A DNA stretch of 64,000 nucleotides from Phoronis australis (Eukaryota > Animalia > Phoronida). The notes below the pieces were generated by a model that was given only the letters and a program-made list of their open reading frames with translations, searched no databases and was not told where the DNA came from. The translations under genes and the position numbers were made by a program. This document shows, one piece after another, positions 1-64,000 of the stretch (position 1 is its first letter; the number at the start of each line of letters is the position of its first letter). The stretch is taken from assembly GCA_002633005.1 (NCBI GenBank), contig NMRA01000162.1, positions 300,440-364,439 on the forward strand, written 5' to 3'.

Positions 1-139
1 CTGAGTATTTTTCTCGCACTATGTCCATTATTACTGTTACTCAATGAATATAGTCAAGTGTCGGCCATTTTGACTTGCACAATATTTGTAAAAGTAACTG
101 TTATCTCCTTGGTTTTATTCAAGAGTTTGACACGCAGGA

Positions 140-335
140 GCATGTGCCTTATTTCAGGTATTAGGGGGCAGCTTCACATATAGTCGCATGTGCCTTATTT
201 CAGGTATTAGGGGCAGCTTCACATATAGTCGCGTGTGCCTTATTTCAGGTATTAGGGGCAGCTTCACATATAGTCGCGTGTGCCTTATTTCAGGTATTAG
301 GGGCAGCTTCACATATAGTCGCATGTGCCTTATTC
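140..335. repeat. 45-bp intronic minisatellite, ~4.3 copies
   Basis: Unit gcatgtgccttatttcaggtattaggggcagcttcacatatagtc repeated head-to-tail almost perfectly, with no spacers. Confidence 0.95.
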
Positions 336-488
336 CGGATAGGAGCAGCCTATGTGGTTGGTAATTGTCTACAGGGAACTGGTGAACATAATGTTTGGTC
401 ATGTTTGTGTGTTGGACTAAAGAGGTCACTGATGGTTTTGTTTTGAGCAACCTGGTGACCATTTGACGAAGCTCCGTTTTACTTCTAG

Positions 489-653
489 GTACTTCCTGCG
501 AGTGACGATAGTGAAACGACTCAGTGACCTAGTGAAGGAAATGGACGTAGCTGTACACACGCTCTCGTCGTACCCAGAGATGAACAACAGCATAAAGATG
601 GAGGTTGGCATTGAGGACTGTTTGCATATAGAGTTTGAATACAACAAGTCCAA
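489..653 (+). CDS. VPS26: VPS26 retromer subunit, internal coding exon (165 nt); upstream exons lie outside the window
   Basis: ttctag acceptor, gtgagt donor; encodes YFLRVTIVKRLSDLVKEMDVAVHTLSSYPEMNNSIKMEVGIEDCLHIEFEYNKS, hallmark VPS26 sequence. Confidence 0.97.
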
Positions 654-1126
654 GTGAGTGCAGGCCTATGGTCTCTGTGTGTGTGTTATCATCTTGTTAG
701 CTGTGGTGGATCACCATTCTGAAAGGTTGAGATGTTCTTCAATGTTGAGTCACAGAAAGATGTACTTTGGGATGCTCAACGATTAATTTTTCCCAGCAGT
801 CGCAGTTAGTTGTTAAAATTGAACCACTGAATCGGATGCAAATTTGGAAGCTCTATATGCTGTGACTCTTTTTTGTGGGAGAGTACTTCAGTATTCAAAG
901 TACCTTTGTCTTAAGTTTCACGTAAACTGAGACATTTTACCTCGGTCTGTACAAGTTAGAGCTGTAGAAAACTTTTTGATTAATGTTAATACATTGTGGT
1001 GTAATTTAGATATCTTAACTTGCTTACATCAGTCTGAGTAGTTAAGCTACCGCCTGGCGGGTTATTTCTGGCACTGTCTGCATAGTGACGGAACTGCCCC
1101 ATCTTGCTTATGATATCCGCCACTAG

Positions 1127-1233
1127 GTACCACCTGACCGACGTTATCGTGGGTAAAATCTACTTCCTGCTGGTCCGCATCAAGGTCCAGTTCATGGAGT
1201 TGGCCATTGTCAAGCGCGAGATCACTGGATCAG
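1127..1233 (+). CDS. VPS26: VPS26 alternative exon a (107 nt, mutually exclusive with 1812-1918)
   Basis: cactag acceptor, gtagtc donor; YHLTDVIVGKIYFLLVRIKVQFMELAIVKREITGS; phase 2 in and phase 1 out fit both flanking exons. Confidence 0.88.
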
Positions 1234-1811
1234 GTAGTCACTCGTCTCCTGTGTGGGGGCGTTCTTTAGTTCAGTCTTTGTCCCCCGTTGCTCACTTTTG
1301 TTGTTGTCGCAGCCGTTGTACGCATCGCCTTCACTGGGTCGCCATCACTTTGTTGAGAAGCAAACATAGCTGGAAACATGGCTGCTTTTAGTATTTCCTA
1401 CATCTCTGGCAGCAATCTGGTATTATCCAGGCATTGCGATTAGTTAAGGATGATACTACTGTAAACTGTACGTAAAAATTTCCAAGATTCAGCAATCGTG
1501 GCGTAATCATAGGCGCAGAGTTTCAAAAACAACTTTGCTGTCTCTGTTTCAGTGTCAGAGGACTGGTTTTGCCCCTGCAAGTAATTTTCCTCGTATGCCA
1601 GTATTTTTCCATGACGTGCCGTTTCTCTGCCATGTTTGCTCTTTGTCTCAATAGTTGCGACTCGCGTCGGCATTATTTCTGCCTAGCTACCAGTTTAATT
1701 TAGCTCACACAGACCTGCTGTCGGTTAGCTATCATCCGCGTCTCATCCGGGTTACTCAGTTCCTCCGTACTTCTTCAGTGGATTACGTTTGCATGTGTTT
1801 ATGTTGTGTAG

Positions 1812-1918
1812 GTATCATTTGAGGGACGTCATAGTGGGCAAGATCTACTTCCTGCTAGTGAGAATCAAGATCAAACACATGGAGGTGCAGATCATAAAAA
1901 GGGAAAGCACAGGCTCAG
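1812..1918 (+). CDS. VPS26: VPS26 alternative exon b (107 nt, mutually exclusive with 1127-1233)
   Basis: gtgtag acceptor, gtagtt donor; YHLRDVIVGKIYFLLVRIKIKHMEVQIIKRESTGS; same length and phases as exon a. Confidence 0.93.
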
Positions 1919-3543
1919 GTAGTTGTCGCCTCACTCACCGCTCTGTACTTTTGCTCTTTACAACCAGGGCACTTGATCACCTGAGGGGAAGGATGTCTGT
2001 GTCTTCTTGAAGGGATTTTTTTGATCGAACGGAAATTTCTCATCTCATGCCTACGAGCGTATTAGAAAACCTAAAAAGCATATTGATGTTATCCAAATAG
2101 ATGTCCTGAGGTATTCTTCCACAAATGTTCAGTGCTCTACTGTGAAACGTCTGCTGGTTTTGGTGGTTAGCGCTGCCTGAAATCCGATTCCTAGCATATG
2201 TTACCTTATGGAATGTAGTAATTATTATAACCTCAGTTGAAATTTGCTTATGTCTCATTAACCAACTTCTTTAGTTCTCAGATTTATTTGAATGTTTTTC
2301 CTTTCTGAAATAGCACAGGTCGGTGATACTTTCACAGTGTTCAAGAAGATTCCTTTTAATTAGCTCTGTCTCTATGTAGATGAATACTCCTTGCTGTGGT
2401 CTGTAAAACCGGGGGTGGGATGGTATAAATTTTTAGGAATTCTATTTGATTCTCAATAGGAGGTATTTGATTATTTTCAATAATTATTTATTCTGACTCA
2501 TTTGTCAAATTAATTCATTTCTTTCAAATGCAAGTAGTTAACTTACCATTAGCGCCAATTTTAGCAACAAATTTGTTAAATATGATAAAATGTCCTCTAA
2601 TGGAGCTGTTTGCTTGTTTAGTATCTCAATAATGCTCTTCAAAAGATACAAAAATGCCGCACCCAACAGCGAAAATTAGAATTGAATCGAAACAGGCCTT
2701 GGCATATTAATATCGAAATCAGTTGCTCCGGCCACATTTCGATTAGATTGCAATTTGATTATTATAATGTTCTCACCCTTATGTAATACCTGAACTAATG
2801 TTAAATGAAATGAAACCAAATTTCCGGGAATTCACATAATGTAGGTGAACATAATGGGAAGCTACCTTGGAGAATGGATCAGCTCAAAACTTGTAAACGC
2901 CCATAGTATTGCCCACCCCTACTTCACACTTGAAATGCCCAAACTACAAATTGGTGCTTTAGTTTGTCTTTAATAACCTTTCCTTTAGCTCTTGATTTCA
3001 AGCTTGCTCGTACAGTGTCTGTTCTTAAAATACTTCTCACTGCTATCTGGCTTCTTCACAAAGTCGTCATCTGTTACTGGTTACCATCTTCGGTCAAAAA
3101 ACTAACTTTGTTTAGACTACTGGTCTCGGCTTGTTATTTCGAAGGGATTTTGAGCTTGCTTGGGACTGGTGGATCATTACTACTTAAGACCAGGCTCAGT
3201 CTGTTGGCTTGATTCAGACACCAGATGGAGTACTCATTGGTTTGTTGCACAAAACCTTGAGATGGGACCAGCTATCTTGATCGAGTCTGTTCTCTAGCAA
3301 TGTGTATCAAAACTACCAGTTCGTCCTATGCGTAGAAATCCATTCTAAAATACAGAACAAGTTGAGGCCGATTTTCAACCGTTAATTTTTTAATAGTTTT
3401 TTTAAAATTTACTTAAAAGATTCATTCAAACAAAGATGTGATGCTAAAGCACGCGTTTACCTTGTTCTACTGGAATTGCTAAAGTAGATTGTGACTCATA
3501 TGTTTCGCATGATAACGGGGTGTGCATTGTTGTTATATTTCAG

Positions 3544-3612
3544 GGCCGAATACCTTCAATGAAAATGAAACGATTGCAAAATATGAAATCATGGACGGTG
3601 CCCCAGTCAGAG
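3544..3612 (+). CDS. VPS26: VPS26 coding exon (69 nt)
   Basis: tttcag acceptor, gtgagt donor; (G)PNTFNENETIAKYEIMDGAPVR. Confidence 0.96.
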
Positions 3613-4647
3613 GTGAGTATTTCTTTTTACAAAGTGTTTGTATTGCATTTTTAATTTTAAATTAATGTAAGGTTGCCATAATTAATGTGATATTAAGATT
3701 GACCTGATTGGAACTCTTAGTCAACTCTTAGTCAGGCAGATGATGACTGCTCGACTTGTTGCATAGTTGTGTGCTGGATTTCATCGGTGATGTCACGTAA
3801 CCACACATCGTATTGCCGACAGAGTTGTGCAATTCGTGCTGTTCAGCCTCGGTGTTTTTTTGTACGAATGTTCGTTAAGTACCATTTCCCTGGACTGTTG
3901 AAACCAAGAAATTTCCGACATCACGATCTGATCTAGTATCATAATGCTGTGGTAGTAAGCGGGTCAGAGCTTACAGTCACACAAAGGAATCAGCTGGTGA
4001 ATGAAAGTCAACTGTTTTCCCTGTCCTAAGTTTTTCTGGTAATTATTGTATTTCATACAAAACACATTCTTCTTTTCGACATTAGTTGAGCATCATTTGA
4101 GATAGTATTTTTAAATATCATTTAGTGTCAGGCGCTCTGTTCACAACAATAATTGCTGGATTACGTGACCTTATCAGATGAACGTAGACAATGAGAGAGC
4201 TGGAGTATATAAACATTGGTTTGCTAACTTTCTTCCTTTGCCTCGCTGTCAAAACTGATATAATGACATGGCTGTATCCCGACTAGCAAGTCGGTGAAAT
4301 CAGTGTAGTCGTCCCACAGCGTATGTACGTAAAGTTGTTTAATAGTGCTATACTTGCGAATAAAACCTAGCAAACAACAGGGCTTCGAAAGAATTGACGG
4401 TCTTTATAAATTGACTTGCCGTGAGTATAGTCTCAAGGCACAACCGACTGCCACTTCCTGCTAACCTAGAAATCACTTGAGACCACGTTTTTAGTGAGAA
4501 GTAGTCTAAATCAAGAGTTCACTTCTTGCATGGAACACCGGTTTATAACACCTTTGTCAATATGGGTCTTTTTGTTTGGAGGTCTACAGCTCTGTTCTTG
4601 GAAATGTTTTTTATGCGTGCGTCTGATGTTTTTTTACTTTGATATAG

Positions 4648-4790
4648 GCGAGTCGATACCGATACGGTTGTTCCTGAGTGGATACGAGTTGACACCGACA
4701 ATGCGAGACATCAACAAGAAATTCTCAGTACGGTACTACCTAAACCTTGTTCTAGTGGATGAAGAAGAGCGGAGATACTTCAAGCAGCAG
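4648..4790 (+). CDS. VPS26: VPS26 coding exon (143 nt)
   Basis: atatag acceptor, gtgagt donor; (G)ESIPIRLFLSGYELTPTMRDINKKFSVRYYLNLVLVDEEERRYFKQQ. Confidence 0.97.
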
Positions 4791-5565
4791 GTGAGTGTCT
4801 CTGGAGGTGTTTCTAGTGGGCTGATGAAAACGACGCGACTTAAGATATGCTTCTTGAGCTGTATTGAAAATTTTTTTGTTTGAACATTGTCCTTTTAGTA
4901 GACCAGTGAAAATGCATTGGTGGAGATGTGTTTCTTGTGCTCTGTTGAGAATGTTTTGTGAGAGTGTGATTGTGCTTCTAGTGTTCTGGTTAGAATGCCT
5001 TGTGTGAACGTGGTGCTTCTGCTGCTCTGGTCATAGTGCCTCGTGTGAACATGGTGCTTCTGGTGCTGTGGTGGAAGTGCCTTAAACTTCACAAAGAGAG
5101 TCAGACTGTATAAAGTGGCACAGTACATGCTATTCAACTTACGATTAGTTGAAATCAAAACCAAATCTGGACGCGACGCTTAGCATAACACCAAATGAAA
5201 CCTGGAAATTTCCCAGGTTGCCAAATAGGAAGGGAGATCTCCAACGTCCTTAGCAACAACCTTAAATGAAATAAAAGATACGTGGAGCAAAAAAACGGTG
5301 AACTCTGCAAATGTGTGTCGGTGCATCCTAAATCAGGGTGATCTGCACATCTTTCCTCTACCTGTCTCATACATGGGCATTCCGATACTTGCTAAACGAT
5401 TCCGACTTGGTTAGTTTTCTTCCCGCAGTATTTTGAGTGCATGCTCGGATGTGTGAATAGCGACTTCCTGGCGACCTGGAATTTTTCCTACGTCGCCCAA
5501 CAATGTGATGCCGACAAATCGAGCCCTGCAACTACAGTACCCAGTCATATTAATCTCTGTTGTAG

Positions 5566-5709
5566 GAGATCACAGTATTTCGCAAGGCGGACAAAGCACG
5601 GCGGACACAAGGAGGTGGCAGAAAAATGGAGGAGCAGGAGGCAATGAAACGACACGAGCCGGACTTACTAGCAGGAAGTCAACAGGCTGATGGCAATGAG
5701 GAACAGTGA
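5566..5709 (+). CDS. VPS26: VPS26 last coding exon
   Basis: ttgtag acceptor, phase 0; EITVFRKADKARRTQGGGRKMEEQEAMKRHEPDLLAGSQQADGNEEQ-stop; the start matches the EI..xRK end of the VPS26 domain. Confidence 0.9.
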   Translation, partial: EITVFRKADKARRTQGGGRKMEEQEAMKRHEPDLLAGSQQADGNEEQ

Positions 5710-8573
5710 GGCCTGCTTGCCTGTCAATCACGCACGTTACATTGCGTTGTCTATGGCAAAAGTGAAACCGTGGTTGAGTTGTTGTTGACGATAATCAGAC
5801 GACAGGACAGCTTCAGTGTGTGGGAATAGAGAAACTTTGTCGGAGAGAAATGCAAACTGATTGGTCGACTCCGGTTTAATGAATTTTTGCTGCATTCATC
5901 TTTTTTATGGATCATATATTTTCATCAGTCATCCCATTTGGATGTTAATGGTCGAGGAATAGCTTATGAAGAGACAGTTGCTGTGGCTTCATAGTTTTCC
6001 TGTTTAACTTGATCTTGCCTTCTTGAAAAAAAATGATATTTAAAATGTCCTCCCGATGTTGCAGTACTGACTTTCAGATGGGGGATTGAATCTTTCAGTT
6101 TGCGTCAAAAATTTAGCTGCCGTCTGTTGGTCATTCTGTGTACTAAGTGTGGCGTACTGATCCAAGAATGATGCAATTTCATTGCGACAATACTCTGCTA
6201 AGGTCACTGTTAAGTTTCCTGTCCAGTTCGTTCCTCCTACATTATTTTAAATTGATTAGTTATAACCCTCATGCAGAATGTTCAGGAGTGCCGAATCAGT
6301 CTCTGAAACAATTGAAATAAGTGCTTGCCATGTTTTTTGCTCCTGAGATGTAACAGGGAAGTGTTGCTTTCGCTTCATCTGCTTGTCTTGTTCATACTGC
6401 CGTTTCAAGAACTGTATCTGACGGTGAACTGGATACGAACACCACTCATTGACAAGTTCTCTTTTATGTTAGTAAACGATAAATTTCTTGGTAGTGTTGT
6501 TCATTGTCAGCATGTTCTATAGCCAATGATGTCAAAAGAATGCGTCTCAATCACATCTTTTCTCAATGTCTGCTGCTGTTCACAATTATTGCCATTTTCA
6601 CAAGTTTGTAAATCGCAGTCTTTTCAGACAACCCCTTCCCGTGCCCTGAAAGTGTTAAAATGTTGGCATTTTTTAAGCCAGTATTCATTTACGTAAACTG
6701 CTAGGTAGGTTTTATATTTTCTTGTTGGTGTTCATCCATATAACGACATTTTTCTGTTGAAAAATCAGTACATAAAGCATTGAATGCTTGTCTTTTCACT
6801 ATAATTTCTATGTTTTCAAAAGCATGCGCCATATTACTGACCCCTCCCTAAATTGTATGTTTTATCGACTGGTGGTAATAGCGATAATTTTGTTGTTTTA
6901 GCTGGACATGATAACTCGTACGTTATTTCTCGATTTGCTCCTTTGCAGTATATCTGTATGTTGTGGAGCAATCCACTTTCTTTGAGTGAATTTTTAATAA
7001 TGGACACGTTCCAGAGTGTCCCAATGCCATTGGACTGGAACGGAGGATTTACAAGTTGAGCGGGTGTACTGCAAAGTTGTATTGTTGGCAGTCATTTCCT
7101 ATTGACAGTCAGTAAATGCTTTTCGCCGATGCTGCTTGCAGAGATCGGAGACCTGCTATTAGATTAAGTATTTCTTTTCCAACTACGGAGCATACTTTAT
7201 GAAACTGATTCTAACTATTGTGTATTTAAAGTTGCATAAATGATTGTAAATAAGTTGTACAGAATTCAACATTTAGTTGTTAATCGTGTTGTTGAGAGCA
7301 CATCATCAAGTCTCCATGCTTCAGGTGGAAGGTTAAACATGTGCTTACAGTATATTGCTATATTTCAGTTATCTTAGGTATAGTTATAAATCACGGTTAA
7401 CCCGTGGTAGTGTAGAACCAGTTTGATGTAGGAAAATCTAATCATGTTTTTATTACTTGTTATTAGTCTAAAAAGTCCTACTAAAGTAGAGGCGATTCTC
7501 CGTCTATGATGACCCATTCCACAGAGTTGCTGATGCGCTGGTCATTACTCTTGGTTGCTGGTAGCTCTCATGTTCTGCTCGATGTTGTGAGTGCACTCGG
7601 CCTAGTCAATATTTTTTGTTGCACAGTTTGTGCAAGCATAACGTTGTTTCATTTTAGTAAATCTTTGATGCAAACAAGCACATGCCCTCAATAAACTGGG
7701 ATGGTAATGGTCAACCATACTCCTTCAGTAGTTTGACAAGCTTAGTTCGATTTGCTAGTAGAGTCTTCAAATAAGAAAAAAGTTAATTCAGCAGAGTTCT
7801 ATTCATTAAATGTTGTTTGACTGGTACAACCGTAGTATTTTATGTTTGTACATCTGAAGTGCTTGTGAAACAATTCTTCTTGTAGAAATACAACGAATTC
7901 ACATGCGACTCCTATCCCACAAACACCCACATATTTGGTGATCAACCATCTGTTTGGATGGTAAAAGAGGACCCTTTCTTTTGCCATTAGCGCCACCTAT
8001 TGAATATTGAGTCACCCACTGAAAACCCAGCATTATGTTGCTATGGAAATCTTGCTTGTTTTATGAAAATTTCTCTCTTCTGCCATATTGTCCTAAATTA
8101 GTGGGTTTTACCGAGTTTGATTTTTTGAAATCCCAAAAGGTAGCAAGAGAGGGCGACGTTCATACAGAGGGCTTTGTAGTTGTTGAAATTAACCATTATA
8201 CTCCATTGTAGTTAACATTTGAACAGAGGATGACATCGTTCATTATTGGAATTCAGTTGGGACTGGAAGTTGCATAATTTCAAGTTAATTGCCAGGTAAA
8301 CACTATGTAATACAGACAAAATCATGAGTTGTCTTAACACTGTTTGAACTTCGGTCAGAACTCGGCATGTTTTGTAAAACTTGTTTGTTGTAGCAATGTA
8401 TCACTGATCTTTACCTTGCAGACAGCTTTTCAAAGCTGTTTTTATTGAACATTTGGTGTTATTACGATAATTGTACAGCACTATGGAGCAATTGTGGAAA
8501 ATGTTGTAAATGATTTAATTATTATTATTATCTGTTATATTGATTATAGATTATTGATAAATAGAAAACATCA

Positions 8574-8579
8574 AATAAA
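8574..8579 (+). terminator. Candidate polyadenylation signal for VPS26 (implies a ~2.9-kb 3'UTR)
   Basis: AATAAA followed by T/GT-rich sequence; the + strand switches from T-rich to A-rich shortly after. Confidence 0.45.
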
Positions 8580-8666
8580 ATGTTAATTCTGCTTGTTTGA
8601 ATTCTTACTTTTCGTGTAAGTCATTTGTCTCGTCACTCAACGGAACGCTATGACAAACATTTTGCC

Positions 8667-8678
8667 TTTATTTTTATT
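8667..8678 (-). terminator. Candidate tandem polyadenylation signals for the SPRYD3-like gene
   Basis: Two TTTATT hexamers (AATAAA on the minus strand) about 1.2 kb past the SPRYD3 stop. Confidence 0.45.
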
Positions 8679-9903
8679 ACTAGAAATAAAAGCATATTTA
8701 AAAGTTAAAAATGTGAACATAGAGATTCACAAGGTTATGACAAAAAACACAAACCTAATTATGCTTGGCAACCAAACAAAATAAGAATAAACATCATTGT
8801 AACAATTGTAGAAATTCTGGAGACAAACCATCAATACTTAGTTATAAAACAACCTAATATCACACTTCAAAAGTTCAACAAATAAACAGTTGAATATAAA
8901 AAAGATATGGCATAATGAGATCACAGAATATTCTCCAGTGACGAGTTGCACAATCCACCGGATGGGCTTGTGATTTTGGCAAGATCGTGCCAGGCGCAAC
9001 AAAACATCCCCATGCAGAGTTTGTTCTGTCCTGTGATTGTTTTAAAGTTTTAATGCATTCCCAATTTTGTGGTCAACAGCTGTCTTCAATTAGTATCGTA
9101 CATGGAATGAACTCGAACAGATAGCCAGGGTACAATGAAGTAATTGTGTACCTATGCCACAAATCTCACTTGAACAATGATATTCTACATAATGAACGAG
9201 TGCCACCGAGAGTTGATTATACAGTTATGCACCCGCGCAGTGGAACGAGTATCCCAATTGACTGGTCGGCCAGTCGGGATACAGCCCTGTCCTTGTCAGT
9301 TTAACAGTGGCAAACCAATGTTTACATAGTCCAGCTCTCTTATGGTTTGCTTTCATCTGCTAAGCTCACGCAATCCAGTAATTATGTTTTTAACAGCTTG
9401 CCTGACCCTAACCCATATTAAAAAGTATTATTTGCAAACGATCTTCAACAAATGTTGTGAAGCAGATGTGTTTTGTATGAAATATCAGCACCAAAAATTT
9501 CTAATGCAGAAAAATGGTTGACTTTCAGAGAAATTAGACTTAACTTTCACCTATTGATTACTTTGAGTGACTGCGAGCTCTGACCAGCATAATCGCAGTA
9601 TTGTGTACCATATGGAACACAAAAGGCTTGCTTGACAATATAATCGAGCGCGATTCTAGATTAGATCGTGATAGTGGAAATCTCGTCATATTTACACTCC
9701 AGAATGGTATATAGTGCCACAAAATACACGACTGTTTACAAAGCATGAAGTCTACCTGCCGATAAAAAAGCCCAAATTTCATAAAACTGACACAACTAAG
9801 ATACGTATTACAATATGGCACAACCAATGTTGTACAGATGAAAGCTCTCATTTCATTGTCACGCTGTCATGCAAGGTTTGTTACCAGGAGACGGCTACAA
9901 TAG

Positions 9904-10038
9904 TCAGCCTGTAAGAGGCTGCAGATCCACCAGAACTCTTTCATTGGAGCTCATCATACCGATGGTAGGGAAAAATCCACCAGGAGGTATTCGCACTTGC
10001 TTCTTGCCAAGAATTGAACCGTTTTTGGTAAAGAACAC
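9904..10038 (-). CDS. SPRYD3: SPRYD3-like last coding exon
   Basis: ttgcag acceptor; VFFTKNGSILGKKQVRIPPGGFFPTIGMMSSNERVLVDLQPLTG-stop, matching the characteristic SPRYD3 C-terminus. Confidence 0.93.
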   Translation of the reverse strand: MFFTKNGSILGKKQVRIPPGGFFPTIGMMSSNERVLVDLQPLTG

Positions 10039-11492
10039 CTGCAATAGTTGAGACATCAGTTAAAATTCAATACAATCATTGATTGGCTAAATACAATTTG
10101 ATCAACTCCAGCTGGATGGGAATATCTGTTCACTTTTCAGACAGCCTAGATGGAAGTTGTTGCTATTTGTGATCTGACCATTTAGATGCACAAAGTGCAT
10201 AATGCAAAACGGCCGAGACGCAATCCCCGGGACTTCGGGAACTATAAACTGAAGAGTCACACTATTTAGAAGAATTATAAAAGGATACCAAACCCTGTTT
10301 TGGCCTATAACAGATATTAAAAACGAGTCATCTATCCAATTATCTGAAACAAAATTGAACTATGTAACCCTCCCCCGGACAACCTCAAAAGTTTGGAGGA
10401 CTTTTTGAAAACTCTTAGCAAAGTCTGCTACACAGGCAAGCATGACCTACGCTTTAAGCAAATTGCACAGCACCTCTGGGTAAACACCATCCACCAAGAA
10501 CCATAACATCCAATCTGTGACATAGGGAGTATGACTTTTTAGTCGATTTGTGCTTTTACCATTTTCAAGATTGACGCCAATGATGCCTTAGCAGCTGACA
10601 GAACAAGGATTGGCTTTAGTTAAAACATCAAAACAAGGTTTCCGAGTAATTCCTTTGAAGTAGGCTTGCCCGTCAAGTGAAAAAAGTAAAAACTAACGTT
10701 TATTGCCACCAGCAGAGGTGAAATCGCATCATTCACCAAACAAAGACTTGCGGTTTACTCAGAATTTCGACTGCCTGTGTGGGTGAACTGTGTATCCTGG
10801 GTGGTTTATCTTCGTACGAAATATGGATTTTGTTGTGACATAATGGCAGTACACTGTCCATCAAAGCAGGACAAAAATTGCTAATGAAGCATAATACAAG
10901 GAAAAAAAGCCACCAGTGATCGTGTGTAAATTGATCCCTCAGGCATGTTAACCGATAAGATCTCAGGAGACTGTTACCTTTAGTCCAAATAACCAGACAA
11001 TGCCCTTGGGATCCATTCAAATTGTAAAATACTGCCAATCAATGCGTACCAGCACCATTTTTCCGATTACCAACCCCAATAAAATCCTTTTCTTGAGTCA
11101 TTTCAATGTTTGTGTTGGTACTGTGAATACAATTCTATCACGGTGAGACCAATTTTATGAGTCAAATGCCCAATTTGATTTTGCTCCTTTAGCCAGCTGA
11201 ACAGAACAAATTGCAGCTTTTAATTAACTGTTTGGCTTCTAAAATTGGATTCCTAGCGAAAAGTTGAGTTAGCCTCATTTCTCCATGAAGGAATATGACA
11301 ATTAAAAGTTAGCCAAAATAAATTGGATTCGGTTTATTGACCAGGATTACAATCATGGCAGATGTCTTCACCACACACAGACTGCGTGACAGTGGACTAC
11401 ATTTTTGACACTAGAATTTGGACGGCTGTTGTCTAAACTTGAAACTAAAAAGAGAAATTTATAATGAATTTCTTCAAAACATGAAACTATAC

Positions 11493-11632
11493 CTCAACAA
11501 CAGGCCTCTTCTGGAAATTCTCCCTCTCCCACCAAGTTTCATCCTCGGAATCATCAAGTGTTGGATCACTGTCCGAAGAGTCAGACTGTTCACCAGAATC
11601 TGAATCGCTGTCACTACCAGATGTGTCTGACA
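11493..11632 (-). CDS. SPRYD3: SPRYD3-like exon (140 nt; acidic Ser/Asp insert)
   Basis: atccag acceptor, gtatag donor; SDTSGSDSDSDSGEQSDSSDSDPTLDDSEDETWWERENFQKRPVVE; phase 1 to 0 fits its neighbours. Confidence 0.85.
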
Positions 11633-12643
11633 CTGGATGAAACAAAATTGATATCAAAATGGTAAAATCTCGCCAATTTAGAGCATAACATAGCAAACAA
11701 GTGACTTTTTTCCATATTTTTCATAACACTATATCTCACATCTGATGACGTTTTGAGAAATGAAAGTTATTCACAACAATATTACAAAGACTTTACAACA
11801 AACTTTGTCTTTCCTAGAAACCAAAATTTCCAACTGAGGGCCAAAAAATACTTATGACAAACTGGAAGCCATGTAAAACTACGTTCATCTGCTGAGGAGT
11901 TGGCAAAAAACCACCAGAGGTATATCAGGTGTTCCTCAATCTGTGTAAAGTACATCATCCAAATATAAGACAAACACATCTAGCCTTTTAATCGTTGATT
12001 CAACTCTTGGTTTAACGCAATTAAGCCTTACGGTTACGTATGTAGGACCGTAGAAAAATAACATATTTGGCCAACTACGAACATCATATCTCAGGAACGG
12101 CTTGAATTTACACGAACGTTTCAGTTATCAGGCTTTAGGCACGTTCTCCAACACCTTCCTAGAATTTGTTTGTCAAATGTTTTGCTTTTGCATAAGATAT
12201 AAATAAAACAAAACTTTTATGATTTGCGTGAAAAAAATCAAAAGTTGCATAAAATGAAAACGAAACAACTTGGAAAACCATAAGAGCTTTGAAATATCAT
12301 CTTGAGCCTTTATAACAAACAAAATTTGGTGTGACTTGATATTGATACCATTGTTTTGATAGGGAATGTACCTATACTTTTTTGTTAAATTTTCATAAAA
12401 CATGTGGTCACTTGATCCCAAATGGCAAATTGACAAACAGTAAAAAAATCAATTTTACACTGATTTTCTACTTTCAGAAAACATAACTTTAATGACTAAA
12501 TCAGCTTTCTAGGTGTTTGGTAAGAACACAGATTTGTCAATAAGGACCAACATAACCTTAACTCTAAACGAAGCTACTTGCAACGAAATGGGCAGGTTTT
12601 CAAAATAGTGGTCAAATAGTATCACGTCTGCCATCAGCCTTAC

Positions 12644-12814
12644 TCATATCAGTGAGTGGTCGTCTTTGATTATTTTTTTCAGGCCCTGCTCCTGACACTT
12701 GCTCTTTGTCGTTTTCCAGTGGAAACAGAATCCCACAACCCATTATATCACCTTTACTGCAGCTTGGACCAAGTGGTTTACCCCTGCCGATGCCAGTGAA
12801 AATCTTCCCATCGT
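12644..12814 (-). CDS. SPRYD3: SPRYD3-like exon (171 nt)
   Basis: ttgcag acceptor, gtaagg donor; DDGKIFTGIGRGKPLGPSCSKGDIMGCGILFP..., SPRY core. Confidence 0.9.
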
Positions 12815-13877
12815 CTGCAACACAAAAATGTATTAACTAAGTTACCATACTGTAAGTCTGCGTGAATTTAAGTTAAAAGACCTTGTTAATAGGTGGTAAA
12901 ATTTCAGGCCAAAAAATCAAATCTGAATTACGAAGCCAACTTTTTATTTCCCTCACATTCTTTCAAGACCCACTGCATACATCATTAAAGTCAAATAAGC
13001 TGGACAGTAGCGATAATTAACCTGTTACACACTTAGGGTTAATTAGGAAAATATAATTCAAAATGAACAAACTTAAGATAAGTCCAGAAGCATTAAATTT
13101 TGAGGGTTAAAAGTGTTACATAGATTACAATTAAGTCTGGTAGGCACGCCATCTATTGGCTACATCTGCGATGTGGTTAACAGGTGGCGTGCCGACCAGA
13201 CTTTGTGATCTATATTTTCATGCCAGTTCAAGATTTACAATTATTTACATTACACGCAGTAAATAAACATGCATATTATGCAAGAAAACATAACAAAAAC
13301 AAATTTGCCAAGAATTGCTGCAAAATATATCAAAAAGATCATAATTATAGCAAAATGAATAAAATATATCAGATGATATTTAAGTGTACAATGTCTTGTG
13401 TTATTCATACAATACGGTGCAAATCTAGGACAATTATGTCATATTCGCGATGTCAAGAAATAATTTACGATTTATTTAATAAGTAATTACTTTCAGTTTA
13501 ACAACAAAGTGTTCTCGTAAGAAATACAAATTCAGAACAACCATCGTTTCACACAAAGCCAATTTGTACTACCATCAAGATTTGTATATCTATAAACAAA
13601 GAACTGGACACACTATGGAACAACGAAATCAGCTCACCTACATTAAGTGGACTTATCAAATTAATGTGCCACTGCAATGGCTGCCATTGACAAGGGAACA
13701 GCACGACAAAGGAAAATCAATTGTTTTTGAAATAAAAAATTTAAATAACTTTTATGACCCATTGTCAAAGTTCCACATGTGGAGCACCTGGAAAATCATG
13801 GTGTTTAAATACCCCACCATTTTAAACCCACACAATAATATTGAAAATTAACACAGTTGCTGTAAACATCACATTAC

Positions 13878-13935
13878 CAGCGTGATATGCCACCGAGCCT
13901 TTCACCCATCCTGGATGTTTGTTTTCCGGATATTT
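13878..13935 (-). CDS. SPRYD3: SPRYD3-like exon (58 nt)
   Basis: ttgcag acceptor, gtaatg donor; KYPENKHPGWVKGSVAYHA. Confidence 0.92.
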
Positions 13936-14360
13936 CTGCAACAAAAAAATCACAGCTTGAATAGAGAAAACCTTTGCTCCTCTGGTCACATGTTGCACAT
14001 TCTCTGTAAAATTACCAAACCAAAGCGTGATGCTCAAGAGCCAATCCTCATGAAAAGTTTATCTGACAAACAGAATGTTCATACAACATACTTGCTATGA
14101 TAATAACCTTACCACTAATCCCTCTTAATAGCAGTTTTTGAAATGACAAAAGTGAATTGATTGCATGAACAAACGTAAACAGCACAGAAAAGATTTCAGT
14201 ACTTACAGGTATCTAATGGATTAATCAGTATGACCTTAAACGTTTAATACTTCCATCTTCTGTCTCATGTCTGCCACTTGGGGAAGTCAAGGATTCAGGT
14301 GACGTTGGAAGACTCACAGTAGATGTGTGGTAGAAAGTGTACGTCTGTCGGTTAACTCAC

Positions 14361-14516
14361 CTTGTGAGCAACACCAATGGCAATGCAGCACTTCCTGCCC
14401 GGATGTACTATTTGGATTTCAAAGTAGTGACATCGACGACTTAACGGCACACTGGCCTGCGCTAGGCCGTGGTCTTTATCTTTGATCATGCTTCCCTGCC
14501 CACAGTACTCTAAATG
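14361..14516 (-). CDS. SPRYD3: SPRYD3-like exon (156 nt)
   Basis: ctacag acceptor, gtgagt donor; HLEYCGQGSMIKDKDHGLAQASVPLSRRCHYFEIQIVHPGRKCCIAIGVAHK. Confidence 0.92.
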
Positions 14517-14943
14517 CTGTAGCAAAAACAGACTGATGTAGGACAATTGGATGTCTCGATAATCATGCAAGAAGTTTAGACACGTATAGTAATTATCTTT
14601 CAACAATAACTTTGACAACAAAGGGTATTGACAAACAATCAGCAGTTGCATCAGCACCAACTAAATGTTACATTTTGGGCCAAGATCCAATGTCGAAAAC
14701 CTAAAATGAAATGCAAGCTGTCCAGCAAACAGCATAAGATTTTCTGGCCACACACAATAACTAAGCTAACAGCATCAAGATAAGAGTTGTTGAATAACGA
14801 ATCAAGATATTTGCTTTGCTTTTTCAAACTTTGGGTGGACTAGTCTACGCAAATTAGTGATAATAGCGGGTCCAATTTACAGTCCTCGAAATTCCTAAAA
14901 CTGCATCACGACCATTTTGTGTAATGTGCTCAAAAGAACCTAC

Positions 14944-15129
14944 CCCATCCTTGAGACGTATCTCACGCAGTCTGGCCCAGTCACTCAAAGTCGTCGGCAC
15001 CCTCGTGACATCCGTGTCAAGGCGAACAAACTCTGCTTCCAAGTCCACTCTGCATCGTTCCTTCTCACCGTGTAGTGATACAGCAGGAAATAGTCCGCCG
15101 AACGGAACTATCACCTCTGAATGGCCAAT
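14944..15129 (-). CDS. SPRYD3: SPRYD3-like exon (186 nt)
   Basis: ttgcag acceptor, gtaggt donor; IGHSEVIVPFGGLFPAVSLHGEKERCRVDL...DWARLREIRLKDG. Confidence 0.92.
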
Positions 15130-16383
15130 CTGCAATAAAACAGAACCAGTGATCTGATGGTGATTTGACAAACAGGCCCACACAATGGATCACTGATAGA
15201 AGAACTGATGTGTTGAGGAGCACCAATGTGAGAGTATAGAGAGCACACTAAGACTTCTAAACCAAGGACCTTTTTGGTGTGTCCAATTTCTGCAAAATCT
15301 GTAAGAAGCTAATATTGCCACGTATGCTAGCCTTATACTTTGACCCATGAGCCTATATTAGAAGCTGCACCTAAAATAAACTAATAGGCACATGCACCTT
15401 TTGAGTAAATGTAACACGCATAAAAGCGGTGCTTTGGATAAAGGTGCACCCTAATTGGTAAACCAAACCTTAAACATAGTTGGAAGTCCATACTCTGAAA
15501 TAATAGAATTTAGTGTCACAAATATTACACTTGAACTTCACATCAAATAAACTGCACATGTCAAAACTACAATTGTGTGACACATATTCATCTGCAGAAT
15601 ATGGCAAATATAACTTCATGTAAATCCCGCCCTTCGAAAAATCTCAATATTCACTTGAATGGTTTGCTTGTAACTCTGCCATTTACATTTGATATACCTA
15701 GCAATGAACTTGTGAAATAAAGCATTCATTTAACTCATTCACTGACATTCGGGTCACTACTACTTAAAATATGTCATTAGGCCAAAATCTCAGTGTACAA
15801 AATGGCAGAGGATTTGATTCGTTGTCTTTAGAGAAAGGCAAAACACAAAGCAAAACATAACCGCGTTATCATTTATATCACTCCCTAAATATCATTAGGG
15901 AATTTGATTTGGTACTTAGTACTTGTACAATCAGCAGGTATTCCCCCTTCTTTTTATTTATGTCAATTTCACAAATTAGAGAAAAAAGTTTCTATGGACC
16001 TTCACCACTGTTTGTGCATGCACCCCAATAAAAATTTTTAAAAATACTCTCAGTAATTTGGCGCTCAGAATGCATTGAAGATTCTTGCGAATGACACAGC
16101 CTCCCGTAATACAGTGTAGACCTACATATACGAGATATCAAAAGTCAGTTAACTCAACTTTAAGCACTTGTATTCATTTTTTCAGTTAGAAACTGTATTT
16201 TCACTAAATCAGATTTCCTGGGTGGTTTAAATCAAGGCAATGAAACATGCTTTTCCTTCAAAACTTTTTACGCATATTTTACACTACTGGTCTGGCTCAA
16301 ACATTAATCATGTGTCGCGAATATCAAATAAAAAGACAATATCTATAATGTTTGAAATATTTCAGTAATCATGTGAAGGTTAC

Positions 16384-16525
16384 CTCACTGCCATTTTTGG
16401 TGAAGAACACTTCTGCCTTGGATTCTTCGCTATTGTTGCTAACGAACCGAATGCCACAGCCCACTATGTCCTTATCGGTCAACTTGGGACCAAACCATTC
16501 GCCTGCCTTACCTTGTGTGTACGGT
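16384..16525 (-). CDS. SPRYD3: SPRYD3-like exon (142 nt)
   Basis: ttatag acceptor, gtaacc donor; PYTQGKAGEWFGPKLTDKDIVGCGIRF...VFFTKNGSE. Confidence 0.9.
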
Positions 16526-18310
16526 CTATAATAATATAAACAGTTATAATTTTAAATAAAATTAAAACAATAATCAAAATATGATAATTTATTGGGTAAA
16601 AAAATCCGTAAAACAAACAATCATGAGATTGCACATTACGCAGTAGAATGGAACTATAACAATTATGCAAGATGAATCATTATGAGAACAATTATACTAA
16701 ATAAATAGTTAAAATTATTATCAATTCCATATATTGTGGAAGACTTTGTTCAAAAGTCTAATGAAGGAAATTAGTGTACAGTGCAAAGCCAAAACTATTC
16801 ACAGGTGAAATGACTTGAAAATCCCCATCATGACGACTAGGCATCTTGAGAGTAGTCTCCCCTGATGACCGAAAATGAAGGGGAAATAACAAGAAAGTTA
16901 GAAAGGTGGCTAAACCATTCTGCAATTGACCTATCACCAGAATTTTGAGTGACAGATTAACTGACCAATCAGAATTATGCAGCATTCTTGACACACCTTC
17001 ATTTCCAATCAGCCATTTCCCTCTGACAAAAAACACGTTGCCAAGTGAAACTTATTGTTTGTCGACAATTCACAAGGGGGCGGAGCTTGCGATAGGTCAA
17101 TTCGAATTTTGCCTGTCTCCGTAATAGTTACCAGACTGAGTGTTTTATTGTTTTGTTAACAGATTAGGATGTCATGACTGGAAAGTGTATTTTGTCAGCT
17201 TACTTTAGTGTTGTAAAGTAGCAATTAAGTTGATACACTGGCATATCAATTATGTACACCAGTCTGTTGTATTATTTAACTTAAAGTTTGAATTTTATAG
17301 CTGTTTCACCAAGATTTTGTAGAGCAAAACTGTAAGATTCATTGAAGACTGCACGTAGCTAATATGGTGGCAAGAGATTAGTGCTAGTGGCCATGGTACC
17401 AGTAGTATCAATAGACCCTGACTTTCCCAGCGATAACGGAAAATGGAAAGAGTCTAACTTTTTTCACAAATGCCTGAAGCAGATACCATAATTTTTTTGC
17501 AAATTTTGGTGTTTGATTACCAAAAAACAAATAAATTTATTACATTCATCAAATCAAATAATTCCAGCCAAAACATAAGATAGAACAACCATAATTTTGC
17601 AGGTGTCACACAATTCTTTTCCCAGTTTTGAGAATCACAAACAGCACAAAAAGAAATTTGTCATCTAATTCATTGGTAAAATGGAGTTGCGGCATAATTC
17701 ATGAGAAAACTTATTGAGACAAAAGGCAGTTATTTACTTAGTACTATCATTTTGAAAATTAGAATTTTATCTGTCATAAGACAAATTCCTCTGTTTTGAG
17801 AACAGAAAACCAGGGTCTCTACATCACATGTTGACAAAAATCCCAATTCGTGAGCCGTGCAGAAAATTACACTTTCCTAGAAAAAAACAAGATTAATGAT
17901 GCAGCAATTAGTTCACGTCGAAAACAATTTCTGATAATATGATTTAGCACCTATATCTAGCCTAATCATGGAAACTATATTTTAATTATTAAACTTTTCA
18001 TAAAACACTGAAGGCAACATGTGGCCAAGTATTAAAAAATTCAGTATTTGTTCTACCTGTACCAACTTGAGATTCATCCAATGTCACCATTTAAACTGTT
18101 GGCATGGCAATATCAATAGTAGGGGTAAAAGTCACTTATAGTTACAAGGGGGCCATAATTTGAAAATCTTCTTCACTGAATACTGCTTCTCAAAGTGCAG
18201 CACCCCTGTAAATAAAGGGATAGCTAAACCCTGGAAGCTCACTCTCATGAACAAAATAGTGGCTCAGCGGTTTGTTGTTAAGCAGGTGAAAATCACTTGT
18301 GACACCTTAC

Positions 18311-18398
18311 CTGCCTTTATCGCCATGGTATCCAATAGAATGTCCTTCATGACCTGGGGGTGTGTTGAGTGGATGTGATATTGGCACTAAGCCAAGGA
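18311..18398 (-). CDS. SPRYD3: SPRYD3-like exon (88 nt)
   Basis: ttgtag acceptor, gtaagg donor; VLGLVPISHPLNTPPGHEGHSIGYHGDKG. Confidence 0.9.
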
Positions 18399-19242
18399 CT
18401 ACAACAATGAATCTTAAGATCAGGGTGAACACGGAATTCAGGAAACACAGTAAACAAAATAATGATATCTCTTCCTATAATTGACAAAATAACTTGTGAT
18501 GTTACACGTTTGCAATGATATCGTATATTTACTTTGACCGAGTTGTTTTATATATAAATTAGTAAATCAGTGAACAATGTGAAATAGCCGTGATGCAAAT
18601 TCACAGACTTCGAGAACTATAAACTGGACAATGATATCAGGAAGAGATCTTCATGCCGATATCGAATTGACTAGTATTACCCATTCACATTATTTGGGCT
18701 ATTGTCTTCATAATGAAAATGAATATCTTGCCTCATTACGTAACTCTTATCTCACGCCATCAGCTTAATGTGAAAACACATGCTCCCTGCCACAAAAAGA
18801 TATATGCCTAGGAATTTCGACTAAACTGAGTGGGCATGTTGGCTACTTGGGAAGATCTATCATGACAATAAAAATAGCAGCGTGTCTCGTTGAAGATGGC
18901 GACTCATCAATATAAAGAGCTTTCATGATTCTGCACTCATTTTTGTGCATAATCTCACTTACAGTGTATCATAAATACTTCAATAGTTGACTGACCAAAA
19001 CATTGCACCTGAAATGTATGGATGGTTTGAGAAACACAAAAATGAACGAAAAGAAAGGAACCTTTCAGAAGAATTAAAATTACTAAATATCTGGGAACAC
19101 ATAAACAGATACCTTCATTCAGGGGAGATAATAAAATCAAAATAGACTTTGTTTACTTTTCCAAGTTTTATAAAAAAGAACACTGTCTAGGAAGTTGGAA
19201 AAGTCTGGGAATGAGCCAGAATAAAACCACACTCAGTCATAC

Positions 19243-19355
19243 CCATTTTACTCTCCTCGGCAGTTTGCAAGATGAGAACCTCGAAGTATGGAAACTTCTC
19301 AGACATGGCTTTTCCGTACACCCAGACACCTATGTCCCCAGCTTCATCAGAGTAT
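19243..19355 (-). CDS. SPRYD3: SPRYD3-like exon (113 nt)
   Basis: ttttag acceptor, gtatga donor; YSDEAGDIGVWVYGKAMSEKFPYFEVLILQTAEESKM. Confidence 0.88.
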
Positions 19356-20262
19356 CTAAAATTACAAAAATTTAAAGCCGTAACCAATGAAAACCATTTA
19401 TGCCAACATAAAACTTCTTTAATGTTGAATCCAGTTAGGCCAGCAATTATCTGTAGATTGTGTAAAAAAGAATTTTTGTTCACAGACCGTGAACAATTGT
19501 TGCAAATTAACGGAGTCTAAAATTAAGAAAATAAAGTTTTCATGACCTTGAGTTACAAAACCATGATTGTGGTGAACTCTGTCTTCTGACAAGTTTCCCA
19601 GTGACTCGAGAGACTGACAGGAAGTTTTATGATAAGTTTGCAGCAAATAGTCGACATTCATCTTACAGCAGCAACTAAAACTATAATGTTGAAATGTTTA
19701 CTGCAGAATAAGTATATCAACATTCAATAATTTTAGCACCAAAATTGACAAGAACATTGCTGACACAGCATTTTGTACAGTACAGTACAAGACAATTGCT
19801 AATTGCAATTATCACAATGACGGCTAATTGTATTAACAGCAACAAAGTCAGGTAATAGATATTAGGGGGCAAAATTCTAATTACAGAATGGCTAAGAGCC
19901 ACCTTAATAAATTCCTGCTAATTTATTTTCATTCTTGGTTGTGAGGGAAGGCTACTCTGACGTGAGAGAATTCTGGGTCATTTTGTCTGACTACTTTTGG
20001 CTTGTACTGTAGCAAAGGATTGTGACAGTACACCATGGGTAGCAGACTAACAATTATGGTACTTATTCTGTATTAAATGTGAGGACCTAAACAAATAACA
20101 CAATAGAGGCTATACTAAGCACAAGGTATTTCTCAAGCAAATCTACTCCAACTGACTTAACACGCTTATTTATCTGTTGTTTAAAACTATGACACAGATA
20201 TTAGGGAACACTATTCCCTGTGAGCCCAGCATATGTGTATGTTCACACAGCAGATAAACCAA

Positions 20263-20270
20263 TATATAAA
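20263..20270 (+). promoter_or_regulatory. TATA box of the nested pacifastin-like gene
   Basis: TATATAAA about 60 nt upstream of the ATG at 20326. Confidence 0.55.
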
Positions 20271-20325
20271 TAATGCCATTGCTATTAACACTGATGCATT
20301 ATAATTTGGCAAACACCATAAAGAA

Positions 20326-20482
20326 ATGCATCACCTAAAAGGTTCAACAATCGCTAAAGCAATGATTTTGCTAATGGCAACCTTGACATTGATTGCTACG
20401 GTGACAGCCTATACTGAAATCCCATGTGATTCGCCAGGAAAGACGTTCTTTGATGGATGTAATCATTGCAGGTGTTCGACAG
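20326..20482 (+). CDS. Nested secreted pacifastin-like protease inhibitor, exon 1 (signal peptide plus N-half of the pacifastin domain)
   Basis: MHHLKGSTIAKAMILLMATLTLIATVTA-YTEIPCDSPGKTFFDGCNHCRCST; hydrophobic signal ending VTA; cag|gtaaca donor, phase 1. Confidence 0.85.
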
Positions 20483-21034
20483 GTAACACATTCTCTTAAC
20501 TTGCTTTCGCACTATAGACTTTTACGTTGGACTAGTTTGCAATCGGAATGTATTTTAGATCTGATTATTCAGCGTGATAACCAACCGTCACAAACAGTCA
20601 CCTTTTCACATGATCAGACTAACTTTAAAGCTTCAAGGACTAAAACCTGAGATGTCGCTACTTTGCTGTGATTTGAAACACTGACTCACTCCAGATGCTG
20701 ACCACAACCTCAGCTTAATTAGCTCTGACAACCATGCAGTTACCACTAATTCTTATTATTAAATCTCTTGCTTTCAGACTTAAAAGCTGAATAATAAACA
20801 GCTGATATGACATACATGGACAAAAGAACTCCGAAGTGTACAAATTTTAGTACTGTCCTAAATATAGGCCGACCTAAATCACCTTTTCTATTAGGTCTAA
20901 AATTCTTGTGGCCACGGCTCCAAATCCATAGTGCGAAAATTCCTTTAGATGATCAAATTGCTTACATGATGGCCAAGCACAGTCTTTTGTCTGGTATGAC
21001 AACAGCTAGGCAGGCCAATTATCTAGCAGGCTTA

Positions 21035-21359
21035 CAGACCACGTCTGAACATAGTCAAACCCAGAGCAAATTGATACGTTCGGAAAGAATAGATTGTCGT
21101 AATTTCGGTTGTAGCTGGGCAATTTTGGCGATTCAAAAACTAAACATGATCAGCATTTGACGAGGAATTCAGAAATGCTATTGGTTTAGTATTCAAATAA
21201 CCTAACTTTTACATTTAACAACACAGCCCAGACAGGCAAGATACAATCTTATTGGCGCAATTACTGAACAAAAGAGAGCTGTCGTGTAAGATATTGGCTA
21301 CACGGGTCATCTTCCCAACTTTGTTGGGTTATAGAATCGAACAAGTTGGGAGCAACGGG
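21035..21359. repeat. Interspersed repeat with terminal hairpin (inverted copy at 48571-48944)
   Basis: The reverse complement aligns by eye over ~330 bp with 48571-48944; contains the stem cccaactt(t)gtt...aacaagttggg. Confidence 0.75.
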
Positions 21360-21515
21360 AAAATGCCGTAATGTAATTAACAGAGTACAATATGAACTTG
21401 GTGATATTCTGATAATGGTGTGTGATTAAAGGTCATCAGTCACTGTGGTCAAAGGTCATACTGATTCGTCTGGGTGCAAATCTTGCCTATGTCTAATTTT
21501 CTACTTCTACAACAG

Positions 21516-21656
21516 AGGGCATTGTCAGAGGCTGTACCAAGAAGGCTTGTCCAAACTTGACACCATGCGTTGCCCACAAGAGAGGAGACCAGTGGAAGAC
21601 AGAGGATGGTAAGAGCTGTGTGTGCTCTCCATCCGGATACGTCATGTGCCAGACAG
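21516..21656 (+). CDS. Nested pacifastin-like gene, exon 2
   Basis: ctaat branch point, pyrimidine tract, caacag acceptor, gttagt donor; (E)GIVRGCTKKACPNLTPCVAHKRGDQWKTEDGKSCVCSPSGYVMCQT completes the 6-Cys pacifastin motif in frame. Confidence 0.85.
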
Positions 21657-23790
21657 GTTAGTATGAAATGAATACAAAACGTCAAGGGGAAACATAAGTC
21701 AAGCCAGTGGGCCCCTCCTGAAATAGCACAGCACCACTTTCAGTTTAAGGTATTTACCCACAATGCAACACATGAAAATGTACAAAGCCAAATTATCTCA
21801 TTATCTTCACCAATAAGCAATTCAGATTGCAATGCAGTGAATTATAAGTTGCAATGCTGACATCAAGAATTTGGCAAAAAGGGGAACCAGTTGGATTTGT
21901 TTAACTACGTAGTTCATCAACTTAGGGGTGTTTGACGATTTGAAAAGTAGGTCAGTCACGCAATGTAGTTTTCTGTCTTCACTAAAGAGGAGACTTTGAC
22001 TGAGGACGAGCCTTGTGAAAGAAACTCAAAATGAAATGTCATTGTTAAGGGATTGAATTGGCATGATAATCACCCTAAACATAATTTCAGTCAGTTTCTA
22101 TAATATTCTACAAAGGTCTATTTTAGGCTATTCACGTTATGCACAGTTGTTCGGATATGGCTCTGCACACATGGTTGGTCATGTACACGATGTCAATGGT
22201 ACAGGAAACATTTTAAGTAATGAAATTCATAGGGTTATTTTTGTAAGGTTGTTCTCATGGTTCCTTAGTTGTACCAACTTTATAAAAGGGTGTGCTTCAT
22301 CATATGGACTCCCTAAAAGAGTGATTTAGAACATTGTGATTGACAAGTCAAGTTTTAGTTTTTAAGTTTTCAATAAAAATACCTTGTCAATGCTTATCAT
22401 TTTTAAGTTATAATTCACAGCTGCCACCAATTTTTTTGAAAAATTATGGGTATTCACAGCTTGCAGAAGCCTTTGAAAAAATTAGAAAAAGAAACATCAA
22501 TTTTTTTAGCAATTAATTATTTTGGTCCAAAATTGGTGAGAATTAAATGAGGCCTGGAACGCAAAAAAAAAACTAAATGGCATAATTCAAAGTGGTTTTC
22601 TGCCACTGTAACAGAAATCAGTGTGTTCAACAAATGTTTTTACATTTTTCCTCACAGTGATTTTGAATTTCTGTTGATGTCAAAGCACTAATCTTTTAGT
22701 TTCAAATTTCAAAAAAAAAACCATTTGTCAGCTGCTTGTCACTTCATTGATTTTTTGGCCACAAAGAAAAGCACGTCTCATTACTTGGTATGGCAAGACA
22801 TAGACGTGGCACATTTCCCTTGTATGGAGAATGTGACCTAACTTGTCTTTGACATTTAATGTAAGCAAAACAATGGCGACTTCACTGAAGCAGCAGACCA
22901 ATTACGAGGAAATTGATGTTTAAAATTAGTTACACAGGAACCGTAGAATTCAAATATATTGTAAAATGCACTTGGAATTCTCTTTGGGAAATCTCTTGCT
23001 TCACTGATACTGTGGTGTAGACCTCAGATTCGGAGTATGATCAAACATGTCGTTAATATCGTTATTGTCAGTCAGCTGTTTGTCAAACGACAGTTTTTTC
23101 AAAAATCCTGAATTTTGTATTTTGTGGAATTACCCTTACAGAGGAAAGTGAATATCTCTTGAACATACATTGGGTGATGGTACTTTCTTCAGGATTTGTT
23201 TGAAAATTATTGATGAACTTTGGCGTTCCATGCCTCTTCAAATTATCCAAATTTTTCACCCCGTTAAAAATAGTGGAGTATCCTCATCATTTTAGCTTTC
23301 TAAATCACTGTAAACGTTTGGTTTAATGCCCGTGGCAGTTAAATTGACAAACACAAAAATTCAGGGTGGGAGGTTAATAAGACATAGGCGCTTAAATGTG
23401 AAATTTCAAGAAATCGAGGGTGGGCTGAACTGAACCTGGGCGCTTGTTACGACAGACAACCACCTTGCCATGGTTAATCGTACGTCATGATCTGAGTCCC
23501 CACAAGTACTCGGAATGCTTAGCACTTTTCAAAGAGCTTTATCGTCACATCGCCAAATGATGATAAAATTGTCATAATAGTGGACGATCCCAACAAAAGT
23601 TTTGTTGCCCTCAGATTAGTCACTCACTAAAAATATTACAAAACTACTGTGTAATAGCCCCGTGTAGCTTTGTTAAAGCTGTAGTGCGCAGACGACCAGC
23701 GGCGGGCATGCAGCACTCCACTTGGATTGCAACTATTCTCAGACAGTGCAAAAGTGCATGTGTGCAAGCTCAGATGAACTCCTGGCTCCC

Positions 23791-23920
23791 GTTCAGTAAC
23801 GCTAGGACCTCGCTAAAAAGCAAGACTTCGCGAGATATTGCCGTGTATTTTAAATAAGAACACGTGACTTTGATTAGATTTTAGCTAGGTCCTAGCGTAG
23901 GTCCTAGCGTTTACTGAACA
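23791..23920. mobile_element. Small MITE / foldback
   Basis: Inverted termini gttcagtaacgctaggacct ... aggtcctagcgtttactgaac. Confidence 0.6.
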
Positions 23921-23982
23921 CACGCCTGCTGTTATTCCTAAAGTTACTTAAAACCTAAGGCACAATTCTAATCTATTTTCAG

Positions 23983-23996
23983 ATGAAGTACACTGA
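23983..23996 (+). CDS. Nested pacifastin-like gene, probable last exon (DEVH-stop)
   Basis: ctaat branch point and attttcag acceptor, phase 1, TGA at 23994-23996, AATAAA at 24063-24068. Confidence 0.6.
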
Positions 23997-25110
23997 AGAT
24001 ATACCAGAAATACATGGATTTGAATTGAGCAATTCAATAATACTGGGAAATGTTTTAACTTGAATAAATATCTTTTGACCAGAGAACTAATTCAATAAGT
24101 TAGCCAGTATTCAGTTCTTCTGGTGTGCGGTCTAAAGATATACCCTGGCGTTTCCAACAAGTATGCTTCGATGCAAGAGAAGCAAATGGTTTTAAATTCC
24201 CGTTACCATTCTGGACCCCGGGACCCTGACCAGTTCCCAACCAACAAACACCAACATCGCGATATAAATTCTCAGGTCAGCAAGAATTTGTGGTGATAAT
24301 AATTAAAATTCCATGAGACAAATATTATCATTCCATTCTGCTCAGTGTCTGAAACCCAGCGTCCATTCCGTAAGTTGGGGTAGGTTACTGGGGAGTGGCT
24401 ACGTAACAGCAGTTTGTTTACGTTAACAGCTTCGCGTTTGATTTACTGCAGTGATGTGTCATCTGGCTGTCTATGAGTGGAATGTGCCTGAGCTTGTTGC
24501 ATTTTTCTCATTCAATTTTGAAACTTAATTATGAATTGTCTTATGTCGACCACAACGGTATGTTTTTGGTCAAAATTGACTCACATTTGCCAAAGATATG
24601 CCTACATATCCATAAATAGTTCCATTAAAAAACAACACTGTCTGTGACCTGGCATACAGATGGTGTCATCATCCTAAGTCGAGTTACCAGTTGTGTAAAC
24701 AGACTGGACACTAGTATCCTAATAAAACTGCCCCTGTGAAATGAGTTCAGACCCTGAGCGAAATGTCAGTATATGTTTCACTCTAAAAATCCATCACTGC
24801 CCATCTCTCTACTCCCATAAATCAGAATCAGGACAAAATACATTTATCACATTGTACCCCTACATGTCTTTTATTACTTTGCAAAACTTGAGCAAGTCCA
24901 GCAAGAAGTTCTGAAGATATCAGGCCGTGCTCTTATCGTCGTGGAATGAGTTTGGATTTTTCAGTCTATCTCATATGTATCCTGTTGTGCATGAACTTAT
25001 AGAAGAAAAGTCACTTTTGTAGCAAAACAGGAAATTCTTGGATGCATGCAGTCTTGCACCGTATCATTGTGCTCATTCCAAAGCTTCACATACAGGCCCG
25101 CTTAGATTTC

Positions 25111-25186
25111 TGTCCTGGCCAGAGTAGGTCAAACCCGGGACTTTATTCTGCAATCTACTAGCTCAAGTCCACTAAGCCATCAGGAC
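25111..25186 (-). pseudogene. Degenerate tRNA-like sequence (tRNA pseudogene or SINE head)
   Basis: Minus strand: gtcctg...caggac acceptor-like stem, A-box-like tggcttagtgg, B-box-like ggtttgacc, central ttgcaga; the anticodon arm does not pair. Confidence 0.35.
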
Positions 25187-25538
25187 CATGTAGTTGAACA
25201 TAGACATCTAATGACTCTGCAGTGTACATGCTCTATACACTGTAATGCAGAGTTTGTGATGATTATATTTGAAAATATCCGACAACATGAACTTGAAGTC
25301 CTTCAAAAATCAAGTAGTAATTGCATGATTTTTGTGCAACCGTCTGCTTACACATATAGTGTGGTAATTGTCGCTTGCCCGAATTTTGCGAACCTGAGTT
25401 TTTCTTCACCAATTGGCATCAAACTGGTTCTCAACATATGAGCATGTTATATCTGACTGTATTGCCAAAGAGTCACAGTTATAGTCCATTTAAGGCCCCA
25501 ATTTCTTCAGGAATAACTTGTCAACTGCTGACACTTAC

Positions 25539-25642
25539 AACAAATCATTGCCCTTCATTTTTATGCCACGGGATCGCACATCTTTTGGGGCAGCCACCTT
25601 CTCTTTGTCACCAAGTATACGCCGGATGATACGAATCGGGGG
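25539..25642 (-). CDS. SPRYD3: SPRYD3-like exon (104 nt), the most 5' exon confidently placed
   Basis: gtttttcgttttag acceptor, gtaagt donor; PPIRIIRRILGDKEKVAAPKDVRSRGIKMKGNDL, phase 2 out joins 19355 in frame; the ten exons sum to 1293 nt (431 codons). Confidence 0.75.
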
Positions 25643-25779
25643 CTAAAACGAAAAACTAAATTGCTTAAAATAAATAAGCAAAGCACCGACAATGAAGATG
25701 ACAGCAAGATCCAAGAAGAAACAGCATAATCTTCCCATGCAATTGTCAGTATATTACGGAAAGAGGCGCAGTGTGGCTT

Positions 25780-26100
25780 CTCACTAGTTGGCGAATGAAA
25801 TGTTTATCTACTCAAGAATTCAAAAATGTACATGTTATTGGACCCTGTCCTTTATCAAAAAGCTTGAATTTAGAGAGTATGGGTACAGTCTCAGAGGTTA
25901 AACTGTCTCTATGTAAAACGATTTAATACCATGACCTGCGGGTGTAACTCTATCTCCCACAAAGGTACTTTGCTGTGGAACTCATTGCCATCGGCAATGA
26001 GACAATGTACTGCCTTAAATGAATTTGCCACTCTTTCTCATGATTTTTCTGAGAACTGCTCTTGTGAAAACTGCTACGGATGTCTACACGCTCCACAACA
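25780..26100 (+). mobile_element. LINE (CR1/L2-like) 3' fragment
   Basis: Broken frame YSLRG...FNTMTCGCNSISHKGTLLWNSLPSAMRQCTALNEF, typical of the C-terminus of non-LTR ORF2. Confidence 0.6.
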
Positions 26101-26128
26101 TGTGCTTTTGTATTTATATCTGTGTTTA

Positions 26129-26395
26129 CATAGGTGGATTTAGGGGGGGCAGGGACCCCGGGTCCCCTCTTGGCTGCCGCAAGCAAAATGAAACAGCAAC
26201 AGCAAGAAGCATGAGGAAATATAACTAGGACCTGTAGTAGAGAAGGGGGGGAGGGGCTCAGAGCATTTCCCATTTTTTAAATTTTTTTTTTAGACTTTCC
26301 GAACAAAAGGTGCATGACTCCCGGCCCCTGCGCTTTGCCCAATTCCCCAAGGCAACATGTTGGGCCTCCCATATAGTATCCTAGATCCACCACTG
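26129..26395. mobile_element. MITE with cagtggcggatctag-type termini (relatives at 52761-52911 and 56622-56833)
   Basis: gtggatttagggggg ... ctagatccaccactg inverted termini with G/C-rich subterminal tracts. Confidence 0.55.
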
Positions 26396-26680
26396 CTTTA
26401 AGTTATATTCTCTGTACCTAAGCTTGTATTTTAGGTTTCTGTATTTTCATTTTGTAGATTTTTTAAAAATTCTCAGATGATAGCACTTGTGCTGTTTCAA
26501 AGTTAAACATCACCGACTTTAAAATATAGATTATTACTACTAGAGGTTTGATTAGTGTGTGTCTGCCTCCTGTTCACAAGGTTGTAGAATTGACAAATCT
26601 TACTGGACCATGCATTGGTAGCCCCTATGAGTCATTCATCTCCAGCTCTCCAATTTTTCCGGCTCAGTCTTAATAATTAA

Positions 26681-29600
26681 GAGTGACTCCATATAAAAAC
26701 CAACAGGTAGAGTCTATATCCAAAATCACCGATTTTTTTGAAACCTAGCACATGAGTTTGGTTTGTTGAGATGTAGAAAAACGTCACTTTTTAAGAATTT
26801 TCATTCATTATTTTTCTTTTTATGACCTGTACCTCCATTTTGCAACAAAATTGGGTGTCGAAGTAGGCATGTTTGAATGCATTTTACTAGCATGTGTGGT
26901 AAGGTCAAAACAAATGAATAATACGAACTGAAAGCGCAGTGGCTGAACAATTTAATGGCATAACTTTCAAAATCAATTTTTAAATTTGTACATTTTGAAA
27001 TTTTGAGGCAAAACCGGCTATTTTTCAGGTTTTCACTGAAGCCATTTGCGGCCAAATTTGGCACTCTGTAGCAGCCATAACGCACCTTTCCTGAAATTGA
27101 CTTTATAATTTGTTTAGTCATTCCTAACCTGTTCATAATCTAAAATAAAAAATCTTGCCTCTAATGTAGTTTTTGCTTACGAAGCATTACACGAGCTGCA
27201 CTTCGTCCTTTTGCATGTTCTCAGTTGCCTCTGCTGCCAATAGGGGGCTCTTGCAACATATAAGTAGCTTGCGAAACACGACATAAAAACCTTGTATTTT
27301 GGAGAAAAGGCAGACAGCATGATTATTAATTACCATTCTCTGAAAACGGCATTGATGATTGTTGCTTATTACAAAAAATATGTAACGAAAATCAACTGGC
27401 ATGCGTGGTTCTAAATGATAGATGGCGCTGCTTTTGTTTACGTAGAGACTGAAGACGCATCTAGAATAAGAGCAGTAACACAAGGTCACGAGGACCTTGC
27501 TATAATTCAAGACTTCGGGACTGATATTGCCCTGCATTTTAAATGAGAACACGTGGTTTTGAATAAATTTTAGAGAGGTTCTAGTGTTACTGAACTCACC
27601 CCTGTCTTGTTTTCTATCTGCCTTGTTCGTGCCACAGGCAAAGGAAGGCACCCAAGGTGAATATGGCCCCCTAGTGATCAGTGCAAAATCCTTCAACTTG
27701 TCAATAGTCATTGTAACTTTGGGTTCATATTGTAATGTCCCTGCTGGTTGCTACAAATTTTAGTCGCCACCAGTTGCCAGAAATCTGGTGTTCCCCCCAC
27801 ACACCGGGCACCCTAACGCTGAATTTCTGTCAGTGTGATCATCAGTGGTATAAAAAGGTACACATTCACAGTCAATAGAAAATAATTCACGAGAGACAAT
27901 TTTATTAATGACTCATTCATGACAGACATGAAGTAAACAGAAGTAACAGTCTCGACTTCATATATCACACATCTTTGACTGGTATGCTACAAAACTAGGA
28001 CTATATGTTGAGCTCATTTACCACTTCATTCAGTAAATCTGACGATATAACAGCATCTTCAGCAGAAATGCATCGTGACGAACATTGCTGCAGACAACCT
28101 CGAAAAAATCCACCAATCTGCGATTCACTTAATATCACAGGTAAACACTTTACCTGTGGGTTCTCGTAATGTTTTCTCCATTTTGGCACTTCCGAGGGTG
28201 AACGTTTTTACCTGACTTATCTCCTTCATCGAATATGTTCGTCAGAAAGTTCTTAACCTTTGCTGAAAATCTTGTTGACCTTTTACCTTTTTTCAATGCC
28301 TAACCTATTGCTTCAGTATTCGTCTCATCCAAATAGTACTCTGAGGCTGCCTCAAATGACGCTCCGGTTCTTGCATCTGAAAGCATTTCTGACCACTGTC
28401 GTGCGATGTGGTCATACGTGGTTTCCCTCTGTAAATGTTCAGTGTGGTTACCCACATCCAAATGCTGACCTAGTTCTGCGTCTGTAGCAAAAAATTTAGA
28501 GTAACCTTGCTGGGTACAAGGGAACTTTTGTTGAGGCTCTTCACAAGATACAATGCCAACCTTAACTCTTGGTGTTTAGAATCCGCCATGTCTAGAGATG
28601 TTAGTGTATTTTAGAGAAATAGGTTTCCCATTTTCTCAGTATTTGTAAGAACTTACCGCCACCTACAAGGAATGATTTCCACACGCGAATTCCTTGGGTG
28701 GAATAGTGGAAATTTGGGAATGTGCTTATACCAGGAACTGAGTATTTTGGAAAAGAAAGACTTTGTTACATTGACTGAACATGCATACACATAACATCCC
28801 TTCACACGGCCACTGGAAAGTAATGCTTCTTTCAAATCCAAAAAGTTTATGATATTGTTACCTTCGGCTACCATGAAAAGTACTTTGCATGTTGTTTGAG
28901 TGGAGCGATCTTGCAATCACAGAGATCCTTTCCATTCTGACTTTCACTAAAGTCATATCTCGAAACAGAAATGCCGGTAGAATTTGACAAGGCTGTTACG
29001 TTCAGGAGGAGAGGAGCAGAGTGGTAACATCCAGCATTACCTGACTCTTCCATGACTGGTCCTGTTCAGTCAGAAATTCACCGACTCTGGGTTAAGTACG
29101 AGTGCGTACTCTGGCACAGGCCTTGCTTTGTGAGGTACGTAGTTTCCTGTATCTCAAATGTTCAGAGGTGTCTTTGACATAATTGTCACTAAAGCACAAA
29201 GCTTTTGTGATCGGATTTTTTGCAGAATAAACTCTAAAGGAACATGAAGGCCCATCGACATCGTCCGCCATTTTGTCTTTTTAAAATGCACTTGCTTCTC
29301 TCAAGACCAGTCATTACAAATATCAATTCTTACTCGTTTAATCTTAAAGGCATTTATTTCCATTTGAAATTTCTACAGAGTGTTTAAATTAACCTGATAA
29401 TGTAAAAGAAATGAAAGAATAAAAAAAAGGGTTACACGTACATTTTTTATATATCCTCAAGCTTAAACCTCAACTGATTCCCTCAGTGGGCAAAGGTCAT
29501 CGGGTTCAGGTTTGATACTAGCCACGTAATAAACCCGGAAAACATCTTGTTTTCATTTGAAAGAGTTTAGACTTGGTTTCTATAAAGCAGACTTCTTGCC

Positions 29601-30190
29601 TAAAAGTTTGTTTGCAGGTCTGTAAACTCCGCTCGATCGTCATTTCCAAACTATGAAAATAGACAGTTTTGCAAGACAATTTTCACTAAGGTGCAAAGTT
29701 GAGGCAAGATTTTTTATTGCTCAGTCATCAAGACTAACTCTTTAACTGTATGTTCAAAACGTCACATAAAGCTACAAGGTGTTTTATGGCAGTAAAAGGT
29801 CACAAAAATGGCCACTAAAATTAGCCCCAAAAAAGTGGTCTGTCGATTATCTCCCCTGTCTAGCACAAAACTGTCAGATTTTAATAAATGGCACAGAATT
29901 ATGTACAGTATACGTTGGTTATTTCAGCCACCAAAAATATAGCTTTTGATCTATTTTTTATGTTACTCATTTTTGTTGCTGAAAACATGCGATTTTTGAG
30001 ACGGCTAATATGCCCAATTGTGCCAATTTGTGTTATGCTCCAGCGGCGAAATTAGGGGTCATTGAGTGCACAAATTTTGGCATTGGGTTTATGTTAGGAT
30101 ATCTACCCATGTACAAAAAATGAAGTTGTTTTAAATTTTGACGTATAGACTGATTTTTGAAAATCTACTGGTTTTTATATGGACTGTCTC
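26681..30190 (-). mobile_element. Sola3-like DNA transposon with decayed transposase
   Basis: TTAA on both sides (26677-80, 30191-94), GAG...CTC termini sharing tccatataaaaacca; broken minus-strand ORF ~28000-29270 with NAGCYHS...RYDFSESQNGKDLCD and G*ALKK..TRFSAKVKNFL. The superfamily is inferred from termini and motif. Confidence 0.75.
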
Positions 30191-30248
30191 TTAAATAATA
30201 CAGCTGTGTAAACGTTCATACGTGTGTTATAACATATAGCCCGGTTAC

Positions 30249-30300
30249 CTATTGTCGTCAGGCTCCAAAGGTCGTCCGCCATCTTGTTTCGCGTGCAGCG
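30249..30300 (-). promoter_or_regulatory. Candidate first exon / TSS region of the SPRYD3-like gene
   Basis: CpG-rich patch, AAGATGGCGG (YY1/Kozak-like, ATG at 30282, MADDLWSLTTI) and an ag|gtaacc donor; its phase 1 does not join directly to the phase-0 exon at 25642. Confidence 0.45.
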
Positions 30301-30510
30301 CAACCACGCGGGACTTAGCGTTCCAATTTGGAGTGCTCGTGTGCACGTTAGGTACTAACTTATCGGAAGAGACACGTATCAAAGTAATGAGACAAAAATC
30401 GGTGAGTTTACCGATTGTTTTTTAAAACCACTTAAAAATCAGTAGATTTTACTAATACACTTTTTTGTGCGTTTTCAGAAGATGTTTTCGAATTTAAATT
30501 TTCTTCCGAC

Positions 30511-30581
30511 NNNNNNNNNNNNNNNNNNNNNNNNNNNNNNNNNNNNNNNNNNNNNNNNNNNNNNNNNNNNNNNNNNNNNNN
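30511..30581. other. Assembly gap (71 N)
   Basis: Run of N. Confidence 1.
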
Positions 30582-31449
30582 TCACAATAAAATGGCTGCC
30601 GAAGGCAGTGCACATTTGAAATAACTCGGCACAAATTAAAGAAAACTTCCGAATCGATGAATGCGGTATATCTGTGAGAGTTAAATCGAATCCTATTCAG
30701 ATCATAACTTTGAAGTGGAATAATTCGGTGAGTACAACAGCAAGTTGGTTTTATGCTTAGGCGGACGACCATTGGGTTCCCGAGAATAAGTATGTCCACA
30801 CATGAAAAATGGCTTCACGTTTTCGTAGAATGGGCTCCAGTTCTAGTGAGTATTATATAGCCAGTGCTCGCCTGATGCACAGGCGTCCTCAGCTTCTGAT
30901 CGTCCCCAATACACTATTTTGGGGACGCTCAGAAGCTGATCGGTCTGCGGTCTGATGAAACGGTATGAGAATTAAGCGCATCTTTTCGTATTTGACCCTA
31001 CCGCCGGTTCCCCTAGTAAAGGCTTTTAAAGACGCTCACTGTCGGTTCCTAGCCTATGCAGAGGAAGTCCAGAAAATGTTCAACGTTTTTCCACCAGAAG
31101 AACTAAGTATACAAACCACGCCACCAACAAGATCGGCACAAGGATCGTCATCTCCCAGCCCCACTTCCATGACACGAAGACGCTCCATGTGGCGGCCCAG
31201 TTCTTGAGCATGCTGGGCAGCTGCCTCTTCCATAAGTTTCACAATTTGAGATATTTCCGTCTCCTGATCCGACATATTACTTTATTGCGCAGTTGTACTG
31301 CACATTAAGCTATTGCAAGGTGAAATTGAAAGCGACGTAGGAAAATTTCCGGAAAACAACAACCCGAACAAGGGGAAATTCCCAAACAAGTTGCCATCTT
31401 GACGCAGATCTCCTCCTATCGGCCAGGAATGAGACCATTGGCTATATAG

Positions 31450-34400
31450 GCCCTATTTATTACATTCAGGTGATGCTGTGCCGTATCGCGTATGCGTAAA
31501 CTTCAAGTTGGAATTGAATTTTCATTTGGACAATCAGGCGATTTTTTTCAGTGTAAAGAATTTGGCTGTACTTCGCCGGAATAATAAATATTGACATCGA
31601 TGTAAGCATTGTGCTTGCAAACTTTATAACTATATCATTACCCAGTCCTACGAACTTCATCTTGGGCATGGTAGTCGTAACGGGGATAACTATACTGGCT
31701 TTTTGCTGATTTTCCAGACATGCAGTGGGCAAGTGAGAATCCTTTGCTTGATCTGTTCCGTCATACCTGGCTCTCTCAATGGTTTTTGCACTCTTTGATG
31801 TGCTTGATGTATCAAGACAGGTGTCCTCTCTTGATATGCAGCATAACTATTCTGCATCCTCGGATTAGAACCCCATTTAGCCATGCCAAATCATGTCTGT
31901 AATTCCAGTAAGCCAGTAGTCTGGCATTTGGTTCTTATGTTCGGGCCATTCTTTTTTAACAACAATGCTATCATAACTGGGTCTTATTTGAAGCCGGGTT
32001 TCAGCTCAAATCTTTTGAATGTCGATCCAGTCGTAGTGTTCACCTCAAGAATTCCAATGGTCATAACGCTTAATCGTCGTGAGAGACCGTCCGGAGTTGG
32101 TATATGGTGCAACTCGGGACGGTCTGGGGTCTACAGAAAACCACAGTTCAACTGTGAGTCTACACCAATGTGATAAACGAGAGTAGTTCTACTTGCTGCG
32201 TTAGCTGCTGGTATGCTTATCTCTTTTATGACACACAATGTGTGACTGGCAAAGCGTTTTCAAAATGATGTGGATAAATCAGTGGAGTGTGAGACCCCTG
32301 AGGTCCCTGTCAAGTCTTCACTGCAATTTTACGTTATGTTTAATTGTGATATTTAGTGGTAAAACTGGCCCTTGTTTGGGTCTAAGAGGAACACATCTTG
32401 ACAAAAATCTGGGTTATGCATCTCACTTCCTTTCTTAAACAACTTCCATCTCCGTAGCCTTGCAACATTTGGACTACTAAAGACGTTGCAGCAGTGGGGG
32501 TATGATGTGAATGTTTTTCTTGAAGACCGTGCTTTTAATGGCTAGTGGTCTGTGTGGACTGTAAACTTTTGTCCGTAGACATCCTGCTTGTAATGCAAGA
32601 CTGCCCGACATAACGCCGAGCAGCTCTCTCTCGATATTTGAGTACCTCGTTTCCGCATCGGCCAGGCTTCTTGACGCAAAATTAATTGGCCCTCCCTCTC
32701 TTTTGGATCAAATACCGGAGGGTCTCCGCCTTGAGAACGCATTCCTTCAAGCTATTCAGCATCTGTGTGTGCTGATCGGTCCAAGCAAAATCTTCAGTGT
32801 CTTTTTCAACAGTCGTCTTAATTCATAAGTTTTAGTTGACAAGTTAGAGATAAATTTGACAAGTTACGTAAAACAGCCCAGTAAGGACTGAAATTCAAGC
32901 TTGTTGTCAGGGGGTGCTTTTCTCCCAATAGCATCCAACTTCTTAGGATCTGGCTAAACGCTTTCTGGTATAAGTACATGGCCAAAACAACGAATCTCTG
33001 CCGGAAGTATCTTTGCTTTCTTTGGATTCAATCGGAATCCCTACTCTCTACAGTGCTGAATGACTTGGTTCAGGGCAATATCATGGTCAAGTCTCACCTC
33101 TGCTGCAATCAAGATATCATCTGCGATGCGGTAAACATTTTCCAAGTCTCTGAAAGTGTCGTCAATGGCGCGTTGGAAGACATCTTGTGAGCTATTAAGC
33201 CCAAAGGGCAATCGCTGACAGTGCTGTATCTGCCAAAGGGACTGTTAAATGTAAGCAAGGGAACACGTACTCTGTGGATGCATATCAATATTCACGACTC
33301 ATCTAGGGCCGAGAAATACCTACACTTATTTATCTGCGTTATTACTTCATCTTAAGTAGGAGTGTAATGGTGGGGTCTTTTCAAAGCCCTGTTTAACGGT
33401 TTAGGATCAAGACACACGCTTAGCTGGCTGTTCGGTTTTGGGGTACACACCAGGCTGGCATTACCCAGGGCGTGGCTTCCTGCTGTTTCCTGTCAACTCC
33501 AAGCTCTTCCATACGGTTGAGTTCAACCAGAAGTTGTTTTTTGACAGCTGGTGGTACTCTTCTTGGAGGGCATATCTCTGGTGGGACAGTATCAGCTATT
33601 TTATACTTATATTGCTTCAGCTTTCATCATCTTTGACGCTTTTCGAATTGACTGTCAAAGTCTCCGTGACAATCTTCATACATGTATAAGTACCGGGCTC
33701 ATCACAAAGTATTTTCACTATGTTCATTGCTTTGCAGAACCTCAACGAGAATAGATTGTTTCTAAAATCTGAGACAAAAAGGACACATTACATTATGTCC
33801 AGCGACGTTTTTTGTGAAAAACACGGTCAACCCAAAACTTGCCATGATTGGTGAAACTTTTACCACCATAACTAGTCAGTTTGACAGCAGACTTTTGGAG
33901 TTTCTTGTTTTCATCGTCCCCGTACAGCTTCTTATAAATGTGGCAATATTCAGGAAATTAACTTGGGCCCCAATATCAATTTTGCTCTTCAACCTACATG
34001 TAACTTGTCTCCCTGATGTCTCAATCCTAACAACAGCAAATTGGGTATCTGGCCTAAGGTCATCATCAAAATGGATTTCACCTGTCGTGGTCTCCACGGT
34101 CTCAACTGATGCACTGTCACATTTGTCGTCAAACAAATTTTCCTCTCCAGAAGATTGGTTATTGACTCCAGCTTCGTGCAGTTGTTTCACTTGCTTTCTT
34201 CTCTGTTCCGCAGTTTCCCGCTTCGCAGGTTTAGTGTTGGGCTGACAGCACCGCTCTAAATAGTTTATCTGTTTGTAGCGGTTGCTTTTCTTTCCAAATG
34301 CTGGACAACGCTTTGGTGGGTGCATGTTTCCACATTTCGTGCAATTAATATGCGAGTTAGTCGCAGTTCATCAGTAGTACTTGTGGTATCAGCACACTGC

Positions 34401-35100
34401 ATGATATCCTGCCTCACTTGATCAACCTTTCGCATATGTGTCGTTGTGCTGCCTCCGCTTCTCTTAGTTGCTGTGTCCAACACCTGAGTGCATGTCGTAC
34501 TTTTTGGGAGGGCATAAGCGTTTTCCAAAATCTTGACATCTTTAAATCCATAGTTAAGCGCTTCAGTCTCCATGATGCGCGAAATGTCATTTGGATGTCC
34601 ACGTTGCTGTAGCAACTTCCTTATTCGATCATGAAATTAAAATCAGTCTCATCGGCTTGCTGTTTGAAAAACTTTAATTTCATCCATGAGGCATTCCACG
34701 ATTCTTCTGTGCCAACCTTCTTGGCACAAATGCCATCGAAAAACTTTCACAGGGGGGTTTATCTTCTCGTCATCATTACCATCAATTGAAAGGGGGTGAT
34801 TTGCATATTGCAGACATGCCTCTGGACCCATCCACGTTAACACCTTAACGACTTGGTATTTTTCTTCAAGTTCTTCGTAACAATTCAGATTTTTCTGTGT
34901 CAACGTTTAAACCAAAAGAATTCATCATACAGTTTTTTATTGGAAAATTCAAGTTGTTTCGGCATTTCTACACCGTGTAAACGAGCCTAATTCCTGTGGC
35001 TTCTATTTCGTCTTTCGAGGTCATTTTGTATGTTTAAGCTTACCGGTAATTTCACGATTGTCTTTAAGTTAAAAAAACTTAGTCGAGGTCACCATGCAAA
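31450..35100 (-). mobile_element. Decayed Ty3/Gypsy LTR retrotransposon internal region
   Basis: Minus-strand order, heavily frameshifted: PBS-like TGGTGAC (~35096), gag knuckle (HPPKRCPAFGK), protease (KIDIGAQVN), RT (LDPKPLNRALKRPH, FNSPFGRY, LPFGL, ADDIL), RNase H (KFTVHTDH), integrase Zn finger (YWNYRHDL, IHQAHQ, PGMTEQIKQ). LTRs not identified. Confidence 0.88.
32062..32338. repeat. Hairpin-rich repeat inserted in the Gypsy element (homologue of 49848-50106)
   Basis: Shares cataacgc...cgttatg termini, the agaccg..gagttg/caactcgg..cggtct stem and gtgagacccctgaggtccc with the other copy. Confidence 0.75.
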
Positions 35101-38100
35101 ATTAAGATAAAGATCATATTAACGAGCATATTCCATTAATACACAACTACAAAACGTAACATTCAAAATTCCTAGAGCGTTCAGATATATCGTGTCATCA
35201 TGAACGTGATGTTAACCATAGCGCGTATGCAGTATTTCGCACCTGCCGTGTCCCACTGTGTTTGTTTCCAAATTTAATTTGCCCTGTGGTGGTATTACTG
35301 CGTCATTTTATTTCGCCTTGAGAATGAAAGAAGTTTGTTTCGAAAAATCGTGTGTCTTTTAATTATGTTTCTTGGTTGGTTGCTTTACCAATATTCTAGT
35401 GAGTGTCGCACTTTGTTCCCGGCCGAGGATGCGAGCGGAACGGAATAAAGATTGTTAATAATGACAATCGTCGTGTATTCAAGCAACATTGTAAAGGATC
35501 GGCCTCATCATCCATTTTCGTAACTTGTGTCAAAGAATTGTAGGAATACGTGAATGATTTTAATCATTCATTTAAACACGAATTGTTATTTAATGAATAG
35601 GGTCGCTAATAAATGTAGTTGATTGGTTCAAATTTACGTTATTTTATTAACATGAAATTTGATTTATAGTGCAGTGCTAATTTTTATCAATCTGAACGTG
35701 ATTATTTGAGTGAACTTGTCAAGTTTACTCCTGTAGAGCAGTGAGACAAAGACCCCGCGTCCGGCCGCACGAACAATCAACAGCCGTACACTGGCGAATC
35801 GGCTCAATTAGAATTCCAGTGCCAACAACGGTGCAAAGATCGGTGACGTTTCATGCGTTTGCTCAAGAATGATAGAACAAAGGGACAATTTAAGACTGGA
35901 AACTATGGGAAGCAGAATAAGTTATCATCGGACAACCAAATCAGTGGTAGGCAACACGTCAAAATCAATTAAGGAGCCCCTCGGTTGTCTAGTGCTACCC
36001 ATCACCTTCTGTAGGCCTAATAATTTCATCCCGTGTAGCCGAAATACAGTCACCGTATGAGTGGATTTTACCTCTGTCATCAAAAATACATTTTACACTT
36101 AGGGTTATTTAGTGGCCTCCATTCTAATTGGTATATCAAAAAACTAGGCTTTGTCAAGTAGAAAAAGTATAATGTTTTCTAAAAGAAAAAAGACCAGTAA
36201 ATATGAAAATATGTTTTATATTTATGTGCCGTTATTATTATTACGTTAACACCTTTTTAAGTCAAAATTAAATGTTAAACAAAAGTACATTCACAGCAAA
36301 ATAAGCTTCGGTCGACTTTAATGAAACCTTTTTAAGTGAAAACTTCACCTCAAAAACAATGTTAGGGATTTTGTATTAGCCTTTTCGTTTGATTTCTATG
36401 ACAAATCAACTCGCAAAACGTAAGGTAATCATTTTGGTTTCACAACAAACCAATTGTATGCTACACAGACAACCAAAAAGTCCCATGTTTGAATTCCCGT
36501 TTTCATGAAATTTGTTTTAAATTTGTCTGTTTACGCAAATTGGACACTTAATAGAACAAATTTAAGCACAATGGGCGATACTGAAAATGACAGAGGTTGC
36601 ACTAAATAAAAAAGCAAAGTTTTAATACTTTTTAACATTAAATGCAAATTTAAGCCAAATTTTGGGACAAATGAACGCCAAAGTAAACCCGCCAAAACTT
36701 GTGACTCCCTTTAGATATAGACCAGATATAGCTAAAAGTCTGGTACTAAACTGTTCCTTACGATCGGGGAGAACCGACATTTCTAATTTCTTCAGACTGA
36801 GCTCATAAGATTTCATTGGATCACGTGGTTACACAGTCAAATTTTATGAACTTTCTCTGAAGAAAAAACAGCCAATTCACCCCAAGACCGTAGATCACTT
36901 CTAAATTGTGTAAGGGACAAGACAAGTCCAATTTTCTAATGGTAAGTGGCCTAAACCAGATACATGTAGAAGATACGGGATTTAAAGCCAAGCAAGAAGT
37001 ATAAAAATGACCTAGGCAGTCCAATTTCGACCAAGAACACCAGGCCTGCATATTTCATGTCGATCGGACGAGTGCGCCACACGTAGCGTGCGCTCAAACA
37101 GACAATGAGGCCACGACAACGCTGATACTGACAAACGATTTATATTGAGCATTCCTTAATTAATTCCGGTTATATTGATGACGTGTTGAACAAACATTAT
37201 TTAAACTACGTCGGTTTGTGGTCAGATTCCTTTTATGAAGTTAGATGACAAGAATCAGAACGAGAATCTTTAATATGATTGACATGCCTACAGAAATTTC
37301 TTGTATTTTGCTCGCCAGTAATTTTCAATCATCAAATGTGGTAACTTACACGACCATAAATGTACAGAACATATTAATTGTTTGATACGTTTACTACAGA
37401 AGTTACGATAGACATGGCCAAGGGTGTATAATGGATCTCCATTTGCTTTTATTAACAGAAAAGAGTTCAGTTGGTGTGCGTTTTACCTAGTAGACGCTTT
37501 TGAAAAACACAATTCTTTATGAAGACATCAGTAAAATACCAATACTCATTTATAATCAAACATTTCAATTTTCCCTATTTGAACCTACTTTTCTCGTGAC
37601 ATTTGAAACGTAGTATTTATATACCAATACAAGTTCAGTAAAACAACAAAAACTAACGAAAGTAAACTGTTCACCAATACATATTTGCTATGAAAAGTGA
37701 ATTTAATTTATATAGTAACACTGAACATTTTAAGGGATAACAAGTTCAAAAAAATTCAAAAACTAAGTAAATTTTCGATCAATGTGCATTTAATTTGTGT
37801 ACCCCATAATTCAGCAAAAACGAAAAAGTAGTATAAGAGACTTTGACATATCCTAGACTGTACCTAACTTCTCAGTTTACACCGAAACTCTCCTGTTGCC
37901 GGAGGTAAATTTCTCTGAAAGTGTCTCCGCAGTTTGCAGTTCTCCAATTTTATCATCTTTGGTTATCACAGGTGAATTATCATCTAGTATCTAAACCAAA
38001 TAATGTGCTAAGCTCTGCTGAGCGTTTGAATGTTGTTCTTTCATGCAGTGGACGAAGGGCAAGATTCGTCTGTTGATTGCCTCTGTTTGTGTGAAGTATT

Positions 38101-39034
38101 ATTTTGCTGTATAAGGAATTCGAGATTACTAAATACCATTGAATCGTGGTTAGATAGAGGACAGAAAACATGATGAGAGAATTTTTCACTCTACAAAATA
38201 AATTCCAGAGGGTGAAATGAGACTCCTTAGGCAATAACTGACAGTAACAATTGAGTCTCGGCGCTACTTACTGTATATGCTTGAAACCGTGCAGTTATTC
38301 CTAAATTGTGGTATAAATAGGCTAATGGAAATGATGTGTATCAGAAGCTCGGATTTACTGCGTACCAGTTTAAATTAACGACTGTTATTCTGTTTTCTTG
38401 TTTCAAAAAACTGTTTCACTTTCCATGCCTGTCATTGCTCAGAAATGATGCTGTCGTACGGCATATTCATTTTTCAAATAAATTTGTGTGTGGGTAGTTC
38501 AAAACCTGGCGATCCGTGTCCAGGCCAAAACAAACAACGTTGTATTACTGGTCCGAACTGTTGTCCAGCGCTGTCATTTGGTTGTGGTCCTCAAATCTTT
38601 CTCATCGGTTCCAATGACGATAAGCGCCACTTAATGGCCAGTATGTTTACTAAACTGAAATTATGTTCCATTGACATAGAAAATAGGTAGTCATCATAAC
38701 TTGCCATAATAACCACCAAATGTGTTTAGAAATTTTACATGACTTTAAGGTTATAAAAAGCCAGGATGGTTGTAAATTAGGGTGGGGACATCTTGTACGG
38801 TTGCATTGGGGATTTTAGACGGTCTTGCTAGAAATTGCTTAGCAAATGCAGTGGTTGGTACTAAAGCACACTAGAGTAACCACCTCTATTAAGGCCCTGT
38901 TGTTTTTATTTGGCTGATCCCTACAGCCTATGACTGTGAACATGCATCAAAAGATATTTCCAATACATCTGATTAAATATAACTACGAATTTTCAGGGAT
39001 ATGCAAAGCTGCCAGACAAAACAGGACGACTTAA

Positions 39035-40072
39035 AGGCGAAGGCAACCTTTTTCCATGTCATTTTGAGCTAAAATAAGGTTGTTTGGTTATCCTAGACAT
39101 ATTTTTCACTTAATTACAGCTTTTCGTAATTTTATTAATTATTCGTCCGCTTTTCCGGAAGTGACGTTTTAGGAGGCAAGCGCTTCCCGCCAATTTCTTT
39201 TCACATAGTCTGACTGGGAGAGCTGCCGAGTCAGTCATTGTTCTACCTCGGTTGTGTTAAGTTCCNNNNNNNNNNNNNNNNNNNNNNNNNNNNNNNNNNN
39301 NNNNNNNNNNNNNNNNNNNNNNNNNNNNNNNNNNNNNNNNNNNNNNNNNNNNNNNNNNNNNNNNNNNNNNNNNNNNNNNNNNNNNNNNNNNNNNNNNNNN
39401 NNNNNNNNNNNNNNNNNNNNNNNNNNNNNNNNNNNNNNNNNNNNNNNNNNNNNNNNNNNNNNNNNNNNNNNNNNNNNNNNNNNNNNNNNNNNNNNNNNNN
39501 NNNNNNNNNNNNNNNNNNNNNNNNNNNNNNNNNNNNNNNNNNNNNNNNNNNNNNNNNNNNNNNNNNNNNNNNNNNNNNNNNNNNNNNNNNNNNNNNNNNN
39601 NNNNNNNNNGTACTCGGGCTCAAACATGTACCCACCCACTGAATGTCCGTGAAAAAATTCCTCGTCACCACTGCTGTGAACAAGGTCTCCGTCACTCACA
39701 CTACTGTCACTGTGATACGGGTCACCGACTCCAGCCATTTTCAGCTTACAACACACTAAACAATCCCTAAATCCAACGCAGTTGAGTTCTCTACTAACCT
39801 ATCTTGCCGCAGAATACTCGCCGATGGAAAGTGGTGGCGACAATTGGTGAAAAATAGCACAAAACAAAAGTAGAATAGAACAGATTCGCACAGTAATCTC
39901 AATGCAAAACCAAGTGGCGGGAAGCGCTTGCCTCCTAAAACGTCACTTCCGGAAAAGCGGACGAGTAATTAATAAAATTACGAAAAGCTGTAATTAAGTG
40001 AAAAATATGTCTACGATAACCAACCAACCTTATTTTAGCTCAAAATGACATGGAAAAAGGTTGCCTTCGCCT
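39035..40072. mobile_element. Kolobok-type DNA transposon, copy 1 (interior in assembly gap 39266-39609)
   Basis: TTAA TSDs at 39031-34 and 40073-76, AGG...CCT ends, ~158-bp near-perfect TIRs; nearly identical to 54595-56285. Confidence 0.9.
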
Positions 40073-40559
40073 TTAACGAAATTTCAGGGTGGGTCAAAAG
40101 AAAGCGAGTTTGATTTGGAGCGCATCGATACTTCACTAACGGTAAGTACTTGTAAAAATCTGTAACAAATTTCGTTATTGCATAAAATCGGTCATTTGTT
40201 TTATGTTTCAATGTTATGAAGAATAATATAATGCACAACTCATGCATTTCACAATGAACGCTGACACATGGATAATTTAAATCGGCGGGTTTCATTATTT
40301 TCTATATGTAGTGTGCCATGCTTCTTTTTTTATACCTTTGTTCTACTGTCATCTGCATAGAAATTCATTTTGTAAACTTTTATAATCAAATCAGAATGAC
40401 TTATTTGTGATGCCTTCATTTTAGCTTGGTGTTCATATTTTCTGAGCCAAAATGGCCACATGATATTTAATATGTTTAATTTTTTCATTAATACAATTTT
40501 AGGAATCAGGAAAGGCTTATGTTGACGTGGCTTCTGTTGAAGTTGAAGACCTGCTGATT

Positions 40560-40800
40560 ATTAGTAAAGGCTGGGTATGGAAAAGTTCAAAACCAGCAAG
40601 AATTTACCCTTAACCGTTGAAACATTCCTTCTGGACAACTAAGTGAGGGGGCTAGAGAGACAAGCCGAAAAGTCTACTCCCAGAAGATGTGTCAAAGAAA
40701 ATTTATAACTTGAGGAATGAGTCGGGGAAAGCTAGATTACTGGCTTATACCACAACAGGTCCAAAGTAATTTGTTGAGATAGGCCACTCTCAGAAAATGT
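40560..40800 (+). mobile_element. Transposase C-terminal remnant similar to the Sola3-like ORF end at 28050-28310
   Basis: Frameshifted GWVWKSSK..FTLTVETFLL..EG..PEDVSKKIYNLRNESG..LIPQQVQS parallels G*ALKK..RFSAKVKNFL..EG..LSESQIGG. Confidence 0.4.
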
Positions 40801-43800
40801 GGGGAACTGGATTATTGTTGGATGTAGGAGATATGACAGAGGAAGTGAAGTATGTACTGGAAAGAGACAATCTACTCTTTAAGATCGTCAAGGATGTAGC
40901 ATTGTAAAAATTCAAAAAGAGGAAACAGTACTGTGGCTGGACCTGTAAATACTCTGGCTGATCTGCTAAATCCAGCGGTGGCATTATTATAACAGCATAG
41001 CTTTGTAGGGAAGTTGGCTTGTGTGTTGCAAGCTTTGTTCGCGTCACAACTGCTGTACAAACAGCACAATTCTAAATTTACCTGGATTGAATTTTTTCCA
41101 GACACCGATCATGCTCCTGGGCCTGTGGATTAAGTTGGTACAGCCACACAGTAATGGTACATTGTTCTTTTTGTTTAGCTACTGGATTTGTGTTCTGACA
41201 GGGTTTCTCAGTGTGACCATTACATTTAGACTTTTGTTTCTGGATTTCTGACCACTGTGCTGTTTCTTTTCCTTGAAATTGTGTAATTGATCTGAATTTA
41301 TGTCTCCGCATTTTATTTACCATTATGTATTTTTGTTTGTAAATTAGCATTTATTACTGACATTTGAGCCCCTGTTGCAGTTACGCTGGTTTTGTTCACT
41401 TATCTTTCTGCCTGGGTTGAAACTCACATTCCGTCCAGGAGGTAGTTTTGATTTAGACCATTTACCTCTATAAACTTTTCTCAATTTTTTTCCTAATCCA
41501 GATGGGAAGTGATTTTTGGAATTGCAGCAAATTGACAGTTTGCTATTCCTTGAGACCATGCTGTGTGCATAAAATCACACACTATTAGACAAGTCATCTT
41601 ATTGAGAAGTCCATTTCAAATGATTTTTTGTTGCAGTACTGAAAAGTGTTGGCACATTAGCTCGGGTGACTCCTTGGTGTTTGGTGAATTGACCATTTTA
41701 TGGTTCCCTTGAGTAATTTCGTAACTGGTCTAACATGTATGTACATGTACAACTGTAATCGCCCGGTAATTGTTATGCAAACCATTTTGCAAAAGTATTT
41801 CTTCCATGACAATTTCATTGCAAAAAGGCTGTCTAATTGGAACCGGCAAGCCAATTTTTCATTTTGTGATGGTTATATGTTGATAAGAACATTGATGCTG
41901 TACATAATTCCCCGTACAAACAGCCAACTCAAGTTTGTGAAGAAAAAGAAATTTACTGTGTTGCCAACTACATTGCGGAATCCCTTTTTCACAGTGAGAC
42001 TACATCACCTTAAGTGTAATTCCCTGACTTTATGGGTTTTGCGTGGTTAACTCTGTCCTGTATCAATTGGAGTGTTGAAAAGGTCTAGAAGGCATTTGTT
42101 TTGAGACATAACATTTGCACTCTTGCCTGTACAGTTATCTTTGTATCGTATTATGAAAACATATTTTGAAGTATACTAGTCTCTAGTTGGTGTTTTTAAA
42201 TTTTTTTGACAAGGAATATTTTCAACTTAGTTGTGTTGTCTGCGAGATAGATAACTTTCAAATGAGATAAGGAATAAAATTGTCAAACATTGTATTGTTT
42301 TTAGGAGTGTGATTTTCCAGTACGTGATTGCTTTTGAAAAACCGGTGCAGAATTTGATCTTTACTCTTCATTTAAAGGAGAATAAATCCATAAACATTGT
42401 CTAGAACTTTTACTCAAACTGCATATTTATGGTTGGGGATTGGAATCTTAATACGACGGAATCTGAACCCATACCATGAGCAATACAACACAATACATGG
42501 ATATAAAAATTTGTTGTTGAGGTTCCACGGGAAGGATTCGTGTGCACGGTAAGAGCTACTGAGGTGCGTGATAAGTGTTTGTGGATACTTTGGGATTCCT
42601 CTTCTGTGGTCATCCACCGGAAACCTGGTCACATAAAGAACAATAGATTAGCATCTTCATTGTTCGCGTTGTTATAATAAAGATACTGACAATCATTTAT
42701 TGGCAAAGGTCTGATGTACACCCAGTGTTCTATATCCATGTGACCTGTGTTGTTATATCCAACAATTACATAACAACGGAAATCAATGATACGATCGATG
42801 GGCGACATACATGCAACGAGTTGCCATGGACAGTGGTGGAGTTTGTCTTGTCGTTCGAGTTTTCAGAAAACTGCAAACACGGTATTTCGTGAGGAAAACA
42901 AAAGACTTCTGCGGCCTTTTGTTTTAAGTGGTACAAAAAATTGTGGTCATGCCACTAAACTTATCAGTCATTTGATATTACAATGCATTGCATATACATT
43001 TAATCAACAGAAAATCTGATTTGAATATGTGTGAAGAAATGCCCATATGGAAATTACAAGGCATAACAACTAATATCAAAATAACCTGCATTTGTGGAGT
43101 TCATGTCTAACCCTGTTCACTTAATGGGAGGACATAATCGATCTTTATAAAATGGAGTTATGTATTGTATCTGAGTGTACTATACATGTAGTCCTATGTG
43201 GTAAGTAATAAAACATTCAAAACATTCAGGAGAAAACTCATTGCAAAATATCACAAAACATTAAAGACAATGTGATTCTACGTGCTGACGCAACCATCTC
43301 AGATATTTGAAAAGTTCTCATTTTAGTGCATTTGAGATGCTAAAATGTACAGCTGGCTGACCACGTTTTTATTTACAATGAAAGTAACATGTTTTGTCAA
43401 CACTTTGGCCAAGTTTCATTCTGATAGCAGTGGGGGCAGATTTGGTATAGCAGCTGTATTAAACACAACCTCAAAATGGCATAACGGGGGTATTGTAGTA
43501 AAAGTACAAAATGAGGGTGGTAAATATGTATCTTCTTTCAAAACATCAATGTAACAAGCTACTGGCATCACTAAACACTGCTATGTGAATAATAGTTCAA
43601 TAGCTTTCATTCAACGAAAAATATAAACAGTTAAATTTGGACAGTTTTTACAGAAAACATGGCTGAGAAGCCGTAAAATGTGTGAGCCTATAACGTTGGT
43701 AGAACGTAATAGTTTGGGGGAATATTTTACCACTGTTTATAGATCTCATAGGAATACCTATGTATCAAATTTGGTGAAAATCGGCTGACCCCCATCTTGC

Positions 43801-45274
43801 CGCTGTATGGCTGGTGCTCTCGTGGTCTAGTACTTAAAATCCAAGAATCTATACCAAAGGGTTAGGATTATGGAATTAAACATGCGTGGAAGAAATCAGG
43901 AAACGCATCATCCATTGCCATTGGGAAACAATGGCATGTGCGCAGCAGGTTCAAGAGTGAGCGAAACGTATAGGGGAGACGAGCTAAAGCCTAAGACAAC
44001 AATGGCCGTGGCAAAGCAAACTGAATTCGGTTATGGTCCAATAAAATTGCAAAACCCTTTTTTCAAGGGGCGTCAGCATCAAAACATGATGCAGCGCTCT
44101 GACAACCGAGAACGTAACAGCAGACGAGTAGATTCAGAACTTGAAAATCACGCATGCGCAGTGTACACAATAGTGCCCTGGCAAATTCATAAAGATTCAA
44201 GTTCACCCAAAAACAATGAAGAGCATTTTTTTTAAAAACAGTAATCAAGGAGGCAATTATGAGACGTGAAGTTTTCGGGCGACACTCGTCAAAAGTTTTA
44301 CGGTTCCATTTTAAAGTCCTCAAAGTATTGACAGTGATAAGCAAGATTAAGATTTTTTTAATTTAAAACACAATGTTTAAAAACGATAAGGTACCACTTG
44401 AATGCACCAGAAATTACGTCCACACGCCTAATCAGTTTGCAGGTTGCTGGATAATAAAGTTGCGTAATTTATGCAATTAATGACCACCATCATTGGAAAT
44501 TTGCATGATTCATGTTTTTGGTTACGTGAGTCTATAGTTTATTACACAAATTAAAATACAGGTAATCTTACGGCATACATCTGTAAAGGAAACGAAAACA
44601 CAAGAAAGTTTAAAGAACTATAAAACCAATAAATATTGGTAAAAATTCACTGTACATGGAAAATCGCACTATTGAATCGAAGCTTATTTCATTTATATTA
44701 CATTGTGGTCATGCCATTCGAATGAAAAAATCCAGAGCAAAGACACCGAATTATTGTGTAGAAAGTAATATTAGATACTTTATATGAAGTTACATTGTGT
44801 TGCATTGTAAATTGTTATGGCATCGATATCAGAAAGTGAGACTTCTTGAAATTTAGTGTCGCAGCTACCGCTTTCACGGAAAAAAACAGATAGAATAAAC
44901 GGAATTTGCTGAAATGACCACTGGAAAATGCGGAATCCACCACAATCCACGAAAATTGCCTTTCTTGGAAATAGTAATCTCCGGTGCCTGGAAAAGGGGC
45001 TCGGACATCGTCTAGGGAGCATTTTTGGTGGACGTGTGGATTTTAGGGTGCAAATCAAGAGACTTGTTACACGCCGAGTTTGGTGTCTGTTGAACCACGA
45101 CTAGAGTTTTGGGGGTTGTGTATTGTAACTGGAATACGGGGTGCGATCATGGAATTATTTCTACCATTTGACATCATGCTATTAAAAAGATACCGAACCG
45201 GTTTTAGCCTATTACTAGTAACATAAACCTGTAGTAAAGAGGACTTTTCCATCCAATTCTGTGAAACAAATTAA

Positions 45275-47309
45275 GAGGCAGGCCATATAAAAATCCGTCT
45301 TTACTTCAAAATTCAAAGCAACTTCAATTTTTGTACATGTATAGGTATCCTAATAAAAATCTAAATGCCACATTTTGTGCACTCAGTAAACCTTAATTTC
45401 GCGGCTGGAGCATTAGACCGCAATTGGTCATATTAGCCGTCTCGAGAATTGTATGATTTCAGCAACGAAAATAAGTAACTTATGAACTAGACCAAAAGGT
45501 ATACTTTGGTGGCTAGAATAACCAATGTATACTGTTAATATTATTTGGCATCAATTGAAATTTGACAGATTTGTGCTAGACAGGAGAGATAATTCACAGT
45601 GAGACTACTTTTCCTACCTAATTTTAATGGCTGTTTTTGTGACGCTCTCAATTGCCACCATATTGCACCTTGAAGCTTTATGTAACATTTTGACCATACA
45701 GATACAGAGTTAATCTTGCTGACTGAGCAAAAATTATCTTGCTTCAACTTTACGTTTTTAGTGAAAACTGTCTTGCAAAAATGATGAGCAGAGTTTACAG
45801 ACGATTTGAAGGAAAATTTGAACAAGAATTCTGCATTGAATTGTTAAAGTCTGAGCTCTTTCAAATGAAAACAAGTAGTTTTCTGGTTGTATCGCGGTCA
45901 GTATCAAAAGTGAACCCGATGACCTCTGCTCAGTGAGTTAGTTGACATTAGGCTTGAATATATAAAAAAATTGTATACGTACATGTAACTCTTCTTCTCT
46001 CCCATTAACAGGTTAATTTAAGCACTCTTTAGAGTTTTTAAATGGAAATAGATCAGAATGGTGAACGAAAGTCCTTCCTGTTCGTTTAGAGAGTTTTCTA
46101 CAAAAAGTACAACCACGCAGAAGCTTTGTGGCTTTAGTCAGTTATGTTACAGACACTTCAGAACATCTGAGATGCTGTAATGTACCTCATAAATCAAGGT
46201 CACTGCCAGAGGATGAGCTCCTACTAACCAGAGTAAGTAAATTTGTGACTGAGCAGGACCAGTCATGGAGTCAAATCACATGAGATGTTCACCGAAGGCA
46301 ATTTAGTGCCGGTTTTCACCCCACCCCGGTCGGTAGCTGTGTAACCCCCAGTTCAGTAACAGATGCCTGGTGCCCCTCTTGGACAACACCTGTTTGGCGT
46401 CTTCTTTAGGAGACGCTCGGGGGCACCTGACCCTCTTTGCTACCTCACAGAGGCAGTCACCATGTTTGAAATCCATACCGTTTCTTGTGTTGAAGTTTGT
46501 TGAACTAATGTCTGTCTTCCATGAATTGTTTTCTATTGACCTTGAATTGTCGCACTGTCAGAAATATTCGATGTTGGTGTGATCGGCAGAGACTAAAATT
46601 TGTAACAACCTTCGGGCACATTACAATATGAACACGATGAATGCAAAACTACAACGAGTTTTGACCAAGTTGACGATTTTTTTGCACTGAATTAAGGGCC
46701 ATAGCCAGACATTTTTTGTAAAAAGCAATAATCATCAATGTGGTTGTCAGGGAATGGTAATTAGTAATGATGTCAGCCTTTTCTCTAAGATAAAAGCTGT
46801 TTACGTCTCGTATTTGCAAGCTAATTACATGTTCCAAGAGTCTCCTATTGGTGGTTGAAACAACTGAGAACAGCAAAAACTGCGGGAGAGGCAATGCTTT
46901 TTATTTTAGATTATGATCAGGTTAGGGATGACTGAACAGTTAATTATGAAGTCAGTTCTTGGAAAAGTGCAATATGGCTGCTACAGAGTGCCAAAGCTGG
47001 CCGAAAATGACTTCAGTGACAACCTTCAAAATAGCCGTTTTTGCCACACAAAATCAAAGCATACAGATTTGGACCTTTCAAACGGTATCTCTCATTGTGT
47101 TATCAGCTTACTATACATGCTAGTACAGTGCATTCAAATATGTCCACTTCGGCGCCCAATTTTGTTGCAAAAGGGAGGTACAGGTCATAAAAAGAGAAAT
47201 GATGGGTGAAAAATCTTAAAAAGTGAGATTTTTTGTACATTCTCACCAAAACAAACTCATGTGCCTTGGGGTACAGACTCTACTTGCTGGTTTTTGGGAA
47301 GAGTCACTC
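45275..47309 (+). mobile_element. Non-autonomous relative of the Sola3-like element, opposite orientation
   Basis: TTAA-GAG left end with ccatataaaaa; right end ...gagtcactc; both arms align inverted with the ends of 26681-30190 (e.g. 46900-47309 vs 26681-27150). Confidence 0.75.
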
Positions 47310-47399
47310 GATGCTTTGTAACCCTCAACAACCCTCATGAATCCGGAACCAAATTTGAAAACGTCTCTCAAAGTCTGCTAAAAGGGCAAGCGTGGCGAG

Positions 47400-48480
47400 A
47401 TACACGTCATATGTAAAAGTAAAAGACCCCCACCATGGAACCATAATATTCAACCTGTGACTTGGGGAGCAGGATTGTTTAGTTCAATCCTGCTTTTGTC
47501 CGACTCACGTGGGACTTCAATGATGTATAAACAGATGTCAGAACGAGGGCTGGGTGAATGACAAGTGGTACAAGAAGACTGTCTTCAGTGCGTGGAATGG
47601 ACACCCCAGTGTGCCTATCTGCGAAGAGGACTGACATTATACCACTTTCATTACTCGGTCCTTCGGGTCGCTACAGATATTGCGCAACCCCACGAGGCGA
47701 CATCGCCTCCGCCAACGATTCGATGAAACTGCAGCGGACATTCCAAACCACCCAAAACGTGACGTCTTATTTATGGGCAACTGACTTAGAAAGCAACTTT
47801 CATCAGACATGCGCATGGTTGGACTTCTGAGGTCAAAACGGAATTGTCCTCAATCCTCAGAATTTCACATTCGGTCAAGACATTGCCTTCCAGTCGAGTT
47901 TGCCCGGCTCGAAATCACCAGTGACAGTGTTCGTCCATCAAGACAGTACTTGAACAGCATAGAAACATACTTGAGTTACCCACATCTGAAAACATCACCG
48001 ACATGCGCTCCTCAACCTCCTGAACCAAGTAGGCTAACATATGCGTTCAGCATGGCCGACGAGACATTGGCGTTTCGACAGCTTTTGAAGAAACGGGTCC
48101 GGCGTATTATTCTGGAGCAAACAGTTAGAGCAACTCTTTGTTAAATCCAAGCGAGTCACTTTGTCAGATAAAGGAAGGTGTACGTCTGTTTGATAAGATT
48201 AGGCCAACTTGCCTGGCAACCGATTGGTCCATTAAGACAGGCCGGGAATAGGCAGACAACGCCATCTTGTTGTTCATCCAGTTGGAAGGTGATCCTCGTC
48301 GGCAGTAGGTTCACTCATTCTGCCGAAACCTGACATACTGAGTCGAGATTGGTGTGAAAACAGTCGAGCAACTCGATCATTATGGACAACGCTGGACTCA
48401 TGCAAAATCCACGATACCAGGACTTGCGACGGACGCCGACATATGAAGACTTCAGAGAAGCTTTATTTCAGAGAATCTTG
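47400..48480 (+). mobile_element. Decayed LINE reverse-transcriptase 3' region
   Basis: Fragmentary LGP..., DIASANDSMKLQ, ..WA, ETYL, VRRIILE in the order expected for the C-terminal half of a CR1/L2-like RT. Confidence 0.45.
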
Positions 48481-48570
48481 ATAGAAGTGAAGCAATTCGA
48501 TCAGTACAGCGAGTTCATGGTTCTGGCCGTCGGCCGATCTCTGCAATCATCATGATCATTACGGCGTTGG

Positions 48571-48944
48571 CCCGTTGCTCCCAACTTGTTCGATAGCCCA
48601 CAACAAGTTGGGAAGAAGACCCCTGCAGCTAATATCTTACACGACTGGTTAACCCCATTCTGACATTATGGTTGGAGTGCCTGTTCTACACTTTGTTCGA
48701 TAATTACTCTAATATCCAGTATATGATCATGTCTAGCCTGACTGGGCTGTGCTGCTAAAACTAAAAGTTAAGTTATGATATATTTGAACATAAACCAATA
48801 TCATTTCTGAAATCCTCGTCAAATGGTGACCATGTTAAGTTTTTGAACTGCCAAAATCGCCCAACTACAATCGAAGTTACGACAATCTATTCTTTCCGAT
48901 TGTACCAATTCTCTCTGGGATTGACTGTGTTCACACGTAGTCTG
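48571..48944. repeat. Interspersed repeat with terminal hairpin (inverted copy of 21035-21359)
   Basis: Aligns as reverse complement to the copy in the pacifastin-gene intron. Confidence 0.75.
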
Positions 48945-49847
48945 GTAGATAATAGTCCTTTTGCGAATTTATAACAATAACGCGAGATTATGTGGGACTT
49001 AACTGTGACGTCACGGGAAGTGGGCAAAAGCTTGTTGTTTGACCATTTGCCCAATACAGTAGCAGAGTGTATTCTGTTGTTTACTTCGAGTTTTTGATCT
49101 TTTAGTGTGAAAAAAGCCAAGCAAGCATTGCTGTTGTGGCAAATGAAATTCAGATTCGCACTACAATTGCGTTCTGTACTAATTTCACCCTGGAAATTTT
49201 AAACGGGTGGTAGGCGAAATCCCCTCACTAGTAAGTTTTCACCTCGTCAAAAATACGTTCTACACCTAAAATTATCACCTAAAAGGGCGCTTACTTTCTT
49301 CAGTGACCCTTTCTGTTTCTAAACAAGTCTTCCATGAAGTATAGGTACGGGAATTCAGGTGGCTTTGGCGAAGAATTCCAATTCCACTTTTTGGTTACTG
49401 TTAACTTTGACCGTGCACGCGATAATCAAAAAGTACTTTAACTGAGTCAGGTGAGTATGAGGCAAAGGCTAGCGCGAGACTGAGCGAAGCGCGTGACCTG
49501 CAGTGGCGCGCGACACTTGCATAATAGCATGGGAAAATATCAAGTGAAATTTTAAGATTTGTGTCCCTAGGACTTTTTGTTCGTTAACAGGTGTGATTTG
49601 ACATAACTTACTCAAAATGGCGTTTGGTGAGAGAAACTCGAGCGAACCGCGAGGTTTTCATGGATATGTTCAAGTTATTTGTAGACTAAATTGTATCCAG
49701 AGTCAGGTTGTGTGCTAATTATATCTCCATGAGCACATATGCATGATTCAATTGATATTATTTGCTGTTTTTTGAAATGAGTAACTTTTTATGGGGATAG
49801 GGCCTAGTACTATCGCCCCTCATGCCTGCGGTATTCAGGCCCGTAGA

Positions 49848-50106
49848 CCATAACGCTAAACCCTCGTGAGAGACCGCCCCGAGTTGGCTGCTGGGGCAAC
49901 TCGGGGCGGTCTGGGATCAAGCGGAAAAACCACAGGGTAAATCTGTGGTCGACGAATCTATTCGGTCGATTACATTTTATTGCCCGTGAAGCCGCTAAGG
50001 GCTGCCTGAAGAAATATGACTCGCGCGTNAGCCTTTTCAAATTAGCCGGTGGAGCGTGAGACCCCTGAGGTCCCAATCGAGTCCTCACGACAACTTCGCG
50101 TTATGG
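49848..50106. repeat. Hairpin-rich MITE-like or structured repeat
   Basis: Inverted ends ccataacgc..tcgtgag / ctcacga..gcgttatgg; perfect 16-bp stem 49871-49886/49897-49912; further small hairpins. Confidence 0.75.
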
Positions 50107-51632
50107 ACCGGGTCAAATTCCAATTTCAGTCGGTTCACAGTGTCGCACAACATAACAAGTTCACATTGGGGTCCATTCACAGTTATTTCACGAGCTATCT
50201 ACCATCCCTTAAATCGTGTTAAAGTTTTGTAAAATTCACCATAAGAACTCCAGTAGGCCTAAGATTTCGCGTGTGAAAAGCAAAGACTCGGGGCAAAACA
50301 AAAACATTATGGCGGGGTTTTCCCCCCTTTCGGTGAGGTCACATTGACTAACTGGAAACTCGCAAGTGAGCTATTGGCCTGCCTGTTGTCATACCAGACA
50401 ACAGACTGCTTGGCAGTTAACAAAGAAGCTACTGATGTTCATGCTCACAACCCTCTACGCGCGCCTGGTAGAAGTCGCTGAACGGAAAACGCCGTCATAG
50501 AGACGATTTTTCAGTTCCCAGAAGACCGGCCACAGGACGCTAGTAACCCGCCTCCCGCCTTATATTACCTCATGAGACATTATTATTAGTTATTGCGTCC
50601 CTAAATCAACTTGGGGGATGGGGTAGAGAATCACATTATAGTTCATATTAAAACCGCTAGGTATCGCTGAAGTCTCCACCGTAGTGTCTACACAACTGCA
50701 CGTCATTTACATAGAGGTAAGAATTGTCGCCTTTTACACAGTTATTCATTTTAGATCTTATTTATCTTTAAGCCATTCAATAAGCGTGTTCTTCATCTGT
50801 ACTTTCAGAACTCCATCATTCATTCAATAAAGACTTGAAATGAAATGACCGTTCGTTTCAGCTAGTATCCGGGTGTATAGTTGTGCTGCGCGTTTTGTTG
50901 ATCTGCGCTATATGTTCATAAATTTTATAAGCGGGTACGTCACTTGAGATGAGAATTATTTTGTTTATGACTCACAGTGTTTATTAGTGTGAGTCCGAAG
51001 CGATTTCAGAGTTCAAGCTCTTTTCGGATTTCTCACTAATAATCATCCCGGTGGGCATGCAGGTTGGGCAGCAATCTCCGCAGAGTTTAAGTTGAAGCGT
51101 CAACCACCGGTTGCCAATCGAAGTACTGAATATCACGAGACTGATTTTATTAGGCTAAAAGGCGTGTATCTCGAATTTCGTTATTTTGCCACTCAAACAG
51201 GGTGAAATGCAGCTTCAAAAATGTAATATTTGTTTGCAAAATAATAAACAACGACCGTTTTAAATCAATATTGAACCCATCAAAACAATAACTCATTGAT
51301 CCCGGACGTTGACCGTATCGTCTCACCTTCTCACTTTGACCTAGTTACAGTAGACTAACCACCAACAGATGTGACGGCATTTTCACGGAAGACGTCGTTC
51401 TAGTCGGTTGCCAAGTCATACACGCAGTGTTAATGTGTTGCAGGGACTAATCGACAATGCTATTTAAATATCATCTACACTAAATAAAGTGCAGTCGTAT
51501 TCAGGGACCAACTTGTAAAGGTGTAAAAAAATTCTGTAAATAGTTGGCGCACCTAATTGCGGGCTCACATAGCCCTCATCATGCATTCAATTATTCCCCA
51601 ACACCACGCCGCGATACGACTTACTGGATACG

Positions 51633-52262
51633 AATCAAGTTTGAATCTAATACTGGAATAAACTTACAAAAAATTAGCCACGTTGCGTCCGCATCTTACG
51701 GACTTCAGCTTGGCTTCGGTGACGTTTCTATCATCCACAAACCGTTAAATTCAGCCAACTGGTTAATGCCAAGGACAAGACCCCCAAGAGTAATAAATCA
51801 TGTGTTGTCTATGGTGTTCAATGTAATCATCCCCAGTGCTCAGACAGTTACATAAGTGACACGAAACAGTCCATAAAAATGGGTACCGGTATGTCACCAC
51901 GTCGTCCGGCTAGTTACGGGGACACTTATGATTCGGCTATTTTTAGCCAACTGTACGTGCTCCACTGGACATGATTTCAATACTGAAGACTTTAAGGAAG
52001 ACTGGTTCAGAAGAGGTGTAAAGGAAGCTCTCCATGAGCGCATAGAGAGCTCATCTTTAAATAAAAGAGGCTGTTTAAGATTCGATTTGTCATACGAATA
52101 GGATGGTGTTCTGACGTCAATGCCGCGCCGTCTGAAACGCCACCTATTGGCCAGAATAACGATAACGTTACAAGCCAAGCTGAAGTTTGTGAGATGCGGA
52201 CGCAACGTCGCTAATTTTTGTAAGTTTTTATATCACTATTAGACTCAAATTTAACTTGATCT
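51633..52262. mobile_element. MITE with ~100-bp inverted arms
   Basis: aaacttacaaaaaattagccacgttgcgtccgcatcttac...ttcagcttggctt (51660-51717) is the reverse complement of 52172-52227. Confidence 0.7.
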
Positions 52263-53069
52263 GTTTCCTCAAATGGATGTCTCAAAATTTTCATGCTTAC
52301 TGGATACGGTTGAGTAATTTACGGTAGAGGATTTTCGACACAATACTTGCTGTTAACACATTTGGCACTATATATTCACATTGTCGCTATATGTTGCGTT
52401 TTTAATTTGACCAACGCATTTAGCCATCAATTTCCGCTTTAAATCTAAACTGGGAGCAATGAATAGTCCTAAATCTTAAGTATTTTCAATGTCAGAGCAA
52501 CCCATGATTGTGTGTGTTGAATGTTAGTGAAAGAATTATTTTGTTTCCATGACAATTTTTAAAATATTTCAAAAAAAGTGTTAGCTCGACGAATCGGGAA
52601 ACATTGATCAAAAAATCATTTTTGTTTGATTCAAAGGGGCTCAGTTGAATAAATTCTGACTCGTTTGCGGCATGCGCTTTGTTGCATTTGTTGAATGTTT
52701 TCATGGTAACAACGATATTTTCGAAGAACTCTATCAATAGCCACGTTATCAAAATGTACTCAGTGGCAGATTTACACGGGGGTCCATGGGCCCTCCTAAA
52801 ATTTGCACAGATTCCATTTGGCAATTCGGATGTGCGAATGTCTGACGGGCAAAATCCTGGCTAATACTCTGCCCTGGCTCCCCCTTACTAAAACCCCTGG
52901 ATCTACCCCTGGTAATCTTAATTCTATGTGAATCAACTTCTACAGTCGTACACCAAGCACAACTAGGTATCCACATTTCACTAAATCGCCATTTTTCCAG
53001 TATCGTAACTCATTTGCTAGACAGATACCGCATCTACAAACATATCGTTGGTCAAATGAGTGAACGTTA

Positions 53070-53450
53070 CGCACGTAAATCACGTGCGTAAATTAATTCT
53101 TGTTATCTAATTGTTTGTGGCGTAAATTTACTTTTAACGGCGTAAATAATTTGCAGCGTAAATTAACTTTTAACAGCGTAAATTGACTTTTAATGGCATA
53201 AAGTAAGTACGTGAGGCGTAAATTAATTATCAACTGCGTAAATTATTAACGGTGTAAATTAATAAATTGCCGCCTAAATTAACTTTTAATAGCATTAATT
53301 AATTCTTCTTAGTGGCGTTAATTAATTATTAACGGCGTAAATTAATGATTAACGACATAAATTAAGTAGTTGTAGCACGAATGAACTTTTAACGGCGTAA
53401 ATTAATTATGTACTGCGTAAATTAAAGTAAATTCAAGCACGTAAGTTACA
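53070..53450. repeat. Degenerate ~20-bp AT-rich tandem array
   Basis: Repeated (g)cgtaaattaa-cttttaac(g) units. Confidence 0.85.
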
Positions 53451-53574
53451 TTTTTATTTATTTTGCTGCTACCAAATAATTATGAATTCAATGAGATTTG
53501 TTGGAAATCAACGACTTTAAGCAAACGCGTTCATATTCGTCGCGCCTTTTCCGTGTATTTATTATGCACACACA

Positions 53575-54530
53575 TATTTATCCAACTACCGGTGTGCCCC
53601 CTATTGGCAATTTTAGTTTTTTACGATTACCTTTGTATCTTCAAAAGTCCTTAACGAATTTTCATGAAATTTGGTATGTAGGCACCTATTAGTGAGATGA
53701 CGCTATCCTTCCGTTTTCGGATGGATTCGACGTAGTTTGCGCCACCTAGTGGCCATTTTTATCGTTTTCGAGTCTGTTTTTTGCGTCCACCTTTCTATCA
53801 ACCAAACCGCTCAAAGGATGATTGTGAAAATTGGCGTGTATGTGCTCACTATGAAGAGGACGGTTGACGATGATTTTCCGACGATTTTGGCTTCTGTGGT
53901 GCCTCCTAGTGGCAGTTTTGTTTTTTTTTGCGCCTATGGCTGTATCTCCTAAACAGTTCACAGGATCTTTACGAAATTGTGTAAGTATATTTACATGATG
54001 TTAGCAACGGACGACGACGACTTTCAGACGGATCCGACTACCAGTGTGCCCCTTAATGGCAATTTTATTTTTTTAGGTTTACCTCTCTATCTTTAAAAGT
54101 CCTTGACGGATTTTCATGAAATTTGATATGTAGGCACCTATTAGTAAAATGACAGTACCCTCCCGTTTTCGGATGGATTCGACGTAGTTTTCACCACCTA
54201 GTGACCATTTTTACTGTTTTCGAGTCTGTTTTTTGGGTCTACCCCTTTATCAACCAAACCGCTCAAAGGATGATTGTGAAAATTGGCATGTATGTGCTTA
54301 CTATATTAATAAAGAGGACGGTCGACTATGATTTTCCGACGATTTCGACTACTGTGGCACCTCCTAGTGGCAGTTTTGTTTCTTTGCGCCTGTGGCTGTA
54401 CATGTATCTTCCAAACCGTTCGCAAGATCTTTACTTAATTTAGCAAGTGTTATTACATGATGTTGAATACGGATGACGACGACTTTCAGGCGGATCCAAC
54501 GGACACTGTGCCCACTAGTGGCAATTTTTA
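53575..54530. repeat. Higher-order tandem repeat (~455-bp unit of three ~150-bp subunits) with CTCF-like motifs; related fragment at ~59270-59550
   Basis: 53590-54040 is repeated at 54043-54530; each subunit carries a GYGCCNCCTAGTGGC-like motif. Confidence 0.85.
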
Positions 54531-54859
54531 GATTGAGTGACTCGCCTATCCCCAGTCATTTCGATCACCATGTTTACCTGGACCGCTGTGTTAAAGCCGA
54601 AGGCAACCTTTTTCCATATCATTTTGAGCTAAAACAAGGTTGGTTGGTTATCTTAGACATATTTTCCACTTAATTACAGCTTTTTGTAATTTTATTAATG
54701 ACTCGTCCGCTACTCCGGAAGTGACGTTTTAGGAGGCAAGCATTTCGCGCCAATTTCTTTTCATATAGTCTGACTGTGAGAGCTGCCGAGTCAGTCATTG
54801 TTCTACCTCGGTTGTGTTAAGTTCCGTCGACGTTTGCTTTCATTTACTAGTCAGTCAAC

Positions 54860-55668
54860 ATGCCACACTGTTGCTGCGTACCAGGATGTACTAACTATCG
54901 GCTCACGCGCGCTTTGGGAGAACCTTTGCATCGCTTTCCGATGGATGACACACTTCGCCGTACTTGGCTCGTTCGTGTGAAGAACGCAGCGTTACCCGTC
55001 CACGCAACGTACAAAGCAGTGAAGAATTACAGTGTGTGGCAAGCACTTTCTGCCGTCCGATTACGAAAGGGATTTGTACGCTGAACTGATGAAGGTCCCT
55101 GCGAAACAACGTCTGAAGAAGGATGCCATTCCGTCTGTGTTGATTCCCGGCAGTGCACCGTCGCCACCCCCGAGAAGTGCGTTTTTGAAGCGAGAAGCCT
55201 CGCGAGCTGTGGCCAGTGCAGTGACTGGAGCCATTGGAGGCACTCCATCTACTGTCACCCGTGCCTCCGAACGTACCCCGGAGCGTGCAATTCCTGGAAC
55301 CAGTAGTGATTCGCCCTGTGCTGTTTTCTCCACCCCAGAGCCTCTAAGCAGCCCTGCAGCGATATTGAGTAGTGGGAGTGATAACAGGCTCAGTTCGACA
55401 CCCAGTGAAGAGGACAGTTCGTCGTCCAGTGAACATATCGGTGAGCCAAACTTTGATAAGTTTATTCTGGACTTGTCTAAAGTGTTGGAGCTATTTAGAA
55501 GGTGCCAGGTGTGTGGCGAGGGAGTCACACGACACAATGTAAGCAGTTTGGGTGCTCAGTTCACCATCCAGTGGGAGTGTGTCGCGGGAAACTATGGCAA
55601 GTAGGACAGTTGTTCCTGTGTCCGCAGTATGCCGGAGGTCCACTTAACCATGTCCAGTAGTAGCTTGG
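54860..55668 (+). pseudogene. THAP-domain transposase N-terminus (frameshifted, catalytic part deleted)
   Basis: MPHCCCVPGC..LHRFP..RRTW..VCGKHF..RLKKDAIPS is a C2CH THAP domain; frameshift in the gtgtgtg run at ~55032; later CQVC..C motif and a stop at 55602-04. Confidence 0.85.
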
Positions 55669-55951
55669 CCTCGTCGAACTCTGAACAGCACAAGCATTCC
55701 ATTGAGGTAGGCATAACAACGCACACAGTGCATTTGCACCAAGATGTGCCACCACGTCTGTCCTCAGTAGCCGCCTCGTTTCTCTCAACAGCTGCCTGTG
55801 CCTGTGCGTACTCTGCCTCGTTATACTCGGGCTCAAACATGTACCCACTCACTGAATGTCCGTGAAAAAATTCCTCGTCACCACTGCTGTGAACAAGGTC
55901 TCCGTCACTCACACTACTGTCACTGTGATACGGGTCACCGACTCCAGCCAT
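55668..55951 (-). pseudogene. Kolobok accessory ORF N-terminus, P2X7 cytoplasmic-ballast-like Cys cluster (truncated)
   Basis: MAGVGD...YMFEPEY...RRGGTSWCKCTVCVVMPTSMECLCCSE matches the WCxCxxC...ExxCC pattern; the same start is present in copy 1 (39610-39738). Confidence 0.8.
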
Positions 55952-56478
55952 TTTCAGCTTACAACACACTAAACAATCCCTAAGTCCAACGTAGTTGAGT
56001 TCTCTACTAACCTATCTTGCCGTAGAATACTCGCCGATGGAAAGTGGTGGCGACAATTGTTGAAAAACAGCACAAAACAAAAGTAGAACAGAACAGATTC
56101 GCACGGTAAAGTCAACGCAAAACCAAGTGGCGGGAAACGCTTGCCTCCTAAAACGTCACTTCCGGAGTAGCGGACGAGTAATTTATAAAATTACGAAATG
56201 CTGTAATTAAGTGGAAAATATGTCTAGGATTACCAACCAGCCTTATTTTAGCTCAAAATGACATGGAAAAAGGTTGCCTTTGCCGTTAATGTTGTTTTTG
56301 GAAGTCCATCAACCAGTGGAAACAACGCTGCTGCCGCACTCAGTTCCTCGCTGTATAAATGCCGCTCATGATCCTGATAAACCCACCGGCTCACTGACTT
56401 ACTCGTGCTGGACCCACAGACATGGTGCACGGACTCCATAACGATGCACTGTACAGTTTTTGGCAGCCTATGAGTTAT

Positions 56479-58388
56479 CGTTGCTGTAGTGATAAAAGTA
56501 GAGGTAAGTAGGCGCCCAAAGCACAGCGTATCGCCCTGAATTGAACTCGAAAAACCTGACTCACGAACATGTACATGTAGACCTATTTTTGCTTCACGAG
56601 TGGGTCTTTACTTAAAGTCTACAGTAGCGGATATAGGATGTCACAGAAAGGGGGCCCAAACTCTCATTATTTGAAGGCAGAAGCCCGCGTGTATTCCAAT
56701 CGGTCTCTGAAGAGGGGCCCCAAACACAATTATTGCAAAGGAGACTAGGCACGTAACGCTCAGAGACGATATGCTGTCGGTATTTTTAGTCGCCCGTAGG
56801 GTGTGTTCTTCGGGCCCCCTTCATCCGCCTTTGGTACAACACCATAACTGTTACTTTATCTTGAAATATTAATCTAAAAATTTATAATTCGGTGAACATA
56901 AGTTACTCTGTATGCTTCAAAGCCTAATTTCACAAAAACGATGTTACACAAGCACTGACGTTTATTAATGAGTTTAACACCATGTACAATGCGCAAACGT
57001 TCCTGCGCTTACATAATGCACAAACTCCAAGTAGCCGGGCTTTCTTGCAAGCAACTAGTTTTAAAGTTAGTAAGATACGAGGTACTAGTGACCTGTCCCA
57101 AGATAGAGTGTTTAGTTACAGAATGCTCCATAAATTTTCTTGTCTGCAGTCTTGTTCTTCTCCAAGTTACATGATCTGGACTGAGAACTATCAGCAGCTC
57201 TGTTTTGTCGAATCCAAGTTTCGGCATTAGGTTGGGTCGAACATGGAAAGCGGGGGACCATTGACTTTGCCAAACAGCAAGCTGAAGGTGATTTTTGATA
57301 ATAAACAAGAGCGAGCGTCTGTTACAATCCGATTCATTTCGCTGAATCTTCGCTCACGTTCAGTTGTACTGCAAGGAAGAGTCTTAATGCAGAGGTCCAG
57401 TTGTCGCAAAGCACTTGATAGGTTGTCTACTCTCACCGTCTCCTCCATATAATTGCTACGAACTCACGCATTCCCCTGATTGCCATTGTGGCAACAAACC
57501 CAAACCTCTCGCAAATACCCCTGACTTCGTGCTCGCCATGTCTTATCTCAGATCCCATCGGCCACGTTTTGGGGTCCAAGATACTTAGAAAAGAGCAAAA
57601 TGACTGCACATCGCTGTCAAGTGAATGCCGCTCCAATTTCCCCCCAACATTTTGAATAGCATGTCCAAGACATAATGGTCACGGTTGTTTATGTGAGGGT
57701 TTTCTTAAGTTCCATTGACCCAAACCTCTTTCTCTTGAGCGCATGTCAGTGCAGTGGCGAATGCTTCCGTGTATTATCAACCATAGACTAAGGACACGCA
57801 CCATCCGACGAATGTTTTTTTTGCTTGTAGCATAGTTGTGTTTCTGCATTGTAGATCCACAAGCAGGCTTCACAGCTCTTCTAGCACATTGTGCATCAAC
57901 ACAAGATTCTGAATGGAGGTGGGACTTTCCAAGTATCTCTACCGGCGGCAGTAATCCCAAAAACATGTTCCGATCTCTCGAATCAGGGTTTGTCTTCACT
58001 GGCTAACTCGAAATGCTGATGCAGTGCGTTCAATGAAATGGAGCTGTTCTACTTTTGACGACTTGTACCCGAGTTTTGTCAATCATGAGGTCATCGAAGC
58101 ATGCCTAGCGGTCACGCGCGGCGAAATATTCGGCAACAATGCTGTCTTCAGCGTAGCAGCGCACCGATACCGTAAGCTACAGTATGATCGTAAGAAGACC
58201 ACGTCTCACTATGCCGTCACTTAAATTACGGAGCGTAAGGGCTACGTTAAAATGTAAAAAGGTGGTTGGCTGCGCCTACGTGCGCCCACGTGCCACTATA
58301 CTGTAACTTACGGTGCGGAGGCGATACGTTAAATTGCAAAAAGGTGGTTGGCTGCGCCAACGTGCGCTTACGACCCACTACGGCACTG
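56479..58388 (-). mobile_element. hAT DNA transposon, decayed, with a nested MITE (56622-56833)
   Basis: 8-bp TSD TGAGTTAT at 56471-78 and 58389-96; termini cgttgctgtagtg / cactacggcactg; hAT dimerization motif IKTLPCSTTERERRFSEMNRIVTDARSCL; ~80-bp subterminal duplication at 58243-58388. Confidence 0.85.
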
Positions 58389-58765
58389 TGAGTTATCGCC
58401 GCCGACTACAGACTTGACGACAAATACGTCATATTTCCGTTTAGCTCTTATTGACAACTGAAAACCAGCGTCATATTGGTCCGAATGTATGCACTATATA
58501 CTCTAACTCATCGTAGGTGTAGTATTCAGAATTGGATCGTACATGTACGTAGGTCGGCAGGTCATCGCCCGAGGCTGACTTGTAAACAAACCGAAGACTA
58601 TCACAAGAGCGGTGAACCGGCATACATGTATTTTATGTGCGTTGGAGTAAGCATTGTGTATAAGTAAGCATTATGCTCATTGAATTTTATTACGCAGGTG
58701 CAAGGCTCCAGACACCACATCGCTGTCTCTCGGGAACCTAGCCAGGAACTTTAGGAAGCAACGAA

Positions 58766-58955
58766 ATGGAATCTAGCGTGAACAGTATTTACAGCTGGGT
58801 GGTGTGCTTTGCATCTTTCTTTGTCAACATGGTCTTGGACGGGACTCTCTTCTCATTTGGTCTTTTCTACGTCGAATTGCGGGAGTACTTTCAATGCAGC
58901 GAAAGCCAGGCGGCTTTGCCAGGCTCCTTGATGTACGGAATGGCATTCTTAGCAG
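58766..58955 (+). CDS. SLC16/monocarboxylate transporter (MFS), first coding exon (exon starts at 58698)
   Basis: MESSVNSIYSWVVCFASFFVNMVLDGTLFSFGLFYVELREYF..AALPGSLMYGMAFLA; in-frame stop upstream of the ATG; cag|gtaaaa donor. Confidence 0.92.
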
Positions 58956-61900
58956 GTAAAAGGCTTATAATTTGGTATCCGCGTTACTATACCTCTGGAA
59001 ACGTGTGCCCTTAGACAATTCTGATTAGCTGACATAAAACTGACCGACTTCGCGATGGGATATTGTATCTAAATAATGAAAATAGTGTATAACTGCATCA
59101 TCTAGCATGACCCCGCCAAAATCATAACAATACTAGGTTTTCTTAGAAACATCAATGGCCTACTGAGTAAGCCTTTTTGGGGGTTATCGTTCGACATGTG
59201 GATTTCCCTTGCAGAGTAAGTTCTCGCACTAATAAACTGTCTGACTTGCCTGGCTACTGTAGTGCCTACAATAATTACAATAGTATTTTTTCGCTTGGTT
59301 CTCGACTGTATCTCCGAAATACCTTGCCGGATCTTGAAATTTGGCAAGTGTATTTCTATGAACATGAAATCGCATGAACACGACTTTCAAACGCATATCA
59401 TTGTACGTCCTATTGGCAACTTTAGTTTTTTGTCGTGTGTATCTGTATCTTCGGAGCTCCTTGACGGATTTCATGAAATTTCACAAATATTTTTTTCTAT
59501 TCAAAAGACAAGGGATTTGACGTATTCTGCGCCACCTAGCGTCCATTTTTATTATGCGTACAAAACAAATTGTGGTCGCATATAGTCGTCCGGCGTCCGT
59601 TCTTATCTTTGTTTGACGAACCATGATGACGAAATCTGTTACAGAATTACACGGTGGGGATGTTCCGGCATCAGTCGATTTTCGAATAAATTATTATTTA
59701 GACTACAGTGGCTCTCCCTGCTGATTATTTTAGTTTTAGACATAAAATTCTTTGTCTATTAGTTTTCACCAGTGATGCTCAAGCGCTTGGTCAATATCTG
59801 CTGCGTTTATTTTCAGGAGGATCGACACTACATCACAACCTAACTGAATACTAGCTGTTAAGTTGTCTCTTCTTTCTATAGGACCTAACTGGTCCGAAGT
59901 TTCGTTGGCGTCGAAGACATCTCTTTCCACTTTCTATTTGAATGAATTAAACCAAGAAATGAAGGAATCATACAGCATTCTGGTTGTCTGCTCACATAGT
60001 CCATATTTTCAAACGCAAATATACTGTAGTCAGTCCAATCCGGCCTGACCAACAAGTGTGGTTGCTTCTGTTACGTTCATCAAGTCTATCAGCGATTCTG
60101 TCGCAAATCATTCCTCTGCAGACGTAATGCTGGTTGATGCCGTGTACTATAATTTCAGCACCACATTGTCTAAACAGTCTGTGAATATTTGCCTGCACGG
60201 GCTAGCTGTTGATTGTTTCACTATCCTCCTTTGTCCAATGGCGGATACGACAAATAAGTTGCCAGCCGAAGGGAACATGAGCAGACTAGAGGGAAAATCA
60301 AGGACCTTTCTTGACTCCAGAACCTTTCTTTCATTGCTATTTTCCACTTTTGCACGAATAAGAGTTTACTCAGCCGCCTTCTGTACTCTTTTCCTCTCCC
60401 TCTTACACCCAACCCGCCAGCATGAGGCCAGTCTTTACCCACAAAGAAGCAGACGTCGCAGACGTCTCACTCTACAACTACATGTGTATGCCGATTGCAA
60501 AAAACTTCCTGAGCATCAGAATCTTCAGTGATGTCACGGGCGGCCCTATGATTTTCTGGACAACGTAAAACAGAAAGGTGGCGCTGTGATTCCTCGGACA
60601 TCAATGGCATTATTCGACGGTTAAGCCTCAAAAAGTAATACTGTTTGACACTAAAGCTCCCAAAATATTTCCATTTGTTCCGATCTATAACGACGGTCTC
60701 AAGGCGGCAATGAAACCAATTGAAGGTCCATTGGTGGGGCACCGATTTTAGGTGTGCGTCTCACAATGTACTGTAACACCTTTGCAAATTTTTCATTACA
60801 TCTATTTGAACATGGGCAGGCGTTCATAGGAGGTGCACTATAAGGCGGGTTATGTAGGTATATGCATGGTTTTACTCTAGTGACTAATCAGTGTCACAAT
60901 AGGACCATCTTGTCAAAACGGTCTTTATTTGGTTAATATGATATGTCACTAGCTCAATAAAAATTTCAAATATTTTTGCGCTTGATTTGTTTTTGGTTAT
61001 CGTTGCAAACCCTTTTGGCGCTAGTTTTAGTCTTGTAAAGCTTTCTACGCCAATCCAATGAGTCCTTGGTCGAAGAATTATCTAATCGACCGACAATCAG
61101 GCGAAAACCGGGAAATTCCGCGCGGCGCAAGTGTCAAAAATCACCAATCGGTACCACGCCAGGAAAAATAAAGGTTTTGTGAGGCTAGATCGATCTTATC
61201 AATCGCTGCAGGGTCAGTCGCGAGAATAGGCGTGCCGTCGCTGAGCGATTTCCAACGGATGCTGAGCCCATACATGTATGTGTTCACGATTGTCTTTTAA
61301 ATGCTGTCTCAGTGTCGAGCTAGCATCGGCTTAGCCTCTTACAATGTCTTCGTCACGCATCAAACCGGGTCGATGGCTCGGGTGACGACCGTGTTGATTG
61401 TGATGTCCGGGTGATTTTAATCAACTCGAATGTAGCGGCCCATTTAATAGACACGAGATGCCGGTTGATAGTAGTTGACGTCGACCAACTCCGACTGGTA
61501 ATTGACCCTCAGATCACTGGACAACCACCGGTCAGTAGTACTGATGAAACAACATGGTACGGTACACAGTGTCTGTGCATGTGATGCCCACAATTAAACT
61601 GAAGACAGCTGATCCATTTTATCAAACTATTGCGACAACCTGCGATAGCGGATCTTACGACATTAAAGTACCGTATAATAGATTCCTAGAAACCATCAAT
61701 CGAATTCTGTGATTGAGGTTTTCAGAGTTCATACTGGGTCGTCGTCGATTAGTTAATGATTACCCCCACGGTGAATGACATACCGCATTATGTGAACGCA
61801 GTGAACCAATAAACGAGTTTGATCTTTGACCACCTGCCGAATCCCCTCAACCAAAATAGCATGTACTGACGGCCGATAGGAGCAGCGACCCATGACCACG

Positions 61901-63475
61901 AGCTTGCAGTGGATTGCCTTAAAGCCTTTTTATGACCTTCAGATATTTGCCAATACATATTTGTGTACGTGACAGTAAAATAAGGCGAAGGACAACGTAG
62001 TTATTGAAACCCTGTTGACGGTGAATTGCACTGTTCTTTAATAGCGCAACAAAACCTAAGTTCACATTTTCACATTTCCCTCACACCACAATAACAGTTG
62101 CAAAACATTCAGTGGATGAAAAAAATCACCGATGTGTTCAAGAGTGTCATTTGCCAACATTTTTTTGAAAACAGTATGACTTGGAAACTATGTACTCACA
62201 GGCAAAAACAGTATAATTCTGTTAAAATCCAACGTTTTCTCAACTTCAGACACAACAATGTTTTTAGCTGATTGTGAGGCTATTTCGACTACTCATATTC
62301 CATTACAAAACAAGAAGGTGATCGGTAACACATCTTTTCACACCACTGCCGGTACGTTGATTCATTTTAAGAGCCGGACAAGGGACATGGAAAATGTTTC
62401 GAAAAATCGCATAAAATTTGGGCTAGCAAACTCTGAATACTCCTGGTCGTCACCTGCAGTAGGCCTACAGCAAAACCCGGTGGCGAAATGAATTCTCCCA
62501 CGTGCACTCAAATATTGACTTCCGGACAATCGTTTACATAGGCCTGAACGATGCAAGCTTAAGACCCTCAAGGGTTGTAGTAAATTTTTTACCAATAACG
62601 CTGATTCACAAGTCTTAACAAACACTATGGGCAAATTGCACTTTTAAATTGCTAATAGTATTTCGTCCTCTTGTATTATGGTGGCTGCTTAAGATATAGC
62701 GCCGCATGCGCAGTAATACATGTTACAAAATTCAGGCGATGGGACCACCTGAACCCGTATTCGGACTGACGAGAAACAAACCTGTAATAGTTTTTAAAAC
62801 GCATGCATGACATGTCGAAAGACTCACGTGCAGCTGTAAAGTTAGACAGTGGCCACAGTCTCTGCTGGCTCCGCAATAGAGACTGTGAATCTCCTTAGAC
62901 GCTTCATACGCCGGAAGATTTTCGGGATGTATGGCTCGCACTGACTAAAATATCAATGCTGTGTTGTTATAAACACTTTTTGCGCACAGAGGGACACCTT
63001 AAGAGGCCATCGATGTATTTAATGCCTTCCAACTCGAACGCGTTATCAAACTTTACTTCGAGCACTCCCTCGTTCAGTTCCCAAAATCAGTAACTCACCA
63101 TTTTTAATACTTTCCTCCGTCTGGGGATATGGCGTCATGGCATGGAACATGATGTCTTTTGGATCCAAGGACATTGTAGCAATTGAAACACCCCGTCGCA
63201 AAGCAGTACAAATTTACCGTCATTTTGATACACGAAAGATGTTAAGACGCGGTTTATGCCAGTAGGTTGAAACACCCCGTCCGCATTACATGGAATTCGC
63301 CAGTGGAGCCGAGTGCCAGTTTTCATGGTCACCGGCTGGCGGGTTAGTCAGTTTATATGGCGCTGGTATTTCGAAAGAGTTTTTTATTAGTCATACATCT
63401 AGGCTACAAGTTCTATGTAAGGGCTTTGCGTATTCAATGTATGTTGTGATCTTGGATGTGTCATTATCCTTTCAG

Positions 63476-63619
63476 GGCCGATGGTGAGCGTTGTCGTAAA
63501 TCGTTTTGGCTGTCGCGCAGCTACAACGCTGGGCGGTATTGTCTCCGCCGCCGGACTGATTTGCTCAAGTTTATCCACCCGCATAGAAGTGTTAGTGTTT
63601 TTCTATGGCATCGTTGGAG
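63476..63619 (+). CDS. SLC16/MCT coding exon 2 (144 nt)
   Basis: tttcag acceptor, gtgagt donor; GPMVSVVVNRFGCRAATTLGGIVSAAGLICSS...FFYGIVG with the MCT NRFGCR motif. Confidence 0.94.
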
Positions 63620-63875
63620 GTGAGTGTGTCTATTTCCTTACAGATAACATTTTGTGTTCACCAGTTAGATTCGGAAATATCTGAAAAGGTGTTTTCATTC
63701 AAAAGGCACAACTAAACTTGCAAACCATTCGTTCATAGGTGTCCATGAAACATGAAACCCATTTACAAAAGTGGATCTGCTATGTCTGCAGGCAGTCTTG
63801 TGAGTTTGCTTTCGTGATTGGATTTACGTTTTATCTACCATTAAGTCACAGAAGTGTTATATGGTGCTTCTTCAG

Positions 63876-63977
63876 GTATTGGGATGAGTCTGTTGTTCAT
63901 ACCGTCCCTGATGATAGTGAGTTTATACTTCAAGGAAAAGAGGGCCCTGGCGAACGGCATCGCAACCTGTGGATCAG
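63876..63977 (+). CDS. SLC16/MCT coding exon 3 (102 nt); the gene continues beyond the window
   Basis: cttcag acceptor, gtaaac donor; GIGMSLLFIPSLMIVSLYFKEKRALANGIATCGS with the MCT YFxxKRxLAxG motif. Confidence 0.94.
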
Positions 63978-64000
63978 GTAAACATTAGGGGGGGGGGGGG

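Follow-up and report, generated by a model that had tools for sequence, protein, structure and literature searches.

Tandem duplicated exons that are used in a mutually exclusive manner constitute a known class of alternative exons, catalogued in human, fly and worm under the names MXE and MEHE (PMC9741552, PMC4494069). According to the available parts of these catalogues, they are adjacent homologues of equal length and phase, of ancient origin, that introduce conservative substitutions on a shared fold and contribute one copy per transcript. The pair of exons in the VPS26 gene of the phoronid Phoronis australis resembles them in all these respects, but it is apparently confined to spiralians; the main text of both catalogues, in its available form, holds no mention of VPS26. 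Some exclusive pairs are controlled by Rbfox proteins, as in FGFR2 (IIIb/IIIc), egl-15 (5A/5B) and alpha-actinin, and in FGFR2 a UGCAUG element lies upstream of the second exon (PMC2777236), which is the same layout as in the VPS26 pair. However, Rbfox binding and dependence have been demonstrated for those genes, whereas VPS26 displays the motif alone, in three loci and at 9-236 nt. A model of isoform separation, in which paralogues each keep one exon of an ancestral pair, has been described for CALU, MARVELD3 and U2AF1, whose paralogues nest inside the clade of one exon and share its diagnostic positions (PMC4494069). The same model was proposed for VPS26 in a preliminary description of this locus, but VPS26A lies outside the a group in the free exon tree and is devoid of the residues that define a. 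The vertebrate VPS26A and VPS26B proteins are likewise two variants that would assemble separate retromer cores, VPS26B being the vertebrate, brain-enriched paralogue (PMC8792909). They arose by gene duplication and, in the available text of PMC8635440, the functional difference documented for them resides in the C-terminal tails; the spliced isoforms, in contrast, have a common tail and diverge on the strand formed by residues 202-215. VPS26 is a core subunit of retromer, the coat through which the cell recycles membrane proteins, and the heterogeneity of this coat is studied via these vertebrate paralogues. A search by title or abstract opening, without most subscription journals, returned no paper on the VPS26 exon pair, and the a and b isoforms already stand uncommented in public annotations.

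The window, that is, the whole stretch of 64,000 nucleotides of P. australis DNA that was analysed, opens inside the VPS26 gene on the plus strand, the earlier exons being located upstream of the window start (Table 1). The tandem duplicated exon in this gene is real. Exons a and b are adjacent homologues of the same length (107 nt) and phase, both preceded by AG and followed by GT, with 75 of 107 bases identical, and adjacency, equal length and phase and canonical splice sites are likewise found in two metagenome loci (L013 and L016). At the protein level they differ at 9 of 35 residues, 8 of those 9 within the last 16, and DVIVGKIYFLLVRIK is the same in both copies with 7 of its 15 codons silently changed. 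Using boundaries fixed by reads, inclusion of either exon singly yields a frame of 208 amino acids, open from 490 up to its stop at 5707-5709. Joining a to b leads to a stop at codon 94 and omission of both to a stop at codon 61, the last junction being 308 and 193 nt further on, respectively. Transcripts with stops that far before the last junction are targets of nonsense-mediated decay, and the products with both or neither exon, all of which shift the frame, would be cleared in this way. The four VPS26 exon pieces scanned all pass the Pfam cut-off, a and b sharing the same profile positions, and by domain (PF03643) and arrestin-type fold the product is a retromer subunit of the VPS26A/B type. 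Between a and b, dN is 0.18 and pS is 0.76; since synonymous sites are saturated, the duplication is of old date and the two exons have been under constraint. Within each type across species dN ranges from 0.04 to 0.12 and pS from 0.6 to 0.96, as expected of purifying selection on both copies. The lengths, phase, frame shifts and selective constraint put forward in the preliminary description have thus been verified.

Table 1. Features of the VPS26 gene in the window (positions counted from the first nucleotide of the window)
Feature	Position	Strand	Remarks
Upstream constitutive VPS26 exon	489..653	+	Pfam Vps26 positions 122-175; reads end at 488; joint 653>1812
Exon a, minor alternative exon (F204, A208, V210 type)	1127..1233	+	AG..GT, 107 nt, Pfam Vps26 177-211
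Intron separating exons a and b, 578 nt	1234..1811	+	
TGCATG, candidate Rbfox site, 22 nt 5' of the exon b acceptor	1790..1795	+	
Exon b, major alternative exon (H204, Q208, I210 type)	1812..1918	+	Reads, both junctions
Downstream constitutive exon	3544..3612	+	Joints from a and b, onward to 4648
Constitutive exon	4648..4790	+	Joints 3612>4648, 4790>5566; Pfam Vps26 236-275
Last coding exon, up to the stop	5566..5709	+	3' UTR continues past 6000

At the expression level, about one fifth of each of four raw RNA runs (X1-X4) was aligned to window positions 400-6000, and splice joints were listed only when represented by at least 3 reads in a run. Both copies occur in spliced mRNA, b via both of its junctions and a via the downstream junction only. 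The joint into b (653>1812) is present in 29, 18 and 13 reads of X2, X3 and X4 (60 in total) and the joint out of b (1918>3544) in 19, 18 and 11 (48 in total); exon b is additionally contained in one X1 contig. The joint out of a (1233>3544) shows 0, 0 and 3 reads in the same runs, with three different starts, and these are not misplaced b reads, since the best of them has at least 54 letters on its shorter side. Exon b therefore accounts for 48 of the 51 downstream-junction reads and exon a for 3, so that b is the default and a the minor form in P. australis, the latter as seen by its downstream junction. Usage of a in X4 (3/14) differs from that in X2 and X3 together (0/37) by a Fisher test performed post hoc on runs that carry no tissue labels (p 0.017). 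X4 also displays sense-strand depth over 774-1708, and its a reads may hence stem from partly spliced pre-mRNA. Among joints reaching the floor of 3 reads per run in X2-X4, none corresponds to 653>1127, 1233>1812 or 653>3544; of the four junctions that the preliminary description had proposed to count, three have therefore been observed and the one entering exon a is absent from those listed. The missing a-b joined reads constitute weak evidence at the given depth, a being rare. In the oyster, where full-length isoforms have a Logan source, a is found on 12 contigs and b on 114. The proposal that one gene makes two VPS26 isoforms by splicing is in this way supported, in the form of a conserved mutually exclusive tandem pair.

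The distribution of the pair among animals has been addressed with protein and metagenome searches. A search with exon a matched an isoform of Babylonia that is distinguished from its sister isoform by six residues, each of them inside this exon, and two further protein searches, from which the best 120 of 778 and the best 120 of 772 matches were taken, were complemented with cluster look-ups. When isoforms of the same species and length were compared, 14 out of 14 pairs differed solely within this exon; they come from ten mollusc genera, namely Babylonia (two loci), Biomphalaria, Haliotis (two pairs), Patella, Crassostrea (two pairs), Ruditapes, Mytilus, Mya, Pecten and Mizuhopecten, and from the nemertean Lineus. 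Paired exons in other invertebrate VPS26 genes, anticipated in the preliminary description, are consequently a reality in molluscs and a nemertean. The gene models of Nucella and Tegillarca place a and then b within one protein, and a partial protein of the annelid Lamellibrachia includes an a-type exon. Among the proteins fetched, Capitella, Paralvinella, Owenia, Lingula and the cephalopods present the b type only. The strict a motif occurs in 29 of 563 fetched proteins, and all 23 of these that are named are spiralian (21 molluscs, 1 nemertean and 1 annelid) in a sample biased by the spiralian queries with which the searches were seeded. Of 400 metagenome loci, 80 were retained, and two of them (L013 and L016) carry a and then b in tandem. 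A single copy with both flanking exons is found in L048, L056, L060 (cnidarian-like), L062 (VPS26A-type) and L073 (insect-like), as well as in the clitellate-like L019, L021 and L061, all these group labels being inferred from likeness. Outgroups were assessed mainly from proteins rather than genomes, and the sequences fetched included none identified as amphioxus or tunicate. The constant region of VPS26 from the window groups with spiralians (89/80, a branch that is not starred), its nearest identity being 94% with oyster. Judged from this sequence comparison, the exon pair is ancient and probably spiralian.

Several departures from the common arrangement have been observed in these collections. 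In the clitellate-like loci L019, L021 and L061 (also in L027, L036, L041 and L044) and in protein P0033 only a b-type exon is present, a having apparently been lost, and the clitellate-like b exon has gained Q203, accompanied in the leech by I214, and has thereby come to resemble VPS26A by convergence. Land snails seemingly possess two VPS26 genes (P0117, P0142 and P0259 vs P0203 and P0406), one of which has a mosaic b-type exon that combines an a-like Y204 with Q208, and in Babylonia both exons are kept in both of the two VPS26 loci; these duplicates offer a natural test of how isoforms are partitioned after gene duplication. Snail isoforms P0047, P0211, P0213, P0254 and P0258 bear an insert of 6-7 residues directly after the alternative exon, which suggests an added microexon or a shifted splice site. 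Two candidate microexons after exon b of the window, found by pattern, were rejected as they lack read support. In L076 (5724-5904) a b-type exon is fused to the next exon, the downstream intron is missing and there is no second copy.

The relation of the pair to the vertebrate paralogues was approached by comparing 35 columns of distinct exon sequences, comprising 12 a, 12 b, 5 VPS26A, 4 VPS26B and 8 outgroup rows (sponge, cnidarians, hemichordate and arthropods), with residues in mollusc numbering (add 2 for VPS26A). Three sites separate a from b. Site 204 is Y or F in 12/12 a exons and H in 11/12 b exons and in every A, B and outgroup row; site 208 is A in a and in the outgroups, Q in 12/12 b and 5/5 A, and D in B; at site 210 all groups have I except a, which has V. 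VPS26A reads b-like at all three sites. The outgroups are H204-A208-I210 in 8/8 rows, a state that mixes features of a and b and would be expected of the exon before its duplication, and the named hemichordate and echinoderm proteins fetched are all of one H-A-I type with A208. The human VPS26A and VPS26B peptides quoted in the preliminary description agree with PDB chains, but the echoes drawn from them do not survive wider sampling. Of the matches between a and VPS26A, Q203 is present in only one of 12 a exons, the one of the window, and turns up among the b rows as well (2 of 12); I214 is found in 3 of 12 a exons, one b row and two outgroup rows, and the leech b exon contains both; L207 is common to 4 of 8 outgroup rows. 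In turn, where b matches VPS26B (K203, H204, I210, K211 and R212), the residues are those of the outgroups. Each of 200 bootstrap trees (100%) built from the exons unites the 12 a rows, so that exon a of the window stands with those of molluscs, a nemertean and an annelid, and VPS26A falls outside this group in the free tree; the tree is otherwise poorly resolved, with 2 of 38 branches starred, and b is not a single group. The resemblance to VPS26A and VPS26B is probably a matter of convergence and shared ancestral state rather than descent, and convergence of this kind is favoured because positions 204 and 208 of the strand are highly variable.

The preliminary description had offered the alternative that the pair was already present in the bilaterian ancestor, VPS26A having kept a and VPS26B having kept b. 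This process has been documented for 11 other events in the available text of PMC4494069, the VPS26A-type locus L062 has the same exon boundaries, and the bit scores lean in the predicted direction, as a of the window scores 46-47 on VPS26A vs 45.5 on wild-type VPS26B chains and b scores 55.8 on VPS26B vs 49. The AU test on 35 residues does not reject a with A (p 0.145). Nor does it reject a with b apart from the vertebrate genes (p 0.163), the very grouping on whose appearance the link to the paralogues had been said to fail; b with A has p 0.03 on a likelihood gap of only 0.13 and is not trusted either way. Since the AU test admits a with A and a with b alike, the judgement made here draws on the patterns at individual sites and on the spread among taxa rather than on a resolved tree, and these oppose the idea that each paralogue kept one ancestral exon. 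The diagnostic residues lack correspondence: Y/F204 or V210 is found in 0/5 A and 0/4 B rows, A208 is likewise missing from all five A rows, which carry the Q208 of b, and B has D208. The mean distance from a to A is 8.35 residues, larger than the 5.93 from b to A, and from mouse VPS26A the leech b exon differs at 5 residues and a of the window at 8. Moreover, the outgroups are neither of a nor of b type, so that several independent losses and reversions would be required, and the known functional difference between A and B sits in the tails mentioned above. Descent of the paralogues from the two exons is thus extremely improbable. A slightly less remote, though still very improbable, scenario is that the pair predates spiralians, the vertebrate genes deriving from the b copy and a having been lost in deuterostomes and ecdysozoans. 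The Q208 shared by every b and A row speaks for it, as does the free tree, which puts A beside the leech and clitellate-like b exons (93/84). Against it, no other site of the strand varies as much among eukaryotes as 208 (entropy 3.0 bits), A208 is the state of hemichordate and echinoderm proteins, and a position of A next to clitellates specifically cannot match species history and denotes convergence. Accordingly, the pair is likely to have arisen in an early spiralian, as an event separate from the duplication that generated vertebrate VPS26A and VPS26B.

It might also be argued that exon a, though genuine in relatives, is decaying or near-silent in P. australis, a leftover under relaxed selection. 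Its end branch of 0.16 is, together with that of Lamellibrachia, the longest among the a rows, it has private changes (T186, V202 and Q203), it contributes few of the downstream-junction reads, and the clitellate-like loci have lost a altogether. However, its frame and splice sites are intact and all a-defining residues are retained; dN to other a exons is 0.12 with pS saturated at 0.94-0.96; the sole variant listed within the exon is silent; and the uneven usage between X4 and the other runs, post hoc as it is, fits regulated use. A decaying exon a is for these reasons improbable, if less so than the two scenarios that involve the vertebrate genes. Taken as a whole, the evidence is probably best explained by an a/b pair used one at a time, shared with molluscs and a nemertean, that arose in an early spiralian and whose isoforms would differ in a surface patch.

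The structural consequences of the swap can be appreciated when the a isoform of the oyster is modelled (pLDDT 90.9), the model matching the crystal structures of VPS26A and VPS26B (TM 0.76-0.84, and about 0.5 to VPS26C). Strand 188-198 holds the invariant core of the exon, and the residues that vary are found on strand 202-215. In 93 homologues, positions 205, 207 and 209 are V, I, L, M or F in 97-100% of cases and E213 never changes; variability along the strand peaks at 204 and 208, which are mostly polar, and position 210 is hydrophobic in 84% and may thus be partly buried. From this alternation, 204, 208 and probably 210 and 214 are likely to face outward together, and the outward face would be aromatic-Ala-Val in a vs His-Gln-Ile in b. 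With the first encoded strand kept and the second varied, both isoforms would adopt the same fold and be told apart by a patch on the surface, which may tune a contact of retromer with a partner or cargo. The cargo pocket, with V168, F287 and strands 10 and 18, is outside this exon (bioRxiv 10.64898/2026.05.05.722683; PMC7990337, available text). The available portions of the VPS26 literature searched contain no description of a partner contacting strand 202-215, those of PMC2699828 and PMC6719449 hold nothing on the variable residues of the exon, and a residue search of a 2026 preprint gave nothing on 202-210.

Regarding how exclusive use may be enforced, the a-b intron measures 578-838 nt across the three loci (the window, L013 and L016), and steric exclusion was rejected as these introns are too long for it. 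With seeds of 8-10 nt, a weak test of docking and selector pairing, no perfect duplex of at least 8-10 nt was found between the a-b intron and the flanking introns. The hexamer TGCATG, one of five motifs tried, occurs in 3/3 loci within the stretch of 250 nt that ends the a-b intron (joint shuffle P 0.0012). Two of the 4 constitutive acceptors in the VPS26 gene likewise have it at a distance of no more than 250 nt, and so do 3 of 23 single-exon loci. The hexamer precedes the b acceptor by 22 nt in the window, by 186 nt in L013 and by 9, 77 and 236 nt in L016, and it is found upstream of exon a in 0/3 loci. It has been described that Fox-1 proteins repress an exon from upstream sites and promote it from downstream ones, also in exclusive pairs (PMC2777236, available text). 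An Rbfox-type factor binding UGCAUG just 5' of b could repress this exon and turn a on in Rbfox-rich tissue. That such a factor makes the switch to a is conceivable but rather doubtful, a lead from motif positions and not a result.

The spiralian phyla split in the early Cambrian or before. A two-state exon kept across three of these phyla points to a functional surface on the C-terminal lobe of VPS26, and the exon swap provides a clean change of six to eight residues with which this surface can be probed. A bolder and unlikely extension is that spiralians, in parallel with the gene duplication of vertebrates, doubled an exon and so gained a second retromer core, restricted to certain tissues and under the control of Rbfox in nerve or muscle, with strand 202-215 as a partner-binding site; if true, the conserved a/b surface would mark a VPS26 partner-binding site previously undescribed in the available parts of the literature searched. 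A note of caution is that short conserved exons converge on motifs typical of paralogues, as the leech exon b does on VPS26A.

Other elements were observed in the window. The VPS26 introns hold tandem repeats at 140-334 (a 45-nt unit, 4.3 copies, 98% match) and 4972-5072 (a 41-nt unit, 2.5 copies), and at about 3916-4001 and 4186-4233 reads come from both strands with many loose ends, as is typical of dispersed repeats. Exon-sized ORF pieces at 14352-15189 (minus strand) and 58742-59014 (plus strand) resemble by eye a SPRY-domain protein and a monocarboxylate-type transporter, respectively, with no Pfam match at E 0.01. Near-identical ORF stretches are located at 55023-56011 and 39235-39798. 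The copy at 55592-56011 matches P2RX7_C just below the cut-off (E 7.5e-5) and faces an ORF whose start, judged by eye and with no Pfam match, is THAP-like, a pairing of the kind present in Kolobok-type transposons.

Follow-up and report, generated by a model that had tools for sequence, protein, structure and literature searches.

A nested antisense gene in an intron of a SPRYD3-like gene is expressed and encodes a predicted secreted pacifastin, likely a trypsin-type inhibitor

We found that a single intron of a SPRY-domain gene holds an entire second gene on the opposite strand, and that this nested antisense gene is real, expressed, twice spliced, and polyadenylated. It is an ordinary new member of the known pacifastin family. 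We hold with good confidence that it encodes a short-loop pacifastin, predicted to be secreted, that likely acts as a trypsin-type inhibitor through a Lys-Lys loop.

Structure and transcription of the nested gene

The nested gene lies on the + strand. A TATA box, TATATAAA, at 20263-20270, whose role we infer from its sequence, precedes the start codon ATG at 20326. The coding part of exon 1 (20326..20482; 157 nt) encodes a predicted signal peptide and pacifastin Cys1 to Cys4. Intron 1 (20483..21515; 1033 nt, phase 1) falls within the pacifastin domain and separates Cys4 from Cys5, and exon 2 (21516..21656; 141 nt) carries the Cys5-Cys6 loop, a short linker, and a second module. After intron 2 (21657..23982; 2326 nt, phase 1), exon 3 (23983..24083) adds 14 nt of coding sequence (23983-23996; the last four codons and the stop) and the 3' UTR, with the polyadenylation signal AATAAA at 24063-24068. 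The spliced coding sequence of 312 nt is an open frame of 103 amino acids plus the stop. When we reread the sequence, every coordinate that the preliminary description had given for the TATA box, the ATG, the three GT-AG exons, and AATAAA held. It had also noted that the gene is missing from the ORF track, which matches our finding that no in-frame ORF of at least 80 amino acids covers it.

The preliminary description had called for a stranded RNA check of the joints 20482/21516 and 21656/23983. In stranded RNA runs X1 to X3, which were picked by species label, both joints were present, on the + strand only. The first was read 129, 125, and 8 times, with the first mate "-" in all and "+" in none, and the second 69, 57, and 8 times (71, 57, and 8 at a laxer setting), with the first mate always "-". 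An artefact or a chance motif is ruled out by these joints. One contig of X4 spans all three exons and runs on past 24083 into 25 A's; the genomic sequence there is not A-rich, and this contig places the poly(A) addition point after 24083. RNA depth on the + strand is zero in the bin 20026-20244, and reads extend to at least 20308, with many ending at 20317. The nested transcript thus runs from about 20308 to 24083.

The host intron (19356..25538, - strand; 6183 nt, GT-AG) is flanked by exons at 19243..19355 (downstream) and 25539..25643 (upstream), both on the - strand with AG/GT borders. One X4 contig joins these two exons across the intron. The host joint 19355/25539 (CT..AC on the + strand) was read 0, 5, and 15 times in X1 to X3, with the first mate "+" in all. 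Because the first-mate orientation of the joint reads is opposite for the two genes, they lie on opposite strands, and the full nested transcript sits within one spliced intron. The stranded joints of both genes therefore bear out the antisense placement that had been proposed. Several lines of sequence evidence support a SPRY-domain host gene resembling SPRYD3. One exon matched Pfam SPRY (E 0.019), the Atlas score was 0.92 with 21 of 30 matches in the SPRY set, and the host exons show two rounds of SPRY-type motifs. SPRYD3 itself has a two-domain layout. A search for relatives of one host SPRY exon found none among 12 candidates.

We also found that the two genes are opposite in expression in these three runs, which come from one study: depth in X1 to X3 was 93, 100, and 4 over exon 1 of the nested gene versus 1.3, 3.2, and 14.5 over the host exon. 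Gene nesting as such is common. According to PMC5174743 and PMC3814207, nearly 10% of fly genes sit in nested structures, and Drosophila nested intronic genes resemble this case in being short genes in long introns with expression unlike that of the host gene. We consider the nesting likely to be incidental, and we propose that it is tolerated because the nested and host genes peak in different samples.

The pacifastin domain and its predicted reactive site

Residues 34 to 64 of the spliced product fit the six-cysteine pacifastin consensus C-x9-12-C-N-x-C-x-C-x2-3-G-x3-6-C-T-x3-C (PMC2689174) exactly, as C-x10-C-N-x-C-x-C-x3-G-x4-C-T-x3-C with spacings of 10, 2, 1, 8, and 4. Exon 1 matched Pfam Pacifastin_I (PF05375) at profile positions 2-18 (20.9 bits, E 3.1e-4; 23.4 bits for its mature part) and exon 2 at positions 22-33 (15.9 bits, E 0.011). 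The two matches are consecutive and do not overlap; the exons were scanned apart, each scores below the gathering score of 27.9 bits, and the sum of the two half-domain values is no formal Pfam score. The best PDB match of exon 1 is locust PMP-C (E 5.3e-4). For the mature part of exon 1, every one of the 11 PDB matches (E cutoff 10) is a small protease inhibitor from insects; eight are named pacifastin, LCMI/PMP, or SGPI, and we take the other three, generically named, to be pacifastin type as well. All of these data taken together bear out the assignment to the pacifastin family. The preliminary description had argued that a motif formed across an intron is unlikely to arise by chance. Consistently with this, of 296 AG sites that follow exon 1 within the host intron, only 1 completes the consensus, this being the true acceptor, and 2 of 300 shuffles of that intron DNA held any such site. 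The N-terminal half motif occurs only once in the window (the whole stretch of 64,000 nucleotides that was analyzed).

Hydropathy and inspection by eye point to an N-terminal signal peptide, as had been suggested, at residues 1-28 (20326..20409, + strand). It has a basic residue, a hydrophobic core (11-residue mean hydropathy peaks at 2.58, residues 13-23), and a V-T-A site after which it is likely cut. A further in-frame ATG lies at 20362. The product is thus predicted to be secreted, and by analogy with the family, removal of the signal peptide would leave a mature protein of 75 residues, about 8.2 kDa.

The Cys1-Cys2 loop of 10 residues, with a Pro, places the domain in the short-loop "Conventional" class, defined by a loop of 9 to 12 residues, often with Pro (PMC13388995). 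By the position rule Cys5-X-P1-P1'-X-Cys6 from the same source, the predicted reactive site P1-P1' is Lys61-Lys62 (C-T-K-K-A-C; 21539..21544, + strand). The earlier proposal that P1 is Lys agrees with this. An inhibitor with Lys or Arg at P1 targets trypsin. Since P1-P1' is Lys-Lys, trypsin-like targets are predicted, and the nested product likely blocks trypsin-like serine proteases. If it behaves like its family, disulfides Cys1-4, 2-6, and 3-5 would hold the reactive loop, and Lys61 would insert into the S1 pocket of its target, a trypsin-like enzyme, by the standard canonical mechanism.

The RNA reads also revealed alleles. Among the 40 variant rows listed, with 15 more beyond that listing, 8 coding sites vary, giving three silent changes and H47R, K74H, and D83G; in these rows the cysteines and P1-P1' are unchanged, the frame is kept, and no exon indel is listed.

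The second, four-cysteine module

The preliminary description was right about the pacifastin domain but overlooked a second, VWC/FnI-like module, recognized by cysteine spacing, at residues 70-97 (21566..21649, + strand; cysteines 70, 87, 89, and 97). A linker of 5 residues, without a dibasic site, joins the two. The module is not a six-cysteine pacifastin domain: it has four cysteines, with Gly84 and Val102 at the Cys2 and Cys6 positions. Neither is it a VWC domain, which has about ten cysteines; the frame stops six residues after Cys97, and the RNA covers no further exon. Against Pfam VWC (PF00093) it scored 11.5 bits (E 0.39; threshold 27.6) over profile positions 7-32 of 57. An Atlas score of 0.81 with VWC clusters is a weak lead toward VWC, and beta-microseminoprotein (E about 1) is another weak lead. 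We considered extra cysteine-rich exons that might complete a VWC domain and rejected them; there are three chance-looking stretches, and the RNA tables list no joint to any.

Searches with exon 2 gave no relatives. Modeled alone from a single sequence, it is a fragment of two modules (pLDDT 70), and its 0 Foldseek matches at E up to 0.001 and best VIA Z of 2.7 are uninformative for that reason. There was no candidate relative among proteins of 82 to 2000 amino acids. Of 1.84 billion representatives searched with phmmer, 4 matched with E no higher than 0.001. All of these were long proteins built of repeats (bacterial Ig repeats, a mucin-like protein from a fish, and a repeat protein from a plant), and we rejected them as summed repeat scores. 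No animal orthologue of the nested protein was found in the protein searches run. The protein combines a pacifastin domain with a four-cysteine tail, which could be either a degenerate repeat of pacifastin type or a VWC/FnI-like module. From its spacing, the module probably represents a pacifastin-type repeat of the long-loop kind that lacks the Cys2-Cys6 pair. Its four cysteines might pair as the equivalents of Cys1-4 and Cys3-5, and, with no reactive loop, it could serve as a spacer or binding tag.

The protein could instead have the pacifastin fold but serve, once secreted, as a binding or matrix protein that is inactive as an inhibitor, its two modules working jointly as a small unit of VWC/FnI type for adhesion or growth-factor binding. 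The second module does lean to VWC, non-arthropod pacifastins are often linked to matrix modules (PMC13388995), and a VWC/pacifastin protein is known in limpet shell matrix (PMC4094399). But no VWC score reaches a threshold, and the first domain keeps all consensus residues, among them the Asn that follows Cys2, the Thr that follows Cys5, and the basic P1, unchanged among the variant rows listed. We consider this reading improbable. Alternatively, the product might be a precursor from which cleavage at a basic site releases one inhibitor peptide, in the manner of the locust pacifastin precursors, with the tail left as a disposable remnant. Insect precursors are as a rule processed at dibasic sites (PMC2689174), and there is a Lys-Arg pair at residues 74-75; that pair, however, lies inside the second module and outside the linker, and residue 74 is His in one allele, which makes such processing very unlikely. 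That the locus yields a non-coding transcript or a decaying duplicate, with any role being antisense regulation of the host gene, is hardly tenable: the second module is incomplete and the depths of the two genes are opposite, but the frame is open over three exons with a full consensus across an intron, the alleles carry silent changes with intact cysteines, and opposite expression is usual for nested coding genes (PMC5174743).

Host clade and comparison with known pacifastins

In a VPS26 tree built without annelid, brachiopod, echinoderm, hemichordate, or amphioxus rows, the source animal groups with molluscs and a nemertean (support 97/94). The last VPS26 exon has Phe, a residue shared by the mollusc and nemertean rows (10 of 10), where 27 of 28 others have Trp. 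The source animal is likely a lophotrochozoan from these sequences, and given this grouping, it is likely not an arthropod. The best of the 120 matches listed for the VPS26 exon is 95% identical, and neither this exon nor the host SPRY exon brought up a protein of the source animal itself; its proteins thus seem to be missing from the databases searched, where the genome may lack annotation altogether.

The family had been described as poorly documented outside arthropods. This does not stand: the 2026 survey of Rodriguez-Aguilar et al. (PMC13388995) reports 109 molluscan pacifastins, as well as annelid, flatworm, cnidarian, rotifer, fungal, and bacterial ones. Ajpacifastin of a sea cucumber (Ma et al. 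2022, cited in PMC13673367) has been functionally studied and reportedly has a role in immunity and protease inhibition. The nested gene resembles it as a non-arthropod pacifastin-like gene and differs in coming from a likely lophotrochozoan. Horizontal transfer from bacteria is unsupported; the C-x-C pair is missing in the bacterial domain, and bacterial pacifastin-like domains are already published.

With the non-arthropod pacifastins of the survey (PMC13388995), the nested product shares a non-arthropod source, P1 Lys, and the K-K pair, which is among the reactive pairs dominant in molluscs. In contrast to its short-loop domain, most of those belong to the long-loop "ancestral" class (13 to 20 residues). 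Short-loop domains are a minority outside arthropods, occurring in six phyla or kingdoms, and their structural cluster holds one annelid and one flatworm. In that survey, 155 of 155 short-loop proteins scored pacifastin-only; its hmmscan test would likely also miss the weak tail of the nested protein.

The closest likeness in the domain itself is to locust PMP-C/LCMI-II (PDB 1gl1, 1pmc), SGPI-1, and SGPI-2 (PF05375, MEROPS I19), which share the six-cysteine consensus, the Cys1-Cys2 spacing of 10, a PG-x-TF stretch before Cys2, and a signal peptide. However, each insect domain is encoded in one exon, whereas here an intron splits the domain into 4+2 cysteines. Insect precursors are cut at dibasic linkers, whereas here the linker has no such site and a four-cysteine module follows. 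Trichoplax TAPP-1 (PMC2689174) also splits each domain over two exons, and the spacing in its long-loop domains is similar to that of the second module, but it has 42 domains with a 3+3 split, where the nested protein has one full domain split 4+2. It is possible, though we hold this only tentatively, that a lophotrochozoan from outside the sampled molluscs has here a small, freely secreted short-loop pacifastin of arthropod style, fused to a pacifastin-derived repeat minus exactly one disulfide pair and the reactive loop, with a third kind of exon split, 4+2.

The nested gene leaves the known range of the pacifastin family, and what is known of nested genes, unchanged. Its extras are modest: the occurrence of a short-loop domain in a likely non-arthropod, an intron that splits the cysteines 4+2 unlike both published patterns, and expression opposite to that of the host gene in three runs. 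It provides an RNA-verified model of the kind that gene finders can miss, with short exons, nested, and on the opposite strand. The predicted 75-residue trypsin inhibitor should be easy to produce and assay. The gene is also a data point against the view that soluble pacifastins with a short loop are confined to arthropods. If the fusion reading is true, the soluble short-loop inhibitor would be no arthropod specialization, and one protein would capture a step between pacifastin and FnI/VWC modules.

A gene transcribed antisense within a host intron

The window is animal DNA with a G+C content of 39%; it contains introns as well as assembly gaps. Its host gene, on the minus strand, carries SPRY domains; the putative name SPRYD3 would fit the two-domain layout of that gene. 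Within the host intron (19356-25538) we found, as the preliminary description had proposed, a plus-strand gene of three coding exons with GT-AG borders (20326-20482, 21516-21656, and 23983-23996), a TATA box (TATATAAA) at 20263 (+), and an AATAAA at 24063 (+). Spliced, the exons give 312 nt with an open frame of 103 residues, and both introns are phase 1. The gene was also said to be absent from the ORF track, and indeed no ORF of at least 80 residues reveals it.

We aligned four RNA runs of the same species label to the region, using about one-fifth of each raw run; X1 to X3 were stranded read runs, and X4 was used as assembled contigs. The preliminary description would have given up the gene had plus-strand spliced reads been lacking. 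We found such reads at both nested joints in X1, X2, and X3: 129, 125, and 8 at 20482/21516 and 69, 57, and 8 at 21656/23983, with the first mate always "-". At the host joints 19355/25539 (0, 5, and 15 reads) and 16525/18311 (6, 10, and 23 reads), which read CT..AC on the plus strand, the first mate was only "+". The two genes are thus read from opposite strands.

In X4, a single contig carries all three nested exons and ends in 25 A's after 24083, a poly(A) site 15 bases 3' of the AATAAA, and a separate contig spans the host intron. At the 5' end, reads extend to at least 20308, with many of them ending at 20317; plus-strand transcript is absent from the bin 20026-20244. A start just 3' of the TATA box fits these data.

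The depth over nested exon 1 was 93, 100, and 4 in X1, X2, and X3, in contrast to 1.3, 3.2, and 14.5 over the flanking host exon. The two genes thus showed an opposite depth pattern across three runs of a single study; opposite expression is usual for nested genes according to the abstract of PMC5174743. Among the 40 of 55 variant rows listed, eight coding sites comprised three silent ones and five yielding H47R, K74H, and D83G; in these rows the cysteines and the reactive site are unchanged, and the exons are free of indels.

The predicted inhibitor and its second module

Residues 1 to 28 form a predicted signal peptide (hydropathy and a V-T-A site), and a second ATG at 20362 gives an identical predicted mature protein. 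As had been claimed, the pacifastin consensus forms across an intron: cysteines 34, 45, 48, 50, 59, and 64 of the spliced product fit the consensus printed in PMC2689174. The host intron has 296 AG sites 3' of exon 1, and just one of them, the true acceptor, completes the consensus; any completing site arose in 2 of 300 shuffles. The lack of a pacifastin HMM hit would also have counted against the preliminary description, but the exons, scanned singly, both matched Pfam Pacifastin_I (exon 1 at positions 2-18, 20.9 bits; exon 2 at positions 22-33, 15.9 bits), neither alone reaching the 27.9-bit cut-off. A PDB search with the mature exon 1 part as query gave 11 sequences with an E of 10 or less; each of them is a small protease inhibitor, and locust PMP-C ranks first. 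The position rule Cys5-X-P1-P1'-X-Cys6 places the reactive site at Lys61-Lys62, in agreement with the Lys suggested earlier for P1, and would predict trypsin-like targets.

The preliminary description was right about the pacifastin domain and overlooked a second, four-cysteine module that follows a 5-residue linker (cysteines 70, 87, 89, and 97). We infer that this may be a long-loop pacifastin repeat, with these cysteines as Cys1, 3, 4, and 5. Gly84 and Val102 would then occupy the positions of Cys2 and Cys6, which pair in one disulfide within the family, as stated in PMC2689174. The module gave weak leads to Pfam VWC (E 0.39), to clusters of VWC proteins in the Atlas (0.81, below the 0.9 level), and to beta-microseminoprotein (E about 1). 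The VWC and beta-microseminoprotein families belong to the same clan as pacifastin, and the leads weakly suggest one fold group. The predicted model of exon 2 alone has four short strands (pLDDT 70), and a fold search with it returned no significant match.

Affinity of the source animal and other features of the window

The window holds two tandem look-alike VPS26 exons of equal length (1127-1233 and 1812-1918, +) with AG and GT borders, alike at 82 of 117 bases with flanks; they are likely to be mutually exclusive. The two match the versions found in mollusc proteins. Any given mollusc or nemertean VPS26 protein has one of these versions, which suggests that the duplication may date far back in lophotrochozoans. 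We compared 38 of the 58 species-named matches among at least 120 listed (each of the other 20 came from an arthropod, and rows lacking a species name were excluded), a set with no annelid, brachiopod, or invertebrate deuterostome. In the tree, both window forms cluster with rows from molluscs (nine) and a nemertean (one) at 97/94, outside their own clade. In its last exon, VPS26 has Phe in the window and in all 10 mollusc and nemertean rows compared and Trp in 27 of the remaining 28, one being without the stretch. These sequences point to a source animal that is likely a lophotrochozoan.

Short interspersed repeats in the host and nested introns (19968-20011, 20972-21373, and 23786-23926) drew many both-strand reads with loose ends; the last looks like an inverted-repeat element, with a relative near 27523-27561. 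Upstream of the host gene, strand-biased RNA depth (first mate "-") at 26582-29751 was greatest in X3 (up to 110), and the reads differ from the window at many positions. This RNA may be a transposon transcript of another copy or a divergent transcript. Also upstream, at about 31000-35000 (-), lies a broken LTR-type retrotransposon, in which pieces of a reverse transcriptase (E 4e-7) and of an RNase H carry many stops. At 54851-56011, a THAP domain (+, E 3e-6) and a P2RX7_C-like piece (-, E 7.5e-5) lie head to tail and likely represent a DNA transposon; a second copy near 39200-39970 reaches an assembly gap. We also found a hAT transposase dimerisation remnant at 57230-57463 (-, E 1.6e-4) and, by eye, exons resembling a monocarboxylate-type MFS transporter at 58742-63681 (+), two scanned pieces of which had no Pfam match.

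Pacifastins in other organisms

The pacifastin family, its occurrence outside arthropods, and gene nesting are each already known. The view that the family is poorly documented outside arthropods no longer holds: PMC13388995 reports 394 pacifastin proteins, 109 of them from molluscs, and short-loop domains in six non-arthropod phyla or kingdoms (it may list further phyla). PMC13673367 cites a pacifastin that has been studied in a sea cucumber, and PMC4094399 describes a VWC/pacifastin protein from the shell of a limpet. In 2009, PMC2689174 had found pacifastins in no mollusc, annelid, or deuterostome; it gives a 3+3 exon split for Trichoplax domains and whole-exon domains for insects. Our literature search, with most subscription journals outside its coverage, found no paper dealing with the nested gene, with a domain split 4+2 (here intron 1, 20483-21515, between Cys4 and Cys5), or with a tail of this kind behind a short-loop domain.

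Searching with FFDGCNHCR only, we found two identical loci outside the window (L001 and L002) with a bacterial-looking secreted or lipoprotein ORF at 2548-3108 (+), flanked by nitronate-monooxygenase-like and dihydroorotase-like genes (named by eye). At its C-terminal end, the ORF encodes a pacifastin-like domain (Pfam 23.9 bits, E 3.5e-5); this domain and the nested gene product have FFDGCNHCR and CTKKAC in common. Unlike that product, the domain has no C-x-C pair and carries a later cysteine.

We concluded that the nested gene is real and expressed and that it encodes a pacifastin, predicted to be secreted and to act as a trypsin-type inhibitor, to which a further module with four cysteines is joined.
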